DNA from: Candidatus Saccharimonadales bacterium
GTDB taxonomy: Bacteria > Patescibacteriota > Saccharimonadia > Saccharimonadales > JACDFO01
Direction of reading: 5' to 3'
Length of the DNA stretch: 64,000 nucleotides
Assembly: GCA_038255465.1 (NCBI GenBank)
Contig: JBBSLJ010000003.1
Span: 285 to 64,284, forward strand
Shown here: piece after piece, positions 1 through 64,000 of the stretch
How positions within the stretch are numbered: the stretch's first letter is position 1
Layout: every line of letters starts with the position of its first letter
The notes under the pieces: generated by a model
Databases searched by the model: none
Told to the model about the DNA's origin: nothing
The model's input: the letters and a program-made list of their open reading frames with translations, nothing else
Program-made: the position numbers and the translations under genes

Positions 1-726
1 CAGGTGAGTAATACGCACAGCAGAATCGGTAGTGTTGACAGATTGCCCGCCGTGTCCGCCAGAACGGTAGACGTCAATACGGAGGTCGCTCGGGCTAATT
101 TCAATATCAGTTTCTTCGGCTTCGGGCATGACAGCTACGGTAACGGTGCTGGTATGAATGCGGCCTTGGCTTTCGGTTACCGGAACCCGCTGAACACGGT
201 GGACACCAGCCTCATACTTGAGCGTGCGGTACGCGTCATCACCCTTAAGCTCAAAAATAATTTCTTTAAAACCGCCAGCCTCCGAGGGACTTTCGCTCAC
301 AAGCTCGGACTTGTATCCGTGCGCCTCTGCCCAGCGAATATACATACGGTAAAGTTCGCCGCCAAATAGGCTGGCCTCATCGCCACCAGCAGCGGCACGA
401 ATCTCAATAATTATATTTTTTTCATCGTTAGGGTCTTTGGGCGTCAGCGCTTCGGCAAGTGCAGCCTCATTAATGCTAAGCAACTCTTCGGATTTTGCTA
501 GCTCTTCTTTGGCTAGCTCCGCGAGTTCATCATTGCCTTGCGAAAGTTTTTTGTCTTCGGATACCTGTTTGATAAGTTTTGAGTGCTGGTCAAATAGTTC
601 TATAACCCGATTTAAATAAGGAAGCCGTTTTGTTGCCGCACGATCCATGTAGAAATTAGGATCGGCTGTAGCCCGCTCCTTAAGCTCTTTTAGTTCCATG
701 CGTAACGCTGATTCTTTCTGGTCCAT
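1..726 (-). CDS. prfA: peptide chain release factor 1, N-terminal 242 codons (3' end runs off the window)
   Basis: Absent from the ORF track because it is open at the window edge. The reverse complement of 1-60 reads [20 protein letters not shown] (GGQ motif) and is in frame with the ATG at 726-724 ([22 protein letters not shown]). Confidence 0.9.
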
Positions 727-826
727 AGTTATAGGTTATAGGTTTTAGGTTATAGGCGCTAGTTAGATTTGCTAACTAATAAGGGTTAATTCTAAAACCT
801 ATAACCTAGTCCCTCAAACTTTTGAC

Positions 827-1174
827 CTATCTTTCGCGTTTAAGGGAACCGATTTTTTGGGTTTCATCAATTTTAGGCACTTTAATACGAGTTTTTGTAG
901 CTTTGGCTTTCATGCCTTCGGCGCGGTTTTTGGCTGCTTCCTGGCGGGCCTTGAATTTATCTACGCGACCTTCAATATCCAACAGTTTTTCCTGACCAGT
1001 AAAGAAGGGGTGCGAGCTGCTGCTGATGTGGACTTTAACTAAAGGGTATTTAACCCCATCAAGCGTAATTGTTTCTTCTGTTGCGACAGCTGAGCGGGTC
1101 AAAAACGTTGTGTTGTCATTGAGATCCTGGAATACCACAGGGCGGTAATTGCTTGGATGTAAATCTTTCTTCAT
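827..1174 (-). CDS. rpmE: 50S ribosomal protein L31 (type B-like, with Lys-rich C-terminal extension)
   Basis: MKKDLHPSNYRPVVFQD...HPFFTG is a typical L31 N-terminus and core. The gene lies directly upstream of prfA on the same strand. Confidence 0.85.
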   Translation of the reverse strand: MKKDLHPSNYRPVVFQDLNDNTTFLTRSAVATEETITLDGVKYPLVKVHISSSSHPFFTGQEKLLDIEGRVDKFKARQEAAKNRAEGMKAKATKTRIKVPKIDETQKIGSLKRER

Positions 1175-1275
1175 ATGTTTCCTATGGCTACATTAATTAT
1201 TCTAGGCTGGTTAGCAGCGAGCCACACTGCAGTCAGACTTTAACCGGCATATTATACATCTCAGTCATAGTATAG

Positions 1276-2844
1276 TCAACGGGGGTCGGCTGGTGGAGGA
1301 TTCTTTGACTTATCTGCGGCTTGTTTCTGCGCGGCTTCTTCGCGCATAGATTCAATGACTAGATCCTTTAGCGATTGACCGGCACGAGGGTCGGCATGTG
1401 GAGTAACTGGCCTTGAGTCGGTTGATGGTGTGACGCTTGGAAGACTTGGTGTAAAATACGCGTCGTCATATGCCACGGATGATCGTTTTTTCCTGATAAA
1501 CCATACCAGTCCGCCACAAATCAATCCTAACAGTAGCAAGACAAGCACAATGAGCCCCCACGAAACACCTTTTTTATCCGTTGCTATAGGTTCGCTATCA
1601 TTGCTTGCTGCTTGCTCAACAAGTTGTACGTCCGCTGCCACAATCCCAATGACAGGATCATTTAACGCTTCCGGCTGAACGCTATTTTGGAATATCTCTA
1701 CGTCGCGTTCATAGTCTTTGCCTTCATGGTTGAATGTCAATTTGTGAACACCTTCGGGCAATTGCTGTAGTTTAATTATGCCGTTCTCATCAGTTTTTCC
1801 CGAAAGCATGAGACTACCTATAGATGCTTCAATTCCAGCCACCGGACTATCCCCATTCAAAAAATACAAAACAACATCCAGGTTTAATGTCTTAAAGCTG
1901 GAAACTGGTGACGTACTAGATGTGCCGTCACTTTTAAGACGTACGATTTTATAATAATACGTCGTGTCGAGTTTCAGACTTTTTAACGTTATCGTGGTTG
2001 TATCCGGCGAAACAGCTTGAGTTTCTGATGTCTGATCCAATGTTTGATCAGTGGTGCCGTACATAATCTGCACTTTATCGGCATTGCCATTTGCGATTTG
2101 TAGCGATGTCACAAACGATCCGGCCGTGATAGTAGCATTGGTCTCGCTTGAAAGCGCTGGTACTACCGGTGTAGGTTGTGGAGCAGGACGGACTGTCGGA
2201 CGAGTAGTCGGTCTTGGAGCGGGAGCAGGTGCGGGCGTTGGGGCTGGTGCTGGTGTTGGAGCGGGAGCAGGTGCTGGTGTTGGCGTCGGTGTAGGGGTCG
2301 GCGTAGGCGTAGGAGTTGGCGCAGCTGGCAAGCAGTTATCTGGTATCCTATTGCCAATAAAATAATTGGGCCCGTTAACCGTCCTGAAGTTGTTAATGCT
2401 TAATGGTGCGTCAGCACCCGCGCCATAGTTATGCACCGTACCGCTTATGGTCGGTGATGAACCCTTGTAAACCCCACTAAACGTTGCCCTGAACCCGTAA
2501 ACATCAGAAGAGTTCCAGCCTCTAGCAACAAGGTCTTGATCAATCTCTGCTTCGCGGTATCCAGCCCGGTCGGTCGCTATTCTAACGAACTGACCAGTAC
2601 TAAGCCGCACCGTTACTTTTGGCTCAGCCCCTACTGGGGCCTGATCATCATGAGCCCAGCCATAAATTACCGTTGTGTTAGATTCCAGATAACAGTAGTC
2701 GGCATAGCCAGTAGGAGTAGAATTAGCAGCATAACCAGATTTAAGAAAAAGCACACCAGCAATACCGAATACAGCCAAAAACATCAAAATTAAAAAATAT
2801 TTTTGGGATTTTACGGTTTTTACGGGTGGCCTAAACTTTTTCAT
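1276..2844 (-). CDS. membrane-anchored surface protein with Pro-Thr/Pro-Ala linker, Fn3-like and CarboxypepD_reg-like domains
   Basis: It has an N-terminal signal/TM segment (YFLILMFLAVFGIAGVLF) and a ~57-aa PT/PA linker. An Fn3-like segment (TTYYYKIV) and a beta-sandwich segment (GKTDENGIIKLQQLPEGVHKL) follow, then a C-terminal TM (WGLIVLVLLLLGLICGGLVWF) plus RKKR. I prefer the ATG at 2844 (MKKFRPP) over the TTG at 2871 used by the track. Confidence 0.6.
   Translation of the reverse strand: MKKFRPPVKTVKSQKYFLILMFLAVFGIAGVLFLKSGYAANSTPTGYADYCYLESNTTVIYGWAHDDQAPVGAEPKVTVRLSTGQFVRIATDRAGYREAEIDQDLVARGWNSSDVYGFRATFSGVYKGSSPTISGTVHNYGAGADAPLSINNFRTVNGPNYFIGNRIPDNCLPAAPTPTPTPTPTPTPTPAPAPAPTPAPAPTPAPAPAPRPTTRPTVRPAPQPTPVVPALSSETNATITAGSFVTSLQIANGNADKVQIMYGTTDQTLDQTSETQAVSPDTTTITLKSLKLDTTYYYKIVRLKSDGTSSTSPVSSFKTLNLDVVLYFLNGDSPVAGIEASIGSLMLSGKTDENGIIKLQQLPEGVHKLTFNHEGKDYERDVEIFQNSVQPEALNDPVIGIVAADVQLVEQAASNDSEPIATDKKGVSWGLIVLVLLLLGLICGGLVWFIRKKRSSVAYDDAYFTPSLPSVTPSTDSRPVTPHADPRAGQSLKDLVIESMREEAAQKQAADKSKNPPPADPR
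2158..2328 (-). repeat. coding low-complexity tandem repeat (PT/PA dipeptide linker)
   Basis: It encodes AAPTPTPTPTPTPTPTPAPAPAPTPAPAPTPAPAPAPRPTTRPTVRPAPQPTP. The + strand shows GGTG/GGAG-type short periodic repeats. Confidence 0.8.
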
Positions 2845-2945
2845 GATTACTCTTAGTATATAAGTATACAAGAAAACGTGTCAGACTGGCGAGCCCAGTC
2901 ATAAAGCCATATGAACACCAACTGTTTTTTAGCTCGTGGCGCTGT

Positions 2946-2974
2946 TTGCAACTTTGGACACTATCTGTTATATT
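2946..2974 (+). promoter_or_regulatory. sigma70-type promoter upstream of rpsB
   Basis: TTGCAA (2946-2951), a 17-nt spacer, then TATATT (2969-2974). It lies ~105 nt upstream of the rpsB ATG. Confidence 0.5.
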
Positions 2975-3081
2975 GCACTCACAACAACTAAGCAGTTTGG
3001 GATGTAATCCTCCTGAGTTCAACCCGTGCAGGGCAACTGAGGCACCCAGATGAAGGTAAAGGATTAAGAAAGGTTTTATAC

Positions 3082-3867
3082 ATGGCTACTTCTGTAGATA
3101 TTAAGCAATTATTGGAGGCGGGTGCGCACTTTGGTCATAAGACCAGTCGTTGGCACCCAAAAATGGCACAGTACATTCATTCAAAGCGTGCCGGCAATCA
3201 CATTATTGACCTGACTAAGACGGTTGACGGTCTTGAAAAGGCGTTGAATTTTTTGGAAGACACGGCAGCTGAAGGCAAGCAAGTATTGCTTGTGAGTACT
3301 AAGCGTCAGGCGCAGGATATTATGAATAAACTGGCAGAAGAGACGAACATGCCATTTGTTACCGAGCGCTGGCTCGGCGGTATGCTGACAAATCGTAACA
3401 CTATGGATGCTCGTGTTAAGCACCTCAAAGATCTTGAAACTAAGATGGAAACCGGTCAGCTTGCTAGCAAATATTCAAAGCTTGAAGTGCAGCGCTTCCA
3501 AGAAGAAATTGATGAGATGAATCATATGTATGGTGGCGTCAAGAATATGGCTGCCAAAGTTGGCGCTGTGTTTGTGATTGATGTTACACATGACGTAAAC
3601 GCCGTACGCGAAGCTCGCAAACTTAATATCCCAGTTGTCGCACTCGTGGATACCAACTCAGACCCGACTCTAATCAACTACCCAATTCCATGCAACGACG
3701 ACGCAATTAAAACAATTAAGCTGATTGCCGAATACGTAAAATCTGCAATCGACACGGGCAAGGCTCAACACGCTAAAAAAGCCGAGAAGCTTGCACCGGC
3801 GCCTGAAAAAGTTGAAAAAGAAGAAAAAGTAGAGAAAAAAAGTGAAGGAGTAAAAACGAATGGCTGA
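3082..3867 (+). CDS. rpsB: 30S ribosomal protein S2
   Basis: LLEAGAHFGHKTSRWHPKM is a canonical S2 N-terminus. The protein has a Lys/Glu-rich C-terminal tail. Confidence 0.95.
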   Translation: MATSVDIKQLLEAGAHFGHKTSRWHPKMAQYIHSKRAGNHIIDLTKTVDGLEKALNFLEDTAAEGKQVLLVSTKRQAQDIMNKLAEETNMPFVTERWLGGMLTNRNTMDARVKHLKDLETKMETGQLASKYSKLEVQRFQEEIDEMNHMYGGVKNMAAKVGAVFVIDVTHDVNAVREARKLNIPVVALVDTNSDPTLINYPIPCNDDAIKTIKLIAEYVKSAIDTGKAQHAKKAEKLAPAPEKVEKEEKVEKKSEGVKTNG

Positions 3868-4462
3868 TATTAGCATTGACGAGATAAAGAGGTTGCGTAG
3901 CCTTACGGGCGTCGGTATTACCGACGCTAAAGCTGCGCTTGTTGAAGCGGAAGGGGATTTTGATACAGCCCTGGCAGCAATGCGAAAAAAAGGTCTTACC
4001 AAGGCTGAAAAGCGCGGCGAACGCGAAGCCCGCGCCGGAATTGTCGGAACCTATAATCACGATAGCCGGATCGGCGTACTAGTAGAGGTCAATTGTGAAA
4101 CTGATTTTGTTGCTCGTAATGAACTGTTTACCGATCTCGTACGCGACCTTGCAATGCATATTGCAGCCAGTGCACCAGAGTTTGTTTCTAAAGAATCCGT
4201 ACCATCTGACGTCCATGATGCCAAAATGACAGAGTTTAAGGACAAAGCCAAAGCAGAAGGCAAGCCGGAAAACATGCTTGAACAAATCGCTGCTGGCATG
4301 GTTCACAAATATTTTGCAGAGCGCGTACTGCTTGAACAGCCTTTTGTAAAAAACCCCGACCTAACAGTTGGCGACTACATCAAGGAAAGCATCGCCAAGC
4401 TCGGCGAAAACATAATAGTCCGCCGCTTCAGCCGTATAGCTTTAGGCGAAGTTACGGAGTAG
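3860..4462 (+). CDS. tsf: translation elongation factor Ts (short form)
   Basis: IKRLRSLTGVGITDAKAALVEAEGDFDTALAAMRKKG is a UBA-like N-terminus typical of EF-Ts. The gene follows rpsB with an 8-nt overlap. Confidence 0.9.
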   Translation: MADISIDEIKRLRSLTGVGITDAKAALVEAEGDFDTALAAMRKKGLTKAEKRGEREARAGIVGTYNHDSRIGVLVEVNCETDFVARNELFTDLVRDLAMHIAASAPEFVSKESVPSDVHDAKMTEFKDKAKAEGKPENMLEQIAAGMVHKYFAERVLLEQPFVKNPDLTVGDYIKESIAKLGENIIVRRFSRIALGEVTE

Positions 4463-4474
4463 AATACTTACTAT

Positions 4475-5038
4475 ATGAGCCCTAACCAACTTGTTGATCA
4501 AGCAAAAAGTAAGTTTAAGCTAGCCGTAGAGCATTTCCGGGAAGAGCTTAAAAAAGTTCGGACCGGACGGGCGCATCCAAGCATGCTTGATGGGCTAATG
4601 GTTGAAGCCTATGGCGTGCAAATGCCGCTGATTCAGCTTGGACAAGTCACCGCCCCGGAAGGGCAGCTCTTACAGATCACTCCATTTGATCCAGGCAGCT
4701 TACAGGCAATTGCAACCGCAATTCGAAACAATCCGAACCTTGGAATGAACCCAATGGACGACGGCAAGGTCGTACGTGTACCGATTCCAGCATTGAATGA
4801 AGAGCGCCGCCGAGAATACGTAAAAGTCGTCAATGGCAAAGTCGAAGACACCATGATCTCCATGCGCAACATCCGCCATGAGGCAATGGATGCAATCGAA
4901 AAAGCCAAGAAAGACAAAGAAATCGGTGAAGATGACGCCAAGCGGCTTAAACAACAGATTGAAGAGGCTATAAACCACGCCAAAGCCGAAGCCGAATCCG
5001 CCGCAAAAACCAAAGAACAAGAAATAATGACGGTCTAA
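4475..5038 (+). CDS. frr: ribosome recycling factor
   Basis: The 187-aa protein contains FREELKKVRTGRAHPSMLD...RVPIPALNEERRREYVK, an RRF signature. Confidence 0.9.
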   Translation: MSPNQLVDQAKSKFKLAVEHFREELKKVRTGRAHPSMLDGLMVEAYGVQMPLIQLGQVTAPEGQLLQITPFDPGSLQAIATAIRNNPNLGMNPMDDGKVVRVPIPALNEERRREYVKVVNGKVEDTMISMRNIRHEAMDAIEKAKKDKEIGEDDAKRLKQQIEEAINHAKAEAESAAKTKEQEIMTV

Positions 5039-5076
5039 TTCTTATATCCGCAACTGCTACGGTATAATAAATCCAC

Positions 5077-5778
5077 ATGACTTTAAGTGAGACACAAACG
5101 CTGCCGACACATGTAGGGATAATTCTTGATGGTAACCGACGTTGGGCTAAAGAAAATGGCTTGGCGCCCCTCAAGGGTCACCGTCAGGGAATGGATGTCT
5201 TAAGAGATGTCAGTTTTTATGCATTTGAACGTGGCGTGCAGTACTTGTCGGCTTTTATTTTTTCGACTGAGAACTGGCGCCGTACCGACGAGGAAGTAAA
5301 TTACTTGATGGGCCTTACGGTCAAAGCAGTAGAAAAATATCTTGATGAATACCACCAGCGCGGAATTAAACTCGTAGCCCTGGGCCGTCGCAAGGGCGTT
5401 AGTCAAAAAGTTCTAGACGCAATTACACGTGCCGAGGAAAAGACCAGTGGCAATACGCAGGGAACACTAGCGCTCTGTTTTAATTACGGTGGCAAAGAAG
5501 AACTGGTTGACGCCGTAAAGCAGATGGTGGCTTCTGGCATCACGCCCCTCGAAATTACAACTGATGTAGTTGCTGGTGCATTGTATTACCCAGGAATCCC
5601 AGACGTGGACCTGATTATTCGCACCAGTGGCGAACAACGCACCAGTGGTTTTATGCTCTACCGTTCTGATTATGCCGAACTCTACTTTGTAAAAAAGCAC
5701 TGGCCGGCCTTTACGATTGATGATTTTAACGATGCGCTGATTGAATTTGATAAACGCAAAAGGAGATACGGTAAGTAA
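5077..5778 (+). CDS. uppS: undecaprenyl (isoprenyl) diphosphate synthase
   Basis: HVGIILDGNRRWA and RTSGEQRTSGFMLYRSDYAELYF are cis-prenyltransferase motifs. Confidence 0.9.
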   Translation: MTLSETQTLPTHVGIILDGNRRWAKENGLAPLKGHRQGMDVLRDVSFYAFERGVQYLSAFIFSTENWRRTDEEVNYLMGLTVKAVEKYLDEYHQRGIKLVALGRRKGVSQKVLDAITRAEEKTSGNTQGTLALCFNYGGKEELVDAVKQMVASGITPLEITTDVVAGALYYPGIPDVDLIIRTSGEQRTSGFMLYRSDYAELYFVKKHWPAFTIDDFNDALIEFDKRKRRYGK

Positions 5779-6902
5779 TGAGTATCCCGCTAATTGTTCT
5801 CGGATTTATTTTATTTATTGGTCTTGTGGTTCTGCATGAATTAGGGCACTTCCTGATAGCTCGCCGCAATAACGTTGAGGTTGAAGAATTTGGCCTAGGA
5901 TTTCCGCCCCGAGCGAAGGTGCTGGGCAAAAAGAACGGCACCGTGTATACCCTTAACTGGCTGCCACTTGGCGGTTTTGTAAAGCTAAAAGGCGAACATG
6001 ACATGGATACCGAGCCGGGCACATTTGGCGCGGCTAGTCTCTGGGCCAAGGTTAAAATCATGATGGCAGGCGTAGTTGTAAACGCGCTGACGGCATTTTT
6101 TATGCTAACTATTCTAGCCGCTATCGGCATGCCACAGATTATCGAGAATCAGTTTACCGTTGAGCGTGATACCAAGGTTGTCAGGCGTGATGTGTTGACC
6201 GCATACATCGAGCCAGGCTCGCCGGCACAAGCAGCCGGGCTGAGCGATCAGGATCAGCTAGTGGCCATCGGCAAACCGGGTAACATTACGACCATATCAA
6301 GTGCTGATCAACTACCCGACATTACTAAAAAATATGCCGGCCAAGATATTCAGTTAGTGTTTCAATCCGGTAGCGAACGCCGTGAAGCAATCACAAAACT
6401 TAGGACAACAGAAGAAGTTGAAGCCAGTAAAAATACAGACGACCCGAAGGGCTACTTAGGTATCGTACCTGCAGAATATGTTGTCAAGCGATCCACTTGG
6501 TCGTCGCCACTAGTTGCAGTCGGCTTCATGAAACAGATTACACAAGAGACATTTAAGGGCATTGGTAACGCGCTGGCCGGACTGTTCCAAGGCGACACCG
6601 AAAAAGCTTCAAGCAAGGTTGCCGGTATCGTAGGCATCGGATACGTCATAGGCAAGGGAAGTGCGCTAGGTTTGCAGTTTATCTTGCTGATAATCGCTGT
6701 TATATCACTCACATTGGCAATTATGAATGCGTTGCCGATTCCGGCGCTCGACGGGGGCCGGCTGTTTGTAACGCTACTGTTTCGGGCGATTAAAAAACCG
6801 CTAACTGAACGCAAAGAAGAACTGATACATGGTAGCGGCTTTGTGGTGCTGATGCTGCTATTCCTGGTTATAACCTGGGTTGATATCAACCGAATTACCT
6901 GA
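5778..6902 (+). CDS. rseP: RIP site-2 metalloprotease (M50, RseP-like) with PDZ domain
   Basis: It carries HELGHFLIARR (HExxH) and NALPIPALDGG (NxxPxxxLDG), with several TM segments. Its start overlaps the uppS stop. Confidence 0.85.
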   Translation: MSIPLIVLGFILFIGLVVLHELGHFLIARRNNVEVEEFGLGFPPRAKVLGKKNGTVYTLNWLPLGGFVKLKGEHDMDTEPGTFGAASLWAKVKIMMAGVVVNALTAFFMLTILAAIGMPQIIENQFTVERDTKVVRRDVLTAYIEPGSPAQAAGLSDQDQLVAIGKPGNITTISSADQLPDITKKYAGQDIQLVFQSGSERREAITKLRTTEEVEASKNTDDPKGYLGIVPAEYVVKRSTWSSPLVAVGFMKQITQETFKGIGNALAGLFQGDTEKASSKVAGIVGIGYVIGKGSALGLQFILLIIAVISLTLAIMNALPIPALDGGRLFVTLLFRAIKKPLTERKEELIHGSGFVVLMLLFLVITWVDINRIT

Positions 6903-6903
6903 C

Positions 6904-7671
6904 ATGGATAGTGCCGTAGCGAAACGTCCGCGGATTACATGGGGACCTGTTAGCGCCATTATAGGTTCACTGTTGCTGTTTTTTGGTAGCCAACTTGTGG
7001 TTGGCATTATCATTTCTTCCGTACTGGCTTTGATGGGTTGGAGCGATGCCCAAATCGAAACGTGGTTTCAAGACGGTGGCAACGTAGCGGTTTTTATAAT
7101 TAGCCTTTCGGTAGCTGCGGTCGAGCTGGGAGCGCTATTTGTGTACCTAGCCAGTAAGCGCGCGCACCCTCGGGATATCGGCCTTGTGAGGCCAAAAGTA
7201 AGGGATCTTGGTTATCTGCTTCAGGGAACTGGTCTGTATGTAGTGGCTTACATCGTTATAGTAGGGCTAGCTGCTAATCTGCTGCCTAAGCTCGATACCG
7301 AGCAAACTCAGGACCTTGGTTTTACTGCCACAGCAACTAACAACGAGTTAATTCTTATATTTATCAGTCTGGTGGTTTTGCCACCACTTATTGAGGAAAT
7401 TATTGTGCGTGGCTTTTTGTTCAGCGGTTTGCGAAGCAAGCTTAGTTTTTGGGTTGCAGCAGTAATTTCAAGCGGGCTATTTGGTCTGGCGCATTTGCTG
7501 GGGGGAGAAAACGGTTCGGCCATATGGATAGCCACTATTGATACGTTTATTCTTGGCATGGCACTAGCCTATCTGCGTGAAAAGACGGGCAGCTTATGGG
7601 CTCCAATCGGCCTCCATGCCTTAAAAAACTTCGTAGCCTTTATGGCTCTGTTTGTGTTCAAGGTGACATGA
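6904..7671 (+). CDS. CPBP family intramembrane glutamic endopeptidase (CAAX protease-like)
   Basis: EEIIVRGFLF and FGLAHL motifs in a polytopic membrane protein. I prefer the ATG at 6904, 1 nt after the rseP stop, over the track's TTG at 6880. Confidence 0.75.
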   Translation: MDSAVAKRPRITWGPVSAIIGSLLLFFGSQLVVGIIISSVLALMGWSDAQIETWFQDGGNVAVFIISLSVAAVELGALFVYLASKRAHPRDIGLVRPKVRDLGYLLQGTGLYVVAYIVIVGLAANLLPKLDTEQTQDLGFTATATNNELILIFISLVVLPPLIEEIIVRGFLFSGLRSKLSFWVAAVISSGLFGLAHLLGGENGSAIWIATIDTFILGMALAYLREKTGSLWAPIGLHALKNFVAFMALFVFKVT

Positions 7672-7685
7672 GTTACTATTAACAG

Positions 7686-8939
7686 ATGAGATTATCGCAA
7701 TTATATACTCGAACGCGTAAAGACGCGCCAGCAGACGAGCAAGCCAAAAACGCTCAACTTCTAATAAAAGCCGGGTTTGTCCATAAGGAAATGGCCGGAG
7801 TTTATGTGTTTTTGCCACTCGGGCTGAAAGTACTGGAAAACATTAAACAGATTGTCAGAGAAGAGATGAATGCCATCGGTGGTCAAGAAGTTCAGATGAC
7901 CGTATTGCAGCCAAAAGAAATATTTGAAAAAACCGATAGGTGGGATGACCGAAAAGTCGATAACTGGTTTAAGACGAAGCTCACTAATGGCACAGAACTG
8001 GGTATGGGGCTAACCCATGAGGAACCTTTTGTCGACATGTTGGCAGATTACATTAACTCATATAAAGACCTTCCGATATTGACGTATCAAATTCAAGCCA
8101 AGTTTAGAAACGAGCTTAGGGCGCAGGCAGGACTATTGCGTGGCCGTGAATTTGTCATGAAAGATATGTATAGCTTTGCTCGCACGCAGAAAGAGCACGA
8201 AGAAATCTACGAAAAGGTAGCAGAAGCGTACGTCAGGGTTTACGAGCGTCTCGGAATCGGTGACATTACCTATCGAACTTATGCTGACGGCGGTATCTTT
8301 ACAGCAAAATTCAGTGACGAATTTCAGATGCTAAGTGAGATCGGTGAAGACACGATCTTTGTTGATACGGAACGCAAGATAGCCGTGAATCAGGAAGTAA
8401 TAGATGACGAACGCCTGGCACACACGGATGTTGATAAAACTAAACTTAAAGAATTTAAAGCTATAGAGGTTGGCAATATTTTTCCGCTTGAGAGCAAATA
8501 TACAGATGCGCTCAACGTTTTTTATACCGATCAAGACGGTGCTCAGCAGAAGATTATCGCTGGATGTTACGGTATTGGCGTTAGTAGGCTGGTAGGTGCT
8601 TTAGCAGAGCATTTTAGTGATGAAAAAGGATTAGTATGGCCCGAGGCTGTTGCCCCGGCCAAGGTTTACCTTGCGAGGCTGTCTGACGCAGCGGATGTAG
8701 TGTCGGTATCAGATGAATTATACAAACGCTTGACTGAATCAGGAGTTGGCGTACTATATGATGACCGCGACACGCGCGCGGGGGAGAAGTTCGCCGATGC
8801 CGACCTGATGGGAATTCCGTACAGGGTTGTCATCAGCCAGAAAACGGTGGGGGCTGGCAAGCACGAACTTAAAAAACGAACTAGCGACGAAGTATTTTTA
8901 CTCAACGAGGAAGAAATTCTGAAAACACTAACGGCCTGA
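7686..8939 (+). CDS. proS: prolyl-tRNA synthetase, bacterial-type N-terminus but only 417 aa (no INS editing domain)
   Basis: MRLSQLYTRTRKDAPADEQAKNAQLLIKAGFVHKEMAGVY is a ProRS N-terminus, with a class II core and a C-terminal anticodon-binding domain. The length is ~150 aa short of typical bacterial ProRS. Confidence 0.8.
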   Translation: MRLSQLYTRTRKDAPADEQAKNAQLLIKAGFVHKEMAGVYVFLPLGLKVLENIKQIVREEMNAIGGQEVQMTVLQPKEIFEKTDRWDDRKVDNWFKTKLTNGTELGMGLTHEEPFVDMLADYINSYKDLPILTYQIQAKFRNELRAQAGLLRGREFVMKDMYSFARTQKEHEEIYEKVAEAYVRVYERLGIGDITYRTYADGGIFTAKFSDEFQMLSEIGEDTIFVDTERKIAVNQEVIDDERLAHTDVDKTKLKEFKAIEVGNIFPLESKYTDALNVFYTDQDGAQQKIIAGCYGIGVSRLVGALAEHFSDEKGLVWPEAVAPAKVYLARLSDAADVVSVSDELYKRLTESGVGVLYDDRDTRAGEKFADADLMGIPYRVVISQKTVGAGKHELKKRTSDEVFLLNEEEILKTLTA

Positions 8940-9008
8940 GTAAAAAACTTGTTATACTAGTAATATACCCGAGAGACCAAAACTTATCCCTGAAAGGAGT
9001 TATTTTTT

Positions 9009-9452
9009 ATGAAGAAACTATTTTACCTTACAAAAGAAGGCGTTGTAGAGCTGAAGGAAGAGCTTGAAACGTTAACCGCGCAGCGCGGAGGTATCGCTGA
9101 GCGCATTAAGACAGCCCGCGAGTTCGGCGACCTGAGTGAAAATGCCGAGTATTCGTCTGCGCGGCAAGAACAGGAGCGAGTTGAGGGCCGTATTTCAGAT
9201 ATTGAAAATATTTTGCTTAATGTCGAAATTATCAAGAAGACCAATGGCTCTAAAAAAGTTCAGCTTGGCTCATCAGTAACTATTAAAAACCATGAGACTA
9301 AAACCTTCCAAGTAGTAGGAACGGTTGAAGCCGATCCCTTAAATGGCAAAATTTCGGATGAATCACCAATCGGCCAGGCCCTGATGGGCAAGGTCGAAGG
9401 CGACCAAGTTGAGATTGGTACGCATACGTACAAAATTGCGGCAATCGCTTAA
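9009..9452 (+). CDS. greA: transcription elongation factor GreA
   Basis: LTKEGVVELKEELETL...AREFGDLSENAEYSSARQEQ is a GreA coiled-coil signature. AGGAG lies upstream. Confidence 0.9.
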   Translation: MKKLFYLTKEGVVELKEELETLTAQRGGIAERIKTAREFGDLSENAEYSSARQEQERVEGRISDIENILLNVEIIKKTNGSKKVQLGSSVTIKNHETKTFQVVGTVEADPLNGKISDESPIGQALMGKVEGDQVEIGTHTYKIAAIA

Positions 9453-9497
9453 CTAGGGCTTTGCACTTTAGCATTTAGGCTTTAAGCTTATAGAGAC

Positions 9498-11015
9498 ATG
9501 GCAACACTTAAAGAACTTCGCGACGAACGTCTGCGAAAATTAGAAGAACTCAAGGATCTTGGTATTAATGCATACCCAGCGACGGCCGTGCGGACGCACG
9601 TGTCTAGCGATATTGTAACCAGGTTTGAAGAACTTGAGGGTCAGCAGGTTACTCTGTCCGGCCGCCTGATGGGAACGCGTAAATTTGGCAAGATTGCCTT
9701 TTTTGTAATCAAAGATGCAAGCGGACAGATGCAGCTCTTTTTGAAGCATGATGTTATGCAGCCGCTTGATGCTAAAGAGAACCGGATTGGATTTGAGCAC
9801 ATCAACCTGCTTGATCCAGGAGACTTTATTGAGGCCTCCGGCAAAGTTATCAAAACACAGACAGGCGAGATCTCTCTTGAGGTTACCGGATTGCGATTAC
9901 TCACCAAAAGCCTCAGACCGATGCCGACAGAGCAGGAGGGCTTTACCAATAAAGAAGAACGTTTACGGCGGAGATATGTCGATACCAATGTTAACAAAGA
10001 CGTGTATGAGCGTTTCGTGCGTCGCAGTAAGTTCTGGCAATCAACACGGCAGTTTTTGCTGGACAACGATTTTCTTGAAATAAATGTACCTGTGCTTGAG
10101 CAGACGACAGGGGGCGCGGATGCTAATCCATTTGTAACCCATATGGATGCGCTTGATCAGGAACTGTATCTGCGGATTAGCCATGAGTTGCCATTAAAAC
10201 GCCTCATCGGCGGTGGATATGAGAGGGTATTTGATATTGGTCCGCGCTTTAGAAACGAGAATTACTCTGACGAACATCTGCCCGAGCACATAGCCATGGA
10301 ATGGTATGCGGCCTACTGGGATTGGCGCGAGGGTATGAGATTTATGACAGACATGTACAGAAAAATCCTGCAAGATACCTTTGGAACGTTACAGTTCCAG
10401 TTAGGAAAGTTTAACATTGACCTCAGTAAAGATTGGGAGGAATGGGATTATGGGCAAGTTATTAAAGACCGCTATGATATTGACCCCTATAGCTGTACGC
10501 TGGATGAAGTCAAGAAAGCACTCAAAGACAACAAACTCGAGGTAGAGAAGACGGAGAACAAAGCCCGTGGAATCGATAAACTCTGGAAGAACATCCGAAA
10601 AGACGTCGCCGGACCCATCTGGTTGGTTAATACGCCGCTGTTCATCAGTCCATTGGCAAAATCCAACCCAGACAGACCAGAGACAGTGCAACGGTTCCAG
10701 CCGATAATAGCCGGAAGCGAACTAGGCAACGGCTTTTCTGAGCTTAATGACCCAATAGACCAGCTACAGCGATTTACCGAACAGCAGCAGATGCGCGATG
10801 CAGGCGATGATGAAGCGATGATGCTCGACATCGACTTCATTGAAATGCTCGAATACGGTATGCCGCCAGCTTGCGGCTGGGGCTTTTCTGAGCGCGTATT
10901 CTGGATTTTTGAAGGTGTTACCGCCCGCGAAGGCGTGCCATTCCCAACTCTCCGCCACGAAATCGACGACGTTACAAAAACAATCTACCCGCATTTAAAG
11001 CTAGACGCCAACTAG
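9498..11015 (+). CDS. lysS: lysyl-tRNA synthetase, class II
   Basis: It has an OB-fold N-terminus plus class II motifs (FRNENYSDEHLPEH, ELGNGFSELNDP). Confidence 0.9.
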   Translation: MATLKELRDERLRKLEELKDLGINAYPATAVRTHVSSDIVTRFEELEGQQVTLSGRLMGTRKFGKIAFFVIKDASGQMQLFLKHDVMQPLDAKENRIGFEHINLLDPGDFIEASGKVIKTQTGEISLEVTGLRLLTKSLRPMPTEQEGFTNKEERLRRRYVDTNVNKDVYERFVRRSKFWQSTRQFLLDNDFLEINVPVLEQTTGGADANPFVTHMDALDQELYLRISHELPLKRLIGGGYERVFDIGPRFRNENYSDEHLPEHIAMEWYAAYWDWREGMRFMTDMYRKILQDTFGTLQFQLGKFNIDLSKDWEEWDYGQVIKDRYDIDPYSCTLDEVKKALKDNKLEVEKTENKARGIDKLWKNIRKDVAGPIWLVNTPLFISPLAKSNPDRPETVQRFQPIIAGSELGNGFSELNDPIDQLQRFTEQQQMRDAGDDEAMMLDIDFIEMLEYGMPPACGWGFSERVFWIFEGVTAREGVPFPTLRHEIDDVTKTIYPHLKLDAN

Positions 11016-11141
11016 ATAATCTTTAAAATAATTCCAAAAAGCTTGGAACTGCAATAATGCAATGAACTGTTGTTGTGGTTTTTCAAATGCATGTACTTAT
11101 CTTAAGGACATACGTAGTATCTTATATAAATAAGGAACAGT

Positions 11142-12095
11142 ATGTTTTATTCTGAAAGTAAAGTTGAGACCACCCCAGAACAAGATAAGGCAGAACTAGC
11201 GTATGCTCAAGCATGGGCGTATCAAGCGGAACTCAACGCTACTAGTGATGGTGTTACTCGTGATAAAAGGCAACTTATACAGAATGAGCTTGATTCCATT
11301 TTCCCTTATATGGGTCAGCAGGTTTATGTGTCAGGGAATGGAGTCTACCCCGTATGCGATGTTGAAACAGGCGAGGTACTAGACGAAATCCATGGATTTG
11401 TATCTGGTCAACAGGGCCTACACGTTGGATTTTTTGTTGCTGAAATTAATGAAGGATCGACTCTTCGGTATCAGGTACTGCAACAAATAGCACTTGGACA
11501 AGTAAAGTCAAAACCGTGTCTTACGGTTGATCGACAGGAAACGATTAGTACTTTTGTTGATCTCGATGCTTCCGTATTACTCATTAGTGATATTAATAAT
11601 GTTTACAACCCGGACTCAGATGTAGAAGATGACGACTTCCACGACCGCATAGAACGAATGCTTGGGATGAGCAAAGAGCTTACCGGTCTATATAAATCAA
11701 CGACTTTTCGCCGGATGCGTCATGCAAAGCAGCTACGGACGGTCATGGACTTTTTAATAAATGCCGATCGGGAAACCCGTCTTCGTAATGTGGGCATTAT
11801 GACCGAGGCTGAATATGCATACACACCATCACTTAGCGACGGCTGGCGCCTCATACCACTACTGATAGAAAAAACGTTAATAGAAGGCACTATTGTAGGG
11901 CTAGACTCAACAGAATCAGTTACAATGAAAGCCAAGGCCATACGTAACAACGACGACCTTTTAGATAAAAACGCAGGATTATGCCTGGTAATTGACCCGA
12001 CTGAAGAATCAAAGGATGTACTTAGTCTGAGCGCTAACTCCGTCGTGCTATTGCCAACCGCGAGCCAAGAATTTGAAATAGCACTTAATGCCTAG
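11142..12095 (+). CDS. hypothetical protein (317 aa, no recognisable domain)
   Basis: Long ORF preceded by an AT-rich 126-bp spacer and an aaggaa SD-like sequence. I recognise no motif. Confidence 0.5.
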   Translation: MFYSESKVETTPEQDKAELAYAQAWAYQAELNATSDGVTRDKRQLIQNELDSIFPYMGQQVYVSGNGVYPVCDVETGEVLDEIHGFVSGQQGLHVGFFVAEINEGSTLRYQVLQQIALGQVKSKPCLTVDRQETISTFVDLDASVLLISDINNVYNPDSDVEDDDFHDRIERMLGMSKELTGLYKSTTFRRMRHAKQLRTVMDFLINADRETRLRNVGIMTEAEYAYTPSLSDGWRLIPLLIEKTLIEGTIVGLDSTESVTMKAKAIRNNDDLLDKNAGLCLVIDPTEESKDVLSLSANSVVLLPTASQEFEIALNA

Positions 12096-12116
12096 AAAGA
12101 TATAGAGGTTATCATC

Positions 12117-12422
12117 ATGAAAGCAGTTTGGAAAAACCAAGTTATTGCGGAAGCGCCCAAAGAAGAACTTATTTACATTGAGGGGAACTGGTACTTCCCA
12201 AAAAATACCACTAAACCTGAATTTTATCAGGCGAGTGACACGCATACGTCATGTCCGTGGAAGGGCGATGCAAGTTATTATCACGTGGTGGTTAACGGCG
12301 AGACCAATGAAGACGCGGCTTGGTATTATCCAGAGCCTAAACAATCAGCAATCGATCAAGTTAAAAAAGATTTCACTAGTTACGTAGCGTTCTGGCGCGG
12401 CGTTATTGTTTCCGAAGATTAA
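12117..12422 (+). CDS. DUF427 domain protein
   Basis: VIAEA...IEGNWYFP...SDTHTSCPWKGDASYY...AAWYYPEP matches the DUF427 pattern. Confidence 0.7.
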   Translation: MKAVWKNQVIAEAPKEELIYIEGNWYFPKNTTKPEFYQASDTHTSCPWKGDASYYHVVVNGETNEDAAWYYPEPKQSAIDQVKKDFTSYVAFWRGVIVSED

Positions 12423-12949
12423 TTTTTTAAGCGTTCAGCAAACTGTTTGCGGAACTTAGTGAGCTTTGGGTTAATGATTATCTGGCAGTAGGCCTGTTCT
12501 GGATTCTGGGCAAAGAAATTCTGATGATATTCCTCGGCAGGGTAAAACACATCAAGCGGTTTTAGCTCGGTAGTAACTGGCTTATCCCAATGTTTAGTTG
12601 CAAAGTTTTTAGTAACATCTTCGGCAATTTCTTTTTGATTTTCATCGTGATAAAGAATAATTGAGCGGTATTCTTCACCAACATCATTACCCTGTTGATT
12701 CGGGGTTGTCGGGTCATGGACGGCATAAAATATTTCGAGCAGGTCACGGTAGCTAATAATTTCGGAATCAAAAGTAACTTGAATAACTTCGGCATGCCCA
12801 GTGGCATCATAATGCATCTGTTGATAGGTTGGGTTCGTGGTATGTCCGCCGGCGTATCCTGAAACAACTTTGGTTACGCCTTTTAGCTGGCTATAAAGAG
12901 CCTCAATGCACCAGAAACAGCCACCGCCGATTGTCATCATTTCTTTCAC
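12419..12949 (-). CDS. msrA: peptide-methionine (S)-S-oxide reductase
   Basis: GGGCFWCIEA is the active-site motif. The start is uncertain, either the GTG at 12949 or the ATGs 9-12 nt downstream. Confidence 0.9.
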   Translation of the reverse strand: MKEMMTIGGGCFWCIEALYSQLKGVTKVVSGYAGGHTTNPTYQQMHYDATGHAEVIQVTFDSEIISYRDLLEIFYAVHDPTTPNQQGNDVGEEYRSIILYHDENQKEIAEDVTKNFATKHWDKPVTTELKPLDVFYPAEEYHQNFFAQNPEQAYCQIIINPKLTKFRKQFAERLKN

Positions 12950-12996
12950 TAGGCTATATTTTACTCTAGTCGAACAGAGTATGATATATTATTCGC

Positions 12997-13941
12997 ATGG
13001 CAACAACTAAGAAATCAACCAAAGCAAAGACCAAAACTACCAAAAAGCCAGCAGTTAAAGCGCGCACCACTGCTGTTAAAACCACTCGCGCTACCAAGAC
13101 TACTAAAGTAACAAAGCAGCCCGTCGTAAAAAAACCGGTTGTAAAAGCAGCAGCAGTTGTTAAAGCGAAAACAACTGAATTAACCGCTAATACATTACGC
13201 AAACTTAATTTTGTTAAGGCATTTGTCTTTGCTGCGCTTGCAGTACTGGCCGGTGTATTAATGAGCAGCGCCAGCTATCCGGTTAGCATTGGCTACCAGG
13301 CTAAAGATGCACTAGTTAGCCTTACGGCAGGCAAGACGGCTTTTGTGCATGGCAACCAAAACCTGTTTGATATCGAGGTTCGCTGGTTAGTTGTGACAAT
13401 TCTAGGTTTGGCAGCCGTGTTCTCATTGTTAATTGCAACTAGATTACGCGCTAAATACGAAGCGACACTTACGGATGGTGTTTCATCAATGCGTTGGATT
13501 GGCTGGGGCATTACTGCTGCGCTCATGGTAGAAACGGTGGCACTTTTGTCTGGTGTGAGCGATATCCTGACGCTCAAGCTTATCGCCGGTTTAATGCTCG
13601 TAACCTGTGCGCTGGCATGGGTTGCTGAGAAGCGCAACAAGCAGGCCGGGCGACCTGCCTGGAGCGAATTTGTAGTCAGCCTTTTCACCGGCTCACTGCC
13701 GTGGATGTTAATCGGTGGCTATGCTATTGCAACGTGGGTGTGGGGTTTGATCCGCTATCCTTGGTATGTTTACGCGCTTTACGCAGCATTGCTGGTCGGT
13801 TTCATTACACTTACCTTCACACAGTACAAGCGAATTAATGGCTGGAAGAATACGCTCATTGTTGAGCGAAACTATCTTCTGATCGGTCTTGTTACTAAAG
13901 TTGCGTTTGCTGTTATCCTCATCCTTGCATTTCAGAAATAA
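12997..13941 (+). CDS. heliorhodopsin-like 7TM membrane protein with Lys/Thr-rich N-terminal tail
   Basis: Seven predicted TM helices. Segments align to heliorhodopsin 48C12 as I recall it: RW at the TM3 start, AWVAEK vs GWLQEK, GSLPW vs GIVPW, and ERNYLLIGLVTKVAFAV vs ERAYIVLSLVAKSALAW, which includes the TM7 Lys (K301). See finding. Confidence 0.55.
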   Translation: MATTKKSTKAKTKTTKKPAVKARTTAVKTTRATKTTKVTKQPVVKKPVVKAAAVVKAKTTELTANTLRKLNFVKAFVFAALAVLAGVLMSSASYPVSIGYQAKDALVSLTAGKTAFVHGNQNLFDIEVRWLVVTILGLAAVFSLLIATRLRAKYEATLTDGVSSMRWIGWGITAALMVETVALLSGVSDILTLKLIAGLMLVTCALAWVAEKRNKQAGRPAWSEFVVSLFTGSLPWMLIGGYAIATWVWGLIRYPWYVYALYAALLVGFITLTFTQYKRINGWKNTLIVERNYLLIGLVTKVAFAVILILAFQK

Positions 13942-13947
13942 CTATAG

Positions 13948-15300
13948 ATGCTAGAAGAAGTAAAAATAGAGAAGCTGGTTCATGGCGGTCAAGGCCTGGG
14001 CCAGCTTTCTGACGGTAGAAAAATATTTGTATGGAATGCATTACCGGGTGAGCTGGTAAGGGTTGCGATTACAAAAAAGAAACGGGATTATGCAGAAGGC
14101 ATAGCTGATGAAATAATAAACCCGTCTAAAGAACGTATCGAGCCAATAGACCAGGCATATTTAAGTACAAGCCCCTGGCAAATAATGACCTATGAAGCCG
14201 AGAACAAATACAAAAAAGAAATCCTCACCGAATCTTTCTCGCGTGAAAAAATTCTTATGCCGGATGTTGACTTTGTCGCGGCAGGAAAGGCAGGCCCGGT
14301 TCGCTTTAGCGAATCTGAATTTACTTCAGAAGGGCCGATGTCGGGGCCCCCGTTGAGAGGGGATTCTCAATGGGGTGGCGATAACCCGCCCGGGGTTTTC
14401 CATTATCGGAATAAAATGGAATATTCATTCTGGGCAGATGAAGCAGGCTTGCACTTAGCATTATTTAAACGTGCCAGTCATGTTAAGCAAATTGTAGCAG
14501 GTAGCTCAATTGCGAGGCCAGAGATCGATGTAGTAGCAAATAATATTGTTGCAATATTGAATAAAAATGGTATTCGAGGATCTCAGCTTAAAACAATAAT
14601 TTTAAGAGTGAATAAAACGGGTGAAGTTGTTGCGGCGCTGTTTACGAAAGACGAACAGTTTCCTCTGTTAAATGAGCTGAAAACAGTTTGCAACGGAGTC
14701 ATTGTCTTTTATTCTAACCCTAAAAGTCCGGCCAGTGTGGTGACGCGTGAACTGTATACATTTGGCTCAGTTATTTTACGTGATGAGTTGTTCGGCAAAG
14801 AGATTATGTATAGCGTCAACTCGTTTTTTCAGGTAAATTTACCCGTATTTGAAACTGCTCTGCAGAGTATAAAAAACGCGACAAAGAACGAGCCGATAAT
14901 TATTGATATGTACGCTGGTGTGGGCGCTATTGGGCTGAGTGTCGGTGCCCAAAAGCTAATCGAGATTGATTCTGACAATGTCGCAATGGCCAAAGAAAAT
15001 GTTGGCTACAGCGGTGCTGCTGTAATCCAGGCAAGCACCGAGCAGGCATTAGAGCACATTACTGCCGACTCCTGTGTTATTTTTGACCCACCGCGCGCTG
15101 GTCTGCACGAAAAAGTTATAGGCCGTATTCTTAAGGAGCTACCAGACATGCTTGTGTACTTATCTTGCAACCCATCCACGCAGGCGCGTGATGTAGCTAG
15201 GCTACAATCTAAATATGAAATAGCCTTTTTGACGGGATACAACTTTTTCCCAAGAACGCCCCACATAGAATCACTTGCAATACTTCAAAAGAATGTATAA
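13948..15300 (+). CDS. RNA (uracil-5)-methyltransferase, RumA/TrmA family (TRAM + SAM MTase)
   Basis: It has a TRAM-like N-terminus (VKIEKLVHGGQGLG...GELVRV) and the FFQVN, DPPRAG and YLSCNPSTQARD motifs. Confidence 0.75.
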   Translation: MLEEVKIEKLVHGGQGLGQLSDGRKIFVWNALPGELVRVAITKKKRDYAEGIADEIINPSKERIEPIDQAYLSTSPWQIMTYEAENKYKKEILTESFSREKILMPDVDFVAAGKAGPVRFSESEFTSEGPMSGPPLRGDSQWGGDNPPGVFHYRNKMEYSFWADEAGLHLALFKRASHVKQIVAGSSIARPEIDVVANNIVAILNKNGIRGSQLKTIILRVNKTGEVVAALFTKDEQFPLLNELKTVCNGVIVFYSNPKSPASVVTRELYTFGSVILRDELFGKEIMYSVNSFFQVNLPVFETALQSIKNATKNEPIIIDMYAGVGAIGLSVGAQKLIEIDSDNVAMAKENVGYSGAAVIQASTEQALEHITADSCVIFDPPRAGLHEKVIGRILKELPDMLVYLSCNPSTQARDVARLQSKYEIAFLTGYNFFPRTPHIESLAILQKNV

Positions 15301-15332
15301 TAAGCCTAAACATAAGTATTAAAAGGGGTAAA

Positions 15333-15956
15333 ATGGAAAATAATTCGCCGGAACAAGATACCGCTGCAGCGGGTCTTGCTCCAATTTATAGTAATAACTC
15401 GGTCCCTGATTCTTATCAAAATTTAGGAGCTTCGGCAGTAAATCATGGGACTGTAAGCACCGCTAATGCATCATTTGCAGAAGCAGCATATTCGGATAGA
15501 CCAGTACCAGTGGTGAAGGTGCTCAGCGTACGAGGCGTTGAGTACTTGTTTATGAGTATTTTTCTGTGGTTAACGGCCGGTTCATTCGTCGGTTTAATAC
15601 TTTCACTTATTAATGGCCAGACTGGTTTTTCGTCTTTGGCGTTTCCACTGTCGGTGCTAGTAGTGAGCCTGCCGGGTCTTGCGGTGCTGTTTCTTAGATT
15701 AAAAGCTGCGGAACTAGCAGATCCTGCGTTAAGGCTTGAAGCGTCAAAACGGCGGCTTACGCAGATAACTCAGCTGCTGGCGTTTTTGACCTGCTTGATT
15801 AATGTGATTACTTTTGTATATCTCGTGCTACAAAAAATAGGCGGAGAAGGAAAGTTAGAGGTGGTAAAAGCCATTTTAAATATGATGGTTATCCTAGTCG
15901 TGGCCGGTGGAATACTGGTTTACTACTGGTATGACGAGCACAAGAGAAGGGGATAA
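15333..15956 (+). CDS. hypothetical integral membrane protein (4 TM)
   Basis: Soluble N-terminal ~65 aa followed by four hydrophobic helices. An aagggg SD lies upstream. Confidence 0.5.
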   Translation: MENNSPEQDTAAAGLAPIYSNNSVPDSYQNLGASAVNHGTVSTANASFAEAAYSDRPVPVVKVLSVRGVEYLFMSIFLWLTAGSFVGLILSLINGQTGFSSLAFPLSVLVVSLPGLAVLFLRLKAAELADPALRLEASKRRLTQITQLLAFLTCLINVITFVYLVLQKIGGEGKLEVVKAILNMMVILVVAGGILVYYWYDEHKRRG

Positions 15957-15958
15957 AT

Positions 15959-16507
15959 ATGAAAAATCCAGGACTAAAAAAGTATGTACTTGGTTTTGCC
16001 TTAATTGGACTTATTACTCTAGGTTTAGCAGTATTTACATTGATGCAAGGTGCCGCCGCTAAGCAGGACAACGAAACAAGCAAGCGCGCCCAAGAGATAG
16101 CCGATAAATTAAATGATTATATAGACAGCTCAAGTCGTATTCCGGAAAATCTGGATGATGCGGGCATTAGCAACGTACCATCAACCATTAAATACAGTAA
16201 AAAAAATAGCAGTGAATATGAATTCTGTGTCACTTATAAGGCGGAAAAATCATACGGTGGGAGTGATGTATCGAGCGTATTTTGGGGTTCAGCACTTCGC
16301 TCTTCCGCAACTTCCGAATACGAGGAAGATGACTCATATAAACCGAGCAGCCTCTACCTGCCATACAGCTACAAAAAAGGAGAGAACTGCCAGACGGTCA
16401 AGCCATATATTGCTTCGTCAAGATTCGATGATTTGTATAACGATGATCAATATAAAGAATACGACAATAATTACGACTACAACTATTACGACGCAGACAT
16501 GAACTAG
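15959..16507 (+). CDS. membrane-anchored protein with pilin-like N-terminus (non-canonical) and Tyr/Asp/Asn-rich C-terminus
   Basis: KKYVLG-FALIGLITLGLAVF resembles a class III (prepilin) signal, G-F-x-L-I, but has Gly instead of Glu at +5. The C-terminus reads DDLYNDDQYKEYDNNYDYNYYDADMN. Confidence 0.35.
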   Translation: MKNPGLKKYVLGFALIGLITLGLAVFTLMQGAAAKQDNETSKRAQEIADKLNDYIDSSSRIPENLDDAGISNVPSTIKYSKKNSSEYEFCVTYKAEKSYGGSDVSSVFWGSALRSSATSEYEEDDSYKPSSLYLPYSYKKGENCQTVKPYIASSRFDDLYNDDQYKEYDNNYDYNYYDADMN

Positions 16508-16540
16508 ACGAATACGTCCACGAATGCAAGACATATATTG

Positions 16541-16568
16541 TTGAAAAATTAAATAAATAGTATATAAT
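16541..16568 (+). promoter_or_regulatory. sigma70-type promoter upstream of the 16593 gene
   Basis: TTGAAA (16541-16546), a 16-nt spacer, then TATAAT (16563-16568), followed by an AAAGGAG SD. Confidence 0.5.
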
Positions 16569-16592
16569 TTGCCATAATTAAAGGAGTTACAT

Positions 16593-17021
16593 ATGGCTGG
16601 TTTATTTATTCCTCGTAATCCAATCGAGACAGCGAAGGAGCTTCAATGGGAAATTGATTTGGCAGACCCAGACCATGCCCCAGTACTTGCGGAACATGCC
16701 GGGCGCATAATCGGAGACGTTGATGAAATATACGGTACTAAAAACCTATTGATACATACTCTTGGATGTTTTGTAATAAAAAGACGGATTATTCCTGGCG
16801 AAAGTGTGATTGAAGATACGCTTGGTGAAACGATTTTAGAAGGCAATATGGTTTATTTACATTACCTACAGCTTCAAGATGCCCCAAGAATTCAGACATT
16901 TAGTGTACTCATGCATGAGGTAGAGGCTACTGACCTTGCGGGTGGTGTGGCAACAAAAAGCAATATTACTTCACTCGTTGCCATACCTGTATTAGATATC
17001 CAAGAAGTTAGAGCTGCATGA
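16593..17021 (+). CDS. hypothetical protein (142 aa)
   Basis: ORF with its own promoter and SD. Its stop overlaps the rsmE start. No motif recognised. Confidence 0.5.
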   Translation: MAGLFIPRNPIETAKELQWEIDLADPDHAPVLAEHAGRIIGDVDEIYGTKNLLIHTLGCFVIKRRIIPGESVIEDTLGETILEGNMVYLHYLQLQDAPRIQTFSVLMHEVEATDLAGGVATKSNITSLVAIPVLDIQEVRAA

Positions 17022-17704
17022 GACTACATCGTTTTTATGTTGGTGACGAGGTTGAACTTAAGCACAACTTTTGGCTACATGACGAGCATTTGCTACATCA
17101 ATGGTCTAAGGTTCTGAGATTTCAATCAGGCCAAGAGGTGGTGCTTTTTAATGATACCCACGAGCGACTGTACAAAATTATTGAAATTACTGCCAAAGAA
17201 GCGCACCTGGAGTATATGACGGATTTTAAGCGTAAAACCCCAAAAAAAGACATATATTTACTCTGGTCATTACTTAAAAAAGACAAAAATGATTGGGTAC
17301 TGCAAAAATGCACGGAGCTGGGAGTCAGTCATTTTGTGCCGGTGCTTACGGAACGGACAGAAAAAACAGGATTTGACCTAGAGCGGGCCAAAAAAATTGT
17401 CATTGAAGCAGCAGAGCAATGCGGACGCAGTGATATTCCGAACGTTCGCGAACCTATGCTTCTCGAAACGGCTATTACAGAACTGGCCGATAACGTGCAA
17501 CTTTATATTTGCGAACAAGATGGCACTGACGTAGCACAAACCATAGATCAACCAATCGGTATTTTTATTGGCCCGGAAGGCGGCTGGTCGGATAACGAGA
17601 AAAACTTGTTTACGACTAAGCAAATTAAGCATTTAAATTTGCATGATTTTACACTACGGGCTGAGACAGCAGCCATAACCGCCATCTCAAAACTGGTACA
17701 ATAG
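17018..17704 (+). CDS. rsmE: 16S rRNA (uracil1498-N3)-methyltransferase
   Basis: MRLHRFYV N-terminus, PUA-like domain and a C-terminal SPOUT region (IGPEGGWS). Confidence 0.85.
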   Translation: MRLHRFYVGDEVELKHNFWLHDEHLLHQWSKVLRFQSGQEVVLFNDTHERLYKIIEITAKEAHLEYMTDFKRKTPKKDIYLLWSLLKKDKNDWVLQKCTELGVSHFVPVLTERTEKTGFDLERAKKIVIEAAEQCGRSDIPNVREPMLLETAITELADNVQLYICEQDGTDVAQTIDQPIGIFIGPEGGWSDNEKNLFTTKQIKHLNLHDFTLRAETAAITAISKLVQ

Positions 17705-17711
17705 TAGTCTG

Positions 17712-18497
17712 ATGAATTATTGGAAAGAACGTAGCCAGCCGTATCAGCCTGGACAAACTAAGCCGTTTAAAATCTCGCGGTCGAAAATCGAGTTGTTTAT
17801 GCAGTGCCCGCGTTGCTTCTGGCTCGATGCCCGGCTCAAGATAAAACGCCCAAACGGCCCGCCTTTTAATATCAACAAGGCCATTGACGAACTATTTAAA
17901 AAAGAGTTTGATGTGCATCGCCAGGCAGGCACTCAGCATCCCTTGCAAGTAAAATTTAACATTGCTGCTAAGCCATACGCCCATGATGACATAGACCAGT
18001 GGCGATATAATTTCACAGGGGTCTTTACGGTACATAAAGCCACGAATCTGCATGTATTTGGTGCTGTTGACGATGTGTGGGTAAATGACGCGGGTGAGCT
18101 AATCGTAGTTGACTACAAAGCAACCGCGAAAGATAAACCGGTAATGGAACTTGGCCCCGTCGGTGGGTGGCAGGACGGCTACCGCCGGCAAATGGAAACG
18201 TATCAATGGTTACTCCGTGCAAATGGCTTCAAGGTGAGTAATACCGGCTATTTTGTTTACGCCACCGGCGACATGAATGCCGACAGCTTTAATGATGTAG
18301 TGGCTTTTAAGACTCACGTATTTCCCCATGTTGGCAGCGATACTTGGGTAGAAAAAACCATTTTAAAAATGAAAGCATGTCTAGAAGGTGATATACCTGA
18401 AGTCGGAGTAGCTGCCATGGGCGGTCCATGTGATTTTTGTACCTATGCCAGGCAACGGACTGAGCTTACGCTCGCGGCAATAAAAAATAAACATTAG
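17712..18497 (+). CDS. PD-(D/E)XK nuclease, Cas4/AddB-like, with four Cys (putative Fe-S)
   Basis: It shows CPRC near the N-terminus, VVDYK (D-x-K), YRRQMETYQWLL (QxxxY) and a C-terminal CDFC. Confidence 0.65.
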   Translation: MNYWKERSQPYQPGQTKPFKISRSKIELFMQCPRCFWLDARLKIKRPNGPPFNINKAIDELFKKEFDVHRQAGTQHPLQVKFNIAAKPYAHDDIDQWRYNFTGVFTVHKATNLHVFGAVDDVWVNDAGELIVVDYKATAKDKPVMELGPVGGWQDGYRRQMETYQWLLRANGFKVSNTGYFVYATGDMNADSFNDVVAFKTHVFPHVGSDTWVEKTILKMKACLEGDIPEVGVAAMGGPCDFCTYARQRTELTLAAIKNKH

Positions 18498-18565
18498 ACC
18501 ATTTTCTTTTATAAATTCCAGGCCCTCATGTATAATCACCAACAATTCCAAGGAGTTGTTGAAGT

Positions 18566-20032
18566 ATGTCAGAAGTTAGGCCCAGGTTTCTTTTAGATGA
18601 AGCCGGTGAACCCACAGATGGTGTTGGCGGTTTCGAAACTGAGTTTGGATTTCGGTGTGAGGTAAAAGGAAACCGAGCACTAAACACTAAAGCAACTCAA
18701 GACGTAGCATTCGAAGCCGGTGGGATGTATACCTGTGCTTATAAGGCCGACGGAGATCGGGAATATGTAGACGTGGGTCATCATCCGGAAATCTCGACAG
18801 CAGAAGATACGGATCCAGTAATTTCCGCACACCGTGTGATGCGCTCTTTTGTTAAAGCCCAACAAAAACATCAAATTAGTGCAGCGCAAGTTGGAAAATG
18901 TATGGTATCCAAGGGAAGTGAAGCCGCAATAAAAGTAAATCTTTTTGCGAATACCTGCGATCCGCACGGCAATACATGGGCAAGCCATAATAATGTTTTA
19001 GCGCCGCGAGGCCTGCCATTTGGCGACTACGTATACCCGCTGCTTATTCACAATGTCAGTCACATTGTCTGGTCAGGCGCGGGTCACGTACAACCAACAG
19101 AGGATGGCGGTTACCGCTATTGTTTAAGTGAACGAGCCGATCATTTTTGGGATACAGTAAGTCTTAATACGACTCAAAACAGACCGTTAGTTAATACAAG
19201 AGACGTGCCGTATGCTGACAAGCAACGCTTTCGTCGCATCCATGACATATCGGGTGACGCGGTGATGAGTCCATTCGTCTATGCGCTCAGAAGAGCGAGC
19301 GTCGCAATCATCTTGCGAGCATGCGGTTTAGGTGTAAAGTTCGATGACCTGATGCCAGAGAACCCAATTGCAGCTATCAGGACTATAAATCATGATCCTA
19401 CGCTGAAGGCAAAAGTAAGCTTGGCAGATGGTAGAAAAATGAGCGGATTAGACTTAGAACGATACGTTATGGAACGTTCGCTCGTGGCTACCAGAAGAGC
19501 TAAATGCTTAACAGCTCAAGATGAGTTATTTGGTAAAAAATGGGAAAAGCTGCTTGATGATCTTTCGCAAGACCCGGCGCTTTGCGAACGACGAGTTAAC
19601 TGGGTGGTTAAAGAGGAGTTAATTTTGCGTGAGCTGGAGGCTAAGTTTGCGCAAATAAACAGTCTTGGCAAAGATAGAGTGTCGGCCGGAGCTGTAGCAC
19701 TGCAAAAATCTATAGAATTTCATCGTTTGTCGCCGTATGAGGGCGCAGGCATGAAGTTGCTAAGAAGAGGTTTTTTTGAGGATTCCCCATCTGCCGACGT
19801 ATTAGAAAATGGCGTGCCATTACCGAATACCAGGGCCAAAGTCAGGGGTCAGGCAATTGGCCGCCTTATGACATTGAATCCGGAGGATGGTCGATACAAT
19901 CAGATCTTTTCGACCAGTTGGGACGTCCTTACACTACACTGGGTTACCAACGGCAGGACGATGATGAACGATCCGTTTAAAGCCGAAATGCCGGAATCCC
20001 TTGATCGACGCCTGCAACAACTCGGAGTCTAG
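18566..20032 (+). CDS. Pup-ligase/deamidase family protein (PafA/Dop homolog)
   Basis: GGFETEFG, EYVDVGHHPEISTAE, YCLSERADHFWDTVSLNTTQNRPLVNTRDVPYADKQRFRRIHDISGD, NPIAAIRTINHDPTLKAKVSLADGRKMSGLDL and TSWDVLTL align with mycobacterial PafA/Dop as I remember them. Confidence 0.8.
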   Translation: MSEVRPRFLLDEAGEPTDGVGGFETEFGFRCEVKGNRALNTKATQDVAFEAGGMYTCAYKADGDREYVDVGHHPEISTAEDTDPVISAHRVMRSFVKAQQKHQISAAQVGKCMVSKGSEAAIKVNLFANTCDPHGNTWASHNNVLAPRGLPFGDYVYPLLIHNVSHIVWSGAGHVQPTEDGGYRYCLSERADHFWDTVSLNTTQNRPLVNTRDVPYADKQRFRRIHDISGDAVMSPFVYALRRASVAIILRACGLGVKFDDLMPENPIAAIRTINHDPTLKAKVSLADGRKMSGLDLERYVMERSLVATRRAKCLTAQDELFGKKWEKLLDDLSQDPALCERRVNWVVKEELILRELEAKFAQINSLGKDRVSAGAVALQKSIEFHRLSPYEGAGMKLLRRGFFEDSPSADVLENGVPLPNTRAKVRGQAIGRLMTLNPEDGRYNQIFSTSWDVLTLHWVTNGRTMMNDPFKAEMPESLDRRLQQLGV

Positions 20033-20086
20033 TCTGACGCGAATCTTTTATATATCCCTCCGGGCATAGGTTATAATGAAAAACAT

Positions 20087-20413
20087 ATGGCGCTAGAATT
20101 TACCAATATTCCCGACAGAACCGGTCCGGCAGTTTATCTTGTAGGCATGAGTATGCTCGAAAACCGACTTACTGCCTACGGCCAGGAACTTGACAAAGCA
20201 ACAGACGAAAAGACGCAGGTAGTCTATCTTGACGTCAGAAGCAAAGACGGAGCTCAAGTCGCAGATTTTTATGATATTCAGGAATCAAGTCTTCCGGCTG
20301 TCCTGATAGTTATGGACGACGATACGATTTATAAAAGTTGGTTTGGTCAGGATTTACCAAGGCCCGGAGATGTAGCACACGACGTAAAACGAATATCCGG
20401 ACATTCAGTGTAA
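20087..20413 (+). CDS. hypothetical protein (108 aa, possibly thioredoxin-like fold)
   Basis: ORF with a TATAAT box 9 nt upstream. The strand-helix pattern (VVYLDVRS...LPAVLIVMDDDTIYKSWFG) is only suggestive. Confidence 0.4.
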   Translation: MALEFTNIPDRTGPAVYLVGMSMLENRLTAYGQELDKATDEKTQVVYLDVRSKDGAQVADFYDIQESSLPAVLIVMDDDTIYKSWFGQDLPRPGDVAHDVKRISGHSV

Positions 20414-20441
20414 CGCTGAAGTTCTGGGCTATAATAGACAT

Positions 20442-21740
20442 ATGCTAGATATTCAATTTATCCGCGAAAATGCCGAATTTGTTGCAGAAAAGTCAAAACA
20501 AAAAGGTTATGAAGTCGATATAACCCAGCTGCTTGGCTTTGATGGTAAGCGGCGAGATTTGCAAGCGCAAATTGAAGATCTGCGCCGCCAACGAAACCAA
20601 CTGGCAGACGCTACAAAAGGTCAACGACCAGATGAAGACCAGGTAGTTAAAGGACGCGAAATTAAGGATCATATCAGTGACCTTGAACATCAGCTAAACG
20701 CAGTCGGTCAGCAATTTACTGATCTGCTTAAACTGGTTCCAAATATGCCCATGGCCGATGTACCAACAGGCGCAAGCGAAGATGATAACGTTGTTAGCAA
20801 AGAAGTCGGTGAGAAAAAACAGCTCGACTTTGAGCCAAAAAATCACTGGGATTTAGCCGAGTCACGCATGATGATTGATAAAGAACGTGCCACTAAAGTT
20901 GCCGGCAGTCGGTTCGCCTACATTAAGGGCGACCTAGTATTTCTCCAGATGGCGATTATTCACTTTACTATGGATGTTTTGGCAAGTGAAGAGAAGCTAA
21001 AAGAGATTGCCGCCCAAGCCGGCCTTAGCGTAAGCACAAAACCGTTCACGCCCGTACTTCCTCCGCTCATGATTAAGACCGAGCCATATGATGCCATGGA
21101 TCGCCTTGAGCCGCGTGATGACCGTTATAAAATTGAGGGCGAAGAACTGTGGCTGCAGGGAAGCGCGGAGCACGTGCTGGGTAGCATGCATGCTGATGAA
21201 ATCTTTGATGAAGAAAACCTTCCGATTCGTTATTTGGGATACGCCACCAGTTTTCGTAAAGAAGCGGGCACGTACGGCAAAGACATGGAAGGCATTATTA
21301 GGATGCACCAGTTTGATAAGCTCGAAATGGAAAGCTTCACCACTAAAGAAAACGGCCTAGATGAACATTTGTTTATGGTGGCCATTCAGGAGTATCTGCT
21401 TACACAACTGGGCTTGCACTATCAAGTAATGAAAAAATGCACTGCAGACATTGGCAAACCGAATGCATGCGGTGTTGATATGAATACATGGCTTCCTGGC
21501 CAGGGTAAATACCGCGAAACGCACACGGCCGACTACATGACTGACTATCAAGCGCGAAGGCTTAAAACGCGTGTACGTCGAGCCGGGGGTGTTGTCGAAC
21601 TAGCTCACACGAACGATGCGACTGCTTTTGCCCTTGGGAGGACTATGGTAGCAGTAATTGAAAACTATCAGACACCTGAAGGCGGTATACTAATACCTGA
21701 AGTGCTTAAAGCGTACATGGGGGGAAGGGAAGTCATATGA
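20442..21740 (+). CDS. serS: seryl-tRNA synthetase
   Basis: N-terminal coiled-coil arm plus class II motifs (TSFRKEAGTYGKDMEGIIRMHQFDKLE). Confidence 0.9.
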   Translation: MLDIQFIRENAEFVAEKSKQKGYEVDITQLLGFDGKRRDLQAQIEDLRRQRNQLADATKGQRPDEDQVVKGREIKDHISDLEHQLNAVGQQFTDLLKLVPNMPMADVPTGASEDDNVVSKEVGEKKQLDFEPKNHWDLAESRMMIDKERATKVAGSRFAYIKGDLVFLQMAIIHFTMDVLASEEKLKEIAAQAGLSVSTKPFTPVLPPLMIKTEPYDAMDRLEPRDDRYKIEGEELWLQGSAEHVLGSMHADEIFDEENLPIRYLGYATSFRKEAGTYGKDMEGIIRMHQFDKLEMESFTTKENGLDEHLFMVAIQEYLLTQLGLHYQVMKKCTADIGKPNACGVDMNTWLPGQGKYRETHTADYMTDYQARRLKTRVRRAGGVVELAHTNDATAFALGRTMVAVIENYQTPEGGILIPEVLKAYMGGREVI

Positions 21741-22102
21741 TCAAATTGGAGATAACCGGAGTTCATACCGAACTGGACACCAAGATTAAAAAGTACGTAA
21801 CTACAAAAATTAACAAGCTCGAAAAATACATGCCAAGACATGCCCGTGAGTCTGCCCACGCTGAAGTGTTCCTAAAAGAAAAGAAAATCAGAGCTAAAAA
21901 AGAATGTGCATGTGAGGTGGTTTTACACCTTCCTAAAGAAACAATCCGTATAGAAGAAACCACCATAAACATGTACGCAGCAGTTGATATTGTTGAGGAA
22001 AAGCTCAAAAACCAACTTAAGAAATATAAAGAAACTCACTCTTCCTTGCGAATCCACAAGCGTGTCATTTCAAAACTTCGTCGCAACCCGGTTGTTGAAT
22101 AA
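21737..22102 (+). CDS. hpf: ribosome hibernation promoting factor / RaiA family (short form)
   Basis: MIKLEITGVHTELDTKIKKYVTTKINKLEKY matches the HPF/YfiA family pattern. The start overlaps the serS stop (ATGA). Confidence 0.8.
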   Translation: MIKLEITGVHTELDTKIKKYVTTKINKLEKYMPRHARESAHAEVFLKEKKIRAKKECACEVVLHLPKETIRIEETTINMYAAVDIVEEKLKNQLKKYKETHSSLRIHKRVISKLRRNPVVE

Positions 22103-22195
22103 AAACTACATCATAAATATATGTACGCTGTAACCTGTTATAGGGTACAATATCTTGAGTCCGCAATTGTCAGAAAATATCCGTAGAGGGAGAAC

Positions 22196-24802
22196 ATGGT
22201 TAAGAACAAGCTATTAAAACGAGTATTAGGTGATCCTCAGATCAAAACTGTTAAACGGCTGAGGAAGCGTGTCAAAGAAATTAATGCGCTTGAGTCAAAG
22301 TATAAGAAGTTATCCGATGCAAAACTAAAAGAACAGACTAAGAAGCTTAGGGAGCGTCTTAAAAAAGATTCACTCGACAAGATTTTACCTGATGCTTTTT
22401 CGGTTGTTCGTGAGGCGGCCGATCGTACACTCGGGCAACGGCACTTTGATGTGCAGCTGATTGGTGGCATGGTGCTACATGAGGGTAACGTTGCAGAAAT
22501 GAAAACCGGTGAAGGTAAAACGCTCGTAGCGACACTGCCGTTGTACTTAAACGCTCTTAGTGGCAAGGGCTCACATCTCGTGACCGTAAACGATTATTTG
22601 GCGCGTATCGGTGCCGGTTGGATGGGCCCAGTGTACGACTTTTTAGGTATGACTGTTGGTGTTATTGTGCCTGATCAATCGTTTATTTTTGACCCTAAAT
22701 TCGTCGACGAAAGTCATGACGACCCAAGGTTTAAGCACTTAAAGCCGTGTACGCGTCAAGAAGCGTATCGGGCTGACATCACCTATAGTACAAACAACGA
22801 GCTTGGGTTTGATTATCTCCGCGACAACATGGTACGTGAAACCGAGCAACTCCGGCAGCGCGAGCTTCACTACGCTATCGTTGACGAGGTTGACTCCATT
22901 TTAATTGACGAAGCACGTACGCCACTGATTATTTCGGCACCAAGTGTTACAAGCGGCGCGGCCTACATGCAGTTTTCAAAAGTTGTCCGCAATCTTAAAA
23001 AAGAGGAACATTACGAAGTTGATGAAAAACGCCGCAGCGTTGTACTCAACGATACCGGTGTCGAAAAAATCGAAAAAGTGCTTGGCATTAAAAGCCTGTA
23101 CGGCACCGATAACATTCGTACAATTTACCACCTTGAACAGGCACTTAAAGCCCAGGCATTATTCAAGCGCGACAAAGATTATGTAATTACATCTGACGGC
23201 GAAGTTGTCATTGTCGATGAATTCACGGGTAGGTTACTCAAAGGAAGACGATATAACGAGGGCTTGCACCAGGCCATAGAGGCCAAAGAAGGCGTTGAAG
23301 TTCAGGAAGAGTCAATGACACTTGCGACAATATCGTTCCAAAATTACTTCCGCTTATATGAAAAATTAGCAGGTATGACGGGTACGGCATCAACTGAGGC
23401 CGAAGAATTTCACCAGATCTACAAACTCGATGTCGTGGAAATCCCATCAAACAGACCGGTTGTTCGTAAGGATCATGCCGATAGGATTTATAAGTCCGAA
23501 ATGGGCAAGTTCAACGCAATTATCAAAGAAGTTAAAAGTTTGAACACGAAGGGTCAGCCTGTTCTAATCGGGACAAACTCTATTGAAAAGAACGAACTGC
23601 TAGGAAGCTTGCTTGCGAAAGCCAAGATTCCGCACCAGGTTCTAAACGCCAAAAATAACGAGCGAGAGGCAGCTATTGTTGCTAAGGCTGGTCAAAATGG
23701 AGCCGTAACGCTCGCGACCAACATTGCCGGGCGAGGTACTGACATTGTGCTAGCAGAAAGCGTAAAAGAACTCGGTGGCTTGTTTGTCATCGGTACTGAG
23801 CGCAATGAATCAAGGCGCGTTGACAACCAGCTGCGAGGACGTTCCGGTCGTCAAGGCGATCCGGGTGCCAGTCAGTTCTTTATAAGTACTGAAGACGACC
23901 TGTTGCGTATTTTTGGAGGTGATCGTATCGCGAGCATCATGCAGAAACTAGGCGTTGACGACGAAACACCAATCGAAAACCGCATAATCAGCAAGAGCCT
24001 TGAAGGGGCGCAGAAAAAAGTAGAAGGCTACAACTTCGATGCTCGTAAAAACGTCGTCCAGTATGACGACGTTATGAACCGACATCGTCGCGCTACCTAC
24101 GCCATGCGTCGTGAAATCCTGCTTCAGGCAGATATTAAAAAGCGCGTCAGACAGTTTGTTGAAGATGAAGTAAGGTTGCTTGCCAACTCGCCGGATATTT
24201 TGTCAGACAAGTTTGAATCTGTTGTGACCGAAGTATTTCCGTTTGACGAAGAAACCTTGGATCGCTTATTTGATACAGATGCAGCCAAATTCGGCAAAGT
24301 CCTGCTTGAAGAAGCAAATGCACTATATGAAGGCCGTGAATCTGCATTTACCGAAGAAGTAATGCGCAAAGTTGAACGAGACATATACCTGCAAATTCTG
24401 GATAACCTCTGGATGCAGCACCTTGAAAACATGGATCACCTGCGCGAGGGGATTCACTGGCTCAGTGTTGGTCAGCGTGATCCGTTGGTTGAATACCGCC
24501 GGCAGTCGCAACAATTATTTGAAGAAATGCAGATCACGCTTCGTCACGATGTACTTCGGGCACTCTTCCACGCGGAGCCTGTAGTTAGCGTGGAAATGAC
24601 AGAAACAGAACTAACTAGAGCAGCTCGTAATTCAGTCGACAACGCCGACAAAATTATAGAGGCAGAAGAATTCCACGAAACTGACTTTGTACCAGGCAAG
24701 GTAGCGAATGCCGAAGAAAAAAAATCTCACGATAAGCTTAAAAATACCCGCAAACAGGAACGTAAGCGCAAAACTAAAGCTAAAGCCCGAAAGAGAAAGT
24801 AG
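22196..24802 (+). CDS. secA: preprotein translocase ATPase SecA
   Basis: The 868-aa protein has the MKTGEGKTLVATL Walker A, DEVDSILIDEARTPLIIS and TNIAGRGTDI. It ends in a Lys-rich C-terminal tail with no Zn-finger Cys. Confidence 0.95.
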   Translation: MVKNKLLKRVLGDPQIKTVKRLRKRVKEINALESKYKKLSDAKLKEQTKKLRERLKKDSLDKILPDAFSVVREAADRTLGQRHFDVQLIGGMVLHEGNVAEMKTGEGKTLVATLPLYLNALSGKGSHLVTVNDYLARIGAGWMGPVYDFLGMTVGVIVPDQSFIFDPKFVDESHDDPRFKHLKPCTRQEAYRADITYSTNNELGFDYLRDNMVRETEQLRQRELHYAIVDEVDSILIDEARTPLIISAPSVTSGAAYMQFSKVVRNLKKEEHYEVDEKRRSVVLNDTGVEKIEKVLGIKSLYGTDNIRTIYHLEQALKAQALFKRDKDYVITSDGEVVIVDEFTGRLLKGRRYNEGLHQAIEAKEGVEVQEESMTLATISFQNYFRLYEKLAGMTGTASTEAEEFHQIYKLDVVEIPSNRPVVRKDHADRIYKSEMGKFNAIIKEVKSLNTKGQPVLIGTNSIEKNELLGSLLAKAKIPHQVLNAKNNEREAAIVAKAGQNGAVTLATNIAGRGTDIVLAESVKELGGLFVIGTERNESRRVDNQLRGRSGRQGDPGASQFFISTEDDLLRIFGGDRIASIMQKLGVDDETPIENRIISKSLEGAQKKVEGYNFDARKNVVQYDDVMNRHRRATYAMRREILLQADIKKRVRQFVEDEVRLLANSPDILSDKFESVVTEVFPFDEETLDRLFDTDAAKFGKVLLEEANALYEGRESAFTEEVMRKVERDIYLQILDNLWMQHLENMDHLREGIHWLSVGQRDPLVEYRRQSQQLFEEMQITLRHDVLRALFHAEPVVSVEMTETELTRAARNSVDNADKIIEAEEFHETDFVPGKVANAEEKKSHDKLKNTRKQERKRKTKAKARKRK

Positions 24803-24805
24803 CCG

Positions 24806-26095
24806 ATGAAACATACTGTCAGTGAAATAGTGCTGTCTAATGGTGTCCGTGGGTTATTTGTCCACATTCCTGATGCCAGCGTGATGACTTTTGAGGTTAA
24901 TTTCAGGGCAGGGGAATACCTGGTACCCCGAGAAAAGTGGGAAGCACCCCACCTTATGGAACATGTGCTGCTCGGAGCTAACGACCTTATCCCAAAAGCT
25001 CGAGCGTTCCAGGCTGAGTTTGAGAAAAACGGTGCGTACAGCAACGCCAGCACTGGCAGTTACGATATTATTTATGAGGCCGAGTGCGCCGATTTTGAAT
25101 GGGACCGCATTGCTAGTCTGCTTTTAACCGCCATAACCAAGCCGCTTTTTCTAGAAGAAGAATTTAAGGCCGAGTTTGGCAATGTGCGCGAAGAGCTCAT
25201 GGCTCGCTCCAACAATCATTTTAGACATTTAAGCCTCGCCCTCCGTGAAGCTTACGGTTTTAAGGTATTAACTGACCAAACCCGTATACAGCTCATGGAC
25301 AATGTCGAGTTAGACGATATACGAGGACACTACTTGCTGACACATAGCGCCAGTAATATGCGTTTTGTAATCGGTGGTAAGCTGCCCCCAAACCGCCAAA
25401 AAATACTTACTGGATTATTTGAAAATATCGAGCTTTGGGCTGGAGAGGGCAGAAGCACGCTGCCACACGAAGTACCAAAAACCCTCCGTGCGCCGCTGTA
25501 TATCCATAACGAAACTGTTGAAAACCTGTACTTTTATATAGACACGTTTATGCATCGCCGCATGGAAGATGCCGAATCCGACGCGTTAGGTTTGATCAAT
25601 ACTATGCTAACAGAAACGCTGTATTCGAGAATTCTTGGCACCGCCCGTGAACGAGGGTTAGTCTACGGAATGAGCTCAGGTTTTGGGCAAACAAGAGATT
25701 CCAGTAACTGGTGGTTTGGAGCGCAGGTTATGCCCAAGAATGCTCCGGAACTCTACAAAATTATCGTTAAAGAACTAACAAATGTATTTCATGGCAAAGT
25801 AGCCGAAGAAGATATCGCCAACGCCAAACAGTATTCGCTCGGACGATTCCAGCGTAGCGGCCAGACGGTAAGCGGTACGGCTTCGGGCTACAGTGGCCGT
25901 TATTTCTTTGATGATCATATTGATGATTACTATAAATTCCCAGAGAGAATCGAAGCCGTAACTAAAGACGCGATTGTTACTATTTCAAGCCAGTTATTTG
26001 AAGATAAAACCTGGGGTATGGGATGTCTTGGCAGCTCAGGTGATAAATTCACCCAGGATTTGCAAACCAAAATTTTGCCACTCTGGGAAAAATGA
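24806..26095 (+). CDS. M16 (pitrilysin) family zinc peptidase
   Basis: HLMEHVLLG contains the inverted HxxEH zinc motif, and the length (~430 aa) is typical of the M16 family. Confidence 0.7.
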   Translation: MKHTVSEIVLSNGVRGLFVHIPDASVMTFEVNFRAGEYLVPREKWEAPHLMEHVLLGANDLIPKARAFQAEFEKNGAYSNASTGSYDIIYEAECADFEWDRIASLLLTAITKPLFLEEEFKAEFGNVREELMARSNNHFRHLSLALREAYGFKVLTDQTRIQLMDNVELDDIRGHYLLTHSASNMRFVIGGKLPPNRQKILTGLFENIELWAGEGRSTLPHEVPKTLRAPLYIHNETVENLYFYIDTFMHRRMEDAESDALGLINTMLTETLYSRILGTARERGLVYGMSSGFGQTRDSSNWWFGAQVMPKNAPELYKIIVKELTNVFHGKVAEEDIANAKQYSLGRFQRSGQTVSGTASGYSGRYFFDDHIDDYYKFPERIEAVTKDAIVTISSQLFEDKTWGMGCLGSSGDKFTQDLQTKILPLWEK

Positions 26096-26195
26096 GACAA
26101 AGCTGCGGTTTCTCTCTCCGCGCGGCATTTAAACTACGCCAAAGTCTCTGGTTGCGGTTTTCGTTTAACATCCCACAAAAGGTATAATTTTTAGC

Positions 26196-27284
26196 ATGCA
26201 AGAATTACTTAAGCAGGCAGAAGCACTGTCCCTAGCTATTGCAGATGCGCTTACTAAGCTCGATATTCAAAAACTTCAAGCGGAACTGATTGAACTCCAA
26301 AAAAAATCACAGTCTCCCGATTTTTGGTCTGATAATTTAAAGGCCCAGGAAATCATGAAGCAGGCAAGTAAGCTTGAGGCCAGGGTTACCCCGTGGCAAG
26401 AACTCGACGCATCCGTCAAAGAAGTTGTTGAACTTGCGCAAACTGAAGACGAGTCATTGGTCATTGATCTTCAGGATCAGCTAACAACCGCAGACATAAA
26501 ATTTAAGGCGCTCAAATCGCAGCTTAAATTGAGTGGCAAGTTTGATGATTTTGACGTGCTTTTAAGTATCCACGCCGGCGCCGGCGGAACTGATGCGCAA
26601 GATTGGGCCGGCATGTTACTGCGCATGTATGTGCGCTACGGCGAAAAAGCTGGCTTTATTGTTTCTACAATTGATGAATCAGCGGGCGAAGAAGCAGGAA
26701 TCAAAAGTGTTACTTTAGATATTTCGGGAAACTTTGCGTACGGCAAACTAAAAGGCGAAAACGGTGTTCATCGGTTAGTGCGCTTAAGTCCGTTCAACGC
26801 CGATAACTTGCGCCAAACGAGCTTTGCAAAAGTTGAAATAATGCCCAAAATCGCCACACCTGAAGTCGTACAGATTGATGAAAAAGATCTTAAGATAGAT
26901 GTCTACCGTAGTGGCGGTAAGGGCGGTCAAAGCGTGAATACCACTGACTCAGCGGTGCGTGTGACACATACGCCTACCAACATCGTGGTTGCAATCCAAA
27001 ACGAACGTTCTCAGCTACAAAATAAAGAAACCGCCATGACAATATTGCGCTCAAAACTTGCCCAACTGCAGGCAGAACAGCATCTCGAAAACCTGGCCGA
27101 ACTCAAAGGCCCGAACGAACAGGCGGCGTGGGGCAATCAAATCAGAAGCTACGTACTCCATCCGTACAAGCAGGTAAAAGATCTCAGGACCCGCTTTGAA
27201 ACAAGCGACCCCGATGCTGTCCTTGACGGTGAACTAGACCTATTTATAGAAGCATACCTTGAGCACACAATTGGCGGCTCATAA
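26196..27284 (+). CDS. prfB: peptide chain release factor 2 (single uninterrupted ORF, no +1 frameshift site)
   Basis: SPF motif (RLSPFNADN) and GGQ ([20 protein letters not shown]). The N-terminus is contiguous with the body. Confidence 0.9.
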   Translation: MQELLKQAEALSLAIADALTKLDIQKLQAELIELQKKSQSPDFWSDNLKAQEIMKQASKLEARVTPWQELDASVKEVVELAQTEDESLVIDLQDQLTTADIKFKALKSQLKLSGKFDDFDVLLSIHAGAGGTDAQDWAGMLLRMYVRYGEKAGFIVSTIDESAGEEAGIKSVTLDISGNFAYGKLKGENGVHRLVRLSPFNADNLRQTSFAKVEIMPKIATPEVVQIDEKDLKIDVYRSGGKGGQSVNTTDSAVRVTHTPTNIVVAIQNERSQLQNKETAMTILRSKLAQLQAEQHLENLAELKGPNEQAAWGNQIRSYVLHPYKQVKDLRTRFETSDPDAVLDGELDLFIEAYLEHTIGGS

Positions 27285-27302
27285 TCTGGTATACTTACCT
27301 GA

Positions 27303-27995
27303 GTGATACTTCTTGATAGGGTAACGAAGGTTTATAACAGAACGAATACGGCGCTTGACCGTCTTTCTCTTCATATTGAGGCGAAGGAATTCGTTATTAT
27401 TATTGGCACAAGCGGAGCGGGGAAGTCGACGCTCCTTAAACTACTTACTAAAGAAGAAAAACCAACGTCGGGCAAAATTGTAGTCGGCGGTTTAGATTAC
27501 GATAAATTAAAAGACCGAGATATCCCATTGGTGCGACGCAAGATTGGCGTTGTTTTTCAGGACTTCAAACTGTTATCGAATAAAAATGTCTATGAAAACG
27601 TAGCTTTTGCGCTCGAAATTGTTGGTTACGGCAATAAGGAGATTCAGCATACTGTGCCAAGAGTCTTAGATCTGGTAGGCCTAAAAGGCAAAGAAAAGCG
27701 CATGACGAACGAGCTGTCCGGCGGTGAGCGGCAGCGGGTGGCGATTGCACGCGCTGTTGTCCGCCAGCCAAAAATTCTAATCGCCGATGAGCCGACAGGC
27801 AACCTTGACCCAAAACATGCCTGGGAAGTCATTAAGGTACTAGAGAAAATTAATCGATACGGTACCACCGTACTGTTAACAACTCACAACCAGGACATTG
27901 TGAATAAGCTAAAGCGACGCGTGATCACTATTGATGATGGCCGGGTTGTCAGTGACCGGGCTAATGCCGAATACAATGCCAGGGGTAAGAGCTAA
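27303..27995 (+). CDS. ftsE: cell division ABC ATPase FtsE
   Basis: GTSGAGKSTLLK Walker A, LSGGERQRVAIARA signature and ILIADEPTGNLD. It has a GTG start and is followed by ftsX. Confidence 0.9.
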   Translation: MILLDRVTKVYNRTNTALDRLSLHIEAKEFVIIIGTSGAGKSTLLKLLTKEEKPTSGKIVVGGLDYDKLKDRDIPLVRRKIGVVFQDFKLLSNKNVYENVAFALEIVGYGNKEIQHTVPRVLDLVGLKGKEKRMTNELSGGERQRVAIARAVVRQPKILIADEPTGNLDPKHAWEVIKVLEKINRYGTTVLLTTHNQDIVNKLKRRVITIDDGRVVSDRANAEYNARGKS

Positions 27996-28951
27996 TGAAG
28001 AAGGATTTTAATCATCGTTTAATTACGCAGTGGCGGATTATTAAAACTGGCTGCCAAAACTTTGTGCGTAATCTAACCCTGGCCATCGCCGCAATAGCCG
28101 TGATGCTCATTACGCTCACTATCTTATTATTTTCTGTAATAGCTAACGAAACATTCAATAATACGATTACCCAAATAACTGACCGCATTGACGTATCTGT
28201 GTACCTTAAAGATGACGTAACGGATGAAACGCGTGAAAAGCTTATCGCCGACTTAAAAAACATCCAAAACGTGAAAGAGGTTAAATACGTCAGTAAAGAA
28301 CAGGCACTAGAAGATTATAAAAAAGCAAATCAAGATAACCCCGATCTACTATTGGCTATTTCGCAAACTGACAACCCCTTGCCAGCCTCTTTGCGGTTAA
28401 AGCCAAAAGACCCAAACCGAATTGAAGAAATCAAAACATATCTTGAAAAAGAGGATATCAAAGCACTCCAATCTGATGAAACGTCATACTCGGGCGACCG
28501 CAAGGAAGCGATTGATAAAATTACCAGCGCAACACGCTTTTTAGGCCAGGCGGGGATTGTCGGGGTGGCTATCTTTACTGTAGTTTCCATGCTAATTATT
28601 TTTAATACCATCCGCATGGCAATCTTTAACCGTCGAGACGAACTGCAGATTATGCGTTTGCTTGGCGCCAGCACTAGCTTTATTCGCGGACCGTTTGTGG
28701 TCGAAACCGTTATATACGGTATCATCGCTGGTCTTTTGTCGGTGGTAATATGTGAAACGCTCTTTAGTGTCTCGGCGAATGCCTTTGGTGCAAGCTCGCT
28801 AGGGCTTCTTGATATATCATTTGCGAATGATTATTTTGCAAAACACTTTTGGTTAATATTGACCACACAATTGTCGATTGGTATACTAATTGGTGCCGCA
28901 TCGTCCATGATCGCAACGCGGCGATATCTAAAATTTAAGACTTCCAAATAA
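27995..28951 (+). CDS. ftsX: cell division permease-like protein FtsX
   Basis: Four TM segments with a large extracytoplasmic loop, plus MRLLGASTSFIRGPFVVE. The start overlaps the ftsE stop. Confidence 0.85.
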   Translation: MKKDFNHRLITQWRIIKTGCQNFVRNLTLAIAAIAVMLITLTILLFSVIANETFNNTITQITDRIDVSVYLKDDVTDETREKLIADLKNIQNVKEVKYVSKEQALEDYKKANQDNPDLLLAISQTDNPLPASLRLKPKDPNRIEEIKTYLEKEDIKALQSDETSYSGDRKEAIDKITSATRFLGQAGIVGVAIFTVVSMLIIFNTIRMAIFNRRDELQIMRLLGASTSFIRGPFVVETVIYGIIAGLLSVVICETLFSVSANAFGASSLGLLDISFANDYFAKHFWLILTTQLSIGILIGAASSMIATRRYLKFKTSK

Positions 28952-29100
28952 TCTACATTGACCGCCCTAGGCCAACATGTAATAAGAATGAGTGAGGGTA
29001 CCATAAGCAAAAAGTAACTAATTAGAGGGGGAACAACCTGCCGTACGCGGATGGTTTGTTTTATTGGCTTGCATTTATAACGTAATTTTGTAAGGATAGT

Positions 29101-30234
29101 ATGACAAAGTTCCAAACTATTAAACAAAAAATCCCAATCATGAAAACAAAAACCCAGCAGCTAGTCAAACTATTTTTTATACCCGTTATCGCAGTTACGC
29201 TGTCACTCGGTGGGCTTGTTGGTGCCGAGACTTTTCAATCGCAAATTAATAACCTTAATACGCAAAACAGTGGCTTGCAGGCTCAGCGCCAGGACTTGCT
29301 GCAAGAGGCCGAGAGCCTAGAAGCAGTAATTTCAAGTCTGGGATCTCAGATTGCAGAGTTGCAAAGCCAGATCAACAACAATCAGGCCAAAATGGTCGAC
29401 TTGAAGCGTCAAATAATAGAAGCAGAAGCCGAAATAGTTCGTCAACAAGAGCTGATGGGCGATAGCATTCGTGCGATGTATCTTGAAGGTGACATATCTA
29501 CCCTTGAAATATTGGCATCGAGCAAAGATCTCAGCGAATATTTAGACCGCGAACAGTATCGCAACGAAGTCCAGAATAAGGTAAAAACAACACTCGATAG
29601 AATACGTGAACTACGTGAGCAGCTTGAAGCTCAAAAATTGGAAATAGAAAAGATTTTAGCTGATCAACGGGCCATTCAGGTGCAACTTGATGTTCAGCGC
29701 GGCGAGCAGTCGCGGCTATTATCTCTAAATGAGGGCCAGCGTAGCAGCTTAAGTAGCCAGATAAAATCCAATACTGGCAAAATTGCCGACCTAAGGCGTC
29801 AGCAGGCAGCAGCTAACGCGCGACTTTTTGGCAGCCGGGGTACTATTAATGTGCCGGACACGACAGGCTATCCGTGGGCAAATGTGTCTTTTCCAAACAC
29901 CGTTTCTGATCCATGGGGGATGTACAAGCGCCAATGTGTCAGCTATACCGCTTGGAAGGTCTGGAAAAGCGGCCGACACATGCCGTTCTGGGGCGGCCGC
30001 GGCAACGCAAACCAGTGGGATGACAATGCCCGCGCTGCCGGTATACCCGTAGATGGCAGTCCTCGCGTCGGTGACATTGCAGTTAGCAATAGTGGCTACT
30101 ACGGCCACGTTATGTATGTTGAGGCCGTCTACGACGACGGAACAATCTATGTCAGTCAGTACAATGCCAACTGGGGCGGCACATACTCGGAAGCTCGAGT
30201 TAACATCGGCAGTTTAGTCTTCATACATTTTTAA
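29101..30234 (+). CDS. coiled-coil + CHAP domain peptidoglycan hydrolase (PcsB-like), paralog 1
   Basis: Signal/TM, then ~230 aa of heptad-rich Q/E/L coiled coil, then C-terminal CHAP (QCVSYTAWKV ... GHVMYVEAV). It lies directly downstream of ftsEX. Confidence 0.8.
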   Translation: MTKFQTIKQKIPIMKTKTQQLVKLFFIPVIAVTLSLGGLVGAETFQSQINNLNTQNSGLQAQRQDLLQEAESLEAVISSLGSQIAELQSQINNNQAKMVDLKRQIIEAEAEIVRQQELMGDSIRAMYLEGDISTLEILASSKDLSEYLDREQYRNEVQNKVKTTLDRIRELREQLEAQKLEIEKILADQRAIQVQLDVQRGEQSRLLSLNEGQRSSLSSQIKSNTGKIADLRRQQAAANARLFGSRGTINVPDTTGYPWANVSFPNTVSDPWGMYKRQCVSYTAWKVWKSGRHMPFWGGRGNANQWDDNARAAGIPVDGSPRVGDIAVSNSGYYGHVMYVEAVYDDGTIYVSQYNANWGGTYSEARVNIGSLVFIHF

Positions 30235-30237
30235 AAC

Positions 30238-30500
30238 CATTTCGGCGCTACTTCGTAGCTCTCCCGACCAACTTTTGACAGCAAAAGTTGGGCAAAACTG
30301 CTGGGCCACTTCAGCTCTTGATGACTTCGCTGTCAAAACTACAAGGCTCGGAGAACTCAGGCCTTGCTTTCATACTTGGGATAGCAAGGCCTTCAAACAA
30401 GCTCCTCGCAACTACTTGTAGTTATTGACACTCAGGCATCAGGAGCTTCCGCCATGCCCAGACACCAACCCCCATGGCCATTTGGCTAAAGACGAAATGT
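30238..30500 (+). repeat. left copy of a ~262-nt structured inverted-repeat element
   Basis: It is the reverse complement of 31345-31605, with two near-identical blocks (59/62 and 58/63 nt) and covarying hairpins between them. See finding. Confidence 0.85.
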
Positions 30501-30542
30501 ATTTATATTCGCAAAAGAACAGGGAGAGTATACTCTTTATAA

Positions 30543-30737
30543 ATGGGAGATATTGTAAACATGAAGCTGAATTCATCAGAACTAGTAATAAAATTGGCTG
30601 ACGCTGCGAGTCAAATTGTCAGTCGAGATGATACACAGTACTATGCACAAGAAACTGTCGAGGCGCATTTACGGAAGTCGCCTCGTACTAACACCTTAAA
30701 GTCGTCAATCGGAGACCTGGAAGAACTTTTAAAATGA
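30543..30737 (+). CDS. hypothetical small protein (64 aa; alternative start 30561)
   Basis: ORF with TATACT 8 nt upstream. Its stop overlaps the next gene's start (ATGA). No motif recognised. Confidence 0.4.
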   Translation: MGDIVNMKLNSSELVIKLADAASQIVSRDDTQYYAQETVEAHLRKSPRTNTLKSSIGDLEELLK

Positions 30738-31339
30738 GTGAGATTAAAGCCATTGGGTTTGATTGGGGCGGGGTGTTAAATGGCAGACCTGGGAAGTTTT
30801 TTGGTCAGAGTGTAGCTACACTGCTGGGCATTTCTTATCAACAATATCTAGATGCTTATTTTAAGCATAACAAAAAGGTCAACCGAGGCGAAGTGACATG
30901 GGAAGAGCTGTGGACGCTTGTGCTGACAGATTTGGGTAAGCGAGATAAAGTGCATGCAATCATGAAGTTGAGTCAGGAAGCAAACGCTGAAAGGCTGAAC
31001 CAAGATGTTTTGGATTTGGCAGACAAACTTCGTGCCCTGGGATATAAAATAGGCTTATTGAGCAATAACACCCACGAAAAAGCTGCCAGTATGAGACAGA
31101 CTGGCCTAGATAAACACTTTGACGTCTTTCATATTTCTGCAGAAACGGGCTTGGTAAAACCTGAACCACATGCCTTTACTCACTTCTCAGAGGAGCTGGG
31201 CGTTAAGCCAAGCGAGTTAGTGTTTATAGATGATTCCGAAAAAAGCCTAAGCACCGCCACAGAAGTTGGGTTTACGTCAATACTATTCGATACCTATGAA
31301 GAACTAATCCAAGACCTAACGAATTTAAAAATAATTTAA
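30734..31339 (+). CDS. HAD superfamily hydrolase (subfamily IA-like phosphatase)
   Basis: Motif I FDWGGVL, motif II LLSNN and motif IV FIDDSEK. Confidence 0.75.
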   Translation: MSEIKAIGFDWGGVLNGRPGKFFGQSVATLLGISYQQYLDAYFKHNKKVNRGEVTWEELWTLVLTDLGKRDKVHAIMKLSQEANAERLNQDVLDLADKLRALGYKIGLLSNNTHEKAASMRQTGLDKHFDVFHISAETGLVKPEPHAFTHFSEELGVKPSELVFIDDSEKSLSTATEVGFTSILFDTYEELIQDLTNLKII

Positions 31340-31344
31340 TTAAC

Positions 31345-31605
31345 ACATTTTGTCTTTAGCGAAATGGCCGTGGGGGTTGGGGTCTGGGCATGGCGAAAGC
31401 TCCTGATACGTGAATGGCAAAGCCACAATAGACAGCGAAAGATTATTTGAAGCCCGCCATCCCAAGTAACAGGGCGGGCTGAGTTCCTTGAGCGTTGTGG
31501 CGCTTGACAATGAACGTCTCAAGAGCTGGAGTGGCCCAGCAGTTTTGTCCAACTTTTGCTGTCAAAAGGTGGTCGGGAGAGGTCGCCGTGGCGACCGTCG
31601 AAATG
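31345..31605 (-). repeat. right copy (inverted) of the ~262-nt structured element
   Basis: See 30238-30500. It sits between the HAD gene stop and the promoter of the second PcsB-like gene. Confidence 0.85.
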
Positions 31606-31633
31606 ATTTAGTTCTTGAGATTCAACAGGGGGG

Positions 31634-31662
31634 TTGAAAATGGTTGTGGTTTTTGATATAAT
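31634..31662 (+). promoter_or_regulatory. sigma70-type promoter of PcsB-like paralog 2
   Basis: TTGAAA (31634-31639), a 17-nt spacer, then TATAAT (31657-31662). It lies 27 nt upstream of the ATG at 31689. Confidence 0.6.
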
Positions 31663-31688
31663 GTGGTTGTCATTAACTAAAATTAAAC

Positions 31689-32873
31689 ATGACAAACAAA
31701 AAGCAAAAAATATTACCTAAACCTATACATGGCCTACTGCTACTCATTTTAGTAGCAGGTTTTGTCGTTTCGCCTCTGTCAAAAACCGTTAGGGCAGACC
31801 GTTTTAGCGACCAAATCAATGAGCTTAAAAACCAAAATACTCAAAATGAACAATCCGTTAAGGCTCTCCAGGTTGAAGCCGGCAATATTGCCGAAGTAAT
31901 TGCGGGATTACAAACTCAAATAAATGGCCTCCAGGATCAGATAAATGCCAACCAAGCCAAGTCAGACGAACTGGCCCGCCAAATTACTGAAGCTGAAATT
32001 GAACTGGACAAGCAGAAGAACCTGATGGGCCAGAATATTCGGGCTATGTATTTAGAGGGTGATATTACTACGCTTGAAATGCTGGCTTCTAGCAAAGATC
32101 TTAGTGAATTTATCGACAGGCAACAGTACCGCGATGCGGTAAAGGACAAAATTAAGTCCACGCTAGACCGTATTAGCATCTTAAAAGCTCAGCTGAATAC
32201 CGCTAAAGAAGAGACTGAACGTCTGATTCAAGAAGATAATGTCCTAAAAGCCCAGGCAGACGCGAATAAGGCTGAACAGAGGCGACTTCTAGGGTTTAAC
32301 CAAGCCCAACAGAGCGAGTACAACAAACAGATTAAGGAAAACAAGGCGCAGATTACTGAACTGAAGCGCCAACAGGTACTTGAAAACATCCGTCTTTTTG
32401 GTGCGGGTGGGGCTCCCGGCATTCCTGGCGGTGGCGGCTATCCGTGGGGTAACGCCTATTGTGTCCATACCAATAAGGTTAGTGGCCCTTGTGATAACTA
32501 CGACTGGTACTTCAGGGGCGGTCCATGGGACGTTTGGGGTTACGGCTACCGCAACTGCACGTCATGGGTGGCATATAAATTGGCTGCCGATGGCAAAACC
32601 GGTTTTAGCTACCTTGGAAATGCAGCAGACTGGCCAAGCGCAGCTGCGGCCCGTGGCTATAAAGTTAGTTATGGAAGCGGTGCACGGGTTGGTGACGCGG
32701 CGGTTAACCCGAATGGTTACTATGGCCATGTAATGTACGTCGAGGCAGTATTTGACGATGGCCGAGTGGTCGTAAGCGACTATAACCGACTTGGAGACGG
32801 CTTGTATCGTGGGCCTGAGGGAAATAGTGCAGGGGTAATTAATCAAAGCGGTTTGGTGTTTATAAGCTTCTAA
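31689..32873 (+). CDS. coiled-coil + CHAP domain peptidoglycan hydrolase (PcsB-like), paralog 2
   Basis: Same architecture as 29101-30234. They share IRAMYLEGDI(S/T)TLE(I/M)LASSKDLSE and GYYGHVMYVEAV. The CHAP Cys context is NCTSWVAYKL. Confidence 0.8.
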   Translation: MTNKKQKILPKPIHGLLLLILVAGFVVSPLSKTVRADRFSDQINELKNQNTQNEQSVKALQVEAGNIAEVIAGLQTQINGLQDQINANQAKSDELARQITEAEIELDKQKNLMGQNIRAMYLEGDITTLEMLASSKDLSEFIDRQQYRDAVKDKIKSTLDRISILKAQLNTAKEETERLIQEDNVLKAQADANKAEQRRLLGFNQAQQSEYNKQIKENKAQITELKRQQVLENIRLFGAGGAPGIPGGGGYPWGNAYCVHTNKVSGPCDNYDWYFRGGPWDVWGYGYRNCTSWVAYKLAADGKTGFSYLGNAADWPSAAAARGYKVSYGSGARVGDAAVNPNGYYGHVMYVEAVFDDGRVVVSDYNRLGDGLYRGPEGNSAGVINQSGLVFISF

Positions 32874-32896
32874 CAGTAAGCTCTACTATTTGGAAT

Positions 32897-33274
32897 ATGC
32901 AGCAAAGTAAACAAAAAGCCACAGTTTGGGTCATTATAGCTTTTGTGAGTGGTTACTTATGGGTTATGGCGCTTGGAAATAGTATATTTCCACCGATAGA
33001 TGTTACTCCCCCAGCACATTCACAAAGAATAGTTAATGGTCAAATCATAAACTATGACAAAAACGGACGCTCTATTAAGCCTGCATATCAAAGTAATCCG
33101 ATAAACATGCTAGTTAGGATATTCGCGGGCTTACTATTTATTGTTGCGTATTGGCAGATACTCGGCTTAGTAATTCCAATGCCAGGGGTACGGTTGATTG
33201 TTTTCCTGGTTAGTATTCCAATCGGATATATGGTCTTTGTTGCGATGGCTTTCGCAACTATTTTCGGCAATTAG
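32897..33274 (+). CDS. hypothetical small membrane protein (3 TM)
   Basis: Hydrophobic helices, a TACTAT box 7 nt upstream of the ATG, and a strong terminator downstream. Confidence 0.5.
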   Translation: MQQSKQKATVWVIIAFVSGYLWVMALGNSIFPPIDVTPPAHSQRIVNGQIINYDKNGRSIKPAYQSNPINMLVRIFAGLLFIVAYWQILGLVIPMPGVRLIVFLVSIPIGYMVFVAMAFATIFGN

Positions 33275-33305
33275 TTGTTAGATACTACACTAGCCTTAAA
33301 ATTCC

Positions 33306-33342
33306 AAAACTGAGATAATGAATTGTCATTATCTCAGTTTTC
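33306..33342 (+). terminator. rho-independent terminator
   Basis: AAAACTGAGATAATG-aattgt-CATTATCTCAGTTTT hairpin with a T-run. Confidence 0.75.
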
Positions 33343-33356
33343 TATTGGAGGATTAG

Positions 33357-34589
33357 TTGGAAGAGTCTACTACTAGCGAGAATATACATACTAAAAAGCA
33401 GAAATTTACGTTTGCCCAACTTATTAGTGGCGGTTTTGTTGCGGTTGTAATCTTTGCACTTGGCGTGGGTGTTGGAAGCGGACGAATTAATGTCGGTCCA
33501 GACGCTGCGCTTAAGAACAATCAGAACAAGGAGTTGCCAGCAGATCTTGACTACCAAACCGTCGAGCAAGTCTACGATTCTATAAAAGCGAATTATGACG
33601 GCGAGCTAACCACACAAGAATTACTGGATGGCTTAAAAGAAGGTTTGGCTAAATCAACCGGTGACCCATACACGGAATTTCTGAACCAAAAAGCTGCCAA
33701 GGAATTTGACGAAGGTCTTAACGGTACATTTAGCGGCATTGGTGCAGAGCTTAGTAAAGACAAGGAATTTATTAGTATTGTTTCGCCAATCGCCGGTTAT
33801 CCAGCCGAACGAGCAGGGCTGAGGCCAAAAGATATCATTACTGAAATTAACGGCGAGCCAGCTTTTGACCTTAGTGTTAGCGAAGCGGTCAGCAAAATCC
33901 GCGGCGAAGTGGGTACAAAAGTTAAACTTAAAATTGTTCGAGAAAACAGCGAACCGTTAGAATTTGAAATCACCAGAGAACAGATCAATATTCCAAGCGT
34001 AGAAAATGAAATTTTAGAAGGCAATATTGGATACTTAAAAATTTCACGCTTTGGTGATGACACGGCTCCATTAAGCCGGGAAGCGGCACAAAAATTCAAG
34101 AAGGCGAATGTTCGGGGCGTCATTCTAGACGTACGCGGCAACCCCGGCGGCTTGCTTGATTCGTCGGTTGAAGTCGCCAGTTTGTGGCTGGACGGGGGCG
34201 ATAAAGTTCTCGAAGAAAAACGCGGCGGTGAAGTGGTTAAATCTTTTAACGCAACTGGCAGGCCAATCTTAAATGGCATTCCGACGGTTGTGCTGATAAA
34301 CGAGGGCTCCGCCTCGGCCTCAGAAATTATCGCCGGAGCGCTCAAAGACAACAATGCAGCAACCCTTATAGGAGAGAAGACCTTTGGCAAGGGAAGCGTA
34401 CAGTCGCTTGTCCGCCTTGGTGACGGCGCGGTCCTTAAGGTTACGATTGCCCGCTGGTTCACGCCTGGCGGCAAAAACATAGATAAAGAAGGCATTGAAC
34501 CTGACCAAAAAGTAGAACGAACAGAAGAAGACTTTACGGCCAAGCGCGACCCCCAAAAAGACGCCGCCCTGAATTTTTTGAAAAAATAG
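33357..34589 (+). CDS. S41 C-terminal processing peptidase with PDZ domain
   Basis: GSASASEI (Ser nucleophile) and TFGKGSVQ (Lys), with a PDZ segment and an N-terminal TM. TTG start with a GGAGGA SD. Confidence 0.85.
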   Translation: MEESTTSENIHTKKQKFTFAQLISGGFVAVVIFALGVGVGSGRINVGPDAALKNNQNKELPADLDYQTVEQVYDSIKANYDGELTTQELLDGLKEGLAKSTGDPYTEFLNQKAAKEFDEGLNGTFSGIGAELSKDKEFISIVSPIAGYPAERAGLRPKDIITEINGEPAFDLSVSEAVSKIRGEVGTKVKLKIVRENSEPLEFEITREQINIPSVENEILEGNIGYLKISRFGDDTAPLSREAAQKFKKANVRGVILDVRGNPGGLLDSSVEVASLWLDGGDKVLEEKRGGEVVKSFNATGRPILNGIPTVVLINEGSASASEIIAGALKDNNAATLIGEKTFGKGSVQSLVRLGDGAVLKVTIARWFTPGGKNIDKEGIEPDQKVERTEEDFTAKRDPQKDAALNFLKK

Positions 34590-34645
34590 CTGTTTTGTAG
34601 CGCGATTTCATATGGTAGAGTAAAGAGCATAAAAGAGAGGCGTGA

Positions 34646-36244
34646 GTGGCAAAACCCACTAAATATGTGTTTGTAACAGGTGGTGTGCTTTCCGGGGTAG
34701 GAAAGGGTATCACCGCCGCCTCAATCGGAAACCTTTTAAAGGCCCGCGGCCTAAAGGTAAATATTCAGAAGTGCGATCCTTATCTTAATGTTGACGCCGG
34801 CACACTTAATCCGGCCGAGCATGGTGAATGCTATGTAACTACTGATGGCGCCGAAACCGATCTGGATCTTGGTCATTACGAGCGGTTTTTAGACCAGGAG
34901 CTAACCCAAAGCAGCTCGCTTATGAGCGGCCGCATACTTATGAAGGTCATTAGTGACGAACGTCACGGCAAATACCTGGGCAAAACCGTCCAGTTTATTC
35001 CGCACGTAACCCAGGCCAGCCAAGTGGAGATTCAAAAAGCGGCCGAAGGCTTTGACGTCCATATTGTCGAAATCGGCGGCACCGTAGGCGATTATGAGGG
35101 TCTAAGTTTTCTCGAAGCAATCCGTGAGTTAGCCCAAAAGGTAGGCCGCGAAAACTGCGTCTTTGTGCATGTCGTATATATGCCGTACCTGGGCGCCAGC
35201 CAAGAGGTAAAAACCAAGCCGGCCCAAAACGCCGTCCGTGAACTCAGAGGCTTGGGTATCGTGCCGGATGTGCTGGTGGCTCGATCAGAAGTCGCTGCGC
35301 CAAAAAGCGTCATTAATAAACTGAGCCTTTTCTCGGGCGTGGCGCCTGAAGCCATAGCCTTACTGCCAAACGCTGAAACTATATATGAAGTGCCGCTGAC
35401 TCTTGAAGATACAGGAATCGCTGAAGTGATTGCTAGGCGTCTAAAACTTATGATTGATAAGCCGCACCTCAAAGATTGGCGTGATGTCGTTAAGCGCGCA
35501 ACAACTAAATATAAAAAGTCGGTAACAGTCGGTGTTGTTGCCAAATACATGGACAACACTGATACATATATGTCGGTTTTTGAGGCGCTCAGAAGCGCCG
35601 CCTGGTGGAATGACGTAAACCTCAAAATACGCTGGGTAGACGCCGAAACTATTGATGACAACACGGCAAGTATTACAGAAACGCTAGCCGGCCTTGATGG
35701 CATAGTCGTCCCGGGCGGTTTTGGTAAGCGCGGGCTCGAGGGCAAAATCAAGGCGGCCCAGCATGCGCTTGAACACAAGCTGCCATACCTGGGCCTATGT
35801 CTAGGGCTTCAAATGGCCGTGATTGCTGCAGCGCGTGCCGGCGGCTTAAAACAAGCTACAACGGCCGAGCTTGACCCGGATGGCGCGGATTTGGTTATCA
35901 ACACGATGGAAGATCAAAAAGGCAAAGAAAACACCGGCGGCACCATGCGTCTCGGCAACTACGACTGTGTGCTTCAAAAAGACAGTTTGGCAGCCAGACT
36001 CTACGGCACAACTGAAATAGTTGAAAGGCACCGGCATCGTTACGAATGCAACAATGCTTACCGAGGTGAGTACGAGTCATGGGGAATCAAACCAGTGGGT
36101 ATTAACCCGAAAAACAACCTAGTAGAGGTTATTGAAGGGGTTGATCATCCGTTCTTCATGGCCAGCCAGTACCATCCTGAGTTCAAATCCCGCCCGAATC
36201 GTCCGCACCCGATGTTCGACGGTTTCATTAAGGCTCTTTTGTAG
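34646..36244 (+). CDS. pyrG: CTP synthase
   Basis: KYVFVTGGVLSGVGKGI N-terminus and a GATase domain (GLCLGLQ, HRHRYE). GTG start. Confidence 0.95.
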   Translation: MAKPTKYVFVTGGVLSGVGKGITAASIGNLLKARGLKVNIQKCDPYLNVDAGTLNPAEHGECYVTTDGAETDLDLGHYERFLDQELTQSSSLMSGRILMKVISDERHGKYLGKTVQFIPHVTQASQVEIQKAAEGFDVHIVEIGGTVGDYEGLSFLEAIRELAQKVGRENCVFVHVVYMPYLGASQEVKTKPAQNAVRELRGLGIVPDVLVARSEVAAPKSVINKLSLFSGVAPEAIALLPNAETIYEVPLTLEDTGIAEVIARRLKLMIDKPHLKDWRDVVKRATTKYKKSVTVGVVAKYMDNTDTYMSVFEALRSAAWWNDVNLKIRWVDAETIDDNTASITETLAGLDGIVVPGGFGKRGLEGKIKAAQHALEHKLPYLGLCLGLQMAVIAAARAGGLKQATTAELDPDGADLVINTMEDQKGKENTGGTMRLGNYDCVLQKDSLAARLYGTTEIVERHRHRYECNNAYRGEYESWGIKPVGINPKNNLVEVIEGVDHPFFMASQYHPEFKSRPNRPHPMFDGFIKALL

Positions 36245-36284
36245 CAGTTTGCAATAGTTTATAGCGTGAGGTAGCATAAACAGT

Positions 36285-36701
36285 ATGGACGAACAACAAA
36301 CCAACCAATCACTTGCACAGCCAGCTGGGCATGCAAAGAAAATTTTACTCGTAGAGGACGACGACGCTCTAGCCAGTGTCTATCAAACCCGGCTTGACGC
36401 TGAAGGCTTCGATATCAAGCGTGTCCCGAACGGCGAGGACGCCCTGGCCGCCGCATTAGCATATAAGCCGGATCTTATCCTGCTCGATGTCATGATGCCT
36501 AAAGTCAGTGGTTTTGACGTGCTTGACATCTTAAGAAACACACCAGAGACCACCAACGTCAAAATCATTATGTTAACTGCCCTAAGTCAGGACAGTGACC
36601 GTGAACGCGCGCAATCTATGGGGGTTGACGATTACTTAGTAAAATCTCAGGTCGTCATTGCAGACGTAGTAGACAAAATCAAAGCCCACCTAAACGTATA
36701 A
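36285..36701 (+). CDS. stand-alone response regulator receiver domain (canonical)
   Basis: EDDD acidic pocket, LILLDVMMP phospho-Asp, LTA and YLVKS Lys are all present. Confidence 0.8.
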   Translation: MDEQQTNQSLAQPAGHAKKILLVEDDDALASVYQTRLDAEGFDIKRVPNGEDALAAALAYKPDLILLDVMMPKVSGFDVLDILRNTPETTNVKIIMLTALSQDSDRERAQSMGVDDYLVKSQVVIADVVDKIKAHLNV

Positions 36702-36722
36702 CACAGAGTCATAAGCAAATAA

Positions 36723-36747
36723 TAAAAGTCCACGCATGGTGGACTTT
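36723..36747 (+). terminator. rho-independent terminator
   Basis: AAAAGTCCAC-gcatg-GTGGACTTTT. Confidence 0.7.
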
Positions 36748-36843
36748 TAAGTGTACGCGCCCATAAACGATTAACCGCTAAACAGATTATTGACTAATAA
36801 GAGAATTCATGCTAATATTGTATTTGTAAACAGAAAAACAAAT

Positions 36844-37842
36844 ATGTCAGAACACTATCCAGCGAAATTAGACCAGTTATCAGAAAATGACCAGCTTTTT
36901 AATGAGATTGCTGGGCTCGAACATGTAGCGACATACCAAGTGCCCCGTACGCCAACTAACGTTACTATTGATAATAATCTCTTAAAGGGGTGCGCAGCTA
37001 ATGAGCAAGAAGGTGTATACCAGGATATAAAGGGTGTCATCCAGGCCGGTGACGAACTATTCGGTATTGTTGAGGCTGCCGTAGCGGGCCGTGAAGCATC
37101 ACCAGACTCAATTACTAAATTTATTCTTACCAGGTTCGGGCGTGATGGCAGGCGTGCTCAAATAGAAGGAGTTATGACGCCAGGCGAACCGCTAATGATC
37201 GGTCGTACCGCGGAGAACGGTATGAGAAGCGATGTATCGCGTTATCATTTTAAAGTTGGCGTAAACCGTAATGGCCATTTAGCAATTGAAGATCTTAATT
37301 CGGCGAATGGTACAAGATTGCAGGTTGCAACCAAACCGCCTATACCAGAGCTAGAGCCTAAAAATCCATTAGCTCAATATAGTCGATGGGCCCCTAAGTC
37401 GGCGGATGTGAAGTCGTTGCTAAGTGGTCAACCAGCACAACCAAAGACACCGCGAGGATTTAGCAGTCAGGGCGTTTCATTCGCCGCGCCGGCTTTAATT
37501 TCGGAAGTTCCCGGTATAAGCCAGTGGGCAAGGCCAGATACTGAAGCCGTGCCAGCTGTTCCGCAAGTGTCACCCGAACAAGCAGTCCAGCCGGACATAG
37601 AACTCATTTTAACTGCAAGGGCCGAATTAGTATTATCACTTAGTCAAGTGGATAAAGATAATCTTCAAAAATATGCTCAGGGCACTATCGATAAAAAACG
37701 CGCCCAAGACATCGGTGACGGCGAGTCTTCAATTTATTTTGGTCAACAGGCTGGACAGGGAATAAATGCGTTATCACCAGAAGCCAGAAAAGTAGCAAAT
37801 CACTATTTGCAATTAAGCCAACAGCTAGAGAAGATTCGCTAA
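36844..37842 (+). CDS. FHA domain-containing protein
   Basis: PLMIGRTAENGMRSDVSRYHFKV...AIEDLNSANGTRL is an FHA signature, followed by a Pro-rich linker and a helical C-terminus. I prefer the ATG at 36844 over the TTG at 36790. Confidence 0.65.
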   Translation: MSEHYPAKLDQLSENDQLFNEIAGLEHVATYQVPRTPTNVTIDNNLLKGCAANEQEGVYQDIKGVIQAGDELFGIVEAAVAGREASPDSITKFILTRFGRDGRRAQIEGVMTPGEPLMIGRTAENGMRSDVSRYHFKVGVNRNGHLAIEDLNSANGTRLQVATKPPIPELEPKNPLAQYSRWAPKSADVKSLLSGQPAQPKTPRGFSSQGVSFAAPALISEVPGISQWARPDTEAVPAVPQVSPEQAVQPDIELILTARAELVLSLSQVDKDNLQKYAQGTIDKKRAQDIGDGESSIYFGQQAGQGINALSPEARKVANHYLQLSQQLEKIR

Positions 37843-37846
37843 TATA

Positions 37847-38119
37847 TTATTCGACGGTTACTTCGGTGCGAGGGGCTGATTTGCCGGTAAAACGGCGGAC
37901 TTTGCGCTGCTTGAAAGTTACAATGCCGTCTTTTGCAGCATGAATAGTAAAGTTTCGGCTCATAAATGCACCAACACCAGCACGTTTGGTAGCGCCGACT
38001 TGTCGGATGATGACTTGACCGGTTTTAACTTTTTGACCACCAAAAATCTTTACACCAAGCCGTTGGCCGGGACTGTCATGTACGTTTTTACTGGATCCAC
38101 CTGCTTTAACTTTAGACAT
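37847..38119 (-). CDS. rpmA: 50S ribosomal protein L27
   Basis: MSKVKAGGSSKNVHDSPGQRLGVK is a canonical L27 N-terminus. No rplU lies upstream. Confidence 0.95.
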   Translation of the reverse strand: MSKVKAGGSSKNVHDSPGQRLGVKIFGGQKVKTGQVIIRQVGATKRAGVGAFMSRNFTIHAAKDGIVTFKQRKVRRFTGKSAPRTEVTVE

Positions 38120-38122
38120 TGC

Positions 38123-39295
38123 TTACTTCCTTATTAGTACTACTAGTTCACGGGCGACTATTTGATTTTCGCGGTGATAAATCAACTGGTCGTTTGAGGC
38201 GTGAACAAAACTTAGACGAGTATACCCCAAATCCTCGAGAGAATCAAGGGTTTTAAGGTGTTTAAAGCCGTTTTTGGTTTTCCAGGCCGGTACTGCAACG
38301 CAAAGCCGGAAACCGGGAGGAGTCTGATTAGCTAGATTACGCAAAAATTTTTTATGTATTGTGTCTACATCTTGCATAACGTCTGCCAGTACATCCGGCG
38401 AGGGTAGGGCAGAGAACGCTCGGCCAAGATACGTTTCGCCGGCAAGTGCCTCAAAAGGTTGCCACGCGTGCGACGTAGCATCGCCTGTCTCTAGCAAATA
38501 GATCACGCCCGCCACATCCTTACCGCTTGCCAGCCATTCCAGGTTGTCTTTGGAGTAATCAATCATCCGAGCCTCAATATCGCTGCCGTAAGCATTGTGA
38601 CCCATTAGGAGCGCTTCTTGCAGAACGACGCCGGTGCCACAAAAAGGATCGAGTACGGTGGCTTTTTCGGCGGGCTTAGCCAGGTTAATAATAATTTGAG
38701 CTAACTTTGGCGGCAGCATACCAACTTTGGCATCACGTTTAGGGCGGGCTTGATCTCGCGCAGCGTAGGCGCTGATATTTTGTACGGCTGTAGTTTGGGC
38801 TAGTGCGGTGCGGTCGCCGTCTCGAATCAATAACAGCTCCATACCAAGCGGCGCTTCTGCTAGTTTGTTATGCAGTACCTGTGCGGTGTTAAGCTCGCTA
38901 TCCTTGTTTGGGATGATCCGAATGCTGCGCCCCTCATTTTTGACTATTTTTTTAAGCGTCAGTGCACTTGCGTTTATGCGCGAAGGATTTATCGGTAAAC
39001 CGATTAGGCTTAGGCCAAAGCGAATTTTGCCAGGTGCTATGCAACAGACATGCTTTGGCAGTTCTTGGGCGATGTATTTTTCAAGCTGATACCAATCGGT
39101 ATATGGCAAGTAGGCCAGTAGCTTTGCAATGCGCGTGCTGCCGCCCAGTCGGTTAATGTTGATATCGCCAGGCTCAACATCAAGAACGGCTGCGCTGGCA
39201 CCGAGCCGTGTGATTTTATCGGCCCCAAACAGACTCTCGAGCTCTGTTATGCCCAGCGCTGGCTGACGTCCAAGAATTGCTATGCTTTGTGTCAT
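38123..39295 (-). CDS. putative RNA (guanine-N2) methyltransferase, Trm11/UPF0020-like
   Basis: MLPPKLAQIIINLA and VLDPFCGTGVVLQEALLMG (SAM motif I), with an N-terminal THUMP-like region. Confidence 0.55.
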   Translation of the reverse strand: MTQSIAILGRQPALGITELESLFGADKITRLGASAAVLDVEPGDININRLGGSTRIAKLLAYLPYTDWYQLEKYIAQELPKHVCCIAPGKIRFGLSLIGLPINPSRINASALTLKKIVKNEGRSIRIIPNKDSELNTAQVLHNKLAEAPLGMELLLIRDGDRTALAQTTAVQNISAYAARDQARPKRDAKVGMLPPKLAQIIINLAKPAEKATVLDPFCGTGVVLQEALLMGHNAYGSDIEARMIDYSKDNLEWLASGKDVAGVIYLLETGDATSHAWQPFEALAGETYLGRAFSALPSPDVLADVMQDVDTIHKKFLRNLANQTPPGFRLCVAVPAWKTKNGFKHLKTLDSLEDLGYTRLSFVHASNDQLIYHRENQIVARELVVLIRK

Positions 39296-39321
39296 ATCAC
39301 TTCAGTATATAATGAACTGAT

Positions 39322-40359
39322 ATGACTTCTGAAACCTCATTCTGGCGCCGGCACTGGCGGACTATCATAACGGCTATTACTTTTGCCGCGCTTGGCGGGT
39401 TGATGTATGCGCTGCGTGAGCAGATATTTAATACGTTTCGGAGCCTCGAGAACGTCAATCTGTTCATTTTACTGGCGATGCCAATGCTTCAATTTAGCCA
39501 TTATCATGTCGTAGCACTATTCTATCGACGGTTGTTTAGCATTTTAGATGAAACGGTGCGTTATAAATTTCTGTTTAAAACTGCGCTTGAATTAAATTTT
39601 GTTAATCTTGTGTTTCCGAGTGGTGGGGTCTCCGGATTCTCATATTTTAGCCTCCGAATGCGCACGAAAGGGGTTAGCGCAGGCAAGGCCTCGCTCGTTA
39701 TGACGATGCGTTTTGTGTTGCTGTTTATTTCGTTCCAAATATTTTTGGGGTTGGGGGTATTCTTGCTGGCGCTTGACGGCAAGGCTAATAATTTTATGAT
39801 TCTTATCGCCAGCTCGCTGGGAACACTCATGTTTGTCCTAACGGCTGGGCTAGCATTTGTCATCGGTAGCGAAAAACGCATAGACGGCTTTCTAACATTT
39901 GTCACAAAAGTAGTTAATAAAATAATCCAGATTGTACGGCCTAAGCACCCGGAAACAATTAATATAGTCGGGGCTCGAAAAGCCTTCAAGGAATACCATG
40001 CTAGCTATAAAATCTTGAGCAAGCAATACAAAAGACTTAAAAAACCGATGGTGTACGCACTACTTATTAATTTAACTGAGATTGCCACCGTTTACGTGGT
40101 TTTTGTGGCTTTTGGCCAGTGGATCAATCCTGGCGCCGTGATTATTGCCTATGCGGTTGCGAACTTTGCCGGTCTTATATCTGTCTTGCCGGGTGGCATC
40201 GGTATTTATGAAGCCCTGATGACCGGCGTATTGGCTGCCGGCGGGGTGCCGCCATCGTTAAGCCTGCCGATCATTGTGGCATACCGTGTGTTGAACATTG
40301 GTATTCAGCTGCCGGCCGGCGGGTACTTTTATAACCGCGCGGTTCACGAAAAAACATAA
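39322..40359 (+). CDS. UPF0104 / lysylphosphatidylglycerol-synthase-TM-like (flippase-like) membrane protein
   Basis: A protein of ~8 TM with the typical PGGIGIYEA motif near the C-terminus. Confidence 0.6.
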   Translation: MTSETSFWRRHWRTIITAITFAALGGLMYALREQIFNTFRSLENVNLFILLAMPMLQFSHYHVVALFYRRLFSILDETVRYKFLFKTALELNFVNLVFPSGGVSGFSYFSLRMRTKGVSAGKASLVMTMRFVLLFISFQIFLGLGVFLLALDGKANNFMILIASSLGTLMFVLTAGLAFVIGSEKRIDGFLTFVTKVVNKIIQIVRPKHPETINIVGARKAFKEYHASYKILSKQYKRLKKPMVYALLINLTEIATVYVVFVAFGQWINPGAVIIAYAVANFAGLISVLPGGIGIYEALMTGVLAAGGVPPSLSLPIIVAYRVLNIGIQLPAGGYFYNRAVHEKT

Positions 40360-40361
40360 GT

Positions 40362-41462
40362 ATGGAAGATGTAGTTTTATCGGTATCGGATTTCGTAGGG
40401 CTGCTTAACCAGACGTTGGAGTTTGCATACCCGGTTGTTATGGTGCAGGGTGAACTGGCCAACTTTCGGGTTAGCAAAAACAAATGGGTTTACTTTGATT
40501 TAAAAGACGAACATTCGTCTGTTAAGTTCTTTGGAACGATCTACAGTCTGCCCGGACCGCTTGAAGACGGCATGTTGTTGCAGGTGCGCGGTAATCCTCG
40601 ACTTCATAATTTGTATGGTTTTAGTATTAACGTGCAGACTATGCAGCCAGTTGGCAAGGGCTCTATTAAAAAGGCTGCCGCTTTGCTGGAGACTAAACTA
40701 GCCGCCGAAGGTCTGTTTGCAGCTGAGCGTAAGCGCCCGCTCCCGTATCCACCCGCCAAAATTGGTCTTATTGCTTCGCGTGAATCAGCGGCTTATCATG
40801 ACTTTATTAAAATCTTGAATGAACGGTGGGGCGGGGTAGAGATCTTGCTAGCGGACGTGCAGGTGCAGGGTGATTTGGCTCCTGGGCAAATTGTCCGGGC
40901 ACTTGAACATTTGAACACGCATGAGGATGTAGACGCGATAGTAATTACGCGCGGGGGCGGCAGTGCCGATGACCTGGGCGCATTTAGCACCGAACAGGTA
41001 ACCCGTGCAGTTGCCGGCAGTCGTACGCCAACTATCGTGGCCATTGGGCATGAAATTGATGTAAGTCTGGCAGAACTTGCAGCCGATCAACGCGCAAGCA
41101 CACCATCTAACGCCGCACAGCTGCTCGTGCCGGATAAAAAGCATAGTTTGGAACAACTAGCAGCTAGCAAAAAATTATTAAGCCAGCTTTTAAGCCAGAT
41201 TGTTGTTGATGCCAAGAGTTTACTTGAACAAAATGCAGAAAAATTACACGCACACATTACTGTGCTTATTGAAGAGCGTAAGCGGCGACTTCAGCTGTGC
41301 TATCAGGTAATTGAAGCTTTTAACCCCACGGCTGCCCTCAAACGGGGTTACGCAATTATACGGAGCGATACAAAGCTAATTCGTAGCGCAAAAGACACAA
41401 AAGCCGGTGACAAGCTTACGATACAGCTGTCAGATGGTACTATACATGCGGTAACGGAGTAG
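40362..41462 (+). CDS. xseA: exodeoxyribonuclease VII large subunit
   Basis: OB-fold N-terminus (VSDFVGLLNQTLE...VQGELANF) and ITRGGGSADDL. Confidence 0.9.
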   Translation: MEDVVLSVSDFVGLLNQTLEFAYPVVMVQGELANFRVSKNKWVYFDLKDEHSSVKFFGTIYSLPGPLEDGMLLQVRGNPRLHNLYGFSINVQTMQPVGKGSIKKAAALLETKLAAEGLFAAERKRPLPYPPAKIGLIASRESAAYHDFIKILNERWGGVEILLADVQVQGDLAPGQIVRALEHLNTHEDVDAIVITRGGGSADDLGAFSTEQVTRAVAGSRTPTIVAIGHEIDVSLAELAADQRASTPSNAAQLLVPDKKHSLEQLAASKKLLSQLLSQIVVDAKSLLEQNAEKLHAHITVLIEERKRRLQLCYQVIEAFNPTAALKRGYAIIRSDTKLIRSAKDTKAGDKLTIQLSDGTIHAVTE

Positions 41463-41465
41463 ATT

Positions 41466-41663
41466 ATGACAAGTAAAAAAACGGATTATACAGCATTACA
41501 TACTGAGCTTGATGACGTGATTGAGGCCCTGCAGTCCAGCGACCTTGACGTTGACGAAGCGGTCAAACTGTATGAACGCGGTACCGCAATAGTTAAAGAA
41601 CTTGAAACGTATTTAAACGAGGCAGAGAACAAAGTAACAAAAATTAAAACCGACTTTTCGTGA
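41466..41663 (+). CDS. xseB: exodeoxyribonuclease VII small subunit
   Basis: The 65-aa helical protein (LDEAVKLYERGTAIVKELETYL) lies directly after xseA. Confidence 0.85.
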   Translation: MTSKKTDYTALHTELDDVIEALQSSDLDVDEAVKLYERGTAIVKELETYLNEAENKVTKIKTDFS

Positions 41664-42163
41664 TTATTGTTTTTGTAGTGTTCGCTAGTCTGACTGTTTT
41701 ATTTGGTTTTGTGGTGCTGTTTGGGGCGCCATATCTGCCAACCCTGCGCAAGCAGACTGAAATTGCATTGGATTTACTTGAGGTTAAAAAAGGAATGAAA
41801 ATTCTTGAGCTTGGTAGCGGGGATGGTAGTGTGGCGTTGGCTGCAGCCAAGCGGGGAGCTATCGTTACCGGATATGAGCTTAATCCGATCTTAGTGATTG
41901 TAAGCCGCATGAGATGCTGGCAATATCGCAAACAAGTTAGTATTCATTGGGGCAACTTCTGGCACGCCGATTGGCCTGCAACAGATGGAATATTCGTATT
42001 TTTATTAGACAAATATATGAACAAATTGGACAATAATATTATTCAAAAATATAGCGGCAAAAACACAAGACTAGTCAGTTTTGCGTTTAAAATACCGAAC
42101 AAAAAACCTCTAAAAACTAGAGGCGGTATGTTTCTGTACGACTATAACTTACTATCCAAGTAG
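41660..42163 (+). CDS. class I SAM-dependent methyltransferase with N-terminal TM
   Basis: ILELGSGDGSVALAAAKRGAIVTGYELNP (motif I plus the post-I acidic residue). GTG start. Confidence 0.6.
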   Translation: MIIVFVVFASLTVLFGFVVLFGAPYLPTLRKQTEIALDLLEVKKGMKILELGSGDGSVALAAAKRGAIVTGYELNPILVIVSRMRCWQYRKQVSIHWGNFWHADWPATDGIFVFLLDKYMNKLDNNIIQKYSGKNTRLVSFAFKIPNKKPLKTRGGMFLYDYNLLSK

Positions 42164-42555
42164 TCTTTAAGCCGATTTTTAAGGTCAGGCACAAAGTTGG
42201 GGTGAGCCAGAATTTCCGTCGTGCTCATGAGCTTCCAATCCTGACCTTCGTTAGTAAAGGCTATGACTAAAATTTGCTTGTTGGTGATAGGTGCGACCAT
42301 AAAATATGAAGGTGCGTCAGGATACTTGGCTGAAGGGTAGTGTTTTTTCCAGATAATGCTTTTGGCGCTGATTTTGATTGATAGTTCTTCACTTGTCTCT
42401 CTTATGGCGCAGGCTTCAGGCGATTCATTGTCCTCTCTGCCACCTCCTGGAAAATCCCAATATCCAGCAAAATCGAGCCCGGGTTTATCGTCTCTCAAAA
42501 TAACCACTGCCTGGTCTCCACATAGTAAAACTATTTTTACACCATTGAATTCCAT
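42142..42555 (-). CDS. NUDIX hydrolase
   Basis: Nudix box GGGREDNESPEACAIRETSEELSI. Confidence 0.85.
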   Translation of the reverse strand: MEFNGVKIVLLCGDQAVVILRDDKPGLDFAGYWDFPGGGREDNESPEACAIRETSEELSIKISAKSIIWKKHYPSAKYPDAPSYFMVAPITNKQILVIAFTNEGQDWKLMSTTEILAHPNFVPDLKNRLKDYLDSKL

Positions 42556-42601
42556 AGTATTAGACTACCAACAACAGAAATCTCATGCTACCATAACCGT
42601 T

Positions 42602-43312
42602 ATGGATCCTAACCAGCCGCAAGGCATGCAGCAATTTCAACAGCCTCAGACCGCTGCTCAGCTGAAAAGGCGTACACCACTGTGGATGATTATTACGCTT
42701 GTACTATTTGTTTTGTTGTTTTTTGGGGCAAGCGGCTTCGGCATTTGGGCGTTTATGGAACGTGGCAAGTTTAAAAATGACACTGATAAAATTGTTGCCA
42801 AAGAAGTTGCTTTAACGGAAAAACGGGTATCGACAGCTAAGGATGCAGAATTTGTCGAGGCAGAGAAGCGACCCACAAAGGGCTACAAAGGTCCTGCAAC
42901 GTTTGGAAGTGTTGAGCTGGAGTATCCTAAAACATGGGCGGCTTTTATTACTGAATCTGATAAAACCAGCACTCCAATAGATGGTTACTTACATCCGGAT
43001 TATGTCCCTGGCGTAAAGTCGGGCACATCCTTTGCTTTAAGAATTGAGCTTGAGCAGAAAAGTTATGACAACGAGCTGAAGAATCTGGATAGTAAGGTAC
43101 GTTCAGGCAAAATATCCGTTACACCATTTAGGGCAGACAAGGTTCCTCATATTTTAGGTGCACGCATTCAGGGCGAGATCAATCAGGGGCAAAAAAACCT
43201 TATGGTGATGTTCCCAATCCGCGATAAAACACTAAAAATCTCAACTCAATCAGAAATATTTTTTAAAGATTTTGACGCTATAATTCTTAAAACTCTAACG
43301 TTTGCCCCTTAG
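42602..43312 (+). CDS. hypothetical single-pass membrane protein
   Basis: Q/P-rich N-terminus, TM (LWMIITLVLFVLLFFGASGFGIWAF) and an extracytoplasmic domain. I chose the start at 42602 (MDPNQ) to avoid an antisense overlap with the NUDIX gene. Confidence 0.5.
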   Translation: MDPNQPQGMQQFQQPQTAAQLKRRTPLWMIITLVLFVLLFFGASGFGIWAFMERGKFKNDTDKIVAKEVALTEKRVSTAKDAEFVEAEKRPTKGYKGPATFGSVELEYPKTWAAFITESDKTSTPIDGYLHPDYVPGVKSGTSFALRIELEQKSYDNELKNLDSKVRSGKISVTPFRADKVPHILGARIQGEINQGQKNLMVMFPIRDKTLKISTQSEIFFKDFDAIILKTLTFAP

Positions 43313-43357
43313 CAAGCCCGGCTGTATACTGAACGGTAAGAAGGAGGTAACGGCTTT

Positions 43358-44032
43358 TTGGGTGTTTGGGATGATGATCGGTATCGTTTGCTTGCAGGAT
43401 TGGCTGAAGAGCTAAAGCTGCCGTTGCTACAAATTGCCCGCATTAGTGAGCTTGAAAATAATCAGGCAATTACACATACGGCTGAAATGGCCCTAAAACT
43501 GATTGACGGTTATGTACTTGGCATACCGACCACAGAGCAGACTGCGCTCAGACTTGAACCAATTGCGATATCGTCAGTTCTTTATGATGCAGCTGAGGCT
43601 CTCAGGCCCTTAGCCAAACAGAACGGCTGTGAAATCAGGGTTTCAATCGGTGCTAAAATGCCGCCCGTGATGGGAGATCGGCGTTTACTTGAGCAAGCAT
43701 TTACAATTCTTGGGTATGAACTTTTACGCGCTATTACCGATGAATCGAAACCAGTGGTAACGTTTGCCATGCACCGCCGTAAATCGCATATTACAGCAGG
43801 CATATTTACTGATAATCCTGGTCTCACAACCGATGCGTATCGTCGGGCAGGAGCACTCATGGGCTTGGCTCGTCAAACGCTTCCAGGTGGTTCGTCATCA
43901 AACGGGGCAGGTATTTTCATCGCCGACAGTTTGCTGGCGGGAATGGCCAGCTCATTTAAAATCGCCAGATACAATAAGCAGGTTGGCTTAGCTGCCAGCT
44001 TGCTGCCAAGCACTCAGATGCAACTGGTCTAG
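43358..44032 (+). CDS. degenerate histidine-kinase-like protein (HisKA/HATPase-like, His replaced by Glu)
   Basis: LLAGLAEELKLPLLQI resembles the H-box but has Glu17 at the His position. It also has a G1-like TDNPGL and a G2-like GAGIFIADSLL. There is no TM or sensor domain. TTG start. Confidence 0.45.
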   Translation: MGVWDDDRYRLLAGLAEELKLPLLQIARISELENNQAITHTAEMALKLIDGYVLGIPTTEQTALRLEPIAISSVLYDAAEALRPLAKQNGCEIRVSIGAKMPPVMGDRRLLEQAFTILGYELLRAITDESKPVVTFAMHRRKSHITAGIFTDNPGLTTDAYRRAGALMGLARQTLPGGSSSNGAGIFIADSLLAGMASSFKIARYNKQVGLAASLLPSTQMQLV

Positions 44033-44036
44033 TGCC

Positions 44037-44420
44037 ATGAAGCATGTACTCATAATTGAGCCGGACAGCTCGCTACGTAAAACGTACAGTACGGCTTTAG
44101 AAAAAGCCGGCTTTTCAGTAGCTGGAACGGCCGACGCACAAAAGGCTATAGGCTTATGCGAAACCCGAGCGCCTGATGTAATAGTTCTGGAACTTCAGTT
44201 GCGGGCGCATAGCGGCGTTGAATTTTTGCATGAGCTTCGTTCGTATACTGAATGGCAGTCTATCCCCGTTATTTTACACACGTTCGTACCTTTTACGCAG
44301 TTGGCGGGCTTTAAGAATGCATTTAAAACGCTGAAGATTACGGACTATGCTTTTAAGCCCGAAACATCACTTAAGAAGCTTGTAGCTTTGGTTGAAGACG
44401 GCGTACTTGTAAAATTGTGA
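44037..44420 (+). CDS. receiver-domain protein with Glu at the phospho-acceptor position (pseudo-receiver)
   Basis: CheY-like fold pattern. DVIVLELQL has Glu52 where Asp is expected. The Thr (ILHTF) and Lys (AFKPE) positions are kept. Confidence 0.6.
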   Translation: MKHVLIIEPDSSLRKTYSTALEKAGFSVAGTADAQKAIGLCETRAPDVIVLELQLRAHSGVEFLHELRSYTEWQSIPVILHTFVPFTQLAGFKNAFKTLKITDYAFKPETSLKKLVALVEDGVLVKL

Positions 44421-45112
44421 GAACACAAATCGTTACAACTGGGATGGTGTTGGCACGAACCGACTTCCAGGAAGCCGACCGCATACTGACTATCCTTACA
44501 CCCGATCACGGCAAGCTGCGTGCTATTGCAAAAGGGGTTAGGCGGCCACGATCAAAATTAGCCGGAGGTATCGAACTTTTTAGTGTTAGCGATCTGACAG
44601 TACTGCCTGGTCGGGGAGAATTAGGAATGCTTATTTCAAGCCGACTGCTAATACATTTTGGAAACATCGTAAAAGACATCAACCGCACTATGCTTGGCTA
44701 TGAACTGCTTAAACGGATGAATAGACTGACAGAAGATGCAGCGGGCCAAGAATACTTTAATCTGCTCCGTGCGGCTTTTCGGGGACTTGATGACCTTGAG
44801 CTTTCGTATGAGCTTGTTGAACTTTGGTTTACCATGCAACTGCTCAAAATTACCGGCCATACACCAAATTTAAGGACGGATGACAAGGACAATAAATTAT
44901 TAGTTGATCAAACATATGTTTTTAATTTTGACGATATGGCGTTTCAACAGCAGCCAGAAGGACCGTTTAATGCCAATCACATTAAGCTGCTCAGGCTTGG
45001 CTATGGGACGGAGTCGCCTGAGGTACTTAAGCAGGTCACAGACGCCAGTACAGACGCTCCGGTTGCAGCAAAGCTTGCCAAAAATATGCTAGAGCTTCAC
45101 GTCCGAATTTAA
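44417..45112 (+). CDS. recO: DNA repair protein RecO
   Basis: GMVLARTDFQEADRILTILTPDHGKLRAIAKGVRRPRSKLAG is a RecO OB-fold signature. GTG start overlapping the upstream stop. Confidence 0.85.
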   Translation: MRTQIVTTGMVLARTDFQEADRILTILTPDHGKLRAIAKGVRRPRSKLAGGIELFSVSDLTVLPGRGELGMLISSRLLIHFGNIVKDINRTMLGYELLKRMNRLTEDAAGQEYFNLLRAAFRGLDDLELSYELVELWFTMQLLKITGHTPNLRTDDKDNKLLVDQTYVFNFDDMAFQQQPEGPFNANHIKLLRLGYGTESPEVLKQVTDASTDAPVAAKLAKNMLELHVRI

Positions 45113-45161
45113 GGAGGAAACAAAAATTGCTGTATCAAAGTATTTATCGTATAATAGGTTT

Positions 45162-45752
45162 ATGTCTTTTGAAGATCTCCTAATTTTGCCTGATGTACAC
45201 CATGAACGCAGGGCACAACGTGCTGTGGTTCGAGACAGAATATTGCTGAATATGGATGAAGTACTGCAGCGAGTAAAAGCTGACGAATGTATTCGAACGT
45301 CATCAATACCCATGAAGAATGGACGACCAGGGATGGGTATTAAAGGTCACGAGGGAGTACACGAAGAAGAAGGGTGCATTATTAACATCCGTCGGTACCC
45401 TACGCTAGGTAGAGCATCTATCTGGCTAACTCGTCCTGACCAGTTGCCGGTCAGCAGGCCGTTAGGCATAAGTTGCGATTTCGGTGTGGCTGATGGACGG
45501 CAGGGTGATTCGTATGCCGCGTTGCTCGTGGAGCTTGATCAAAAAAAAGAGGTGCCAGCTCGATTATTTGGCATAACGGCATGTAGCTCACTAATGTCGC
45601 TTATCCACGATCCTGCCCCCGGTGACTCAAGAAATTATCCTGCGGAATCATTCGCCGCTGCGTGTATCAGTGCGTGCAATAAAGAATCTAATATGTTAAG
45701 GCCTGGTTCATGCGATTTGCCAGATAGTCAGTCATTGCTAATAGCCCATTAG
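45162..45752 (+). CDS. hypothetical protein, tandem paralog A (196 aa)
   Basis: Shares DSYAALLVELDQKKEV / YPAESFAAACISAC with the next gene. It has a good promoter, TTGCTG-17-TATAAT, ending 6 nt before the ATG. Confidence 0.55.
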   Translation: MSFEDLLILPDVHHERRAQRAVVRDRILLNMDEVLQRVKADECIRTSSIPMKNGRPGMGIKGHEGVHEEEGCIINIRRYPTLGRASIWLTRPDQLPVSRPLGISCDFGVADGRQGDSYAALLVELDQKKEVPARLFGITACSSLMSLIHDPAPGDSRNYPAESFAAACISACNKESNMLRPGSCDLPDSQSLLIAH

Positions 45753-45768
45753 TTATTCTATATTACTC

Positions 45769-46356
45769 ATGAACGATAACCACACAAATAACGAAGCTGC
45801 CGATATGGGAATACCCCGACTACCGGTTTTGCGCCAGCGGCATGGTCATTGGCATAATGAGGTGGGAAGGTTGTTGGCGAGATACGAGACGTATGCCATA
45901 CAACGTCCGGGTTCTAATATTCCCGTGATTGAGCATAACCGGCCGGCCGTAGAATTACAAAAGGATAGACAATCATATCTGCAGCCAGGGTTGATTCAGC
46001 TACTCAAATCAGGCAAGAACGGTGGGCTTGTTGTCTGGCTATCATTAGAAGGGAAGCAAATTGCTCGGCCTAAATCACCCATCCAGGAATATGGTTTTAA
46101 GGCAGAAGAACCAGATGATATGTATGATGCTCTGCTTGTTGAACTGGCCGGTCACCAGGCGGTCTTGCAAGGAGTACGCGGTGAAACCACGACTGATTTG
46201 TTTATGGACCCAGAGGATAGTTATGGGTTACCGCCGGTTGAAGCATTTGCACGGGCCTGTATTTTTACCTGCATGCTGCCGTCAGAAAAAATAGTCCGTG
46301 GTTGTACGCCATTGCTACAACGGCTTGTATCTTTACAAGAAGATAGCCCCAAATAA
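45769..46356 (+). CDS. hypothetical protein, tandem paralog B (195 aa)
   Basis: DMYDALLVELAGHQAV / LPPVEAFARACIFTC match paralog A. Both are the same length. Confidence 0.55.
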   Translation: MNDNHTNNEAADMGIPRLPVLRQRHGHWHNEVGRLLARYETYAIQRPGSNIPVIEHNRPAVELQKDRQSYLQPGLIQLLKSGKNGGLVVWLSLEGKQIARPKSPIQEYGFKAEEPDDMYDALLVELAGHQAVLQGVRGETTTDLFMDPEDSYGLPPVEAFARACIFTCMLPSEKIVRGCTPLLQRLVSLQEDSPK

Positions 46357-46382
46357 TATTTTGAAGTATAATCACCTCTATT

Positions 46383-47723
46383 ATGAGCGACGAAAACCAG
46401 ACAAGTCCAAAACCTGTTTCAATGGATGATATTGTTTCGCTATGTAAGCGCCGCGGTTTCATTTTTCAGGGTTCAGAAATTTATGGTGGTCTGAGCGGTA
46501 CATGGGATTACGGCCCACTAGGTCTAGAGCTAAAGCGCAACATTATGAAGTTATGGTGGGAGATGTTCGTAGATCAGCGGGATGATATGTATGGCGTCGA
46601 CGCAGCAATTTTGATGAACCAAAAAGTCTGGCAGGCCAGTGGTCACGTCGATACATTCACTGATCCACTGGTGGTATGTAATAAGTGCGGCCAGAGCTAT
46701 CGTGAAGACCAGCTTGATTACACGAAAGCTTGCGAAAAATGTGGGGCAAAAGATAATTATGGGCAGGCTCGGCAGTTTAATATGATGCTGAAGACCAATA
46801 TAGGGCCTGTTGATAATGAATCATCTATCAGCTACTTGCGGCCAGAGACGGCACAAGGAATTTTTACGAACTTTAAAAATGTTGTTGATGTGTTTTATCC
46901 AGATTTGCCGTTTGGTATTGCACAGCAAGGAAAAGCATTTCGTAACGAAATCTCTCCGCGTGATTTCGTGTTTAGATCGCGTGAATTTGAGCAGATGGAG
47001 ATAGAATATTTTATCCATCCTGATACGTGGGAAGAATCCTTTGAGCGCTGGGTAGAGCAAGTGCATAAATGGTGCGATGCACTTGGTCTTCCAAAAGATT
47101 CAGTCCATGAGCTAGAAGTGCCTGAGGAAGACCGCGCGCACTATAGTAAACGCACCATAGACTTTGAGTTTGATTACCCGATTGGTCGAAAAGAACTGCT
47201 TGGCTTGGCGTATCGTACAGACTTTGACTTAGGCAACATTCAGCGCGTAAGTGGCAAGAGCATGGAATACCGCCCGAAAGACGGTAGTACAGCATTTGTA
47301 CCACATGTTATAGAGCCATCGTTTGGGGTCGAGCGGGCAATTATGGCAGTGCTGACTAGCGCCTACACAGAAGACGAAGTTAACGGCGAAAAGCGCTCAT
47401 ACCTTAAGCTCCCGGCACATTTATCCCCTGTTAAAGTAGCAGTTTCACCACTGCTTAAAAACAAGCCCGAACTTGTAGAAAAAGCTAAGGAAGTGCACCA
47501 GTTGCTTAAAAAAGAAATAGGAGCAGTCATGTGGGATGACAATGGTAATATCGGCAAACGCTACCGTCGCCAGGACGAAATCGGCACCCCTTACTGCGTT
47601 GTAATCGACTTCGAAACTTTAGAAGGCGACACCAAAGACACCGTAACGGTACGGAACCGAGACACTACAAAGCAACAACGTGTTAAAATCGCAGACCTTG
47701 CAGCACAACTAAGTAAGGCATAG
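46383..47723 (+). CDS. glyQS: glycyl-tRNA synthetase (homodimeric class II type)
   Basis: RRGFIFQGSEIYGGLSGTWDYGPLG N-terminus and a C-terminal anticodon-binding domain (GKRYRRQDEIGTPYCV). Confidence 0.9.
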   Translation: MSDENQTSPKPVSMDDIVSLCKRRGFIFQGSEIYGGLSGTWDYGPLGLELKRNIMKLWWEMFVDQRDDMYGVDAAILMNQKVWQASGHVDTFTDPLVVCNKCGQSYREDQLDYTKACEKCGAKDNYGQARQFNMMLKTNIGPVDNESSISYLRPETAQGIFTNFKNVVDVFYPDLPFGIAQQGKAFRNEISPRDFVFRSREFEQMEIEYFIHPDTWEESFERWVEQVHKWCDALGLPKDSVHELEVPEEDRAHYSKRTIDFEFDYPIGRKELLGLAYRTDFDLGNIQRVSGKSMEYRPKDGSTAFVPHVIEPSFGVERAIMAVLTSAYTEDEVNGEKRSYLKLPAHLSPVKVAVSPLLKNKPELVEKAKEVHQLLKKEIGAVMWDDNGNIGKRYRRQDEIGTPYCVVIDFETLEGDTKDTVTVRNRDTTKQQRVKIADLAAQLSKA

Positions 47724-47725
47724 AT

Positions 47726-48961
47726 ATGGGTAAGGATCTCGCGCTTCCGTTTGATTTAGATATAGCTGAAAAACTTTTAAATGAATTCGGTTCACCGCTT
47801 TATGTTTATGACGAGCAGGGAATTCGTGAAACAGCACAAGATTTACATGAAGCTTTTTCGTGGGCCAAGGGCTATAAAAACTACTTTGCCGTCAAAGCAA
47901 CGCCAACCCCGGGTATTTTAAAAATACTGGTTGATGCAGGCATGGGTCTTGATTGTTCCACAAGATCAGAACTATTGATGGCACAAAAAATGGGACTGGC
48001 GGGCACTGATATATTTTATACAAGCAACAACACTCCGCTGGAAGACTTTGAGCTTGCCATAGATCTTGGAGCTACGATTAACATTGATGACTTGACTCAA
48101 TTTCCGGTGTTTCTTAAGGCTTTAAACGGCAGACGAATCGAACGCGTAGCTGCACGCTATAATCCGGGTGGTTTAAAAACTGGCAATGCAATTATCGGTG
48201 AGCCAACCGAAGCAAAATACGGCATGGGGATCGATAGTTTGGTGCAGACCTTTAAACTTTTAAACGAACAACAGATAACTGAATTCGGTCTCCACACGAT
48301 GGTTGTATCAAACGAACTTCAGAGCGATTATTTTGTTGATACGGCGAGTTTGCTTTTTGATGCGATGGAAGAAGTTGAACGCCGCGCGGGCGTTGGATTC
48401 AGTTTTGTAAACCTTGGGGGAGGACTCGGTCACAATTATAAAACCGACGAGGACCCCATTGATATCCAGAAAGTTGCTGATGGCGTTAAGCGTGTAATTA
48501 AGGAACGCAAAAAGAAAATATCTGTATGTACAGAAAACGGTCGTTATGTCACCGCTCAGCATGGTTACTTATTAACCCGAGTGCGCTACGTCATGCATAA
48601 GTACAAAACGTATTTGGGCGTAGATGCATCTATGCAGAATCTAATGCGACCTGGTATGTATGGTGCATATCATCACGTGACAGTGCTAGGCAAAGAAAAA
48701 AAGAATCACACGAATACCTATGACATAGTTGGGGCGCTGTGCGAGAACAATGACAAGTTTGCTATCAGCCGTGAACTCCCGGAAGCTATTGAGGGCGATA
48801 TACTTGCGATCCATGATACCGGCGCACATGGGCACGCAATGGGCTTTAACTATAACGGCTTATTACGATCGGCCGAGGTTATCTTAAGCCCGAACGGTAA
48901 AGCCAGATTGGTGCGAAGAGCAGAGACAGTAGAAGATTATTTTAGAACGATTATTTGGTAG
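47726..48961 (+). CDS. lysA: PLP-dependent decarboxylase, Orn/DAP/Arg family (diaminopimelate decarboxylase-like)
   Basis: GSPLYVYDE, YFAVKATP (PLP Lys), NLGGGLG and HDTGAHGHAM. Confidence 0.65.
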   Translation: MGKDLALPFDLDIAEKLLNEFGSPLYVYDEQGIRETAQDLHEAFSWAKGYKNYFAVKATPTPGILKILVDAGMGLDCSTRSELLMAQKMGLAGTDIFYTSNNTPLEDFELAIDLGATINIDDLTQFPVFLKALNGRRIERVAARYNPGGLKTGNAIIGEPTEAKYGMGIDSLVQTFKLLNEQQITEFGLHTMVVSNELQSDYFVDTASLLFDAMEEVERRAGVGFSFVNLGGGLGHNYKTDEDPIDIQKVADGVKRVIKERKKKISVCTENGRYVTAQHGYLLTRVRYVMHKYKTYLGVDASMQNLMRPGMYGAYHHVTVLGKEKKNHTNTYDIVGALCENNDKFAISRELPEAIEGDILAIHDTGAHGHAMGFNYNGLLRSAEVILSPNGKARLVRRAETVEDYFRTIIW

Positions 48962-49277
48962 GTGAATACGTGGTAGGGCTCAGAATTTTGTTTTGGGTTT
49001 TGGCTACTAGTTGACCGTATATTTCGGTCGATTCTTTTTTGATCTGTGTCCATTCCTCGTCATCATTAAATTTTGCCCAAGCATCCTGCCGGCTGTTTAA
49101 GTCTTTCCAAGCAAGGATGTATACAAAGTTCTGCATTTCTCCTATTACTTCATCCCAACAACCAACAACTTCAAAATTATATTTTTCCATAATGCGCATG
49201 GCATGTTTTTCAAACCTCTCATGGAAAGCCATGCGTACCGGATTGGGGATTTCGTATACACGTTCTTCATAAATCAT
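48951..49277 (-). CDS. NIPSNAP family protein
   Basis: The 108-aa protein (YEERVYEI...FEKHAMRIMEKYNFEVVGCW...YILAWKDLNSRQDAWAKF) fits a dimeric alpha-beta barrel pattern. Confidence 0.6.
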   Translation of the reverse strand: MIYEERVYEIPNPVRMAFHERFEKHAMRIMEKYNFEVVGCWDEVIGEMQNFVYILAWKDLNSRQDAWAKFNDDEEWTQIKKESTEIYGQLVAKTQNKILSPTTYSPTK

Positions 49278-49356
49278 ATACTTAGTTTAACAGATGTAAC
49301 TAGAACAAACATTTAGCGAGCTATTATTGATCCAACAGAAGTATAAGAATCAGTGC

Positions 49357-50481
49357 CTAAATTTTTAACTGGTTTTTTGCTCGTTCAACCGGCCAGACAT
49401 CATCAAAGATATCCAGCGTACAAGCTGTTACTTCAATGTCGGCTATAGAAAGCGTGTTATCGCTACGTTTAATGATTTCTTTGATTACGCTTTTGGTAGA
49501 TTTTCTGGCAAGCTGAACCATAGGCTCTGGTCGTATAGAATCACAAAGCTTAGACATCAGTGAATACCTAGCTGCCATGTGTCTCATTTCGGCTTCAGTT
49601 TCACACTCCATAAATAGGTTAGTAGGGTATAATCCTGAGCCAAGGCCTTCCATGATTTGCCTGAACATTTTGCGCTCATAAGTCTCAATCCGATCTTGTT
49701 CTTCATAATATCGGTCCTCAACTAATTGATCTAAATTTGCTACACACCCAAATCGACGAATTACGGCAGATGAAGACGGCGATCGTCTTTTGGGCGATAA
49801 TAGCCCAAGAGCTCCTGTATCAATTGCTCTTCCGTTATTTGAAAATTTATAATCCACACCCCATTCGATGTAACCTTCTTCATCACGTCTTTGAAAATCA
49901 TAATAGCCTCTTCTTGCAAGTAGTGAGCCTAGGCCACCGGGCACACGCCTGATTATTACTTTATAACTTGGACCTTCTCCCGCGCGTGACATATCTATTA
50001 ATTTATTCTTGAGTGACTCAGTTTTAGGGGTATTGCTAGCTACTCTTCCGACATAATCTGCAAAATCATCAATATCCCACTCGTCGTAAATACCGCGTTT
50101 GTAAGCATTAGTAAGTTCTGCTTTTTCGTATAGTTTAGAAAATCCACCCAGCGAGCTAATTTTTTTGTTGGATGGCCCCAGGCCTAATTTATATAGAGTA
50201 CGAAAATGATCATCTACGAGGCGGACTGTATCTTTTATAACTCGCTTGCCCATCCATGAGGTTAATGCAACTGCACTACTCTCGTCCCAGTAGCTTGCTT
50301 CCAGCGGCACGGCTTTGGGTAATTCATATTTTTCAGGTTCTATCAGAATATCTCTCAACTCAATAAGATCTACTGGGTTCGCGCCGCTTTCAATAGCCTG
50401 ATTATACGAAGCCTGCCCAGTTAAAAGCCTGCCTTCTGACACGTCATAATACTGGTAAATTTCTCTCTCATTTTCTCCCAT
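49357..50481 (-). CDS. hypothetical protein (374 aa, no recognisable domain)
   Basis: Long uninterrupted ORF that looks more AT-rich than its neighbours by eye. No motif recognised. Confidence 0.5.
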   Translation of the reverse strand: MGENEREIYQYYDVSEGRLLTGQASYNQAIESGANPVDLIELRDILIEPEKYELPKAVPLEASYWDESSAVALTSWMGKRVIKDTVRLVDDHFRTLYKLGLGPSNKKISSLGGFSKLYEKAELTNAYKRGIYDEWDIDDFADYVGRVASNTPKTESLKNKLIDMSRAGEGPSYKVIIRRVPGGLGSLLARRGYYDFQRRDEEGYIEWGVDYKFSNNGRAIDTGALGLLSPKRRSPSSSAVIRRFGCVANLDQLVEDRYYEEQDRIETYERKMFRQIMEGLGSGLYPTNLFMECETEAEMRHMAARYSLMSKLCDSIRPEPMVQLARKSTKSVIKEIIKRSDNTLSIADIEVTACTLDIFDDVWPVERAKNQLKI

Positions 50482-50640
50482 GGCTTTGTATATTAATACA
50501 TAAATTGGGTTAAAACCATAATATTAAATCATTCCAGACAGTAATTTGAACAGTATGGCGGGCTAACGGTTACTTATGCACGCAGTTTGAACGTAAGATT
50601 TTTATAGGGGTAATTCACGGTCTGCTATGATACATGCAAG

Positions 50641-51360
50641 ATGAAAACTATTGGCGTTATTGGTTGTGGCAGATTCGGTTGTTTTTTGGTCGAAAAGTTG
50701 AGCTCGCATTTTGACATCAAGGCGTATGATAAAAAAGACACTGAGCTAACGCAGCAGGCAAGTCTATCCGAAGTAGCAGCGTCGGACTTTGTATTTTTAG
50801 CTATCCCACTAAACGCATACCGCGAAGTACTGACTGAGCTCAAGCCCTTACTTAGAGCAGAAACAGTTGTAGTTGATATCTGCTCTGTAAAAGAAAAACC
50901 GGTGGGCATGCTGCAAGAACTTTTGCCTAATCAACCAATTGTGGCTACGCACCCCTTATTTGGGCCTGAGTCTGCTAACGAATCACTCATGGGACATCGA
51001 CTGGTGGTCTGCCCGGAAGTATCTGACCCCACGGCATGCGCAGTAATCCAGCAGTTAGCGGTTCTCAAGGGGCTCACGGTAATCAATTTATCTATGGCTG
51101 AGCATGACCAGGCTATGGCAGTGGTTCATGGCTTAACCTTTTTTATTGCGCACGCTTTAAAAGATTTCGAGTTGCACAAAGAGGTTTTAAATACGCCGTC
51201 GTTTCAAAAATTGTTGTATCTTGCCGATCTGGAAAAACACCATAGCCAGGATCTTTTTTACACGATCCAAGCAGGCAACGAGCGAACCAAAGAAGTACGT
51301 GAACGGTTTATAAAATTAGTAGAAAACCTGAACCATGATATTGAACAACAAGCATTTTAA
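50641..51360 (+). CDS. prephenate/arogenate dehydrogenase-like protein
   Basis: MKTIGVIGCGRFG Rossmann N-terminus, with ICSVKEKP and ATHPLFGPES. Confidence 0.65.
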   Translation: MKTIGVIGCGRFGCFLVEKLSSHFDIKAYDKKDTELTQQASLSEVAASDFVFLAIPLNAYREVLTELKPLLRAETVVVDICSVKEKPVGMLQELLPNQPIVATHPLFGPESANESLMGHRLVVCPEVSDPTACAVIQQLAVLKGLTVINLSMAEHDQAMAVVHGLTFFIAHALKDFELHKEVLNTPSFQKLLYLADLEKHHSQDLFYTIQAGNERTKEVRERFIKLVENLNHDIEQQAF

Positions 51361-51369
51361 GGAAAAGTA

Positions 51370-51615
51370 ATGAATGATCTAGAAAAACGCATTAGTGCTG
51401 TCGAGGAGCGGAATAAAAAAGTCGAGCAGGACAAAGCGTGGGAAACGAGTTTAGTTCGAAGAATCTCGATCGCTGTTTTAACCTATAGTATTGTGGTCGT
51501 GTATTTACTGGTAATACAAAACGAAAAGCCATTTATTAATGCACTGGTGCCGGTAACTGGATATTTGCTTTCGACACTTTTTTTAAAAACAGTTCGCAAT
51601 ATATGGCAAAAATAG
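51370..51615 (+). CDS. hypothetical small membrane protein (2 TM)
   Basis: Helical N-terminus followed by two hydrophobic helices. An AAGGA SD is present. Confidence 0.45.
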   Translation: MNDLEKRISAVEERNKKVEQDKAWETSLVRRISIAVLTYSIVVVYLLVIQNEKPFINALVPVTGYLLSTLFLKTVRNIWQK

Positions 51616-51621
51616 TCGTTA

Positions 51622-52221
51622 TTATTCTTTGGTCAGTCTAAGCGTATCGACCCCGACTCTAACGGCTAGTACGGTTTGTATGGCCGCCCCAACTGTGTCG
51701 ATACCGGGGTATCTTACGGACAATGGAGCGGCCATGGCCGTAACGAGCGAGCTGGGCAGGTCGGCCTGTATAATATGTCGCCAGCTGTCACCGGCATCGT
51801 GATGGTGTCGCTTGCCGTGGAGTGTTACGGCCGCAGCTATATTAGCTCCGGCAGCTAGTACACCAACTGCTACGGCAGTTGTTTCGGGCCTGTGATTGTC
51901 AAAAGCCAGGTCGCTGGCAATCTCGTAGCTTCCCATGCCTAGTGCAACCCCCATTAGCGTCATGGCGCCACGTCGTCTGAGGCGTCTTTTGTGTGCGGGG
52001 TCTAATTCAGTGGCTGCTTTATGCTTAATACGGTACAGTTCGCCGTCGGCAACATCGTGCACGCCTGCCATTGTTAGTGTTGAGCTGTTGGTCATCGCAC
52101 CCGCAGCCAACTCGGTAACGCCAATCATGAAATTAATAACAGAGATGCCACGAATGCGCCGACGTACATCTTGGTCACTAGGTTGTTGTCGTTCTCGGCC
52201 CATACTCGCGTATTCTCTCAT
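51622..52221 (-). CDS. cation-diffusion-facilitator-like membrane protein (TM domain only)
   Basis: AGVHDVAD (HxxxD-like in TM2) and a His-rich loop KRHHHDAGDSWRH. There is no C-terminal cytoplasmic domain. Confidence 0.35.
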   Translation of the reverse strand: MREYASMGRERQQPSDQDVRRRIRGISVINFMIGVTELAAGAMTNSSTLTMAGVHDVADGELYRIKHKAATELDPAHKRRLRRRGAMTLMGVALGMGSYEIASDLAFDNHRPETTAVAVGVLAAGANIAAAVTLHGKRHHHDAGDSWRHIIQADLPSSLVTAMAAPLSVRYPGIDTVGAAIQTVLAVRVGVDTLRLTKE

Positions 52222-52331
52222 CCAAAACGGTTTTAAACAAAAGCGGCTTAACCCTTAATCTAGTAAACGCATCGAAAAACTCACAGTCATGGTTATAGAA
52301 TTGAAGTATAGTAGGCGCTGGAGGTTATTTT

Positions 52332-52958
52332 ATGAAAATTACAAAATTAGGTCATTCTTGTCTTCTTGTTGAAATGCCAGAGCCGATGAACAGAACGGTT
52401 TTATTTGACCCGGGAAAGTTTAGTCAGGTGGATGTTGTGTCGTTGGCGTTTTTAGACGATATTGTTATTACGCATGAGCACGCGGATCACTGCGACCAGG
52501 AAGTGATAAAAAAACTTGTCGAAAAGTTTCCAGATGTCCGCATTAAAACTCCTGTAGCGCTCGTATCAAAACTTGAAGGAATATCTGTTACTAGCGATGC
52601 TGTTGCAGGCATTGAGTTGTTCGATGCAAAACACGAAGGTCATAGCCCGTTTATGAATCCGCCAGAAAATATTGGCGTTCATTATCTCGACATATTAACG
52701 CACCCGGGTGACAGTCATACATTTATTGAATCAAAACAAATTCTAGCTCTGCCGATTACAGCGCCGTGGGGTTCTACCGACATGGCTGTGCAGCTTGCCT
52801 TGCAGTTAAAACCAAAAAACATAGTGCCGATTCATGACTGGCACTGGAAAGATGAAGTACGCGAGCAAATGTATGACCGACTCGAAGAAATCTTTAACAG
52901 TTATGACATCACATTCCACAAGTTAAAAAACGGTGAACCAGTTGTGCTTGAGGTATAG
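52332..52958 (+). CDS. MBL-fold metallo-hydrolase
   Basis: ITHEHADHCD (HxHxDH). A GGAGG SD is present. Confidence 0.75.
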   Translation: MKITKLGHSCLLVEMPEPMNRTVLFDPGKFSQVDVVSLAFLDDIVITHEHADHCDQEVIKKLVEKFPDVRIKTPVALVSKLEGISVTSDAVAGIELFDAKHEGHSPFMNPPENIGVHYLDILTHPGDSHTFIESKQILALPITAPWGSTDMAVQLALQLKPKNIVPIHDWHWKDEVREQMYDRLEEIFNSYDITFHKLKNGEPVVLEV

Positions 52959-52988
52959 TTGACGCCCTAAAGTTTATCGAAAAATATA

Positions 52989-53022
52989 AAAAAGGAGCTG
53001 CTTAAATGTTCAGCTCCTTTTT
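52989..53022. terminator. bidirectional rho-independent terminator between convergent genes
   Basis: AAAAAGGAGCTG-cttaaatgtt-CAGCTCCTTTTT, with A-run and T-run flanks. Confidence 0.75.
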
Positions 53023-53038
53023 CTAGTTTGTTTTTAGA

Positions 53039-53752
53039 TTAACGCTTGCGAATTACTGCTTTTTTGTAATTTGCGTACGCCTGATCAACCACTTGTTTTG
53101 CGGTGTCACGTCCACCAAGACCGAATGCTAGTGAAAGTGCAAAAACTACTCCGGCTACTATGACCGTAATATTTGCGGCCAGAATGGTGGTATCAAATCC
53201 AAGCTGGTCAACCGCCATTAATGTACCGAATACTACTAAAACATAGAACGCCACAGATGAAACGTTGTGGGCAAAGTCTACCTGCATGCGGACTAATGAC
53301 GCACGCACAACATCACGTACTAAGCGGGCACCGGCAAAGGTGACAGTCAAAATAATGACCGCCGCCAGCACATTAGGCAGGTAGTTGAGAATCTCGCGGA
53401 TAACATCACTCATGGCTGTAAGTTCCAGCACATCTGCAATTGTTAGCGCAAAGATAATAATGACAATCCAGAACACAATCCGTCCGATTATCGAAACCGG
53501 GTCGATAGTCAGTTCGGCAGACTTAAGCGTTTTCGCGACCTGTTTGTTTTTTGCGAGCTGATCGACTCGAGCGATTTTTAGCAATTTTTCGACCACTGCT
53601 TGTGCCAATTTGGCGACAACTAGGGCCAATATTAAAAGAACCAAAGCTCCAAATAGCCTTGGCAGATAGTCTCCAACCGTGTTCCAGAACTCATTTGCTG
53701 AGTCTGTGAAACGGTCAGTTAAATTTGTTACCCCGTTCATGGGATCCTCCAC
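53039..53752 (-). CDS. conserved TM-helix-repeat membrane protein (MscS-N-terminal-like)
   Basis: NEFWNTVGDYLPRLFGALVLLILALVVAKLAQAVVEKLL, with a repeated helix-hairpin pattern. Confidence 0.45.
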   Translation of the reverse strand: MEDPMNGVTNLTDRFTDSANEFWNTVGDYLPRLFGALVLLILALVVAKLAQAVVEKLLKIARVDQLAKNKQVAKTLKSAELTIDPVSIIGRIVFWIVIIIFALTIADVLELTAMSDVIREILNYLPNVLAAVIILTVTFAGARLVRDVVRASLVRMQVDFAHNVSSVAFYVLVVFGTLMAVDQLGFDTTILAANITVIVAGVVFALSLAFGLGGRDTAKQVVDQAYANYKKAVIRKR

Positions 53753-53856
53753 TTTAAGTTAACCTGATAGGCTAATTTTATCACCGTATTTCTGAAAACC
53801 TAGGTATTTATTGTCTAATAGATGAAAAACAGTGGAAAAGTGATATTAAAACAGGT

Positions 53857-54384
53857 TCATACGGCGGTTATTCTAAAATGTTGTGCTGCTTTTTGAGTGA
53901 ACTTATGAAGGTTGCTTGCTAAAAAGCTGTTTGGCAGCAAAGGATCTAAATGCTGCTTGAGATTTTTTATTAGTTCATCAGGCAAGGAGTGCATGGGTTT
54001 TGCCTGTGCAATTGTTACATGCGGCGTATAGTCACGTCCAATTGCGTAACGGGCACGGATATCGTCCGGCAAAAGTTTGACCAGTTCTACTCGCAGCTCA
54101 ATAAGCGCCGGACAATCTACGGCGATGTACAATACGCGTTTATCAAACAACGCCGTCTTACTGAGTTTTACTTCAATTGGCATACTGGCCTCTGATACCG
54201 TTTTAACCTTAGGTATAAGATAGAGCGGTGATAACGTCATTAGAATATCGGGATGTAGCAGGGTTATGTGTGGCACGAGCGGTTGCATGACTGGTTGCCC
54301 ATCAAGTAGCGTTGTTTGAATTTTTTGAATTTGGTTTGTGGTTGTTTCGGGGAGGGAAAGGCCGATAAAGTATCTGGGATGCAT
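53857..54384 (-). CDS. 2H phosphoesterase superfamily protein (LigT / 2'-5' RNA ligase-like)
   Basis: Two H-x-T-x motifs, PHITLL and PHVTIA. Confidence 0.7.
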   Translation of the reverse strand: MHPRYFIGLSLPETTTNQIQKIQTTLLDGQPVMQPLVPHITLLHPDILMTLSPLYLIPKVKTVSEASMPIEVKLSKTALFDKRVLYIAVDCPALIELRVELVKLLPDDIRARYAIGRDYTPHVTIAQAKPMHSLPDELIKNLKQHLDPLLPNSFLASNLHKFTQKAAQHFRITAV

Positions 54385-54413
54385 AGGAATATTGTACGTG
54401 AAGATGATAAGAT

Positions 54414-55031
54414 GTGGCTATGCCAAGACGACGAAAGACCAAGCCGGTCTACGCTTTTATAGATAGCCAGAACCTCAATGTCAGTACTCAGCGGTTGGGT
54501 TGGAAGATGGACTGGAAAAAATTCCGCCAGTGGCTTAGTGACGAGTACCAGGTCGAGAAGGCCTATATGTTTATAGGCTATGTTCCGGAATTTGAGGAAA
54601 TGTACCAGCAGTTACACGACTCGGGATATCTTATAGTTTTAAAACCAACCTTTGATATGACGCGGCCCAGAGCTGAAGTTGAAGAGCAGAAAAGTGATAG
54701 CGGAGAAGCAAAGAAGGACGAAAAGCCAACCAAGGGCAATATTGATGCAGACTTGGTGCTTTGGGCAGTAAAAGAAATGCCGTACTATAGTCAAGCCGTA
54801 CTGGTGTCAGGCGACGGCGATTTCTACGGCCTGGTTGAATATTTGATCGAGCAAAACAAATTTTCAAAACTGCTTGCCCCTAATTTGTTTTATTCCGGGC
54901 TTTACAACCGGTATGAGACTTATGTGGACCGGCTGGACTTACATCGATCAGAACTTTCTTATAAGGATTATAAAAAACACCGCCCGTCTCAGCATAAACC
55001 AACGACGAATTCCCCAGACAAAGATACGTAA
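54414..55031 (+). CDS. NYN domain (LabA/DUF88-like) putative RNase
   Basis: YAFIDSQNLN and VLVSGDGDFYGLVEYL. The start is either the GTG at 54414 or the ATG at 54420. Confidence 0.7.
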   Translation: MAMPRRRKTKPVYAFIDSQNLNVSTQRLGWKMDWKKFRQWLSDEYQVEKAYMFIGYVPEFEEMYQQLHDSGYLIVLKPTFDMTRPRAEVEEQKSDSGEAKKDEKPTKGNIDADLVLWAVKEMPYYSQAVLVSGDGDFYGLVEYLIEQNKFSKLLAPNLFYSGLYNRYETYVDRLDLHRSELSYKDYKKHRPSQHKPTTNSPDKDT

Positions 55032-55090
55032 CGTACCTAAAATCCCAAAAATATTAGAGTACAAATCTGTCTGGCTGTTAGTATATAAGG

Positions 55091-55708
55091 ATGACTTCTA
55101 TTCCTAATACTGCGATTGATGCATATATTACCAGGCAGCAAGACTGGCAGCGCCAAATAATGCGCCAGATCAGAGCCCTTATTCATAAAGCCGATCCAGA
55201 CATTAAAGAAGTAATCAAATGGGGGGCACCCACCTTTGAGGACAACGGAATCGTAGCTTGGATGTTCTGCGCCAAAGCTTGGGTTCACTTTAGTTTCCCT
55301 CAGGGTGCGCTGCTTGATCCAAGCCACGGTTTATTTGAAGAGGGCAAGGACTCATTCAGCAAAGCAAAACGCACTATTAAATTCACAGAAGGGCAGCATA
55401 TTCCTAATGACATTATGCTTGTCCTTCTAAAGGAAGCGGTGAGCAACAACCGTGCGGGTAAAAAAGTAGATTTTAAAATTTCCAAACCCGGCACGCAGAC
55501 CTTTGATATACCCAGTGAATACAAAGATTACATACAAGAGCACGGGTTATTTGAAGATTACAAAGCCAGGCCGTTTTACCAACAGCGTGGCTGGATTGAG
55601 TGGGTTGAGGACGCCAAGCTTGAAGAGACTCGACAAAAAAGAGCCCAGTTGATGCTACGGGAACTACAAACCGGCCAATATATGCCAAGCAAGACAGACC
55701 GCAAATAA
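55091..55708 (+). CDS. DUF1801 (YdhG-like) + YdeI-like domain protein
   Basis: IDAYITRQQDWQRQIMRQIRALIHKADPDIKEVIKWGAPTF. Confidence 0.55.
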   Translation: MTSIPNTAIDAYITRQQDWQRQIMRQIRALIHKADPDIKEVIKWGAPTFEDNGIVAWMFCAKAWVHFSFPQGALLDPSHGLFEEGKDSFSKAKRTIKFTEGQHIPNDIMLVLLKEAVSNNRAGKKVDFKISKPGTQTFDIPSEYKDYIQEHGLFEDYKARPFYQQRGWIEWVEDAKLEETRQKRAQLMLRELQTGQYMPSKTDRK

Positions 55709-55942
55709 TTACTGAGTTCCATAAACTGAGCACCGGAACCTGCTTGCCGTCCATAGGCTTGTGCGCCTGGTAGATGCGTCGTAATAAGGCTTACTGGGCA
55801 ACCATAATCGTCCTTAAAGAATTGCCGAAAACCTAGACATTTTTGATTTTGCATTGTCAGCCGAGGAGGTTAAGCGTATAAATGAACTAAGCGATGGGCT
55901 ACATAAGTGTTGGATCCCGGAAAATGTAGAGTAAGGAGGGTT

Positions 55943-56671
55943 ATGTCAGAAAAAAGCAAGCAGTTTACGGGTCTTAGGGCGGTGTTCATTAACTGCACGC
56001 TCAAAAGGTCGCCCGAAAAAAGCCACACAGATTTGCTTATAGATACAAGCCGCAAGATCATGGAGAAGCAGGGTGTTTCTACGAATGTTATCCGTTGTGT
56101 TGATCACGACATTGCCAGCGGTGTTTATTCTGATATGCGTGAACACGGCTGGCAAACGGACGAATGGCCAAAGCTGAGTGAACAGGTTATGGCTGCTGAG
56201 ATACTTGTACTAGCAGGGCCAATTTGGCTGGGTGACAACAGTAGCGAAATGAAAAAGATAATCGAGCGCTTATATGGTAATTCGGGCGTTCTGAATACAA
56301 AGGGGCAGTATGCATATTACGGCAAAGTGGGCGGGGCGCTAATTACGGGTAATGAAGACGGCGTAAAACACTGTGCTATGAATATTCTCTATAGCTTGCA
56401 ACATTTGGGCTATACAATACCGCCGCAAGCCGATGCCGGCTGGATTGGTGAGGCCGGACCGGGCCCTAGTTATGGCGACACATTAGATGACGGCTCAGTT
56501 GCTGGGCTAGATAATGATTTTACCAATCGTAATACCACCTTTATGACCTGGAATATCATGCACCTCGCCAAAATGCTAAAGGACGCTGGCGGAATACCTG
56601 CCTATGGCAATCAGCGGAGCGAATGGGACGCAGGTGCTCGGTTCGATTTTGAAAACCCCGAGTACCGATAA
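55943..56671 (+). CDS. flavodoxin-like NAD(P)H-dependent FMN reductase family protein
   Basis: LRAVFINCTLKRSP and ILVLAGPIWLGDNSSEMKKIIERL. I chose the ATG at 55943, which follows a TAAGGAGG SD. Confidence 0.65.
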   Translation: MSEKSKQFTGLRAVFINCTLKRSPEKSHTDLLIDTSRKIMEKQGVSTNVIRCVDHDIASGVYSDMREHGWQTDEWPKLSEQVMAAEILVLAGPIWLGDNSSEMKKIIERLYGNSGVLNTKGQYAYYGKVGGALITGNEDGVKHCAMNILYSLQHLGYTIPPQADAGWIGEAGPGPSYGDTLDDGSVAGLDNDFTNRNTTFMTWNIMHLAKMLKDAGGIPAYGNQRSEWDAGARFDFENPEYR

Positions 56672-56694
56672 TACTTATGCTAAACTGTTAGCAA

Positions 56695-57990
56695 ATGACA
56701 AAATACCGATTTCCGAAGCACTTCATGTGGGGTGTGAGCACCTCGAGTCATCAGGTAGAAGGCGGCACAGAAAACAACTGGTCAGTCTGGGAGCTGGCCA
56801 ATGCCAAAGAACTGGCCCAGAATGCTCATCGCCGTACGCTGCCCAGCGGCGCCTTCCGATTATTCAGTCAGTTGCCACCTTGGAATGAAATTAAATCGGA
56901 AGCCGAAGATCCAGCTAATTATATTTCTGGGCGCGGGGTTGATCATTACAACCGGTTCAAAGAAGATTTTGATTTGGCCAAAAAACTCAATATGAATGCT
57001 TTCCGGTTTAGCCTAGAATGGTCACGAATTGAGCCAGAGGAAGGCAAGTGGGATGAGGAAGCAATCGCTCATTATAAGACCTACATAGCCGAGCTCCGCA
57101 AACGGCATATGGAACCGATGATGAATATTTGGCATTGGACAATGCCAACCTGGTTTACCGACAAGGGTGGGTTTGAGAAAAGGGCTAATCTGCGCTATTT
57201 TGAGCGATTTGTCGAAAAAGTAGCCAGCTCACTGCTTGATGACGTGCTGTATGTCATTACGCTCAACGAGCCTAACGTGTATGCTTCATTTAGTTACATT
57301 CTTGGTGAGTGGCCGCCGCAGCGAAAAAACTTTTTTAAGTTTGCAAAGGTCTACTGGAATCTAACGCGTGCGCACAGGCGGGCATATTATATTCTTAAGA
57401 AACACAAGTCTTGTCTGCAGGTCGGTTTAGCACCGCAGTTATCGAATATTCAGGCAAAGCGGCCGCACAATGTGCTGGATGAAGCTACAACAAAAGCAAT
57501 GCGCTACTTTTGGAATTGGTGGTTCTTACACCGTACCCGCAAGGAACAGGACTTCATTGGCGTCAACTACTATTTTACAGATTATTATAGGTGGAATAAT
57601 GGCATGAAACCGCAGGATCCGGATGTACCGTCGAGTGATCTTGGCTGGTATCTTGAGCCCGAAGGCTTGTATCCCATTCTGCTCAGAGCCTGGGCCCGTT
57701 ATAAACGCCCGATTTTTATAACCGAAAACGGGCTCGCAGATCGACATGATGAGTACCGTCAGTGGTGGATTGAAGAGACATTAATCGCGATGGAGCGGGC
57801 TATTAGCGAAGGGGTTGATGTTCGTGGCTACTTTCACTGGAGTCTGCTTGATAATTTTGAATGGTCGTTCGGCTGGTGGCCAAAGTTTGGTTTGATAGAG
57901 GTCGACCGAAAACACGGCATGAAACGTACCATTCGGCCAAGTGCACTTTGGTTTGGCAAAACAATAGAACAAATTCGCAAAAACAGTTAA
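56695..57990 (+). CDS. glycoside hydrolase family 1 (beta-glucosidase-like)
   Basis: FMWGVSTSSHQVEGG, TLNEPN (acid/base Glu) and ITENG (nucleophile Glu). Confidence 0.85.
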   Translation: MTKYRFPKHFMWGVSTSSHQVEGGTENNWSVWELANAKELAQNAHRRTLPSGAFRLFSQLPPWNEIKSEAEDPANYISGRGVDHYNRFKEDFDLAKKLNMNAFRFSLEWSRIEPEEGKWDEEAIAHYKTYIAELRKRHMEPMMNIWHWTMPTWFTDKGGFEKRANLRYFERFVEKVASSLLDDVLYVITLNEPNVYASFSYILGEWPPQRKNFFKFAKVYWNLTRAHRRAYYILKKHKSCLQVGLAPQLSNIQAKRPHNVLDEATTKAMRYFWNWWFLHRTRKEQDFIGVNYYFTDYYRWNNGMKPQDPDVPSSDLGWYLEPEGLYPILLRAWARYKRPIFITENGLADRHDEYRQWWIEETLIAMERAISEGVDVRGYFHWSLLDNFEWSFGWWPKFGLIEVDRKHGMKRTIRPSALWFGKTIEQIRKNS

Positions 57991-58231
57991 TCCCTATGAC
58001 TATGCGCGCTTTGTATGGTAAAATTTTTTTTATGTTTCCAGACAAATACAAACACCATAGCCGTCGTCAAAAAAGTGTAATCCAGCGAATCCTCGGCAAG
58101 CTTGTCGCTATGCTTACGGGCCATAAACCAGCCCAAGAGTCCAACAGCTGGATGGCTTAATAAGCAACTAATACTGCGACAAATAAACAACCGCAAACGC
58201 CGCCAGTACTGTTATTTTGTATGCCATCACA

Positions 58232-58260
58232 TTGACAAAACATAAACAGTATGATAATAT
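58232..58260 (+). promoter_or_regulatory. sigma70-type promoter; -10 box ends 9 nt before the ATG (near-leaderless)
   Basis: TTGACA (58232-58237), a 17-nt spacer, then TAATAT (58255-58260). The ATG is at 58270. Confidence 0.6.
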
Positions 58261-58269
58261 CTTGGTAGT

Positions 58270-58662
58270 ATGATATACCAAGAAACAAAAACCAGAACCC
58301 AAGATATAAATCCCGGCCATCGTCGGTATAGTCGCCGCCCTAACTATGCTGCTCGTAGAGCGGGGGCCGTGCTTTTAACAGGTATGGTACTTTTCCCAGT
58401 AGCTAAAGTGTTGGCCGAAAGAGTTAGCAATATTGTGGGCGAGCCTGTTCCCACGCTCCAAAGCGGGGATCCAAACAACGAGACCGTTACCGTACAGCCA
58501 GCAGATACAGCCTGGAATATTGCTAGAACAAGAACAACCGGCGACATTAGACCGCTTGTTTCGGCGATTATGGATCAGCCGGATGCGCAAAATGGTTTGC
58601 AGCCTGGCGATAAACTCGTTGTCCCAACTACCGTCCAGCCCAATGAACCCCGCAACGGCTAG
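58270..58662 (+). CDS. membrane-anchored LysM-like domain protein
   Basis: TM (AVLLTGMVLFPVA) followed by VTVQPADTAWNIA...LQPGDKLVVP, a LysM-like pattern. Confidence 0.55.
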   Translation: MIYQETKTRTQDINPGHRRYSRRPNYAARRAGAVLLTGMVLFPVAKVLAERVSNIVGEPVPTLQSGDPNNETVTVQPADTAWNIARTRTTGDIRPLVSAIMDQPDAQNGLQPGDKLVVPTTVQPNEPRNG

Positions 58663-58684
58663 TAGTGTTGCTTATGTTACCTAA

Positions 58685-58715
58685 CCCACCACATATGTGG
58701 TGGGTTTTGCTTTTG
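58685..58715 (+). terminator. rho-independent terminator
   Basis: Perfect 20-bp palindrome CCCACCACATATGTGGTGGG followed by TTTTGCTTTTG. Confidence 0.75.
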
Positions 58716-58775
58716 TGTATAAAGATGTGGATAAGTGGGAGGGTTACTTCATTTTGTAGGTTAAAGTGCTTGCAT

Positions 58776-58821
58776 GTGGGACATAGTGGGTAGTAGACTG
58801 ATGTCAGTGGGTAATCGTGGA
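58776..58821 (+). promoter_or_regulatory. putative MraZ operator (GTGGG direct repeats with 10-nt phasing)
   Basis: GTGGG at 58776, 58786 and 58807, and GTGGA at 58817. They lie 70-115 nt upstream of the mraZ ATG. Further GTGG(A/G) copies occur at 58727 and 58735. Confidence 0.5.
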
Positions 58822-58890
58822 TAGCAAAAACAACTATCAAAATCACGAACAAAAATAAAAAAAACCACTGTAATTTAACTATAAGAGGCT

Positions 58891-59253
58891 ATGGGAACTG
58901 TAGACTACTTCGAACGGAAGCTTGACGACAAGCGGCGGTTAACTATACCGACCGAACTTCGAGACAAGTTCATAAGTGGTGCTGTTGTTACCCGTGGCTT
59001 TGGCAACTATTTGCATCTGTACCCAAAACACGTTTGGGACGAGCAAGTAGAACCCCGTTTAGCAGGCGACATCTTAGATGAACGCATTGCTGACCTAAAC
59101 GTTCAGTTTAGGATGGGGAAAGTCGAAGTCGCCTTGGATGGCAAGCAAGGCCGTATCACGCTAGAGCAGCATTTGCTGGACTATGCGGGGATAGATAAGG
59201 ATCTTATTGCTGTCGGTGTCGGTCATTATTGGCGAATAATGGCTAAGAGTTAA
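58891..59253 (+). CDS. mraZ: transcriptional regulator MraZ (short, 120 aa)
   Basis: FERKLDDKRRLTIPTELRDKF and LDGKQGRITLEQHLLDYAGI, the two SpoVT/AbrB-like DxxxR repeats. Confidence 0.85.
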   Translation: MGTVDYFERKLDDKRRLTIPTELRDKFISGAVVTRGFGNYLHLYPKHVWDEQVEPRLAGDILDERIADLNVQFRMGKVEVALDGKQGRITLEQHLLDYAGIDKDLIAVGVGHYWRIMAKS

Positions 59254-59804
59254 ACTACGCCGCCCCTTAACAAACTGGTACCGATGCACAATAAGCATAA
59301 GTACCGGGTCAGCCACTGACAGAAATATCAATCTGTTCTTTATTGCAGCTTGCTGCGGGAAGAGCAGCCAGACAAAATGTGAACCATTTTGCCTGCGCGA
59401 AGAGAAACCCTGCAAGGGTGTCTCATGGTAGTTACCTGTCTGGCAATCAGCATATGGACTTGAGAAGGCAACCATATAAAAAACCTTCGTACCTTACACT
59501 AAAACACCTCCCAAAACTCCACCTCACACATAAGTCTCTCAAAAACTTTGTTCTTAACCAGTGAAGGAAATCCTTTGGACATAAAGTCTCTAGACTTCTC
59601 TCGCATACTGTTAAGAACTACACAAAAACAAAAACAACCAAAATACAAAAAGCTGATTGCTGGACAGGTGACCTTGTAAAACAAAAACAAACAAGTGCCA
59701 ATCATGATTTCAAAAAAGGAAGCGTGAGCGGCAAGCACCAAAAATTACCTAAATCTTTTTTAAAGATGCGGGTTACGCCAAAACAAACTATACTTTCTCT
59801 AGCA

Positions 59805-60713
59805 ATGGAGAATACAAAACACTTTCCAGTCTTAGTAGACGAAGTGATCAAGTACCTGGACCCGAAAGAAGGGGAGTCGTTTCTCGACTTAACGGCAGGG
59901 TACGGCGGTCACGCGTCTGAAGTTCTGGAACGCACCTTTTCAAAAGAAGCCACGTCCAAAGGACATGGTCTCCATGCATCTCTCGTAGATCGCGATCAAA
60001 ACGCAATTGCTCATTTGAGTGAGCGGTTTAAGGACAAGGGCGTAGAAATAATCCACGATGATTATTTTGCGGCCGCCGAAAAACTGCATGCTCAAGGACG
60101 ACAATTCGACATAGTTTTGGCTGATTTAGGTGTGTCGTCACCACACCTTGATACTGCGACCCGAGGGTTTAGTATCCGATTGGATGGACCGCTAGATATG
60201 CGAATGGATGAGCGTCAAAAGCTGACAGCCGAGGAGATAATTAATAGTTATCCCGAGGAAGAGTTACGGCGTATAATCCGGACGTACGGTGAAGAGCCGC
60301 GGGCAACAAAAATTGCCAGGTATATAGTGGAACGCCGGCCGGTCCACTCAACTCACGAGTTAGCGGCTATCGTTGCCCACGCTTGGTCGGGGCCTAAACG
60401 TAAGGTACATCCAGCCACACGGACGTTCCAAGCGCTCCGGATGGCGGTAAATGACGAGCTGGATCTTCTGGCAAAGGCATTACCGATTTGGATAGACTTA
60501 CTGGCCCCGAGAGGGCGAATAGCGGTTATCAGTTTCCATAGTTTGGAAGACCGGTTAGTTAAACAGACGTTTAAAGAACTGGCTGGTGATCGCTACGACG
60601 CTCCCTTACGGTTACTTACAAAACAAGTAGTAACTGCAAGCGACGATGAATTAGTTTCCAATCCGCGAGCACGTTCTGCAAAGTTACGAGCCGCAGCAAA
60701 AATAAAAATATAA
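59805..60713 (+). CDS. rsmH: 16S rRNA (cytosine1402-N4)-methyltransferase
   Basis: MENTKHFPVLVDEV...DLTAGYGGHAS aligns with the usual RsmH N-terminus. An alternative GTG at 59724 with an AGGAAG SD would add 27 aa. Confidence 0.85.
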   Translation: MENTKHFPVLVDEVIKYLDPKEGESFLDLTAGYGGHASEVLERTFSKEATSKGHGLHASLVDRDQNAIAHLSERFKDKGVEIIHDDYFAAAEKLHAQGRQFDIVLADLGVSSPHLDTATRGFSIRLDGPLDMRMDERQKLTAEEIINSYPEEELRRIIRTYGEEPRATKIARYIVERRPVHSTHELAAIVAHAWSGPKRKVHPATRTFQALRMAVNDELDLLAKALPIWIDLLAPRGRIAVISFHSLEDRLVKQTFKELAGDRYDAPLRLLTKQVVTASDDELVSNPRARSAKLRAAAKIKI

Positions 60714-60900
60714 AGAAAGGGAAAGATATGCCAATTCAGGTAAAAAACCTTTCCCGTGCTTATAAGGTAAAAGTCCGTATCGGATAATCCTTATAAGGCC
60801 AGCCCGGCCTCTGCTTGCAGAGGCCGGGATCGAAGAAAGACACGCGCGTCAGATACATGCGCGAAAATATTAAAATAACAAAAACAAAAAATAAATATAT

Positions 60901-61248
60901 ATGACATATTCAAGTTCACTGGCTGTAAGCCGTCAGCGCTATGCAAGCCGTAATCAAAACACCGCTACCTTTAAAACCAAAGAGCAGGCAATTGGGCCGG
61001 TTAGCAACACCGTTATATTAATTATTCTGGCTTGCTTGCTCGGACTGCTTTATTTGACGCAGGTTACTAAAACGAACGCGTTTAGCTATAAGATCAATGA
61101 TCTTAAGCAAAAGCAGACATCATTGCAAAGTGAGCACGAACAACTGGTTGTTGATTCAGCGCGTCTGCAAAGTCTTGAGCGTGTTAAGAACAGTGAAACA
61201 GCACAAAAGCTTGTAGAAGCAACCCCAGTAGCTACGATTACTAATTAA
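60901..61248 (+). CDS. ftsL: FtsL-like cell division protein
   Basis: The 115-aa bitopic protein has a TM (VILIILACLLGLLYLTQV) followed by a coiled coil. It sits between rsmH and ftsI. Confidence 0.6.
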   Translation: MTYSSSLAVSRQRYASRNQNTATFKTKEQAIGPVSNTVILIILACLLGLLYLTQVTKTNAFSYKINDLKQKQTSLQSEHEQLVVDSARLQSLERVKNSETAQKLVEATPVATITN

Positions 61249-61257
61249 GGAAAGCCT

Positions 61258-63036
61258 ATGCGATCACCGGCGCCTACATCGCGTTTTGCATTATCAGGGT
61301 TATCGCGCATACGACTGTGGTATGCGTTTTTGTTAGTGTTGTCGGGAGTTTTTATTCTAAGGTTGTTTTACCTACAAGTAATCCGGCACGATTATTATGA
61401 GAAAGAAGCACTGACGAAGCAGCTTAAGGCGTATGATATTCCGGCTAGCCGCGGTGTGATAGAGGCGACACTTAATGGGTCTCGGGTGCCTATTGTTCTC
61501 AATGAAATTAAATACACGCTGTATGCCGACCCGGTGTATATAACCAAGCATAAAGAAGCTGCCGACGCGATTGCGCGGATTATTGGCGGTACCGCTAATG
61601 ATTATGAAACCCAGCTGCGGACTGAGGGCACTCGCTACGTGGTACTGGCTAAAAAGCTTGATAAAGACAAAGCCGATGAACTGGATAAACTGAAATTCAA
61701 AGGGATCGGCACTCGTGAGGCCAGTTATCGGACCTATCCGCAAGGTACCTTGGCCGCACAGCTTATAGGATTTGTGAATGACGAGGGCGTAGGCAAGTAT
61801 GGTCTTGAAGAGGCGCTCAATAATCGGCTCAAAGGTCAGCCAGGCAGACTGCGGGCCATTACCGATGCACAAGGGGTGCCGCTCGCCAGCAATAAAGATA
61901 ATATTGTAATTGAGCCACAGTCAGGCGATAAACTGGTGCTCACAATTGACCTGGGTATTCAGCAACAAGCCGAGGAAGCACTAAAAAAGGGCTTAGAGCG
62001 TGCCAAATCAGATTCTGGCAATATTCTGGTGCTGGATGCGCAGACGGGTGCAGTTAAGGCGATGGCTAATTATCCGACCTACAATCCGGCAGAGTTCTCT
62101 AAAGTCGAAGACGGTAACGTGTTTAATAATGGCGTGGTCAGCGCACCGTTAGAAGTCGGTTCAATTATGAAACCATTGACGGCGGCAGCCGCACTTGACC
62201 TCGGCGTAGTAGGGCAGGATACGACTTATTATGATCCGGGCTCATTCAAAATTGGTGACGCACGTATTACTAACATTGAAGAAGTAGGCGGTGCTGGCAC
62301 AAAGAGTATTGCCGATATTCTTCAACAATCACTTAATACCGGGGCAACCTGGTTGCTCATGCAAATGGGCGGCGGTGAAATAAATCGCCAGGCTCGCGAA
62401 CGGTGGCATGATTACATGGTCAACCATTACGGGTTTGGCGCACCAACAGGAATTGAACAGGGCTATGAAGCCGGCGGATCTATACCTGACCCAAATGACG
62501 GCTTTGGACTGGATATTCAATATGCAAACACTGCTTTTGGACAGGGAATGACCGCCACGCCACTGCAGATGGGGGCGGCATTGGCTGCTGTGATTAATGG
62601 CGGGACCTATTACCAACCTAGGTTGCTGGACATGTATGTCAAACATGATGGCAAAGAAGAACCAGTCGCGCCAAAGGCAACACGACAGAACGTCGTAGCT
62701 GCCAGTGTTGGTCAGTCACTGCGTGAACTGATGGAATATGCATATAGCAAGAACCATTTAGCTTATGGCGCCAAATCGGTACCACAGGACTATGCCATCG
62801 GAGCCAAAACCGGTACAGCACAAGTTCCTAAGCCCGAAGGTGGCTATTATGATGATCGATTCAATGGAACGTTTATGGGGTATATCGGTGGCGACAAACC
62901 GCAGTACGTAATTGTAATTCGGGTTAATGAGCCAAAAATCGGGGGTTATGCCGGTTCACGGGCCGCCGGGCCGATCTTTACCGGGTTTATCGAAAGTCTG
63001 ATCAATAGCGGTGGCGTAACTCCAAAAGCGAACTAA
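61258..63036 (+). CDS. ftsI: class B penicillin-binding protein (FtsI/PBP2-type transpeptidase)
   Basis: SIMKP (SxxK), SLN (SxN) and KTGTA (KTG), with an N-terminal TM and a dimerisation domain. Confidence 0.85.
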   Translation: MRSPAPTSRFALSGLSRIRLWYAFLLVLSGVFILRLFYLQVIRHDYYEKEALTKQLKAYDIPASRGVIEATLNGSRVPIVLNEIKYTLYADPVYITKHKEAADAIARIIGGTANDYETQLRTEGTRYVVLAKKLDKDKADELDKLKFKGIGTREASYRTYPQGTLAAQLIGFVNDEGVGKYGLEEALNNRLKGQPGRLRAITDAQGVPLASNKDNIVIEPQSGDKLVLTIDLGIQQQAEEALKKGLERAKSDSGNILVLDAQTGAVKAMANYPTYNPAEFSKVEDGNVFNNGVVSAPLEVGSIMKPLTAAAALDLGVVGQDTTYYDPGSFKIGDARITNIEEVGGAGTKSIADILQQSLNTGATWLLMQMGGGEINRQARERWHDYMVNHYGFGAPTGIEQGYEAGGSIPDPNDGFGLDIQYANTAFGQGMTATPLQMGAALAAVINGGTYYQPRLLDMYVKHDGKEEPVAPKATRQNVVAASVGQSLRELMEYAYSKNHLAYGAKSVPQDYAIGAKTGTAQVPKPEGGYYDDRFNGTFMGYIGGDKPQYVIVIRVNEPKIGGYAGSRAAGPIFTGFIESLINSGGVTPKAN

Positions 63037-63176
63037 AAAGGTATAATTGTATAAACATGTCAAACTTACTAAACTTTAAACCTACATTGTCGCCGATTAT
63101 TCGAAAATCTATGCGACTTTGGGTTATGAGTTGCCACGTTGCCACTGCTAATTTGATAGTGGTGGGGAGCAAATAA

Positions 63177-64000
63177 ATGCGCCCTAATGCCACTAGACGG
63201 GCGTCGGCTTATGACCGTGATACAAACCAACGGCGACACAAGCCGGATTACATGTTGGTGCTGGCTAGCGCGCTGTTATTATCTTTGGGTCTGATTGTAG
63301 TGTATGCCATTAGCCCGGGCTTGGCTGCTCAGCGGTCCTTAAGTGACAACTATTACATTACCAAACAACTGACAGCAATCCTGATCGGCATAGTTGCTTT
63401 TTTGGTCGCCTCAAACATACCCTTGCGTCGCTGGAAGAATCTTCAAACGCCACTTTTAGTGGCCGCCGGGGTGGCTACCTTAATTGCCTTAGTACTGCCC
63501 GTAACGCCTGAGTATCCGGCGCATCGCTGGATACGTTTTGCCGGCTTATCTTTGCAGTCAGTCGAGCCGATAAAAATTGCTTTACTGGTTTGTCTGGCGG
63601 CTTTTTTAACGAAGCGCTTCAAAGACGGCACAATTAACGATGCAAGGCTAACCTACAAGCCTTTGTTAGTTATATTTGGTGCGTTAGGCTTCGTGGTGGG
63701 CGTGTTGCAAAGTGATTTAGGGTCTGCTGTCGTACTGGTTGCAATGGCAATTTTTATGGTGTTTGTTGCAGGCTTACCGTTTAAACGTCTGATCGTTCTA
63801 ATAGGCATATTAGCTATAAGTTTCGGTCTGCTGGTATTACCGTTTAGCTATCGCCGAGATAGAGTCGCGACATTTATTAATCCTGAACGAGACTGTCAGG
63901 TAGCGGGCTATCAAGCTTGTCAGGCACTAATAGCGGTTGGATCTGGCGGGATGTTCGGTAAAGGACTGGCTCATAGCGGGCAGGCTTATGGCTATGTTCC
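63177..64000 (+). CDS. ftsW: SEDS family protein FtsW/RodA (5' part; runs off the window)
   Basis: Not in the ORF track because it is open-ended. From the ATG at 63177 it reads MRPNATRR...YMLVLASALLLSLGLIVVYAIS...SLQSVEPIKIALLV...ALIAVGSGGMFGKGL. Confidence 0.85.
   Translation, partial: MRPNATRRASAYDRDTNQRRHKPDYMLVLASALLLSLGLIVVYAISPGLAAQRSLSDNYYITKQLTAILIGIVAFLVASNIPLRRWKNLQTPLLVAAGVATLIALVLPVTPEYPAHRWIRFAGLSLQSVEPIKIALLVCLAAFLTKRFKDGTINDARLTYKPLLVIFGALGFVVGVLQSDLGSAVVLVAMAIFMVFVAGLPFKRLIVLIGILAISFGLLVLPFSYRRDRVATFINPERDCQVAGYQACQALIAVGSGGMFGKGLAHSGQAYGYV

Follow-up and report, generated by a model that had tools for sequence, protein, structure and literature searches.

The window considered here, that is, the whole 64,000-nt stretch of DNA from a Candidatus Saccharimonadales bacterium that was analysed, carries at positions 12997–13941 an ORF whose product is a true seven-transmembrane (7TM) protein of the heliorhodopsin (HeR) family. 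The gene stands among the following neighbours.

12117–12422, forward strand: DUF427 (NTP_transf_9) protein, recognized by Pfam
12419–12949, reverse strand: MsrA, peptide methionine sulfoxide reductase, divergent from the heliorhodopsin gene across a 47 bp gap
12997–13941, forward strand: heliorhodopsin-family gene, 314 aa with a TAA stop, recognized by HMMs, alignments, AF2 and Foldseek
13195–13938, forward strand: seven-helix heliorhodopsin core (residues 67–314) with an AB-loop beta-hairpin, delimited by Pfam, AF2 and Foldseek
13948–15300, forward strand: RlmD/RumA-like TRAM-domain RNA m5U methyltransferase, starting 6 nt past the heliorhodopsin stop

A preliminary description of this DNA had proposed a heliorhodopsin-like protein for the ORF, and both the ORF, with its 314-aa sequence, and the family assignment were confirmed. 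The protein exceeds the cutoffs of Pfam PF18761 (123.3 bits, cutoff 26.7, covering residues 67–306) and of the NCBIfam equivalog NF038020 (120 bits, cutoff 100), a family profile reaches TaHeR with E = 2e-31 over all seven helices, and the five segments that had earlier been aligned with heliorhodopsin 48C12 were all recovered in HMMER alignments against PDB heliorhodopsin chains. Public collections, from NCBI and Logan sources, already include an identical protein (P0001), unnamed there, and an NCBI relative at 69 % identity bears the name 'heliorhodopsin HeR'. In the AF2 model, helices span residues 64–88, 128–147, 164–184, 190–217, 223–248, 256–280 and 286–311, strands 93–103 and 116–127 form the AB-loop beta-hairpin typical of heliorhodopsins, and pLDDT in the core is 81–98 (10-residue blocks). 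Comparison of the model with crystal structures by Foldseek gave a TM of 0.91 and an rmsd of 1.9 Å for TaHeR (6is6) and a TM of 0.86 for 48C12; the best 10 matches were all heliorhodopsins (TMt 0.84–0.92), with type-1 rhodopsins at TMt ≤0.67. As predicted from sequence and structure model together, the Saccharibacteria protein is an unusual variant of a known family of light sensors. The inverted topology with a cytoplasmic N terminus is likewise predicted. Loops inherited as cytoplasmic carry 12 K+R, against four in the extracellular ones, and the N-terminal tail contributes 19 further; the cytoplasmic location proposed earlier for that tail, which follows from heliorhodopsin topology, agrees with this purely computational positive-inside count.

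The assignment of the neighbours is based on Pfam PMSR (E = 1.5e-62) and NCBIfam msrA (185 bits, cutoff 108) for MsrA, and, for the methyltransferase, on Pfam TRAM and tRNA_U5-meth_tr along with NCBIfam rumA at 158 bits, a score under the equivalog cutoff. Orthologues of the heliorhodopsin gene were found at 12 loci, eight of which were yielded by a single-protein scan, and all of those with named source records (8/8) are Saccharibacteria/Saccharimonadales MAGs. A fixed housekeeping order is seen at these loci: lysS, (DUF427), msrA, the heliorhodopsin gene, the RlmD-like methyltransferase gene and rsmE. The msrA gene lies immediately upstream of the heliorhodopsin gene in 9 of the 12 loci, being inverted in the window, and the methyltransferase gene immediately downstream in 9 of the 11 evaluable loci; DUF427 is frequent in the same neighbourhood and also lies upstream in loci L005, L007, L009 and L132. 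The RlmD-like methyltransferase is a probable operon partner, and the heliorhodopsin gene is, as judged from the loci compared, vertically inherited at a fixed housekeeping position. The neighbouring genes might reflect general synteny and not a functional link. Horizontal acquisition was considered and rejected on the basis of ordinary GC and conserved synteny. As the preliminary description had stated, retinal biosynthesis genes are missing from the window: none of the 30 ORFs scanned matched a retinal, carotenoid or bac_rhodopsin Pfam family. The remaining ORFs resemble housekeeping genes, many of them matching genes of related Saccharibacteria loci, and Rfam gave no match over the whole window.

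The Schiff-base site and its variation within the subfamily

The residues that set the protein apart, all encoded on the forward strand, are as follows.

13228–13230: F78, in place of 48C12 H23 (by alignment)
13423–13425: S143, in place of 48C12 H80 (TaHeR H82; by alignment)
13501–13503: G169, at the counterion position (48C12 E107, TaHeR E108; by alignment)
13531–13533: E179, a Glu conserved in the subfamily, on the extracellular half of helix C, a stretch that is normally hydrophobic (48C12 V117)
13576–13578: K194, a near-invariant signature Lys of the subfamily in helix D (48C12 L132)
13885–13887: G297, at the 48C12 S237 position, an alternative counterion site in relatives (by alignment)
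13897–13899 (AAA): K301, the TM7 Lys at the retinal Schiff-base position (48C12 K241, TaHeR K238; by alignment)

The codons of K301, G169, F78 and S143 and their mapping to K241, E107, H23 and H80 had been given correctly from the start, and two replacements can now be added, G297 for S237 and A139 for S76. Carboxylates are thus absent from both sites that supply the counterion in relatives (G169 and G297), as is the His pair, and the TM7 motif reads GLVTK (G297 to K301) and not the SxxxK of surveys for 'bona fide' heliorhodopsins. The polar shell by which 48C12 and TaHeR keep water or anions around the Schiff base has largely disappeared, with H23, H80, S76, S237, N101 and Y108 becoming F78, S143, A139, G297, S163 and W170. 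Retained are the retinal-pocket residues W167, M177, P235/W236, F269 and Q276 and the cytoplasmic cluster of R166, E211 and E290/R291; in terms of 48C12, R104/W105, E149, P172/W173, F206, Q213, E230/R231 and the dimer residues D127/Y179 are all matched. R166 is invariant in 120/120 homologues, the small, neutral G169 following it three residues on at the counterion position. Glu occupies the E179 position in 28 of 33 members of the clade and 68 of 87 other members, and Lys the K194 position in 117 of 119 homologues (109 of 139 unbiased representatives). K194 was also considered as an alternative Schiff-base Lys and rejected; it is predicted to lie on helix D toward the extracellular end, two turns past the residues at the ring end of the pocket.

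By sequence comparison, the protein is a member of a large divergent heliorhodopsin subfamily that is typical of Saccharibacteria and of CPR bacteria besides these. Set against that subfamily, the traits first remarked upon in this protein separate into two kinds: having the tail and lacking the His pair is the norm and no peculiarity, and only the loss of all carboxylates near the Lys is specific to the clade. Nearly all of the subfamily is without the His pair, with P, S or A at the H80 position and His at H23 in only 4 of 120 homologues. Position 107 is G, A, T, S or C in the query's clade and D or E in most other members, and 22 subfamily cluster representatives without an acid at 107 have Asp or Glu at 237. 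Of the 103 cluster representatives with K or R at 241, 95 also have a carboxylate at 107 or 237; among the full 117, 14 have neither K nor R and 13 have R, and loss of K/R goes with loss of the carboxylate as well in 13 of those 14. This co-occurrence points to a functional ion pair at the site in the subfamily, with the query's clade being one of seven clusters that have the Lys without a carboxylate.

Conservation of the Lys differs by branch. K301 is kept in every listed sequence of the K-retaining sub-branch (~60–82 % identity), and a sister branch of the same clade has Q, H or Y in its place but is otherwise preserved, tail and pocket residues included; elsewhere in the subfamily the Lys gives way to R, L, T, V, A, Q or I. 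Conservation of K301, which had been suggested as a check on a photoreceptor role, holds in the former branch and fails in the latter, and position 169 varies among G, A, T, S and C within the clade. Since the Lys is replaced in the sister branch and elsewhere, the conserved core function cannot strictly need covalent retinal. The pocket residues do not discriminate here, being equally conserved in Lys-bearing and Lys-less members, and Lys-less members also retain E179 and K194.

The cationic tail and the 5' end of the gene

Three forward-strand features precede the membrane core.

12982–12990: extended -10 element (TG at 12982–83, TATATT at 12985–90), ending 6 nt 5' of the ATG
12997–13194: polycationic, almost acid-free disordered tail, residues 1–66 (17 K, 2 R, 1 E)
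12997–13047: conserved N-terminal 17-mer MATTKKSTKAKTKTTKK, defined by subfamily conservation

The composition first reported for residues 1–60 (17 K, 2 R and no D or E) is correct, giving this ~60-residue tail a net charge of about +18; over the 66 residues, Thr (18), Lys (17), Ala (11) and Val (9) dominate and Pro is found only three times. In the AF2 model, pLDDT is below 50 for residues 6–56 and there is no secondary structure. The label 'histone-H1-like' does not stand as more than a loose compositional analogy: Pfam returned no family for three tails at E ≤10 and no histone family for the whole protein, and a protein search with the tail alone scored nothing, the sequence being of low complexity.

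A cationic tail is, across the sequences compared, the rule within this heliorhodopsin subfamily, 91 of 139 unbiased representatives having one of at least 30 aa (28 % K+R, 2.8 % D+E). Its N-terminal end, MATTKKSTKAKTKTTKK, is conserved more strongly than the membrane core: in 90 unbiased subfamily representatives the match score of the 17-mer to the query is 0.53, compared with 0.37 for the TM core, 0.25 for a compositional control and 0.13 for the rest of the tail. At the DNA level, KAKTKTTK is identical in 10 of the 12 loci, with Thr codons free at their third positions. In ~210 kb of Saccharibacteria DNA, the query tail ranks among the most K-rich acid-free segments, and the other top-scoring segments are nearly all heliorhodopsin tails of related loci. 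A metagenome scan with back-translated KAKTKTTK gave 120 matches, of which 119 were chance occurrences in unrelated or spurious ORFs, so that the scan is uninformative as to any occurrence of the motif outside heliorhodopsins.

The extended -10 pattern, TGnTAnAnT, ends 6–7 nt upstream of the ATG in 12/12 loci (the window and 11 related ones), its columns being invariant in the alignment, and no SD sequence was found at the heliorhodopsin start. Because the promoter element abuts the ATG, the mRNA of the gene appears to be leaderless. No Met codon occurs between M1 and M89, the latter lying inside TM1. A promoter-like site at 12931–12960 was rejected as the main promoter, for it is not conserved in the related loci, unlike the extended -10 element next to the ATG. 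A and C prevail in the 198 nt encoding the tail (A 86, C 50, G 33, T 29), the first ~50 nt of the mRNA are predicted to be unpaired, and the fold of the first 150 nt does not differ from that of shuffled sequences (z = +0.98). Each Lys position of the motif has its own set codon, AAG or AAA in 9–10 of 10 loci, against a genome-wide AAA:AAG ratio of 2:1, i.e. conservation in the first codons is partly at the nucleotide level.

Candidate modes of action

The reading that we regard as best, with belief and doubt about evenly balanced, is that of a retinal-scavenging heliorhodopsin in which an anion or water acts as surrogate counterion and the tail tethers a polyanionic partner. Scavenged all-trans-retinal would still be bound at K301, and the protonated Schiff base would be stabilized by a diffusible anion (chloride) or by water in the remodelled cavity, so that the query would be nature's equivalent of two mutants, 48C12 E107A and TaHeR E108A. 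The protein would not pump, acting instead through its cationic cytoplasmic face as other heliorhodopsins may, and the disordered tail would serve as an electrostatic tether, with RNA or the ribosome, DNA, an acidic protein and acidic lipid as candidate targets. There are several precedents. The 48C12 E107A/E107Q and TaHeR E108A mutants keep a protonated Schiff base by means of Cl-, Br- or NO3- (PMC9385722, PMC7049168; counterion-mutant work of Singh 2019, via PMC7049168), TaHeR at low pH has chloride in the Schiff-base cavity (Besaw 2022, PMC9385722), and Besaw et al. predict a surrogate-anion counterion for 'most HeRs' (PMC9385722). Saccharibacteria are without retinal synthesis, and their type-1 rhodopsins quickly take up external retinal (PMC9296517). 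Finally, AbHeR binds glutamine synthetase via cationic cytoplasmic residues, with K216, K217 and K220 being needed (PMC9529153). Besides the anion-mutant, retinal-uptake and AbHeR precedents, the constraint on K301 in the K-retaining branch, the kept pocket, the charge coupling across the subfamily and the disorder and N-terminal conservation of the tail speak for this reading; the Lys-less sister branch, the largely vanished polar shell, the behaviour of V2HeR3 (see below) and the tail's want of family homology speak against it. Also weighed against it were the nucleotide-level conservation of codons and the possibility of general synteny.

A strong rival, which we nonetheless hold to be rather doubtful when taken in full, is a retinal-independent role in which the heliorhodopsin fold is retinal-free, the 7TM core does no more than hold the cationic tail and the cytoplasmic face at the membrane, as their anchor or scaffold, and K301 is a relic or structural residue in a lineage whose photochemical apparatus is already gone. 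All carboxylates near the Lys and the Ser/His/Asn shell are lost, the Lys itself is gone from the sister branch with no other visible change, and Lys-less members recur in the subfamily, as given by the cluster counts above. Additionally, the most conserved segment is the N terminus of the tail and not the retinal site, and the window, like Saccharibacteria generally (PMC9296517), is devoid of retinal synthesis genes. However, K301 is present in every listed sequence of its branch despite identities down to ~60 %, W167, W236, P235, F269, Q276 and M177 of the pocket are kept, counterion mutants of two heliorhodopsins still form pigment with chloride, and an unpaired Lys buried mid-membrane would be costly in energy without a chromophore or anion. 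A more far-reaching proposal, which we consider speculative and somewhat unlikely, is that the subfamily is primarily a membrane anchor for a polycationic peptide, a job that would be independent of retinal because the Lys has been lost repeatedly, with the query being the first natural anion (chloride)-dependent heliorhodopsin; the peptide would dock RNA or ribosomes beside the co-operonic RlmD-like methyltransferase, or would tether the nucleoid.

It is improbable that retinal is bound with its Schiff base unprotonated for lack of a counterion, which would make the protein a UV/violet sensor and not a visible-light pigment. Positions 169 and 297 offer no carboxylate, the hydrophobic or small residues F78, A139, G297 and W170 near the Lys disfavour a buried charge, and neutralization of the counterion in V2HeR3 (E105Q) abolishes visible absorption (PMC9448325). 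However, 48C12 E107A/Q and TaHeR E108A stay protonated with an anion at neutral pH, and R166, together with the clade-typical K74, adds positive potential that would favour anion uptake. Still harder to credit is an ion-transporting heliorhodopsin, in which E179 and K194 would open a proton or ion path in the extracellular half as E191 does in V2HeR3. Both residues, one in helix C and one in helix D, are charged and conserved; the hallmark of proton-transporting viral heliorhodopsins is an extracellular-half carboxylate, E191 in V2HeR3 (PMC9448325), and Kovalev et al. flag charged residues in that half as likely function-defining (PMC7049168). However, the counterion Glu that is essential for V2HeR3 current (PMC9448325) is absent from the query, E179 and K194 persist in Lys-less members, and the two may merely form a structural salt bridge in the C–D hairpin. 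That the tail is no functional domain, arising from a mis-called start or as a side effect of selection that keeps the A/C-rich 5' coding region of a leaderless mRNA unstructured, is scarcely credible: base composition, the predicted unpaired start of the mRNA and the position-fixed Lys codons of the motif fit it, but the promoter abuts the ATG in 12/12 loci with no Met between M1 and M89, the motif keeps its amino-acid order even where the third positions of Thr codons differ, ~60 codons are kept free of acidic residues though G-starting Ala and Val codons are common, other putatively leaderless genes of the window have ordinary N-termini without such tails, and the 150-nt fold does not stand out from shuffles.

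The interest of this protein lies in the fact that heliorhodopsin function has been addressed in only a few isolated reports, and that heliorhodopsin biophysics comes mostly from a handful of proteins sharing the Glu counterion and His pair. Here, a large subfamily, passed on vertically among ultra-small symbiotic bacteria, appears to treat Lys and carboxylate as a coupled pair that is retained or lost as a unit, is shifted to helix G or has Arg as a substitute. The few lineages with Lys but no carboxylate, the query included, may serve as natural tests of counterion chemistry, surrogate anions included, and the Lys-less sister proteins permit a direct comparison as to whether the core function of the family needs retinal. 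The conserved polycationic tail offers a tractable handle for a partner search. Surveys requiring SxxxK would miss such proteins.

Comparison with known systems

The closest structural references are TaHeR (6is6, 7u55) and 48C12 (6su3, 6uh3), with which the query shares its HMM family, the TM7 Lys and the fold, including the AB-loop beta-hairpin (TM 0.86–0.92, rmsd 1.9–3 Å), at only 21–23 % identity. In contrast to both, it has Gly for the counterion Glu, Gly for Ser237, Ala for Ser76, Phe for His23 and Ser for His80, and has gained the charged E179 and K194 in the extracellular half; its cationic tail comprises 66 residues, compared with about 11 in 48C12. The query resembles 48C12 E107A/Q and TaHeR E108A in combining a neutral counterion position with a retained Lys, whereas those laboratory mutants keep the polar cavity (His23, His80, Ser76 and Ser237) and the natural protein has its shell replaced.

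Beyond the heliorhodopsins, the Lys-less relatives of type-1 rhodopsins (Rh-noK) illustrate that a rhodopsin fold persists after loss of the Schiff-base Lys, and the C-terminal tails of YidC2/Oxa1 are disordered polycationic extensions of membrane proteins that are able to dock ribosomes. The sister branch resembles Rh-noK in its Lys loss, and the query tail recalls YidC2/Oxa1, as analogies only, the families being different in each case and the YidC tail being C-terminal.

Existing catalogues, which extend to further CPR classes, cover the same organisms and family, with 80 heliorhodopsins in Saccharimonadia and N-terminal extension variants ntv1–10 (Chiriac 2022, PMC9166423; Bulzu 2021, PMC8612252). 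The SxxxK motif of TM7 was required by Bulzu et al. (PMC8612252) and checked by Chiriac et al. (PMC9166423), and GLVTK proteins and their Lys-less relatives fail it; neither study describes the cationic tail motif or the counterion loss. The link to oxidative stress proposed for heliorhodopsins (PMC9166423, PMC8612252) is one that the msrA neighbour fits. [quoted passage not shown]

A heliorhodopsin-family protein with an altered active site

The protein under study (the query) is encoded where the preliminary description had placed it:
12997..13941, + strand: heliorhodopsin (HeR)-family gene, 314-aa ORF

The query is a genuine member of the family, scoring 123 bits against Pfam Heliorhodopsin (cutoff 26.7) over residues 67-306 and 120 bits against the NCBIfam equivalog 'heliorhodopsin HeR' (cutoff 100). 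By phmmer it matches the structurally solved heliorhodopsins TaHeR and 48C12 (E = 1e-18 to 1e-15), and a profile from 55 of its relatives matches TaHeR at E = 2e-31 over all seven helices. In an AlphaFold2 model derived from the family alignment, seven helices are confidently predicted together with the AB-loop beta-hairpin typical of HeRs (pLDDT 81-98), and residues 6-56 are without structure (pLDDT below 50). Ten heliorhodopsin structures top the Foldseek ranking for this model, followed after a large gap by type-1 rhodopsins; the closest agreement is with TaHeR 6is6 (TM 0.91, rmsd 1.9 Å), and the TM for 48C12 is about 0.86. Family scores and crystal structures bear out the preliminary assignment to the heliorhodopsins, and the feature is real and correctly described. 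Each of the five segments that had been aligned to 48C12 was recovered, as were the first four correspondences below.

Query residues and their 48C12 equivalents, from phmmer/profile alignments
K301: K241
G169: E107
F78: H23
S143: H80
G297: S237
A139: S76

Three of the classical active-site hallmarks are missing from the query, which has neither the counterion nor the SxxxK motif nor the His pair. A hydrophobic/aromatic pocket is kept (W167, M177, P235/W236, F269 and Q276), and R166 is invariant in 120/120 homologues.

The Schiff-base position and its counterion across the subfamily

In an exhaustive HMMER search with 50%-identity cluster representatives as units, the TM domain of the query alone found 768 representatives at E <= 1e-3, of which 103 reached E <= 1e-30. 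The query's cluster is isolated, its own representative being 70% identical and the next best under 50%. Traits of the subfamily, the divergent HeRs of Saccharibacteria and related CPR bacteria, were counted over the nearest full-length representatives, 139 in number. Helix D carries a signature Lys (K194; 48C12 L132) in 109 of them, Glu at E179 (48C12 V117) occurs in most, and the His pair is absent from nearly all; 91 have an N-terminal tail 30 or more residues long (median 63 residues, 28% K+R, 2.8% D+E). By these counts, a cationic tail and absence of the His pair are traits of the subfamily, not peculiarities of the query.

Residue at 241 and acid (48C12 numbering), in cluster representatives
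Lys at 241, acid at 107: 61
Lys at 241, acid moved to 237 (helix G): 22
Arg at 241, acid present: 12 of 13
Neither Lys nor Arg at 241, no acid: 13 of 14
Lys at 241, no acid at 107 or 237: 7

As read from these residue combinations, the Schiff-base position and the counterion act as a coupled ion pair across the subfamily, and in the 22 representatives with acid at 237 the counterion has apparently moved to the site equivalent to BR D212. Homologues with a neutral TM3 counterion site and Asp/Glu at the 48C12 S237 position include P0152, P0162, P0171, P0172, P0181 and P0184, among others. Arg replaces the Schiff-base Lys in P0042, P0049, P0055, P0145, P0168 and others, and in such members a built-in Arg-carboxylate salt bridge may mimic the protonated Schiff base. 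Among the seven with Lys and no acid is the query's own cluster (G169, G297, K301). By neighbour-joining, the counterion-less clade that holds it is monophyletic with two branches: in the query's branch Lys is kept in all sequences shown, and in the sister branch it is replaced by Gln, His or Tyr, with the tail, pocket residues and rest of the protein unchanged.

Gene neighbourhood, promoter and cationic tail

All eight relatives from species-representative genomes (8/8) are Candidatus Saccharibacteria / Saccharimonadales MAGs, to which the window's housekeeping proteins are mostly 55-80% identical. Gene order across 12 loci is proS, greA, lysS, (DUF427), msrA, HeR, RlmD-like TRAM m5U methyltransferase, rsmE, PD-(D/E)XK protein, serS, hpf, secA; the HeR gene holds the same position throughout and is therefore a vertically inherited orthologue. 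Recent import is ruled out by this constancy, and the gene's GC content is unremarkable. Immediately upstream of HeR in 9/12 loci, msrA is inverted in the window, opposite to its orientation in the eight related loci that have it there, and diverges from the HeR gene across a common 47-bp promoter region.
12117-12422, + strand: DUF427 gene, convergent with msrA
12419-12949, - strand: msrA, with a 4-nt overlap with the 3' end of the DUF427 gene

The RlmD-like methyltransferase lies immediately downstream of HeR in 9/11 evaluable loci, starts 6 nt past the HeR stop in the window, and is probably co-transcribed with it. No carotenoid, retinal or bacteriorhodopsin family is represented among the 30 window ORFs scanned, in agreement with the earlier report of no retinal biosynthesis genes; the ORFs beyond these 30 look housekeeping, many matching genes at related Saccharibacteria loci. 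Two further observations concern an apparent pupylation-like system in a CPR genome and a divergent gene pair with near-palindromic promoter regions.
18566-20032: Pup-ligase family protein (PF03136, E = 1e-70)
20087-20413: 108-aa ORF that follows it
39322-40359: PF03706 (lysyl-phosphatidylglycerol synthase TM-region) protein
38123-39295: methyltransferase-like gene, divergent from the preceding

In 12/12 loci the HeR ATG lies 6-7 nt past the end of an extended -10 element (TGnTAnAnT) and is not preceded by a Shine-Dalgarno sequence, which implies a leaderless mRNA; the abutting promoter independently supports M1 as the true start and hence translation of the tail. At many window genes a -10-like hexamer, frequently TGnTAnnnT or TATAAT, ends 5-8 nt short of the start codon and a Shine-Dalgarno sequence is absent; leaderless mRNAs appear common in this genome.
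5077, 20442, 26196, 27303, 38123/39322, 45162, 55091, 56695: examples of leaderless-type starts

Residues 1-60 of the query include 17 Lys and 2 Arg and are free of acidic residues, as originally counted; the label 'histone-H1-like' is to be dropped, however, as homology is absent and Lys excess alone is in common. No Pfam family matches the tail. It ranks with the most Lys-rich, acid-free segments of the ~210 kb of Saccharibacteria sequence examined, and the other top-scoring ones are nearly all HeR tails of related loci. Next among the most cationic segments are the strongly K/R-rich C-termini of SecA orthologues at the related loci L003, L004 and L005 (e.g. L005 17621-20230).

In 90 unbiased subfamily representatives, match to the query is 0.53 over the first 17 tail residues, against 0.25 for a compositional control, 0.13 for the remaining tail and 0.37 for the TM core; in closer homologues, a word-biased set, it is 0.73 versus 0.43 for the TM core. 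Within this head lies KAKTKTTK:
13021-13044, and homologous positions in related loci L002-L009 and L131: KAKTKTTK Lys-codon pattern

Its Lys codons are position-fixed, running AAG, AAG, AAA, AAA with 9-10 of 10 loci agreeing at each, against a genome-wide AAA:AAG of 2:1, while Thr third codon positions vary freely and the TM domains of the same HeRs are merely 33-45% identical. The fixed codons point to an added nucleotide-level constraint on the first ~50 nt of the leaderless mRNA; RNA folding gave no special structure at the 5' coding end. The tail would serve as a disordered electrostatic tether at the cytoplasmic face, for which the binding of glutamine synthetase by the heliorhodopsin AbHeR through cationic cytoplasmic residues (PMC9529153) is a precedent. 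RNA or the ribosome is weakly suggested as partner by the probable co-transcription with the methyltransferase and by rsmE and hpf nearby, and a link to oxidative stress is weakly suggested by msrA as conserved neighbour, in line with the proposal of Bulzu et al.

Retinal binding and comparison with known heliorhodopsins

HeRs in Saccharimonadia and variants with N-terminal extensions are already published (PMC9166423, PMC8612252), and a clade member with 69% identity bears the name 'heliorhodopsin HeR' at NCBI. Bulzu et al. kept SxxxK sequences only (PMC8612252), and the candidates of Chiriac et al. were checked for the same motif (PMC9166423); GLVTK and Lys-less proteins would fall outside this criterion. 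In the HeR literature, as partially covered here, no description was found of a natural counterion-less, Lys-bearing clade, of the coupled Lys/carboxylate pattern with helix G relocation and repeated loss, of the conserved cationic head motif or of Lys-rich N-terminal heliorhodopsins. The query overturns nothing in current understanding, and its mechanism is inferred; it provides a natural, well-defined system in which to study counterion chemistry and the unsolved question of heliorhodopsin function.

Retinal-binding and retinal-free readings are supported about equally, and we rank retinal binding at K301 slightly ahead. The repeated Lys loss in the subfamily speaks against retinal binding, showing that the conserved function does not strictly depend on a covalent chromophore, and the viral V2HeR3 lost its visible absorption once the counterion was neutralised (PMC9448325). 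Retinal binding is favoured by the retention of K301 throughout its branch, the intact pocket and the invariant R166. Saccharibacteria are without retinal synthesis, yet it takes only seconds for their type-1 rhodopsins to take up retinal from outside (PMC9296517). Both structurally characterised HeRs remain visible pigments when the counterion is neutralised, chloride or nitrate stabilizing the protonated Schiff base (PMC9385722, PMC7049168), and Besaw et al. predict an anion-stabilized Schiff base for most HeRs (PMC9385722). A further point against retinal binding is that the shell of polar residues retaining water or anions in 48C12 and TaHeR is replaced in the query.

What the first reader, a model, noticed from the sequence alone, without database searches (positions are those of the whole stretch)
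18566..20032. Orphan Pup-ligase/deamidase (PafA/Dop) homolog without Pup, Mpa/ARC or proteasome genes nearby, and with an altered HENY motif
The 488-aa protein clearly belongs to the PafA/Dop carboxylate-amine ligase family. Evidence includes GGFETEFG, EYVDVGHHPEISTAE, YCLSERADHFWDTVSLNTTQNRPLVNTRDVPYADKQRFRRIHDISGD, and LADGRKMSGLDL, which matches Dop LADGRELTGLAL.

Neither flanking spacer (18498-18565, 20033-20086) can encode a Pup or UBact-like peptide ending in GGQ/GGE. The downstream 108-aa ORF does not end that way either.

The motif I remember as invariant in both PafA and Dop, G-(C/S)-H-E-N-Y, reads A-S-H-N-N-V here (codons 18983-18997). That may change metal or ATP handling.

A pupylation-type enzyme in a reduced genome with no visible proteasome suggests a tagging, detagging or other amide-forming function outside the classical Pup-proteasome system. 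The upstream neighbour is a Cas4-like Fe-S nuclease. I cannot tell whether that linkage is meaningful.
Basis: partly seen in the sequence, partly recalled or inferred. Interest (0 to 1): 0.55.

Follow-up and report, generated by a model that had tools for sequence, protein, structure and literature searches.

The report
Orphan Pup-ligase-like enzyme in Saccharibacteria
This gene encodes an apparently intact enzyme of the family that tags proteins for the bacterial proteasome, but it belongs to a rare, undescribed branch found in tiny epibiotic Saccharibacteria and never sits near a tag, unfoldase or proteasome gene, so what it modifies is unknown.

Summary
ORF 18566-20032 (+) encodes a 488-aa protein of the Pup_ligase family (Pfam E=1e-70). 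Its predicted fold spans the full length of Dop and PafA (TM about 0.8).

It is neither PafA nor Dop by NCBI's curated cut-offs. It belongs to a monophyletic clade of about 42 full-length cluster representatives. The labelled members are Saccharibacteria MAGs.

All listed Mg2+ ligands, the catalytic Asp and the phosphate- and Pup-binding Arg residues are conserved. HENY does read HNNV. However, the E and Y are not among the listed metal ligands, and they vary freely across the clade (E in 23 of 42).

No Pup, proteasome or Mpa gene was found in the window or in 12 other clade loci. In control loci, 56 of 76 canonical PafA/Dop genes have a Pup gene within 10 kb.

The Cas4-like neighbour is not functionally linked. 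None of 80 loci holding its closest relatives carries the ligase, and in 38 of them serS follows it directly.

Best reading: an active, accessory, stand-alone carboxylate-amine ligase, or possibly an amidase, whose substrate is encoded elsewhere or comes from the host. This is a new variant of a known kind and of moderate interest.

The parts
18566..20032 (+). Gene for a 488-aa PafA/Dop-family (Pup_ligase) protein. It is a member of a distinct Saccharibacteria clade.
   Evidence: ORF. Pfam PF03136 E=1.3e-70. NCBIfam PafA 224.6 bits and Dop 186.9 bits, both below cut-off. AF2 pLDDT 93.3. Foldseek TM 0.77-0.83 to Dop and PafA. Clade membership.
18508..18556 (+). Promoter-like site TTTATA-17-TATAAT (18508-18536) and Shine-Dalgarno AAGGAG (18551-18556), 9 nt before the ATG.
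   Evidence: Consensus scan, 10 of 12 matches. The scan found fewer sites than in shuffled sequence, so this is only suggestive. Sequence read directly.
18566..18625 (+). N-terminal extension of about 20 residues, absent from canonical PafA and Dop. Clade consensus: KLLxNxDGSPxDRIVGFETEY.
   Evidence: Alignments A1 and A2. In canonical sequences the GxExE motif starts at residue 1-20; in the clade it starts at about 20-26. pLDDT of the first two 10-residue blocks is 78 and 94.
18629..18643 (+). GhExE nucleotide/Mg2+ motif G22-F-E24-T-E26.
   Evidence: Invariant in A2. E24 and E26 correspond to Dop E8 and E10, which are Mg2+ ligands (PMC8599861). GhExE is described as the ATP-binding motif in PMC7947786.
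18764..18805 (+). Y67-V-D69-V-G-H-H73-P-E75-I-S-T-A-E80: catalytic Asp (D69), Mg2+ ligands Y67 and E75, and a PafA-type 'VG' insertion after the Asp.
   Evidence: Pairwise alignment with Dop Y92, D94 and E99. Invariant in all 27 aligned sequences. The VG insertion is PafA-specific according to Table 1 of PMC7947786.
18980..18997 (+). A-S-H141-N142-N143-V144, the counterpart of canonical G-C-H-E-N-Y. H141 is the Mg2+ ligand (Dop H155) and N143 is kept. E is replaced by N and Y by V.
   Evidence: Translation. Alignment. H is 100% and N 83% conserved in the clade; E is only 55% and Y 17%. Per-sequence list. Beta-strand 140-147 in the model.
19142..19183 (+). 'Alpha-loop' region H193-F-W-D-T-V-S-L-N-T202-T203-Q-N-R206. 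T202, T203 and R206 are the shared functional residues. H193, W195, D196 and S199 are PafA-like; L200 is Dop-like.
   Evidence: Mapping onto Table 1 and section 8 of PMC7947786. Alignment. Clade variability.
19199..19243 (+). R212 (Dop R227, phosphate contact), R223, R224 and H226 (Dop H241, Mg2+ ligand), within NTRD...FRRIH.
19832..19921 (+). Signature of the C-terminal domain: T422-R423-A-x-x-R427 and W452 (Dop W453, nucleotide-pocket stack).
   Evidence: Invariant in the clade and in PafA/Dop. The role of W453 is given in PMC8599861.
17712..18497 (+). Context only: upstream PD-(D/E)XK (Cas4-like) nuclease gene. It is a syntenic neighbour and not functionally linked.
   Evidence: Pfam, NCBIfam and PADLOC. 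None of 80 loci with close relatives carries a ligase.
20087..20413 (+). Context only: a lineage-specific 108-aa ORF between the ligase and serS. It has a faint thioredoxin-like match and is not a Pup-like tag.
   Evidence: It ends ...GHSV. Thioredoxin_6 E=0.047. It is absent at this position in L001 and in the P0005 and P0012 loci. A homologue lies elsewhere in the ligase-free locus L090.

Best explanation
The gene encodes a functional, stand-alone enzyme of a previously undescribed clade of the PafA/Dop carboxylate-amine ligase family. All named loci of this clade are Saccharibacteria.

Shown:
- The full PafA/Dop fold, including the C-terminal domain.
- Conservation of every listed Mg2+ ligand, the catalytic Asp, and the Arg/Thr residues that hold the phosphate and the C-terminal Glu of Pup.
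- No Dop loop.
- Native base composition, a promoter-like site and a Shine-Dalgarno sequence of its own.
- A patchy, accessory distribution.

Inferred mechanism: like PafA, the enzyme binds ATP and Mg2+ in the beta-sheet cradle. It phosphorylates a gamma-carboxylate, most likely a C-terminal Glu of a small protein or peptide. D69 then acts as the base, and the activated acyl group is transferred to an amine, most likely a lysine side chain, forming an isopeptide bond.

The carboxylate donor is not encoded next to the gene in any lineage examined. It is therefore either an unrecognised Pup analogue elsewhere in the genome or a molecule acquired from the actinobacterial host.

The HENY-to-HNNV change is a clade-wide relaxation at two positions that are not metal ligands. 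It is not an active-site defect.
For: Family and fold.

Catalytic inventory: Dop E8, E10, Y92, D94, E99, H155, R227 and H241 correspond to window E24, E26, Y67, D69, E75, H141, R212 and H226, and all are kept. Of 51 positions conserved in both PafA-like and Dop sequences, 39 are kept in the window protein and 36 are at least 85% conserved in the clade. The shared alpha-loop residues T202, T203 and R206 are kept.

Clade: P0001-P0020 share 39-53% identity, followed by a gap to about 30%. About 42 full-length representatives score above 350 bits. The clade is monophyletic in 100 of 100 NJ bootstraps and lies outside canonical PafA and Dop. Strong clade-specific motifs (58 invariant columns) argue for purifying selection.

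PafA-like traits: no Dop loop (45 residues between GxExE and YxD, against 76-129 in the 22 sequences with the Dop-type 'HA' after the catalytic Asp); the VG insertion; H193, W195 and D196; and PafA HMM scores higher than Dop HMM scores in all clade members tested.

Orphan status: no Pup-HMM hit at E<=10 in six-frame translations of the window and 12 clade loci. The same HMM finds 62 Pups in control loci, and 56 of 76 control loci hold an ORF ending in GGQ or GGE. No homologue of any gene flanking canonical pafA/dop, apart from generic ABC ATPases and a few other unrelated genes.

Expression signals. GC content is 0.466 against a window mean of about 0.455.
Against: - No substrate was identified, so the chemistry is inferred only from homology.
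- The direction of the reaction is unresolved. At positions that discriminate PafA from Dop, the window protein is mixed (3 PafA-like, 4 Dop-like) and the clade is mostly unconserved.
- The AF2 alpha-loop is non-helical, but the same is true of a bona fide PafA control, so this is uninformative.
- The gene is dispensable. None of the 80 loci holding the closest relatives of the neighbouring nuclease carries it. One relative (L009) has it split across two frames.
- The window protein departs from the clade consensus at several well-kept positions: R166H, E214V, E254G, Q298E.
- The rest of the genome could not be searched.
Confidence: 0.5

Rival explanations
1. It is a Dop-like amidase or isopeptidase rather than a ligase. 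It would hydrolyse a gamma-glutamyl amide or isopeptide bond, for example removing Pup from, or deamidating, host-derived material or an unknown endogenous conjugate. It would use the conserved Asp and a bound phosphate as Dop does.
For: Dop and PafA share the same active site. The window residues V68, S77, L200 and A232 are Dop-like, and S451 is Dop-like (my own mapping onto Table 1). The best Foldseek and phmmer hits are Dop, though only marginally. The Dop loop is not required for Dop activity (PMC7947786).
Against: There is no Dop loop. The PafA-type VG insertion follows the catalytic Asp, and H193, W195 and D196 in the alpha-loop are PafA-like. PafA HMM scores exceed Dop HMM scores by 20-46 bits in every clade member tested. 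A hydrolase with no ligase and no tag in sight has nothing obvious to hydrolyse.
Confidence: 0.2
2. It is a classical Pup-proteasome (or UBact) system that is merely dispersed. The pup or UBact, mpa and prcAB genes would lie elsewhere in the genome, outside the 64-kb window.
For: Only 64 kb, roughly 5-10% of a typical Saccharibacteria genome (size from my own knowledge), could be inspected. pafA is not always adjacent to pup in Actinobacteria: 20 of 76 control loci had no GGQ/GGE ORF within the DNA held.
Against: There are no Pup hits in the 13 clade loci searched (window plus 12), which cover about 8 independent genomic contexts, whereas about 74% of control loci hold one. No Pup or UBact family hit among 55 small ORFs of the window in NCBIfam or Pfam. 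No proteasome, Mpa or PafBC homologues. The protein fails both equivalog cut-offs by more than 300 bits. No paper in the held library links pupylation or the proteasome with Saccharibacteria.
Confidence: 0.12
3. It is a small-molecule carboxylate-amine ligase. The PafA/Dop scaffold would have been re-used to join, for example, glutamate or another acid to an amine, as in the related YbdK/GCS2 and gamma-glutamylcysteine ligases, with no protein tag involved.
For: The fold superfamily includes such enzymes: Foldseek matches 1r8g and 1tt4 (YbdK) and GCL at E of 1e-7 to 1e-3. No protein partner was found. The discriminating and alpha-loop positions are unconstrained in the clade.
Against: The PafA/Dop-specific C-terminal domain and the long helical region are fully retained, with TM about 0.8 over the whole length against about 0.4 for YbdK. 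The Arg and Thr residues that hold Pup's C-terminal Glu are invariant.
Confidence: 0.1
4. It is a decaying relic of an old horizontal transfer, from Actinobacteria or another Pup-bearing lineage, with no current function.
For: Distribution is patchy. Only 4 hits at 41-46% identity turned up among the representative genomes of 185,579 species. Every 90% cluster looked up has 1-2 members. The gene is absent from all 80 loci with close relatives of the neighbouring gene. It is frameshifted or split in L009. The HENY motif is relaxed.
Against: Full-length intact ORFs occur in about 42 divergent representatives. All catalytic residues are conserved at about 40% mean identity, and clade-specific invariant motifs exist. 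Composition is native and expression signals are good. The AF2 model is confident.
Confidence: 0.08
5. It is a host-directed effector. The epibiont would deliver the enzyme into its actinobacterial host to add or remove host Pup and so redirect host proteolysis.
For: Cultivated Saccharibacteria grow on Actinobacteria (abstract of PMC10633639), the phylum that uses Pup. The control loci include Actinomycetaceae with Pup (L071, L079). The best tblastn matches outside the clade are actinobacterial, Acidimicrobiia at 32% identity. The residues that contact Pup's C-terminal Glu are kept.
Against: There is no signal peptide or recognisable secretion signal. The gene is not next to secretion genes. 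The clade is not nested inside actinobacterial PafA or Dop. The idea is purely circumstantial.
Confidence: 0.07

Closest known systems
PafA, Pup--protein ligase (NCBIfam TIGR03686; structures 4B0T, 4BJR)
   Same: - Same fold over the whole length (TM 0.72-0.79).
- GhExE motif, catalytic Asp, Mg2+ ligands and Arg/Thr phosphate/Glu contacts.
- No Dop loop.
- The VG insertion after the catalytic Asp.
- H, W and an acidic residue at the start of the alpha-loop.
- Best-scoring curated model.
   Different: - 224.6 bits against a cut-off of 551.3. A genuine PafA (P0032) scores 560.
- 23-26% identity to the solved structures.
- HENY reads HNNV.
- An extra conserved N-terminal segment of about 20 residues.
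- No pup, prcAB, mpa or pafBC nearby.
- Found in Saccharibacteria rather than Actinobacteria or Nitrospirae.
Dop, depupylase/deamidase (NCBIfam TIGR03688; structures 4B0R, 5LRT, 7OXY)
   Same: - Same fold (TM 0.77-0.83) and the best phmmer and Foldseek hits.
- The same metal ligands and catalytic Asp.
- A few Dop-type residues: V68, S77, L200, A232, S451.
   Different: - 186.9 bits against a cut-off of 492.3.
- Lacks the Dop loop of about 40 residues.
- Lacks the H-A pair after the catalytic Asp.
- No pup next to it, although dop is normally adjacent to pup (from my own knowledge).
Single PafA/Dop homologues of Planctomycetes and other sporadic non-actinobacterial members (Hecht et al. 2020, PMC7947786), and UBact-associated enzymes (recalled from memory)
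   Same: - They lie outside the canonical PafA and Dop clades, at about 29-31% identity to both.
- Non-canonical residues at the E of HENY. P0039-P0043 read HVN, HLN or HCN; their taxa are unknown.
- Sporadic distribution.
   Different: - The Planctomycetes proteins align partly with the Dop loop; those I saw with HxN variants are longer (530-635 aa).
- The UBact systems are described as having the tag gene in the same cluster (from memory).
- The Saccharibacteria clade is separate in the NJ tree and has no tag nearby.
YbdK/GCS2 and gamma-glutamylcysteine ligases, glutamine synthetase (carboxylate-amine ligase superfamily)
   Same: The beta-sheet cradle of the N-terminal domain and the chemistry: ATP-dependent acyl-phosphate formation followed by attack of an amine.
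   Different: Only a partial structural match (TM about 0.4, 10-12% identity). They lack the PafA/Dop C-terminal domain. Their substrates are small molecules.

Membership tests
Pup_ligase family (Pfam PF03136; PafA/Dop carboxylate-amine ligases) | Score above Pfam's gathering threshold over most of the model | tested here: met
   239.1 bits against 25; model positions 70-429 of 441.
Pup_ligase family (Pfam PF03136; PafA/Dop carboxylate-amine ligases) | GhExE nucleotide motif, Mg2+ ligands (Dop E8, E10, Y92, E99, H155, H241) and catalytic Asp (D94) | tested here: met
   Window G22-F-E24-T-E26, Y67, D69, E75, H141 and H226.
Pup_ligase family (Pfam PF03136; PafA/Dop carboxylate-amine ligases) | Two-domain PafA/Dop fold, including the small C-terminal domain | tested here: met
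   AF2 pLDDT 93.3, pTM 0.93. Foldseek TM 0.77-0.83 over 484-496 aligned columns to 7oyh, 4b0r and 4bjr.
Pup_ligase family (Pfam PF03136; PafA/Dop carboxylate-amine ligases) | Strict G-C/S-H-E-N-Y motif | tested here: not met
   The window reads A-S-H-N-N-V. Only H and N are family-wide. E is 98-100% conserved in canonical PafA-like and Dop sequences but 55% in this clade.
PafA (Pup--protein ligase, TIGR03686 equivalog) | Score at or above the curated equivalog cut-off (551.3 bits) | tested here: not met
   224.6 bits. Clade members P0002, P0016 and P0020 score 198-267; the control PafA P0032 scores 560.3.
PafA (Pup--protein ligase, TIGR03686 equivalog) | No Dop loop; V-G insertion after the catalytic Asp | tested here: met
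   45 residues between GxExE and YxD; D69-V70-G71.
PafA (Pup--protein ligase, TIGR03686 equivalog) | PafA-type alpha-loop (HxWEGxSSA..RS) in a helical conformation | tested here: inconclusive
   The sequence HFWDTVSLNTTQN matches 4 of 9 positions. AF2 gives a non-helical segment, but it does so for the genuine PafA control as well.
PafA (Pup--protein ligase, TIGR03686 equivalog) | A Pup substrate encoded in the genome, usually in the same gene cluster | tested here: not met
   No Pup in the window or in 12 clade loci, by HMM and by C-terminal motif, with a positive control. The rest of the genome could not be tested.
PafA (Pup--protein ligase, TIGR03686 equivalog) | ATP-dependent ligation of Pup-Glu to lysine | not testable with these tools
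   Needs biochemistry.
Dop (depupylase/deamidase, TIGR03688 equivalog) | Score at or above the curated equivalog cut-off (492.3 bits) | tested here: not met
   186.9 bits; the control Dop P0025 scores 572.8.
Dop (depupylase/deamidase, TIGR03688 equivalog) | Dop loop (insertion of about 37-40 residues before the second strand) and H-A after the catalytic Asp | tested here: not met
   The insertion is absent (alignment A1; spacing). The window has V-G-H after D69 where Dop has H-A.
Pup-proteasome system (pup, dop, pafA, mpa/arc, prcB, prcA) | Co-located genes for the tag, the AAA+ unfoldase and the 20S subunits | tested here: not met
   No homologue of any gene flanking canonical pafA/dop in 76 control loci was found in the window or the clade loci, apart from ABC ATPases, a response regulator and a few other unrelated genes. 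No Pfam hits among the unannotated ORFs of the window that were tested. Whole genome not testable.
UBact-type system | A small UBact gene near the ligase/deamidase homologue | tested here: inconclusive
   No Pup/UBact-type hit in NCBIfam or Pfam for 55 small ORFs. No plausible ORF ends in G[QE]. I could not obtain a UBact positive control from the Verrucomicrobia loci.

The most novel reading that the evidence does not exclude
Saccharibacteria carry a third, Pup-gene-independent branch of the PafA/Dop family. It would either tag proteins with a so-far unrecognised modifier or act on the Pup system of the actinobacterial host. The second option would be a bacterial parasite manipulating another bacterium's ubiquitin-like pathway.
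Probability: 0.15. Interest if true: 0.85.

Novelty: new variant of a known kind. Interest (0 to 1): 0.5.

Why it matters
Pupylation is regarded as an actinobacterial invention with a few horizontally acquired outposts. In those, the enzyme travels with its tag.

Here there is a conserved, apparently active enzyme clade with no tag, unfoldase or proteasome gene near it. It occurs in obligate epibionts whose known hosts are the Pup-using Actinobacteria.

That implies either an undiscovered modifier or substrate, or a cross-organism use of the pathway. Both ideas can be tested directly with one recombinant protein.

The work also corrects a motif assumption. Within HENY, only H and N are conserved across the family.

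Tried and rejected
1. Functional link to the Cas4-like nuclease. The adjacency holds in 7 syntenic loci. However, 4 other clade loci first examined have unrelated neighbours, and the loci fetched later (L086, L168, L169) also lack it. None of 80 metagenomic loci with 64-82% identical nucleases has any Pup_ligase-family hit. Rejected.

2. The downstream 108-aa ORF as the tag. It has the wrong C-terminus, is lineage-specific, and has a homologue elsewhere in a ligase-free locus. Rejected.

3. Conserved small neighbour ORFs across divergent loci (L002, L004, L005, L008, L086, L168, L169, L170). None is shared.

4. NUDIX or Exo_endo_phos neighbours recur loosely, but they are not orthologous and not adjacent in the window. 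Dropped.

5. Anti-phage defence. No PADLOC hit for the ligase.

6. Phage or mobile origin. No homologue in IMG/VR, and the base composition is native.

7. Alpha-loop conformation from AF2 as a test of ligase versus hydrolase. A genuine PafA control gave the same non-helical prediction, so the test is uninformative.

8. Co-variation of the lost E142 with R166. None found.

9. Finding UBact in Verrucomicrobia loci as a positive control. This failed.

10. Literature on the role of the E in HENY, and on pupylation in Saccharibacteria or other CPR bacteria. Nothing found.

11. Fetching the window's own contig record. The protein is not on record.

12. Rooting the tree to decide whether the clade is closer to PafA or to Dop. 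This is not possible without an outgroup; my split test was uninformative.
Full report
**1. The observation**

The ORF at 18566-20032 (+) is real: it starts with ATG and encodes 488 aa. It matches Pfam Pup_ligase PF03136 at E=1.3e-70. It also matches the solved structures of Dop (4b0r, E=6.6e-41) and PafA (4b0t, E=6.8e-38).

An AlphaFold2 model built on 27 aligned sequences is confident (pLDDT 93.3, pTM 0.93). It superposes over its full length on Dop and PafA: TM 0.77-0.83 over 484-496 aligned columns. The next-best folds are the YbdK/GCL carboxylate-amine ligases, at TM about 0.4.

The spacers are 68 and 54 nt. The downstream 108-aa ORF ends ...GHSV.

**2. The organism and the local context**

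The window carries housekeeping genes in the order S2, EF-Ts, RRF, UppS, RseP, ProRS, GreA, LysRS ... RsmE, PD-(D/E)XK nuclease, ligase, ORF108, SerRS, HPF, SecA, M16 peptidase, PrfB, FtsE and FtsX.

The same order recurs in seven loci: L001, the loci of P0005 and P0012, and L006, L007 and L009. L006, L007 and L009 are titled uncultured Candidatus Saccharibacteria MAGs. The window therefore comes from a Saccharibacteria genome.

GC content around the gene (0.466) matches the window (about 0.455). The 68-nt spacer holds a promoter-like TTTATA-17-TATAAT and an AAGGAG Shine-Dalgarno sequence 9 nt before the ATG.

**3. A distinct clade, neither PafA nor Dop**

NCBI's equivalog models give 224.6 bits for PafA (cut-off 551.3) and 186.9 bits for Dop (cut-off 492.3). 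Three other clade members behave the same way (198-267 and 177-220 bits). A genuine PafA (P0032) scores 560 on the PafA model and 328 on the Dop model. A genuine Dop (P0025) scores 573 on the Dop model and 387 on the PafA model. The clade is thus further from both enzymes than they are from each other.

The word-seeded search found 20 relatives at 39-53% identity, then a gap to about 30%. The exhaustive profile search of 1.84 billion representatives found 4,860 family members. About 42 of them are full-length and score above 350 bits with the clade profile.

In neighbour-joining trees the clade is monophyletic (100 of 100 bootstraps). It lies outside the canonical PafA and Dop groups, which are monophyletic in 100 and 95 of 100 replicates. 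The tree cannot be rooted with the data I have.

Every 90%-identity cluster I looked up has one or two members. Among the representative genomes of 185,579 species, four loci matched at 41-46% identity, against 36% or less for all others. Three are labelled Saccharibacteria and one simply 'bacterium'.

**4. Is the active site altered?**

The Mg2+-coordinating residues listed for A. cellulolyticus Dop are E8, E10, Y92, E99, H155 and H241. D94 is the catalytic residue and R227 contacts the phosphate (PMC8599861). From the pairwise alignment these correspond to window E24, E26, Y67, E75, H141, H226, D69 and R212. All are conserved. So are the alpha-loop T202, T203 and R206, which are functionally important in both enzymes (PMC7947786), and R223, R224, R423, R427 and W452.

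The two changed residues, E to N142 and Y to V144, alternate with H141 and N143 on a predicted beta-strand (140-147). I infer that they face away from the cradle.

Across the clade, H is 100% and N 83% conserved (S in the remainder). E is present in only 23 of 42 representatives and is replaced by N, S, T, M, A, I, R, G, L, D, Y, H or Q. Y is present in 17%. Other non-canonical family members also read HVN, HLN or HCN.

The inference of altered metal or ATP handling is not supported. I found no documented role for that Glu in the papers I read.

**5. Ligase or hydrolase?**

Hecht et al. (PMC7947786) list the positions that separate Dop from PafA. They name the conformation of the alpha-loop as the main discriminator.

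- PafA-like features of the window protein: no Dop loop (45 residues between GxExE and YxD, against 76-129 in Dop); the PafA-type V-G insertion after the catalytic Asp; A79; H193, W195, D196 and S199.
- Dop-like features: V68, S77, L200, A232 and S451.

Most discriminating positions are simply unconserved in the clade.

The AF2 model shows a non-helical alpha-loop. A genuine PafA modelled from the same alignment does too, so this test is uninformative.

I lean towards ligase, mainly on architecture and on the consistently higher PafA HMM scores. The question remains open.

**6. Orphan status**

As a positive control, I scanned the 76 non-clade loci fetched from the genome collection. Of these, 56 contain an ORF ending in ...KGGQ/E within the DNA held.

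An HMM built from 61 such Pups finds 62 hits in the control loci. It finds none, even at E<=10 with filters off, in any of the following:
- six-frame translations of the window and nine clade loci;
- three further clade loci (one chance-level match at E=3.2);
- the 80 metagenomic loci.

No intergenic ORF of the window ends in G[QE]. Fifty-five small ORFs give no Pup or UBact hit in NCBIfam or Pfam.

All ORFs of at least 100 aa from the control loci include proteasome subunits, Mpa/ARC and PafBC. Among them, only ABC ATPases, a response regulator and a few other unrelated genes find homologues in the window or the clade loci.

The clade loci span about eight independent contexts: the syntenic group, L002, L004, L005, L008, L086, L168 and L169. 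A further orphan, L170, belongs to a neighbouring non-canonical group. By contrast P0072, just outside the clade at 319 bits, sits next to a proteasome subunit gene.

The rest of the genome could not be examined.

**7. The Cas4-like neighbour**

The nuclease-ligase adjacency reflects synteny within one sub-lineage. I fetched 80 metagenomic loci that encode the closest relatives of the nuclease (64-82% identity).
- None has any hit to the clade HMM or the family HMM.
- In 38 of them serS starts within 600 bp after the nuclease gene.
- In most of the rest, unrelated genes fill the gap: a toxin-antitoxin pair, hydrolases, an MscS-like channel and large surface proteins.

The closest relative (L088, 82% identity) goes straight from the nuclease to serS. 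The ligase is therefore an accessory gene sitting in a variable slot, and it has probably been lost repeatedly. One relative (L009) has it split across two reading frames. No homologue exists in the viral collection, and there is no PADLOC match.

**8. Interpretation**

The most likely reading is an active, stand-alone member of a new Saccharibacteria clade of the PafA/Dop family. It would carry out the family's chemistry: ATP/Mg2+-dependent phosphorylation of a gamma-carboxylate, followed by transfer to an amine, with D69 as the base. It would act on a partner that is not genetically linked.

Purifying selection is indicated by intact ORFs in about 42 representatives sharing about 40% mean identity. 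There are also 58 invariant columns among 18 members, including clade-specific motifs such as SRIVWSGAG, LSEKA and YHxLxPxEGxGM.

Alternatives, in decreasing order of likelihood:
- a Dop-like amidase;
- a dispersed classical system;
- a small-molecule ligase;
- a decaying relic;
- a host-directed effector.

The last idea is attractive because cultivated Saccharibacteria live on Actinobacteria (PMC10633639 abstract). At present it rests only on circumstance.

**9. Novelty**

The held literature contains no paper that links pupylation, PafA or the proteasome with Saccharibacteria. Hecht et al. list sporadic homologues in NC10, Armatimonadetes, Verrucomicrobia, Nitrospinae, Firmicutes, Proteobacteria and Planctomycetes, but none in CPR bacteria. 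From memory, the UBact paper mentions some CPR lineages; I could not check this.

I rate the finding as a new variant of a known kind: a known fold and chemistry, in a new clade, with the defining partner genes missing. Interest is moderate (0.5). The result is solid and testable, but the key claim rests on absence of evidence within limited sequence.

Noticed in passing
C-termini of clade proteins (P0002, P0003, P0005, P0007, P0009-P0011, P0014, P0016, P0019, P0020, P0045, P0050, P0057, P0059, P0060, P0062, P0063, P0067); window 20018-20032 for comparison: About 40% of clade members (19 of 48) end in a conserved L-[DE]-x-[IV]-A-A-COOH tail. About 6% (8 of 135) of the other family members end in AA. 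The window protein ends LQQLGV instead. The tail resembles the ssrA-type 'LAA' degron, which might mean regulated turnover or docking to an AAA+ partner.
   Followed up: partly
L009:4928-6363: In one Saccharibacteria MAG the orthologous ligase is split into two overlapping ORFs in different frames (4928-5215 and 5149-6363). This is either a frameshift on the way to a pseudogene or an assembly error.
   Followed up: no
window 18498-20441 and loci L088-L167: The junction between the PD-(D/E)XK nuclease gene and serS is a variable insertion slot in related genomes. It holds nothing (38 loci) or unrelated cargo: a VapBC-like toxin-antitoxin pair, alpha/beta-hydrolases, an MscS-like channel, or an 889-aa surface protein.
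   Followed up: partly
window 30259-30506 and 31339-31581: Two inverted-repeat pairs (arms of 78 nt and 82 nt, 87-88% complementary; the copies span about 250 bp each) flank a HAD-hydrolase gene (30734-31339). This unit lies between two paralogous coiled-coil/CHAP-type cell-wall hydrolase genes (29101-30234 and 31689-32873). There is no tRNA or Rfam match. It could be a duplicated regulatory RNA or the ends of a mobile element.
   Followed up: partly
window 45162-45752 and 45769-46356: Two tandem paralogous genes (196 and 195 aa; 28% identity over 128 aa, E=1e-8) with no Pfam or PADLOC match. Function unknown.
   Followed up: partly
window 12997-13941: A heliorhodopsin gene (Pfam E=1.4e-35) with a Lys/Thr/Ala-rich N-terminal extension of about 65 residues. 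The heliorhodopsin sits in the same conserved block in related loci.
   Followed up: no
window 11142-12095, 16593-17021, 42356-43312, 49357-50481: Several sizeable ORFs (317, 142, 318 and 374 aa) have no match in Pfam. Some were also checked against NCBIfam and PADLOC. The 142-aa ORF upstream of rsmE has a 36% identical counterpart at the same position in L088 and ends in ...VRAA.
   Followed up: no
window 1-64000: No tRNA gene and no Rfam family reaches threshold anywhere in the 64 kb.
   Followed up: yes
window 1276-2871 (-): A 531-aa membrane-anchored protein with a long (PT)n/(AP)n proline-rich linker and fn3 / purple-acid-phosphatase-N-like domains. It is probably a surface protein.
   Followed up: no

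Follow-up and report, generated by a model that had tools for sequence, protein, structure and literature searches.

Two inverted arms at a pcsB locus probably belong to a structured interspersed repeat family of Saccharimonadia

Introduction

The genomes of Saccharibacteria and other Patescibacteria are very small and densely packed. In the 64,000-nucleotide stretch of a Saccharimonadales genome that was analysed here, referred to as the window, a two-gene cassette lies between the paralogous genes pcsB1 and pcsB2, and it is bracketed by two inverted copies of a multi-hairpin element. This arrangement raises the question of what kind of element the two arms are: a local duplication, a pair of transposon ends, a host RNA, or members of a wider family with a life of its own. 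A first-pass annotation, based on these two copies only, had proposed that selection acts on their structure and that a read-through transcript might pair them into a stalk. Our analysis of the homologs in related genomes shows that the arms L and R are part of a repeat family, which is probably specific to Saccharimonadia.

Results

Two inverted copies of the element are present in the window, and searches with L as the query (blastn and nhmmer) recovered these and no others. The blastn match of L to R extends over 251 nt with 81% identity (E ~1e-55). A repeat search delimited two inverted blocks, one of 82 nt (87%; 30425-30506 and 31339-31420) and one of 78 nt (88%; 30259-30336 and 31504-31581), and a MAFFT alignment of the two arms also contains two conserved blocks with a less conserved middle. 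The annotated pair of inverted copies is thereby confirmed, with limits slightly wider than initially placed (Table 1). L begins 2 nt past the stop codon of pcsB1, the 3' tail of R overlaps the stop codon of the HAD gene, and the 5' end of R faces the pcsB2 promoter. The weak promoter-like site precedes the cargo, at the end of L that faces inwards. A GGGAGA Shine-Dalgarno sequence accompanies an alternative start of orf64 at 30561. The stop codon of orf64 overlaps the start of the HAD gene. The gene context, with the CHAP paralogs around orf64 and the HAD gene, is as had been described, and the view that the cassette was inserted between the paralogs is borne out by close relatives, in which pcsB1 and pcsB2 are adjacent and the HAD cassette is absent. 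The cargo has a GC content of 0.41-0.42 as compared to 0.455 for the window, a weak signal of foreign composition. The HAD gene was rejected as a marker of the element: its Saccharimonadia homologs (65-74% identity) occur in unrelated contexts that lack the element.

Table 1. Coordinates of the two arms, their structural parts and the neighbouring genes and sites (positions in the window).
Feature	Position	Strand	Type, evidence or remark
Left arm L	30236-30506	+	type 1; blastn/nhmmer; family profile E 5.9e-50; fold
Right arm R	31339-31610	-	inverted type 1; blastn/nhmmer, MAFFT; family profile E 8.3e-49
H1 hairpin	L 30247-30259; R 31581-31596	L +; R -	read from sequence, alignment, folding
H2 hairpin, perfect 10 bp	L 30268-30291; R 31549-31572	L +	sequence, folding
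Pseudoknot	30279-30303	+	covariation over 24 copies
Closing helix P3 and long central rod	30299-30464	+	RNAalifold, pair counts, MFE
H4, apical hairpin of the rod	L 30359-30392; R 31451-31480	L +	alignment, folding, covariation
Weak 3' hairpin of L, UGGCC-AUUU-GGCUA	30475-30488	+	folding
Weak promoter-like site TTGGCT-16-TATATT	30482-30509	+	consensus scan only, 9/12 matches
pcsB1 (coiled-coil + CHAP), left flank	29101-30234	+	
orf64, first cargo gene	30543-30737	+	no Pfam match
HAD-family hydrolase, second cargo gene	30734-31339	+	Pfam PF00702/PF13419
pcsB2 promoter TTGAAA-17-TATAAT	31634-31662		conserved in relatives
pcsB2 (coiled-coil + CHAP), right flank	31689-32873	+	

All copies of the element have a common fold that consists of the hairpins H1 and H2, a long rod capped by the variable H4, and a 3' hairpin, and each copy gives this same architecture when folded alone. 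The predicted fold of L has an energy of -102.6 kcal/mol (z = -7.3 relative to shuffled sequences); that of R is weaker relative to its shuffles (z = -2.3). The positions of H1, of H4 (in L 30360-30391 by this reading) and of the 10-bp hairpin were read directly from the sequence and the alignment, and folding recovered them. H1 is GCTAC-ttc-GTAGC in L and GGTCGCC-ac-GGCGACC in R, and its stem differs in sequence among the copies; the sequence of the H2 stem also varies through the family, and its pairing is always kept. H4 retains the TACTTGGGAT loop and the GAACTCAG and TTCAAA flanks around a stem that has been swapped by compensatory pairs, with double changes in 6/7 pairs. The internal loops of the rod are conserved as well (CAGCUCUU, GUCAA, GAACUC, CUCGC and AUCAGGAGCUU). 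A 3' hairpin is present in ~18/25 copies; the counterparts of the weak hairpin of L are stronger and lie 10-18 nt past P3. Finally, the fold contains a pseudoknot: in L, CAGC of the H2 loop (30279-30282) pairs with GCUG (30300-30303) past an A-rich linker, and over 24 copies this pairing covaries (mean run of 4.25 for matched as compared to 3.06 for mismatched partners; permutation 0/5000).

Several lines of evidence indicate that this structure is under selection. Among 15 homologs aligned over the rod, compensatory double changes were found in 22 of the 41 consensus pairs. The covariation score is 0.322, as compared to 0.155 after shuffling (0/500 shuffles reached the observed value), slid controls scored 0.07-0.10, and the share of paired cells is 92.2% as compared to 83.0% after shuffling; for every one of the five measures tested, 0/500 shuffles were as high. 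The type-2 variant of the element, represented by 7 sequences, has 13 compensatory pairs of its own, and five independent helices covary in addition to the pseudoknot. The search for homologs that the annotation had called for yielded copies from relatives (by nhmmer and patterns) in an alignment that does covary, and the selection on structure that it had proposed turned out to be far stronger than two copies could reveal. Moreover, the non-canonical pairs are informative on the strand: there are 51 G-U or U-G pairs, 15 of which stem from one invariant U-G pair, as compared to 15 A-C or C-A pairs, so that a single strand carries the fold, plus in the case of L and minus in the case of R. The excess of G-U pairs is also present in the right arms; R in its own sense has 30 Watson-Crick, 4 G-U and 1 A-C among the 41 consensus pairs.

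The family comprises ~28 copies in 10 Saccharimonadia assemblies, as determined by a pattern scan, a metagenome scan and nhmmer; the metagenome scan contributed only one locus. Homologs with the same fold thus exist in nine assemblies besides that of the window, and the surroundings were surveyed over 8-13 kb around each copy. The arms are about 250-270 nt long. Copies from the same genome group together and are only 60-86% identical, identities in which no recent burst was seen. Short-read assemblies are broken by the element, e. g. in L001 and L036. The occupancy of orthologous gene junctions is patchy: The pcsB1/pcsB2 spacer is empty in four relatives (L013, L020, L037 and L038), contains a type 2 element in L021, a type 1 and an inverted type 2 element in L019, a type 1 element followed by a probable inverted arm detected by no profile in L036, and a type 1 element, the cargo and an inverted type 1 element in the window. 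Similarly, the genes lpg and xseA are 2 nt apart in the window and have a solo copy between them in L033, and the ctpA/pyrG junction carries the element in L019 but not in the window. In total there are nine doublets, all of them converging (9/9), and ~8 solos. Seven of the nine doublets hold one small accessory gene, and the cargo genes are mutually unrelated. In five doublets (L019 A/B, L027, L028, L032 and L035), the two arms differ in their central domains.

The arms match no known RNA family. With Rfam 15 at the gathering thresholds, neither the window nor a set of 14 loci with ~26 copies gave a match, and relaxing the threshold to E values up to 10 returned only noise (mir-3119 and snoRNAs), in agreement with the original failure to place the element. 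The window contains no tRNA or tmRNA match. A hammerhead core was considered and discarded: the antisense CUGAUGA is not conserved as judged by eye, and Rfam gave no match. There was no blastn match in phage and plasmid collections, and no match to the family pattern in viral contigs, in which a first pattern gave two chance matches without confirmation by nhmmer. Transposase, integrase, reverse transcriptase, Y1/HUH and TnpB domains are absent from the Pfam-matching ORFs of at least 150 aa in the window, where about a dozen ORFs of this size have no Pfam match, and no mobility gene lies between any pair of arms; the absence of transposase and integrase had already been noticed for the window. 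Y1_Tnp, not found in the 64-kb window, is present in another Saccharibacteria genome (L011) with no element nearby. We also considered the cargo as a hidden transposase and rejected this idea, as the cargo proteins show no relationship to one another, and wherever Pfam gives a match, it is to an ordinary enzyme. The comparison of filled and empty lpg/xseA and pcsB1/pcsB2 junctions gave no target-site duplication, with the boundaries known to a few bases, and a single element has no conserved terminal inverted repeat: The 7-bp closing helix of L (CAUUUCG/CGAAAUG) is not perfect in R and is missing from the other copies. A protein-coding element was rejected, since there is no conserved frame, and a search with an 85-aa open frame gave 1 match in 5.8 billion proteins. 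In the literature searched, we found no such element described in Saccharibacteria or Patescibacteria, nor any interspersed repeats or non-coding RNA families described for these bacteria.

The position of the element relative to the neighbouring genes follows a rule: if a co-oriented gene is located immediately upstream, the element is in sense and starts 1-25 nt past the stop codon. Examples of genes followed by such a sense element are pcsB1, ctpA, parB, topA, rnc and lpg, and sense copies are found between co-directional genes such as lpg and xseA. The genes downstream are unrelated or convergent, rather than the related same-strand genes that would mark a riboswitch or leader. A function as a canonical intrinsic terminator was rejected: at least five T in the 9-nt tail are present in only 6/25 copies, and L and R are not among them. 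No sigma-70-like promoter was detected upstream of the arms, including the right arms without a co-oriented gene upstream, and the transcription of these right arms is therefore unexplained by the sites found.

Discussion

The element is best regarded as a new, large variant of the structured interspersed repeats exemplified by bcr1 and the REPINs, with a doublet that carries cargo. We consider it probable that L and R are the arms of one doublet of a Saccharimonadia-specific family that is low in copy number and mobile or duplicative in a non-autonomous manner. In this scenario, each arm would fold alone as a single strand, with the plus sense for L and the minus sense for R, and the family would be gained and lost at orthologous junctions while it diversifies within genomes. 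The arms are usually arranged in converging pairs, either empty or around one small accessory gene, and the doublet of the window holds orf64 and the HAD gene between pcsB1 and pcsB2. We infer that the fold acts as RNA because sense copies are found inside transcription units (lpg/xseA); single-stranded DNA would be another possibility. The fold may be recognised by a trans-acting factor encoded elsewhere, and the doublet may be the unit that propagates or holds the cargo, by analogy to the REPINs.

The closest precedents support the idea that a mobile repeat can preserve a structure. In the Bacillus cereus group, the bcr1 repeats are interspersed, intergenic and devoid of ORFs, and compensatory changes keep their multi-hairpin single-strand fold; they are ~155 bp long, have 5-bp direct repeats and occur in many copies (PMC3184786). 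The occupancy of bcr repeats is not conserved between relatives, and bcr5 (310 bp) borders both ends of a gene cluster (PMC3184786). The Saccharimonadia element resembles bcr1 in its intergenic, ORF-less nature, its patchy occupancy and the compensatory changes that keep its single-strand fold. It differs from bcr1 in its greater length, its covarying pseudoknot, its interchangeable central domains and the lack of a target duplication; moreover, it is low-copy in the DNA surveyed and unrelated in sequence. REPINs are doublets of REPs of ~25-35 nt that are moved by RAYT transposases; their hairpin forms between the two arms, and compensatory changes keep the stems (PMC3116915). In both cases the predominant unit is an inverted doublet, singlets look like remnants, compensatory changes occur, and the molecule proposed to fold is single-stranded DNA or mRNA. 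Unlike the arms of a REPIN, those of the Saccharimonadia element are many times longer, each folds by itself, they may differ in type and a gene may intervene, and heterotypic arms cannot pair lengthwise.

Two other systems share some of these features. The attC sites of integrons are 57-141 bp long and form arrays of direct repeats beside the integrase and attI. Similar to attC, the element is associated with single, mostly unrelated genes, conserves structure over sequence and acts on one strand; unlike attC, its arms are inverted and dispersed, and the Pfam-matching ORFs of the window include no integrase. The OMEGA RNAs (HEARO/IscB omega RNA and IS605-orfB) are likewise multi-copy, pseudoknotted, 200-300 nt long and spread with mobile DNA. 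In contrast to them, the element does not match the corresponding Rfam models, has no IscB or TnpB in the window or between arms, and has no visible guide-like variable end.

These comparisons also bear on the earlier conclusion that the element is not MITE-like. This conclusion holds with respect to the missing terminal inverted repeat and target duplication; it does not hold with respect to the multiple non-coding copies, their patchy occupancy and their clustering by genome. The argument that compensatory stems exclude a mobile repeat fails because bcr1 and the REPINs keep their stems in the same way.

The alternative that survives best is that the elements are fixed RNA modules of the host in 3'-UTRs or intercistronic regions, co-transcribed with the gene upstream, which would stabilise, process or insulate transcripts; doublets would result from selection for insulation of acquired genes on either side. 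The tight spacing of sense elements behind the stop codons of co-oriented genes fits this idea, as do the strand-biased G-U pairs, the pseudoknot and the frequent 3' hairpin. However, this spacing may merely reflect the compactness of the genomes, a canonical terminator tail is rare, and right arms without an upstream co-oriented gene or promoter-like site are not accommodated. Moreover, the same junctions do well without the element in relatives, and the copies group by genome. We therefore judge a fixed host function to be doubtful. One may also extend the reading of the arms as parts of a mobile repeat family and speculate that the pseudoknotted arms are recognition modules, in RNA or folded single-stranded DNA, of a hitherto undescribed cassette-shuttling system of Saccharibacteria, by which converging doublets capture, hold and exchange single genes with the help of a trans-acting enzyme encoded elsewhere; this extension is rather unlikely.

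The formation of an RNase III stalk had been suggested at the outset: a plus-strand read-through RNA would pair L with the antisense of R, and cleavage would loop out the cassette or process its mRNA. For this particular pair the proposal is thermodynamically possible, as an L:R duplex has -360 kcal/mol as compared to -201.5 for two local folds, the lowest-energy structure predicted for 30236-31610 has 218 pairs between the arms, and L has no strong terminator. On the other hand, as L folds while it is being transcribed, its local fold is favoured, and the G-U pairs of the right arm in its own sense would become A-C mismatches in antisense RNA. A stalk is not the general function of the family because solo copies are common and five doublets have unlike arms, whose differing central domains and H2 stems make a long stalk impossible. 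Thus, the stalk has only a small probability. The same small weight is given to the idea of a passenger-carrying transposon of the mobile insertion cassette kind, with the arms as its ordinary double-stranded terminal inverted repeats that a transposase encoded elsewhere would bind, and with a structure that is incidental or results from quasi-palindrome correction. Inverted, outward-facing arms around unrelated cargo do look like transposon ends, and the occupancy is patchy as would be expected for them; yet a double-stranded site has no need for covarying helices, a pseudoknot or a strand-specific G-U bias, a target duplication is absent, and the paired arms are often of different types. Chance or a recent local inverted duplication, suggested by the fact that L and R are each other's nearest relatives (76-81% identity), can practically be dismissed given the strength of their blastn match, the homologs with the same fold in nine other assemblies and the fact that a related copy already occupies the pcsB1/pcsB2 spacer in L019 and L036.

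The element accounts for unannotated intergenic DNA, and its conserved blocks provide a sequence handle for a census. With several copies per genome that repeatedly bracket single accessory genes, the element is either an unrecognised class of RNA or a new vehicle of gene gain in these epibionts. If it does shuttle cassettes, such a system would follow the logic of integrons or REPINs, with a structured site of far greater size and in genomes that are ultra-small.

The inverted pair and its gene context

The first-pass annotation had described two inverted copies of a multi-hairpin element, and a repeat search of the window recovered both arms, L and R, through two inverted blocks shared between them, one of 82 nt at 87% and one of 78 nt at 88% identity; blastn aligned the arms over 251 nt (81% identical, E 9e-56), and neither blastn nor nhmmer found a third copy in the 64-kb window. 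The hairpins listed at that stage (H1, the 10-bp H2, and H4, whose loop is conserved) were all found at the positions given. L folds with -102.6 kcal/mol (z = -7.3), R more weakly (z = -2.3). According to Pfam, the gene order is prfB, ftsE, ftsX, pcsB1, L, orf64, HAD hydrolase gene, R, pcsB2, orf125, ctpA and pyrG, pcsB1 and pcsB2 being coiled-coil and CHAP paralogs. The names that homologs bear assign the organism to Saccharimonadales.

In the related loci L013-L018, L020, L021, L037 and L038 (PcsB1 71-78% identical to that of the window), pcsB1 adjoins pcsB2 across spacers of 94-350 bp without the HAD gene, and homologs of the HAD gene (65-74% identity) occur in unrelated gene contexts without a nearby element. 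Because of this adjacency and these contexts, the orf64-HAD cassette is an insertion specific to the window lineage, in agreement with the earlier view that it was inserted between tandem PcsB-like paralogs. A second lineage-specific small gene, orf125, has no flanking arms; only 65-150 bp separate pcsB2 from ctpA in L013, L019, L020, L021 and L038. The element-free pcsB1-pcsB2 spacers of L013, L020 and L037 carry two or three hairpins and a conserved GGCTnCTCTCCTCC stretch. In L013 and L020, the stretch has the sequence of the first hairpin's 3' strand, and an attenuator-like alternative pairing is therefore possible there. In the 64 kb of the window, part of a genome otherwise dense in housekeeping genes, neither tRNA nor tmRNA was found, and no Rfam family reached its gathering threshold.

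Coordinates of the arms and associated features
Feature	Sequence	Position	Strand	Remark
Left arm L	window	30236-30506	+	inverted copy of 270-nt element
Right arm R	window	31339-31610	-	inverted copy of 270-nt element
CCAUGG of L	window	30471-30476
Region of HAD stop codon	window	31330-31350		stop codon inside 3' tail of R
orf125	window	32897-33274		no Pfam match; low GC, 0.39; between pcsB2 and ctpA
lpg stop/xseA start	window	40359/40362		2 nt apart
Heliorhodopsin gene	window	12997-13941
Pup-ligase-like gene	window	18566-20032
Contig end in R	L001	4256-4497		window's organism
Contig end in right arm	L036	4360-4567		related organism
Element-free spacer	L013	7138-7285
Element-free spacer	L020	7138-7343
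Element-free spacer	L037	6138-6330
AT-rich quasi-palindrome	L019	6440-6500
AT-rich quasi-palindrome	L036	4330-4370
Y1_Tnp (IS200/RAYT-like) gene	L011	3032-3643		between ruvA and ruvC

A family with a common fold

A pattern made of blocks common to three diverged copies identified 13 loci in species-representative genomes, 11 of them confirmed with nhmmer, in four Saccharibacteria/Patescibacteria MAGs (one with at least five copies) and one contig labelled Limnocylindrales. A metagenome scan added one locus, and a second profile recovered additional copies, being built for the type 2 variant, which has the 5' and 3' modules of type 1 and a different, distantly similar central domain. Counting fragments, the family has about 28 copies across 10 assemblies, each copy studied with 2-13 kb of surrounding sequence; exact-pattern scans detect only the best-conserved members, and the figures for copy number, solo-to-doublet ratio and taxonomic range are minimum estimates. 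The Limnocylindrales-binned contig (L025, DATLEQ010000074.1) has a typical copy directly after topA; its identity to the copies in the Patescibacteria MAG JAZKJC01 is 74-78% (77% to L024, 69-78% to the two L030 copies), and the contig is probably misbinned. No copy, neither the two of the window nor their homologs, reaches any threshold in Rfam 15; the first-pass annotation, too, could not match the element to a known RNA family. Phage and plasmid collections held nothing similar, and we found no description of such an element in the literature searched.

Individually folded copies share one architecture: H1 and H2 (10-13 bp) come first, then a closing helix, which reads GACAGGC/GCCUG in most copies, and a long rod whose internal loops are conserved and whose tip is H4; a 3' hairpin completes the fold. 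For 15 type-1 copies, RNAalifold gave 41 pairs, 22 with compensatory double changes; pair counting found 92.2% of the cells paired (83.0% in shuffles), and the covariation score of 0.322 (0.155 in shuffles) was matched by 0 of 500 shuffles and dropped to 0.07-0.10 at slid registers. Seven type 2 copies gave 40 pairs, 13 of them compensatory. Moreover, the H2 loop forms a pseudoknot with a segment 3' of an A-rich linker, with pairings that vary among copies (GUCGGC/GCCGAC, GUCGCC/GGCGAC, UGGGC/GCCCA, GUCGA/UCGAC; CAGC/GCUG in L and R) and a mean matched run of 4.25, as compared to 3.06 for loop and segment of different copies (permutation, 0/5000). Since G-U/U-G cells outnumber A-C/C-A cells (51 versus 15, with 15 of the 51 from one invariant U-G pair), right arms included, the fold is read on one strand, plus for L and minus for R. 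There is no conserved reading frame across copies, and one open frame of the element, used as a protein query, gave a single match. Most type-1 and type-2 copies contain a palindromic CCAUGG (CCACGG in R) 10-15 nt 3' of the closing helix, just before the 3' hairpin; its self-complementarity could allow dimerisation.

Converging doublets and patchy occupancy

Two inverted arms near each other form a doublet, and in all nine doublets the 3' ends face each other (chance ~4e-6, given four equally likely relative orientations). Besides the cassette of the window, the cargo consists of an ORF of 198 (L030), 254 (L027), 297 (L028) or 183 aa (L032), a 179-aa AAA_18 kinase-like ORF (L026) and a 241-aa membrane protein (L035, left arm cut by the contig end); the L019 pairs A/B and C/D, the latter with a truncated right arm, enclose nothing. 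L036, a probable tenth doublet, was missed by both profiles. The cargo proteins are mutually unrelated, and none is transposase-like. Where a doublet is empty, its arms join through their 3' tails at an AT-rich quasi-palindrome, GTATTAATTAAAT / CTAAATGCTTTAG; in the window, the HAD stop codon falls within the same tail of R. This site may mark the point of cargo entry. Short-read contigs end within right arms (L001, L036): the inverted repeat breaks such assemblies.

Orthologous junctions differ in whether they hold the element. Five states of the pcsB1|pcsB2 spacer occur: no element (L013, L020, L037, L038); type 2 alone (L021); type 1 at the position of L followed immediately by a diverged inverted type 2 copy, without the cassette (L019, GCA_038330375.1); type 1 with a probable inverted arm that was recognised by eye alone and in which the contig ends (L036); and type 1, cargo and inverted type 1 (window). 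In L033, a solo copy starting 1 nt past the stop codon separates lpg (LPG_synthase_TM) from xseA, a junction that is a clean empty site in the window; in L035, too, an element follows lpg. The ctpA|pyrG junction is empty in the window and holds a second pair of copies in L019. The closest relatives of a copy are other copies in its own genome, and the H1-H2 module common to type 1 and type 2 copies within one genome points to recombination among copies.

In line with the initial reading, which saw no transposase, integrase or clear target-site duplication, Pfam matched none of the window ORFs of 150 aa or longer to a transposase, an integrase, a reverse transcriptase, Y1/HUH or TnpB (about a dozen had no match), and no target duplication was seen at the element junctions compared. 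In another Saccharibacteria genome (L011, GCA_034521515.1), a Y1_Tnp gene has no element copy within 6 kb.

Carrier of the fold and relation to known repeats

Two observations favour RNA as the carrier of the fold: the location of sense copies within transcription units, and the G-U bias. Folded single-stranded DNA is possible, since right arms have no visible promoter. No sigma-70-like promoter was found upstream of the arms, and only 6 of 25 copies have a hairpin with a U-run at the 3' end. On energetic grounds, the RNase III-type stalk proposed earlier could form between L and R (-360 kcal/mol versus -201.5 for separate folds), but solos and heterotypic doublets show that selection on the family is not for such a stalk.

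To rule out a mobile repeat from the covarying stems was too strong: compensatory changes also maintain the RNA fold of bcr1, a non-autonomous, transcribed repeat of the Bacillus cereus group (PMC3184786), and occur in REPINs, inverted doublets whose singlets are remnants (PMC3116915). A further repeat, bcr5, flanks gene clusters (PMC3184786). Among known kinds, structured interspersed repeats come closest to the element. It differs from bcr1 and REPINs in its larger arms of 250-270 nt each, in the absence of a visible target duplication, and in its covarying pseudoknot, its interchangeable central domains and the single genes between its arms.
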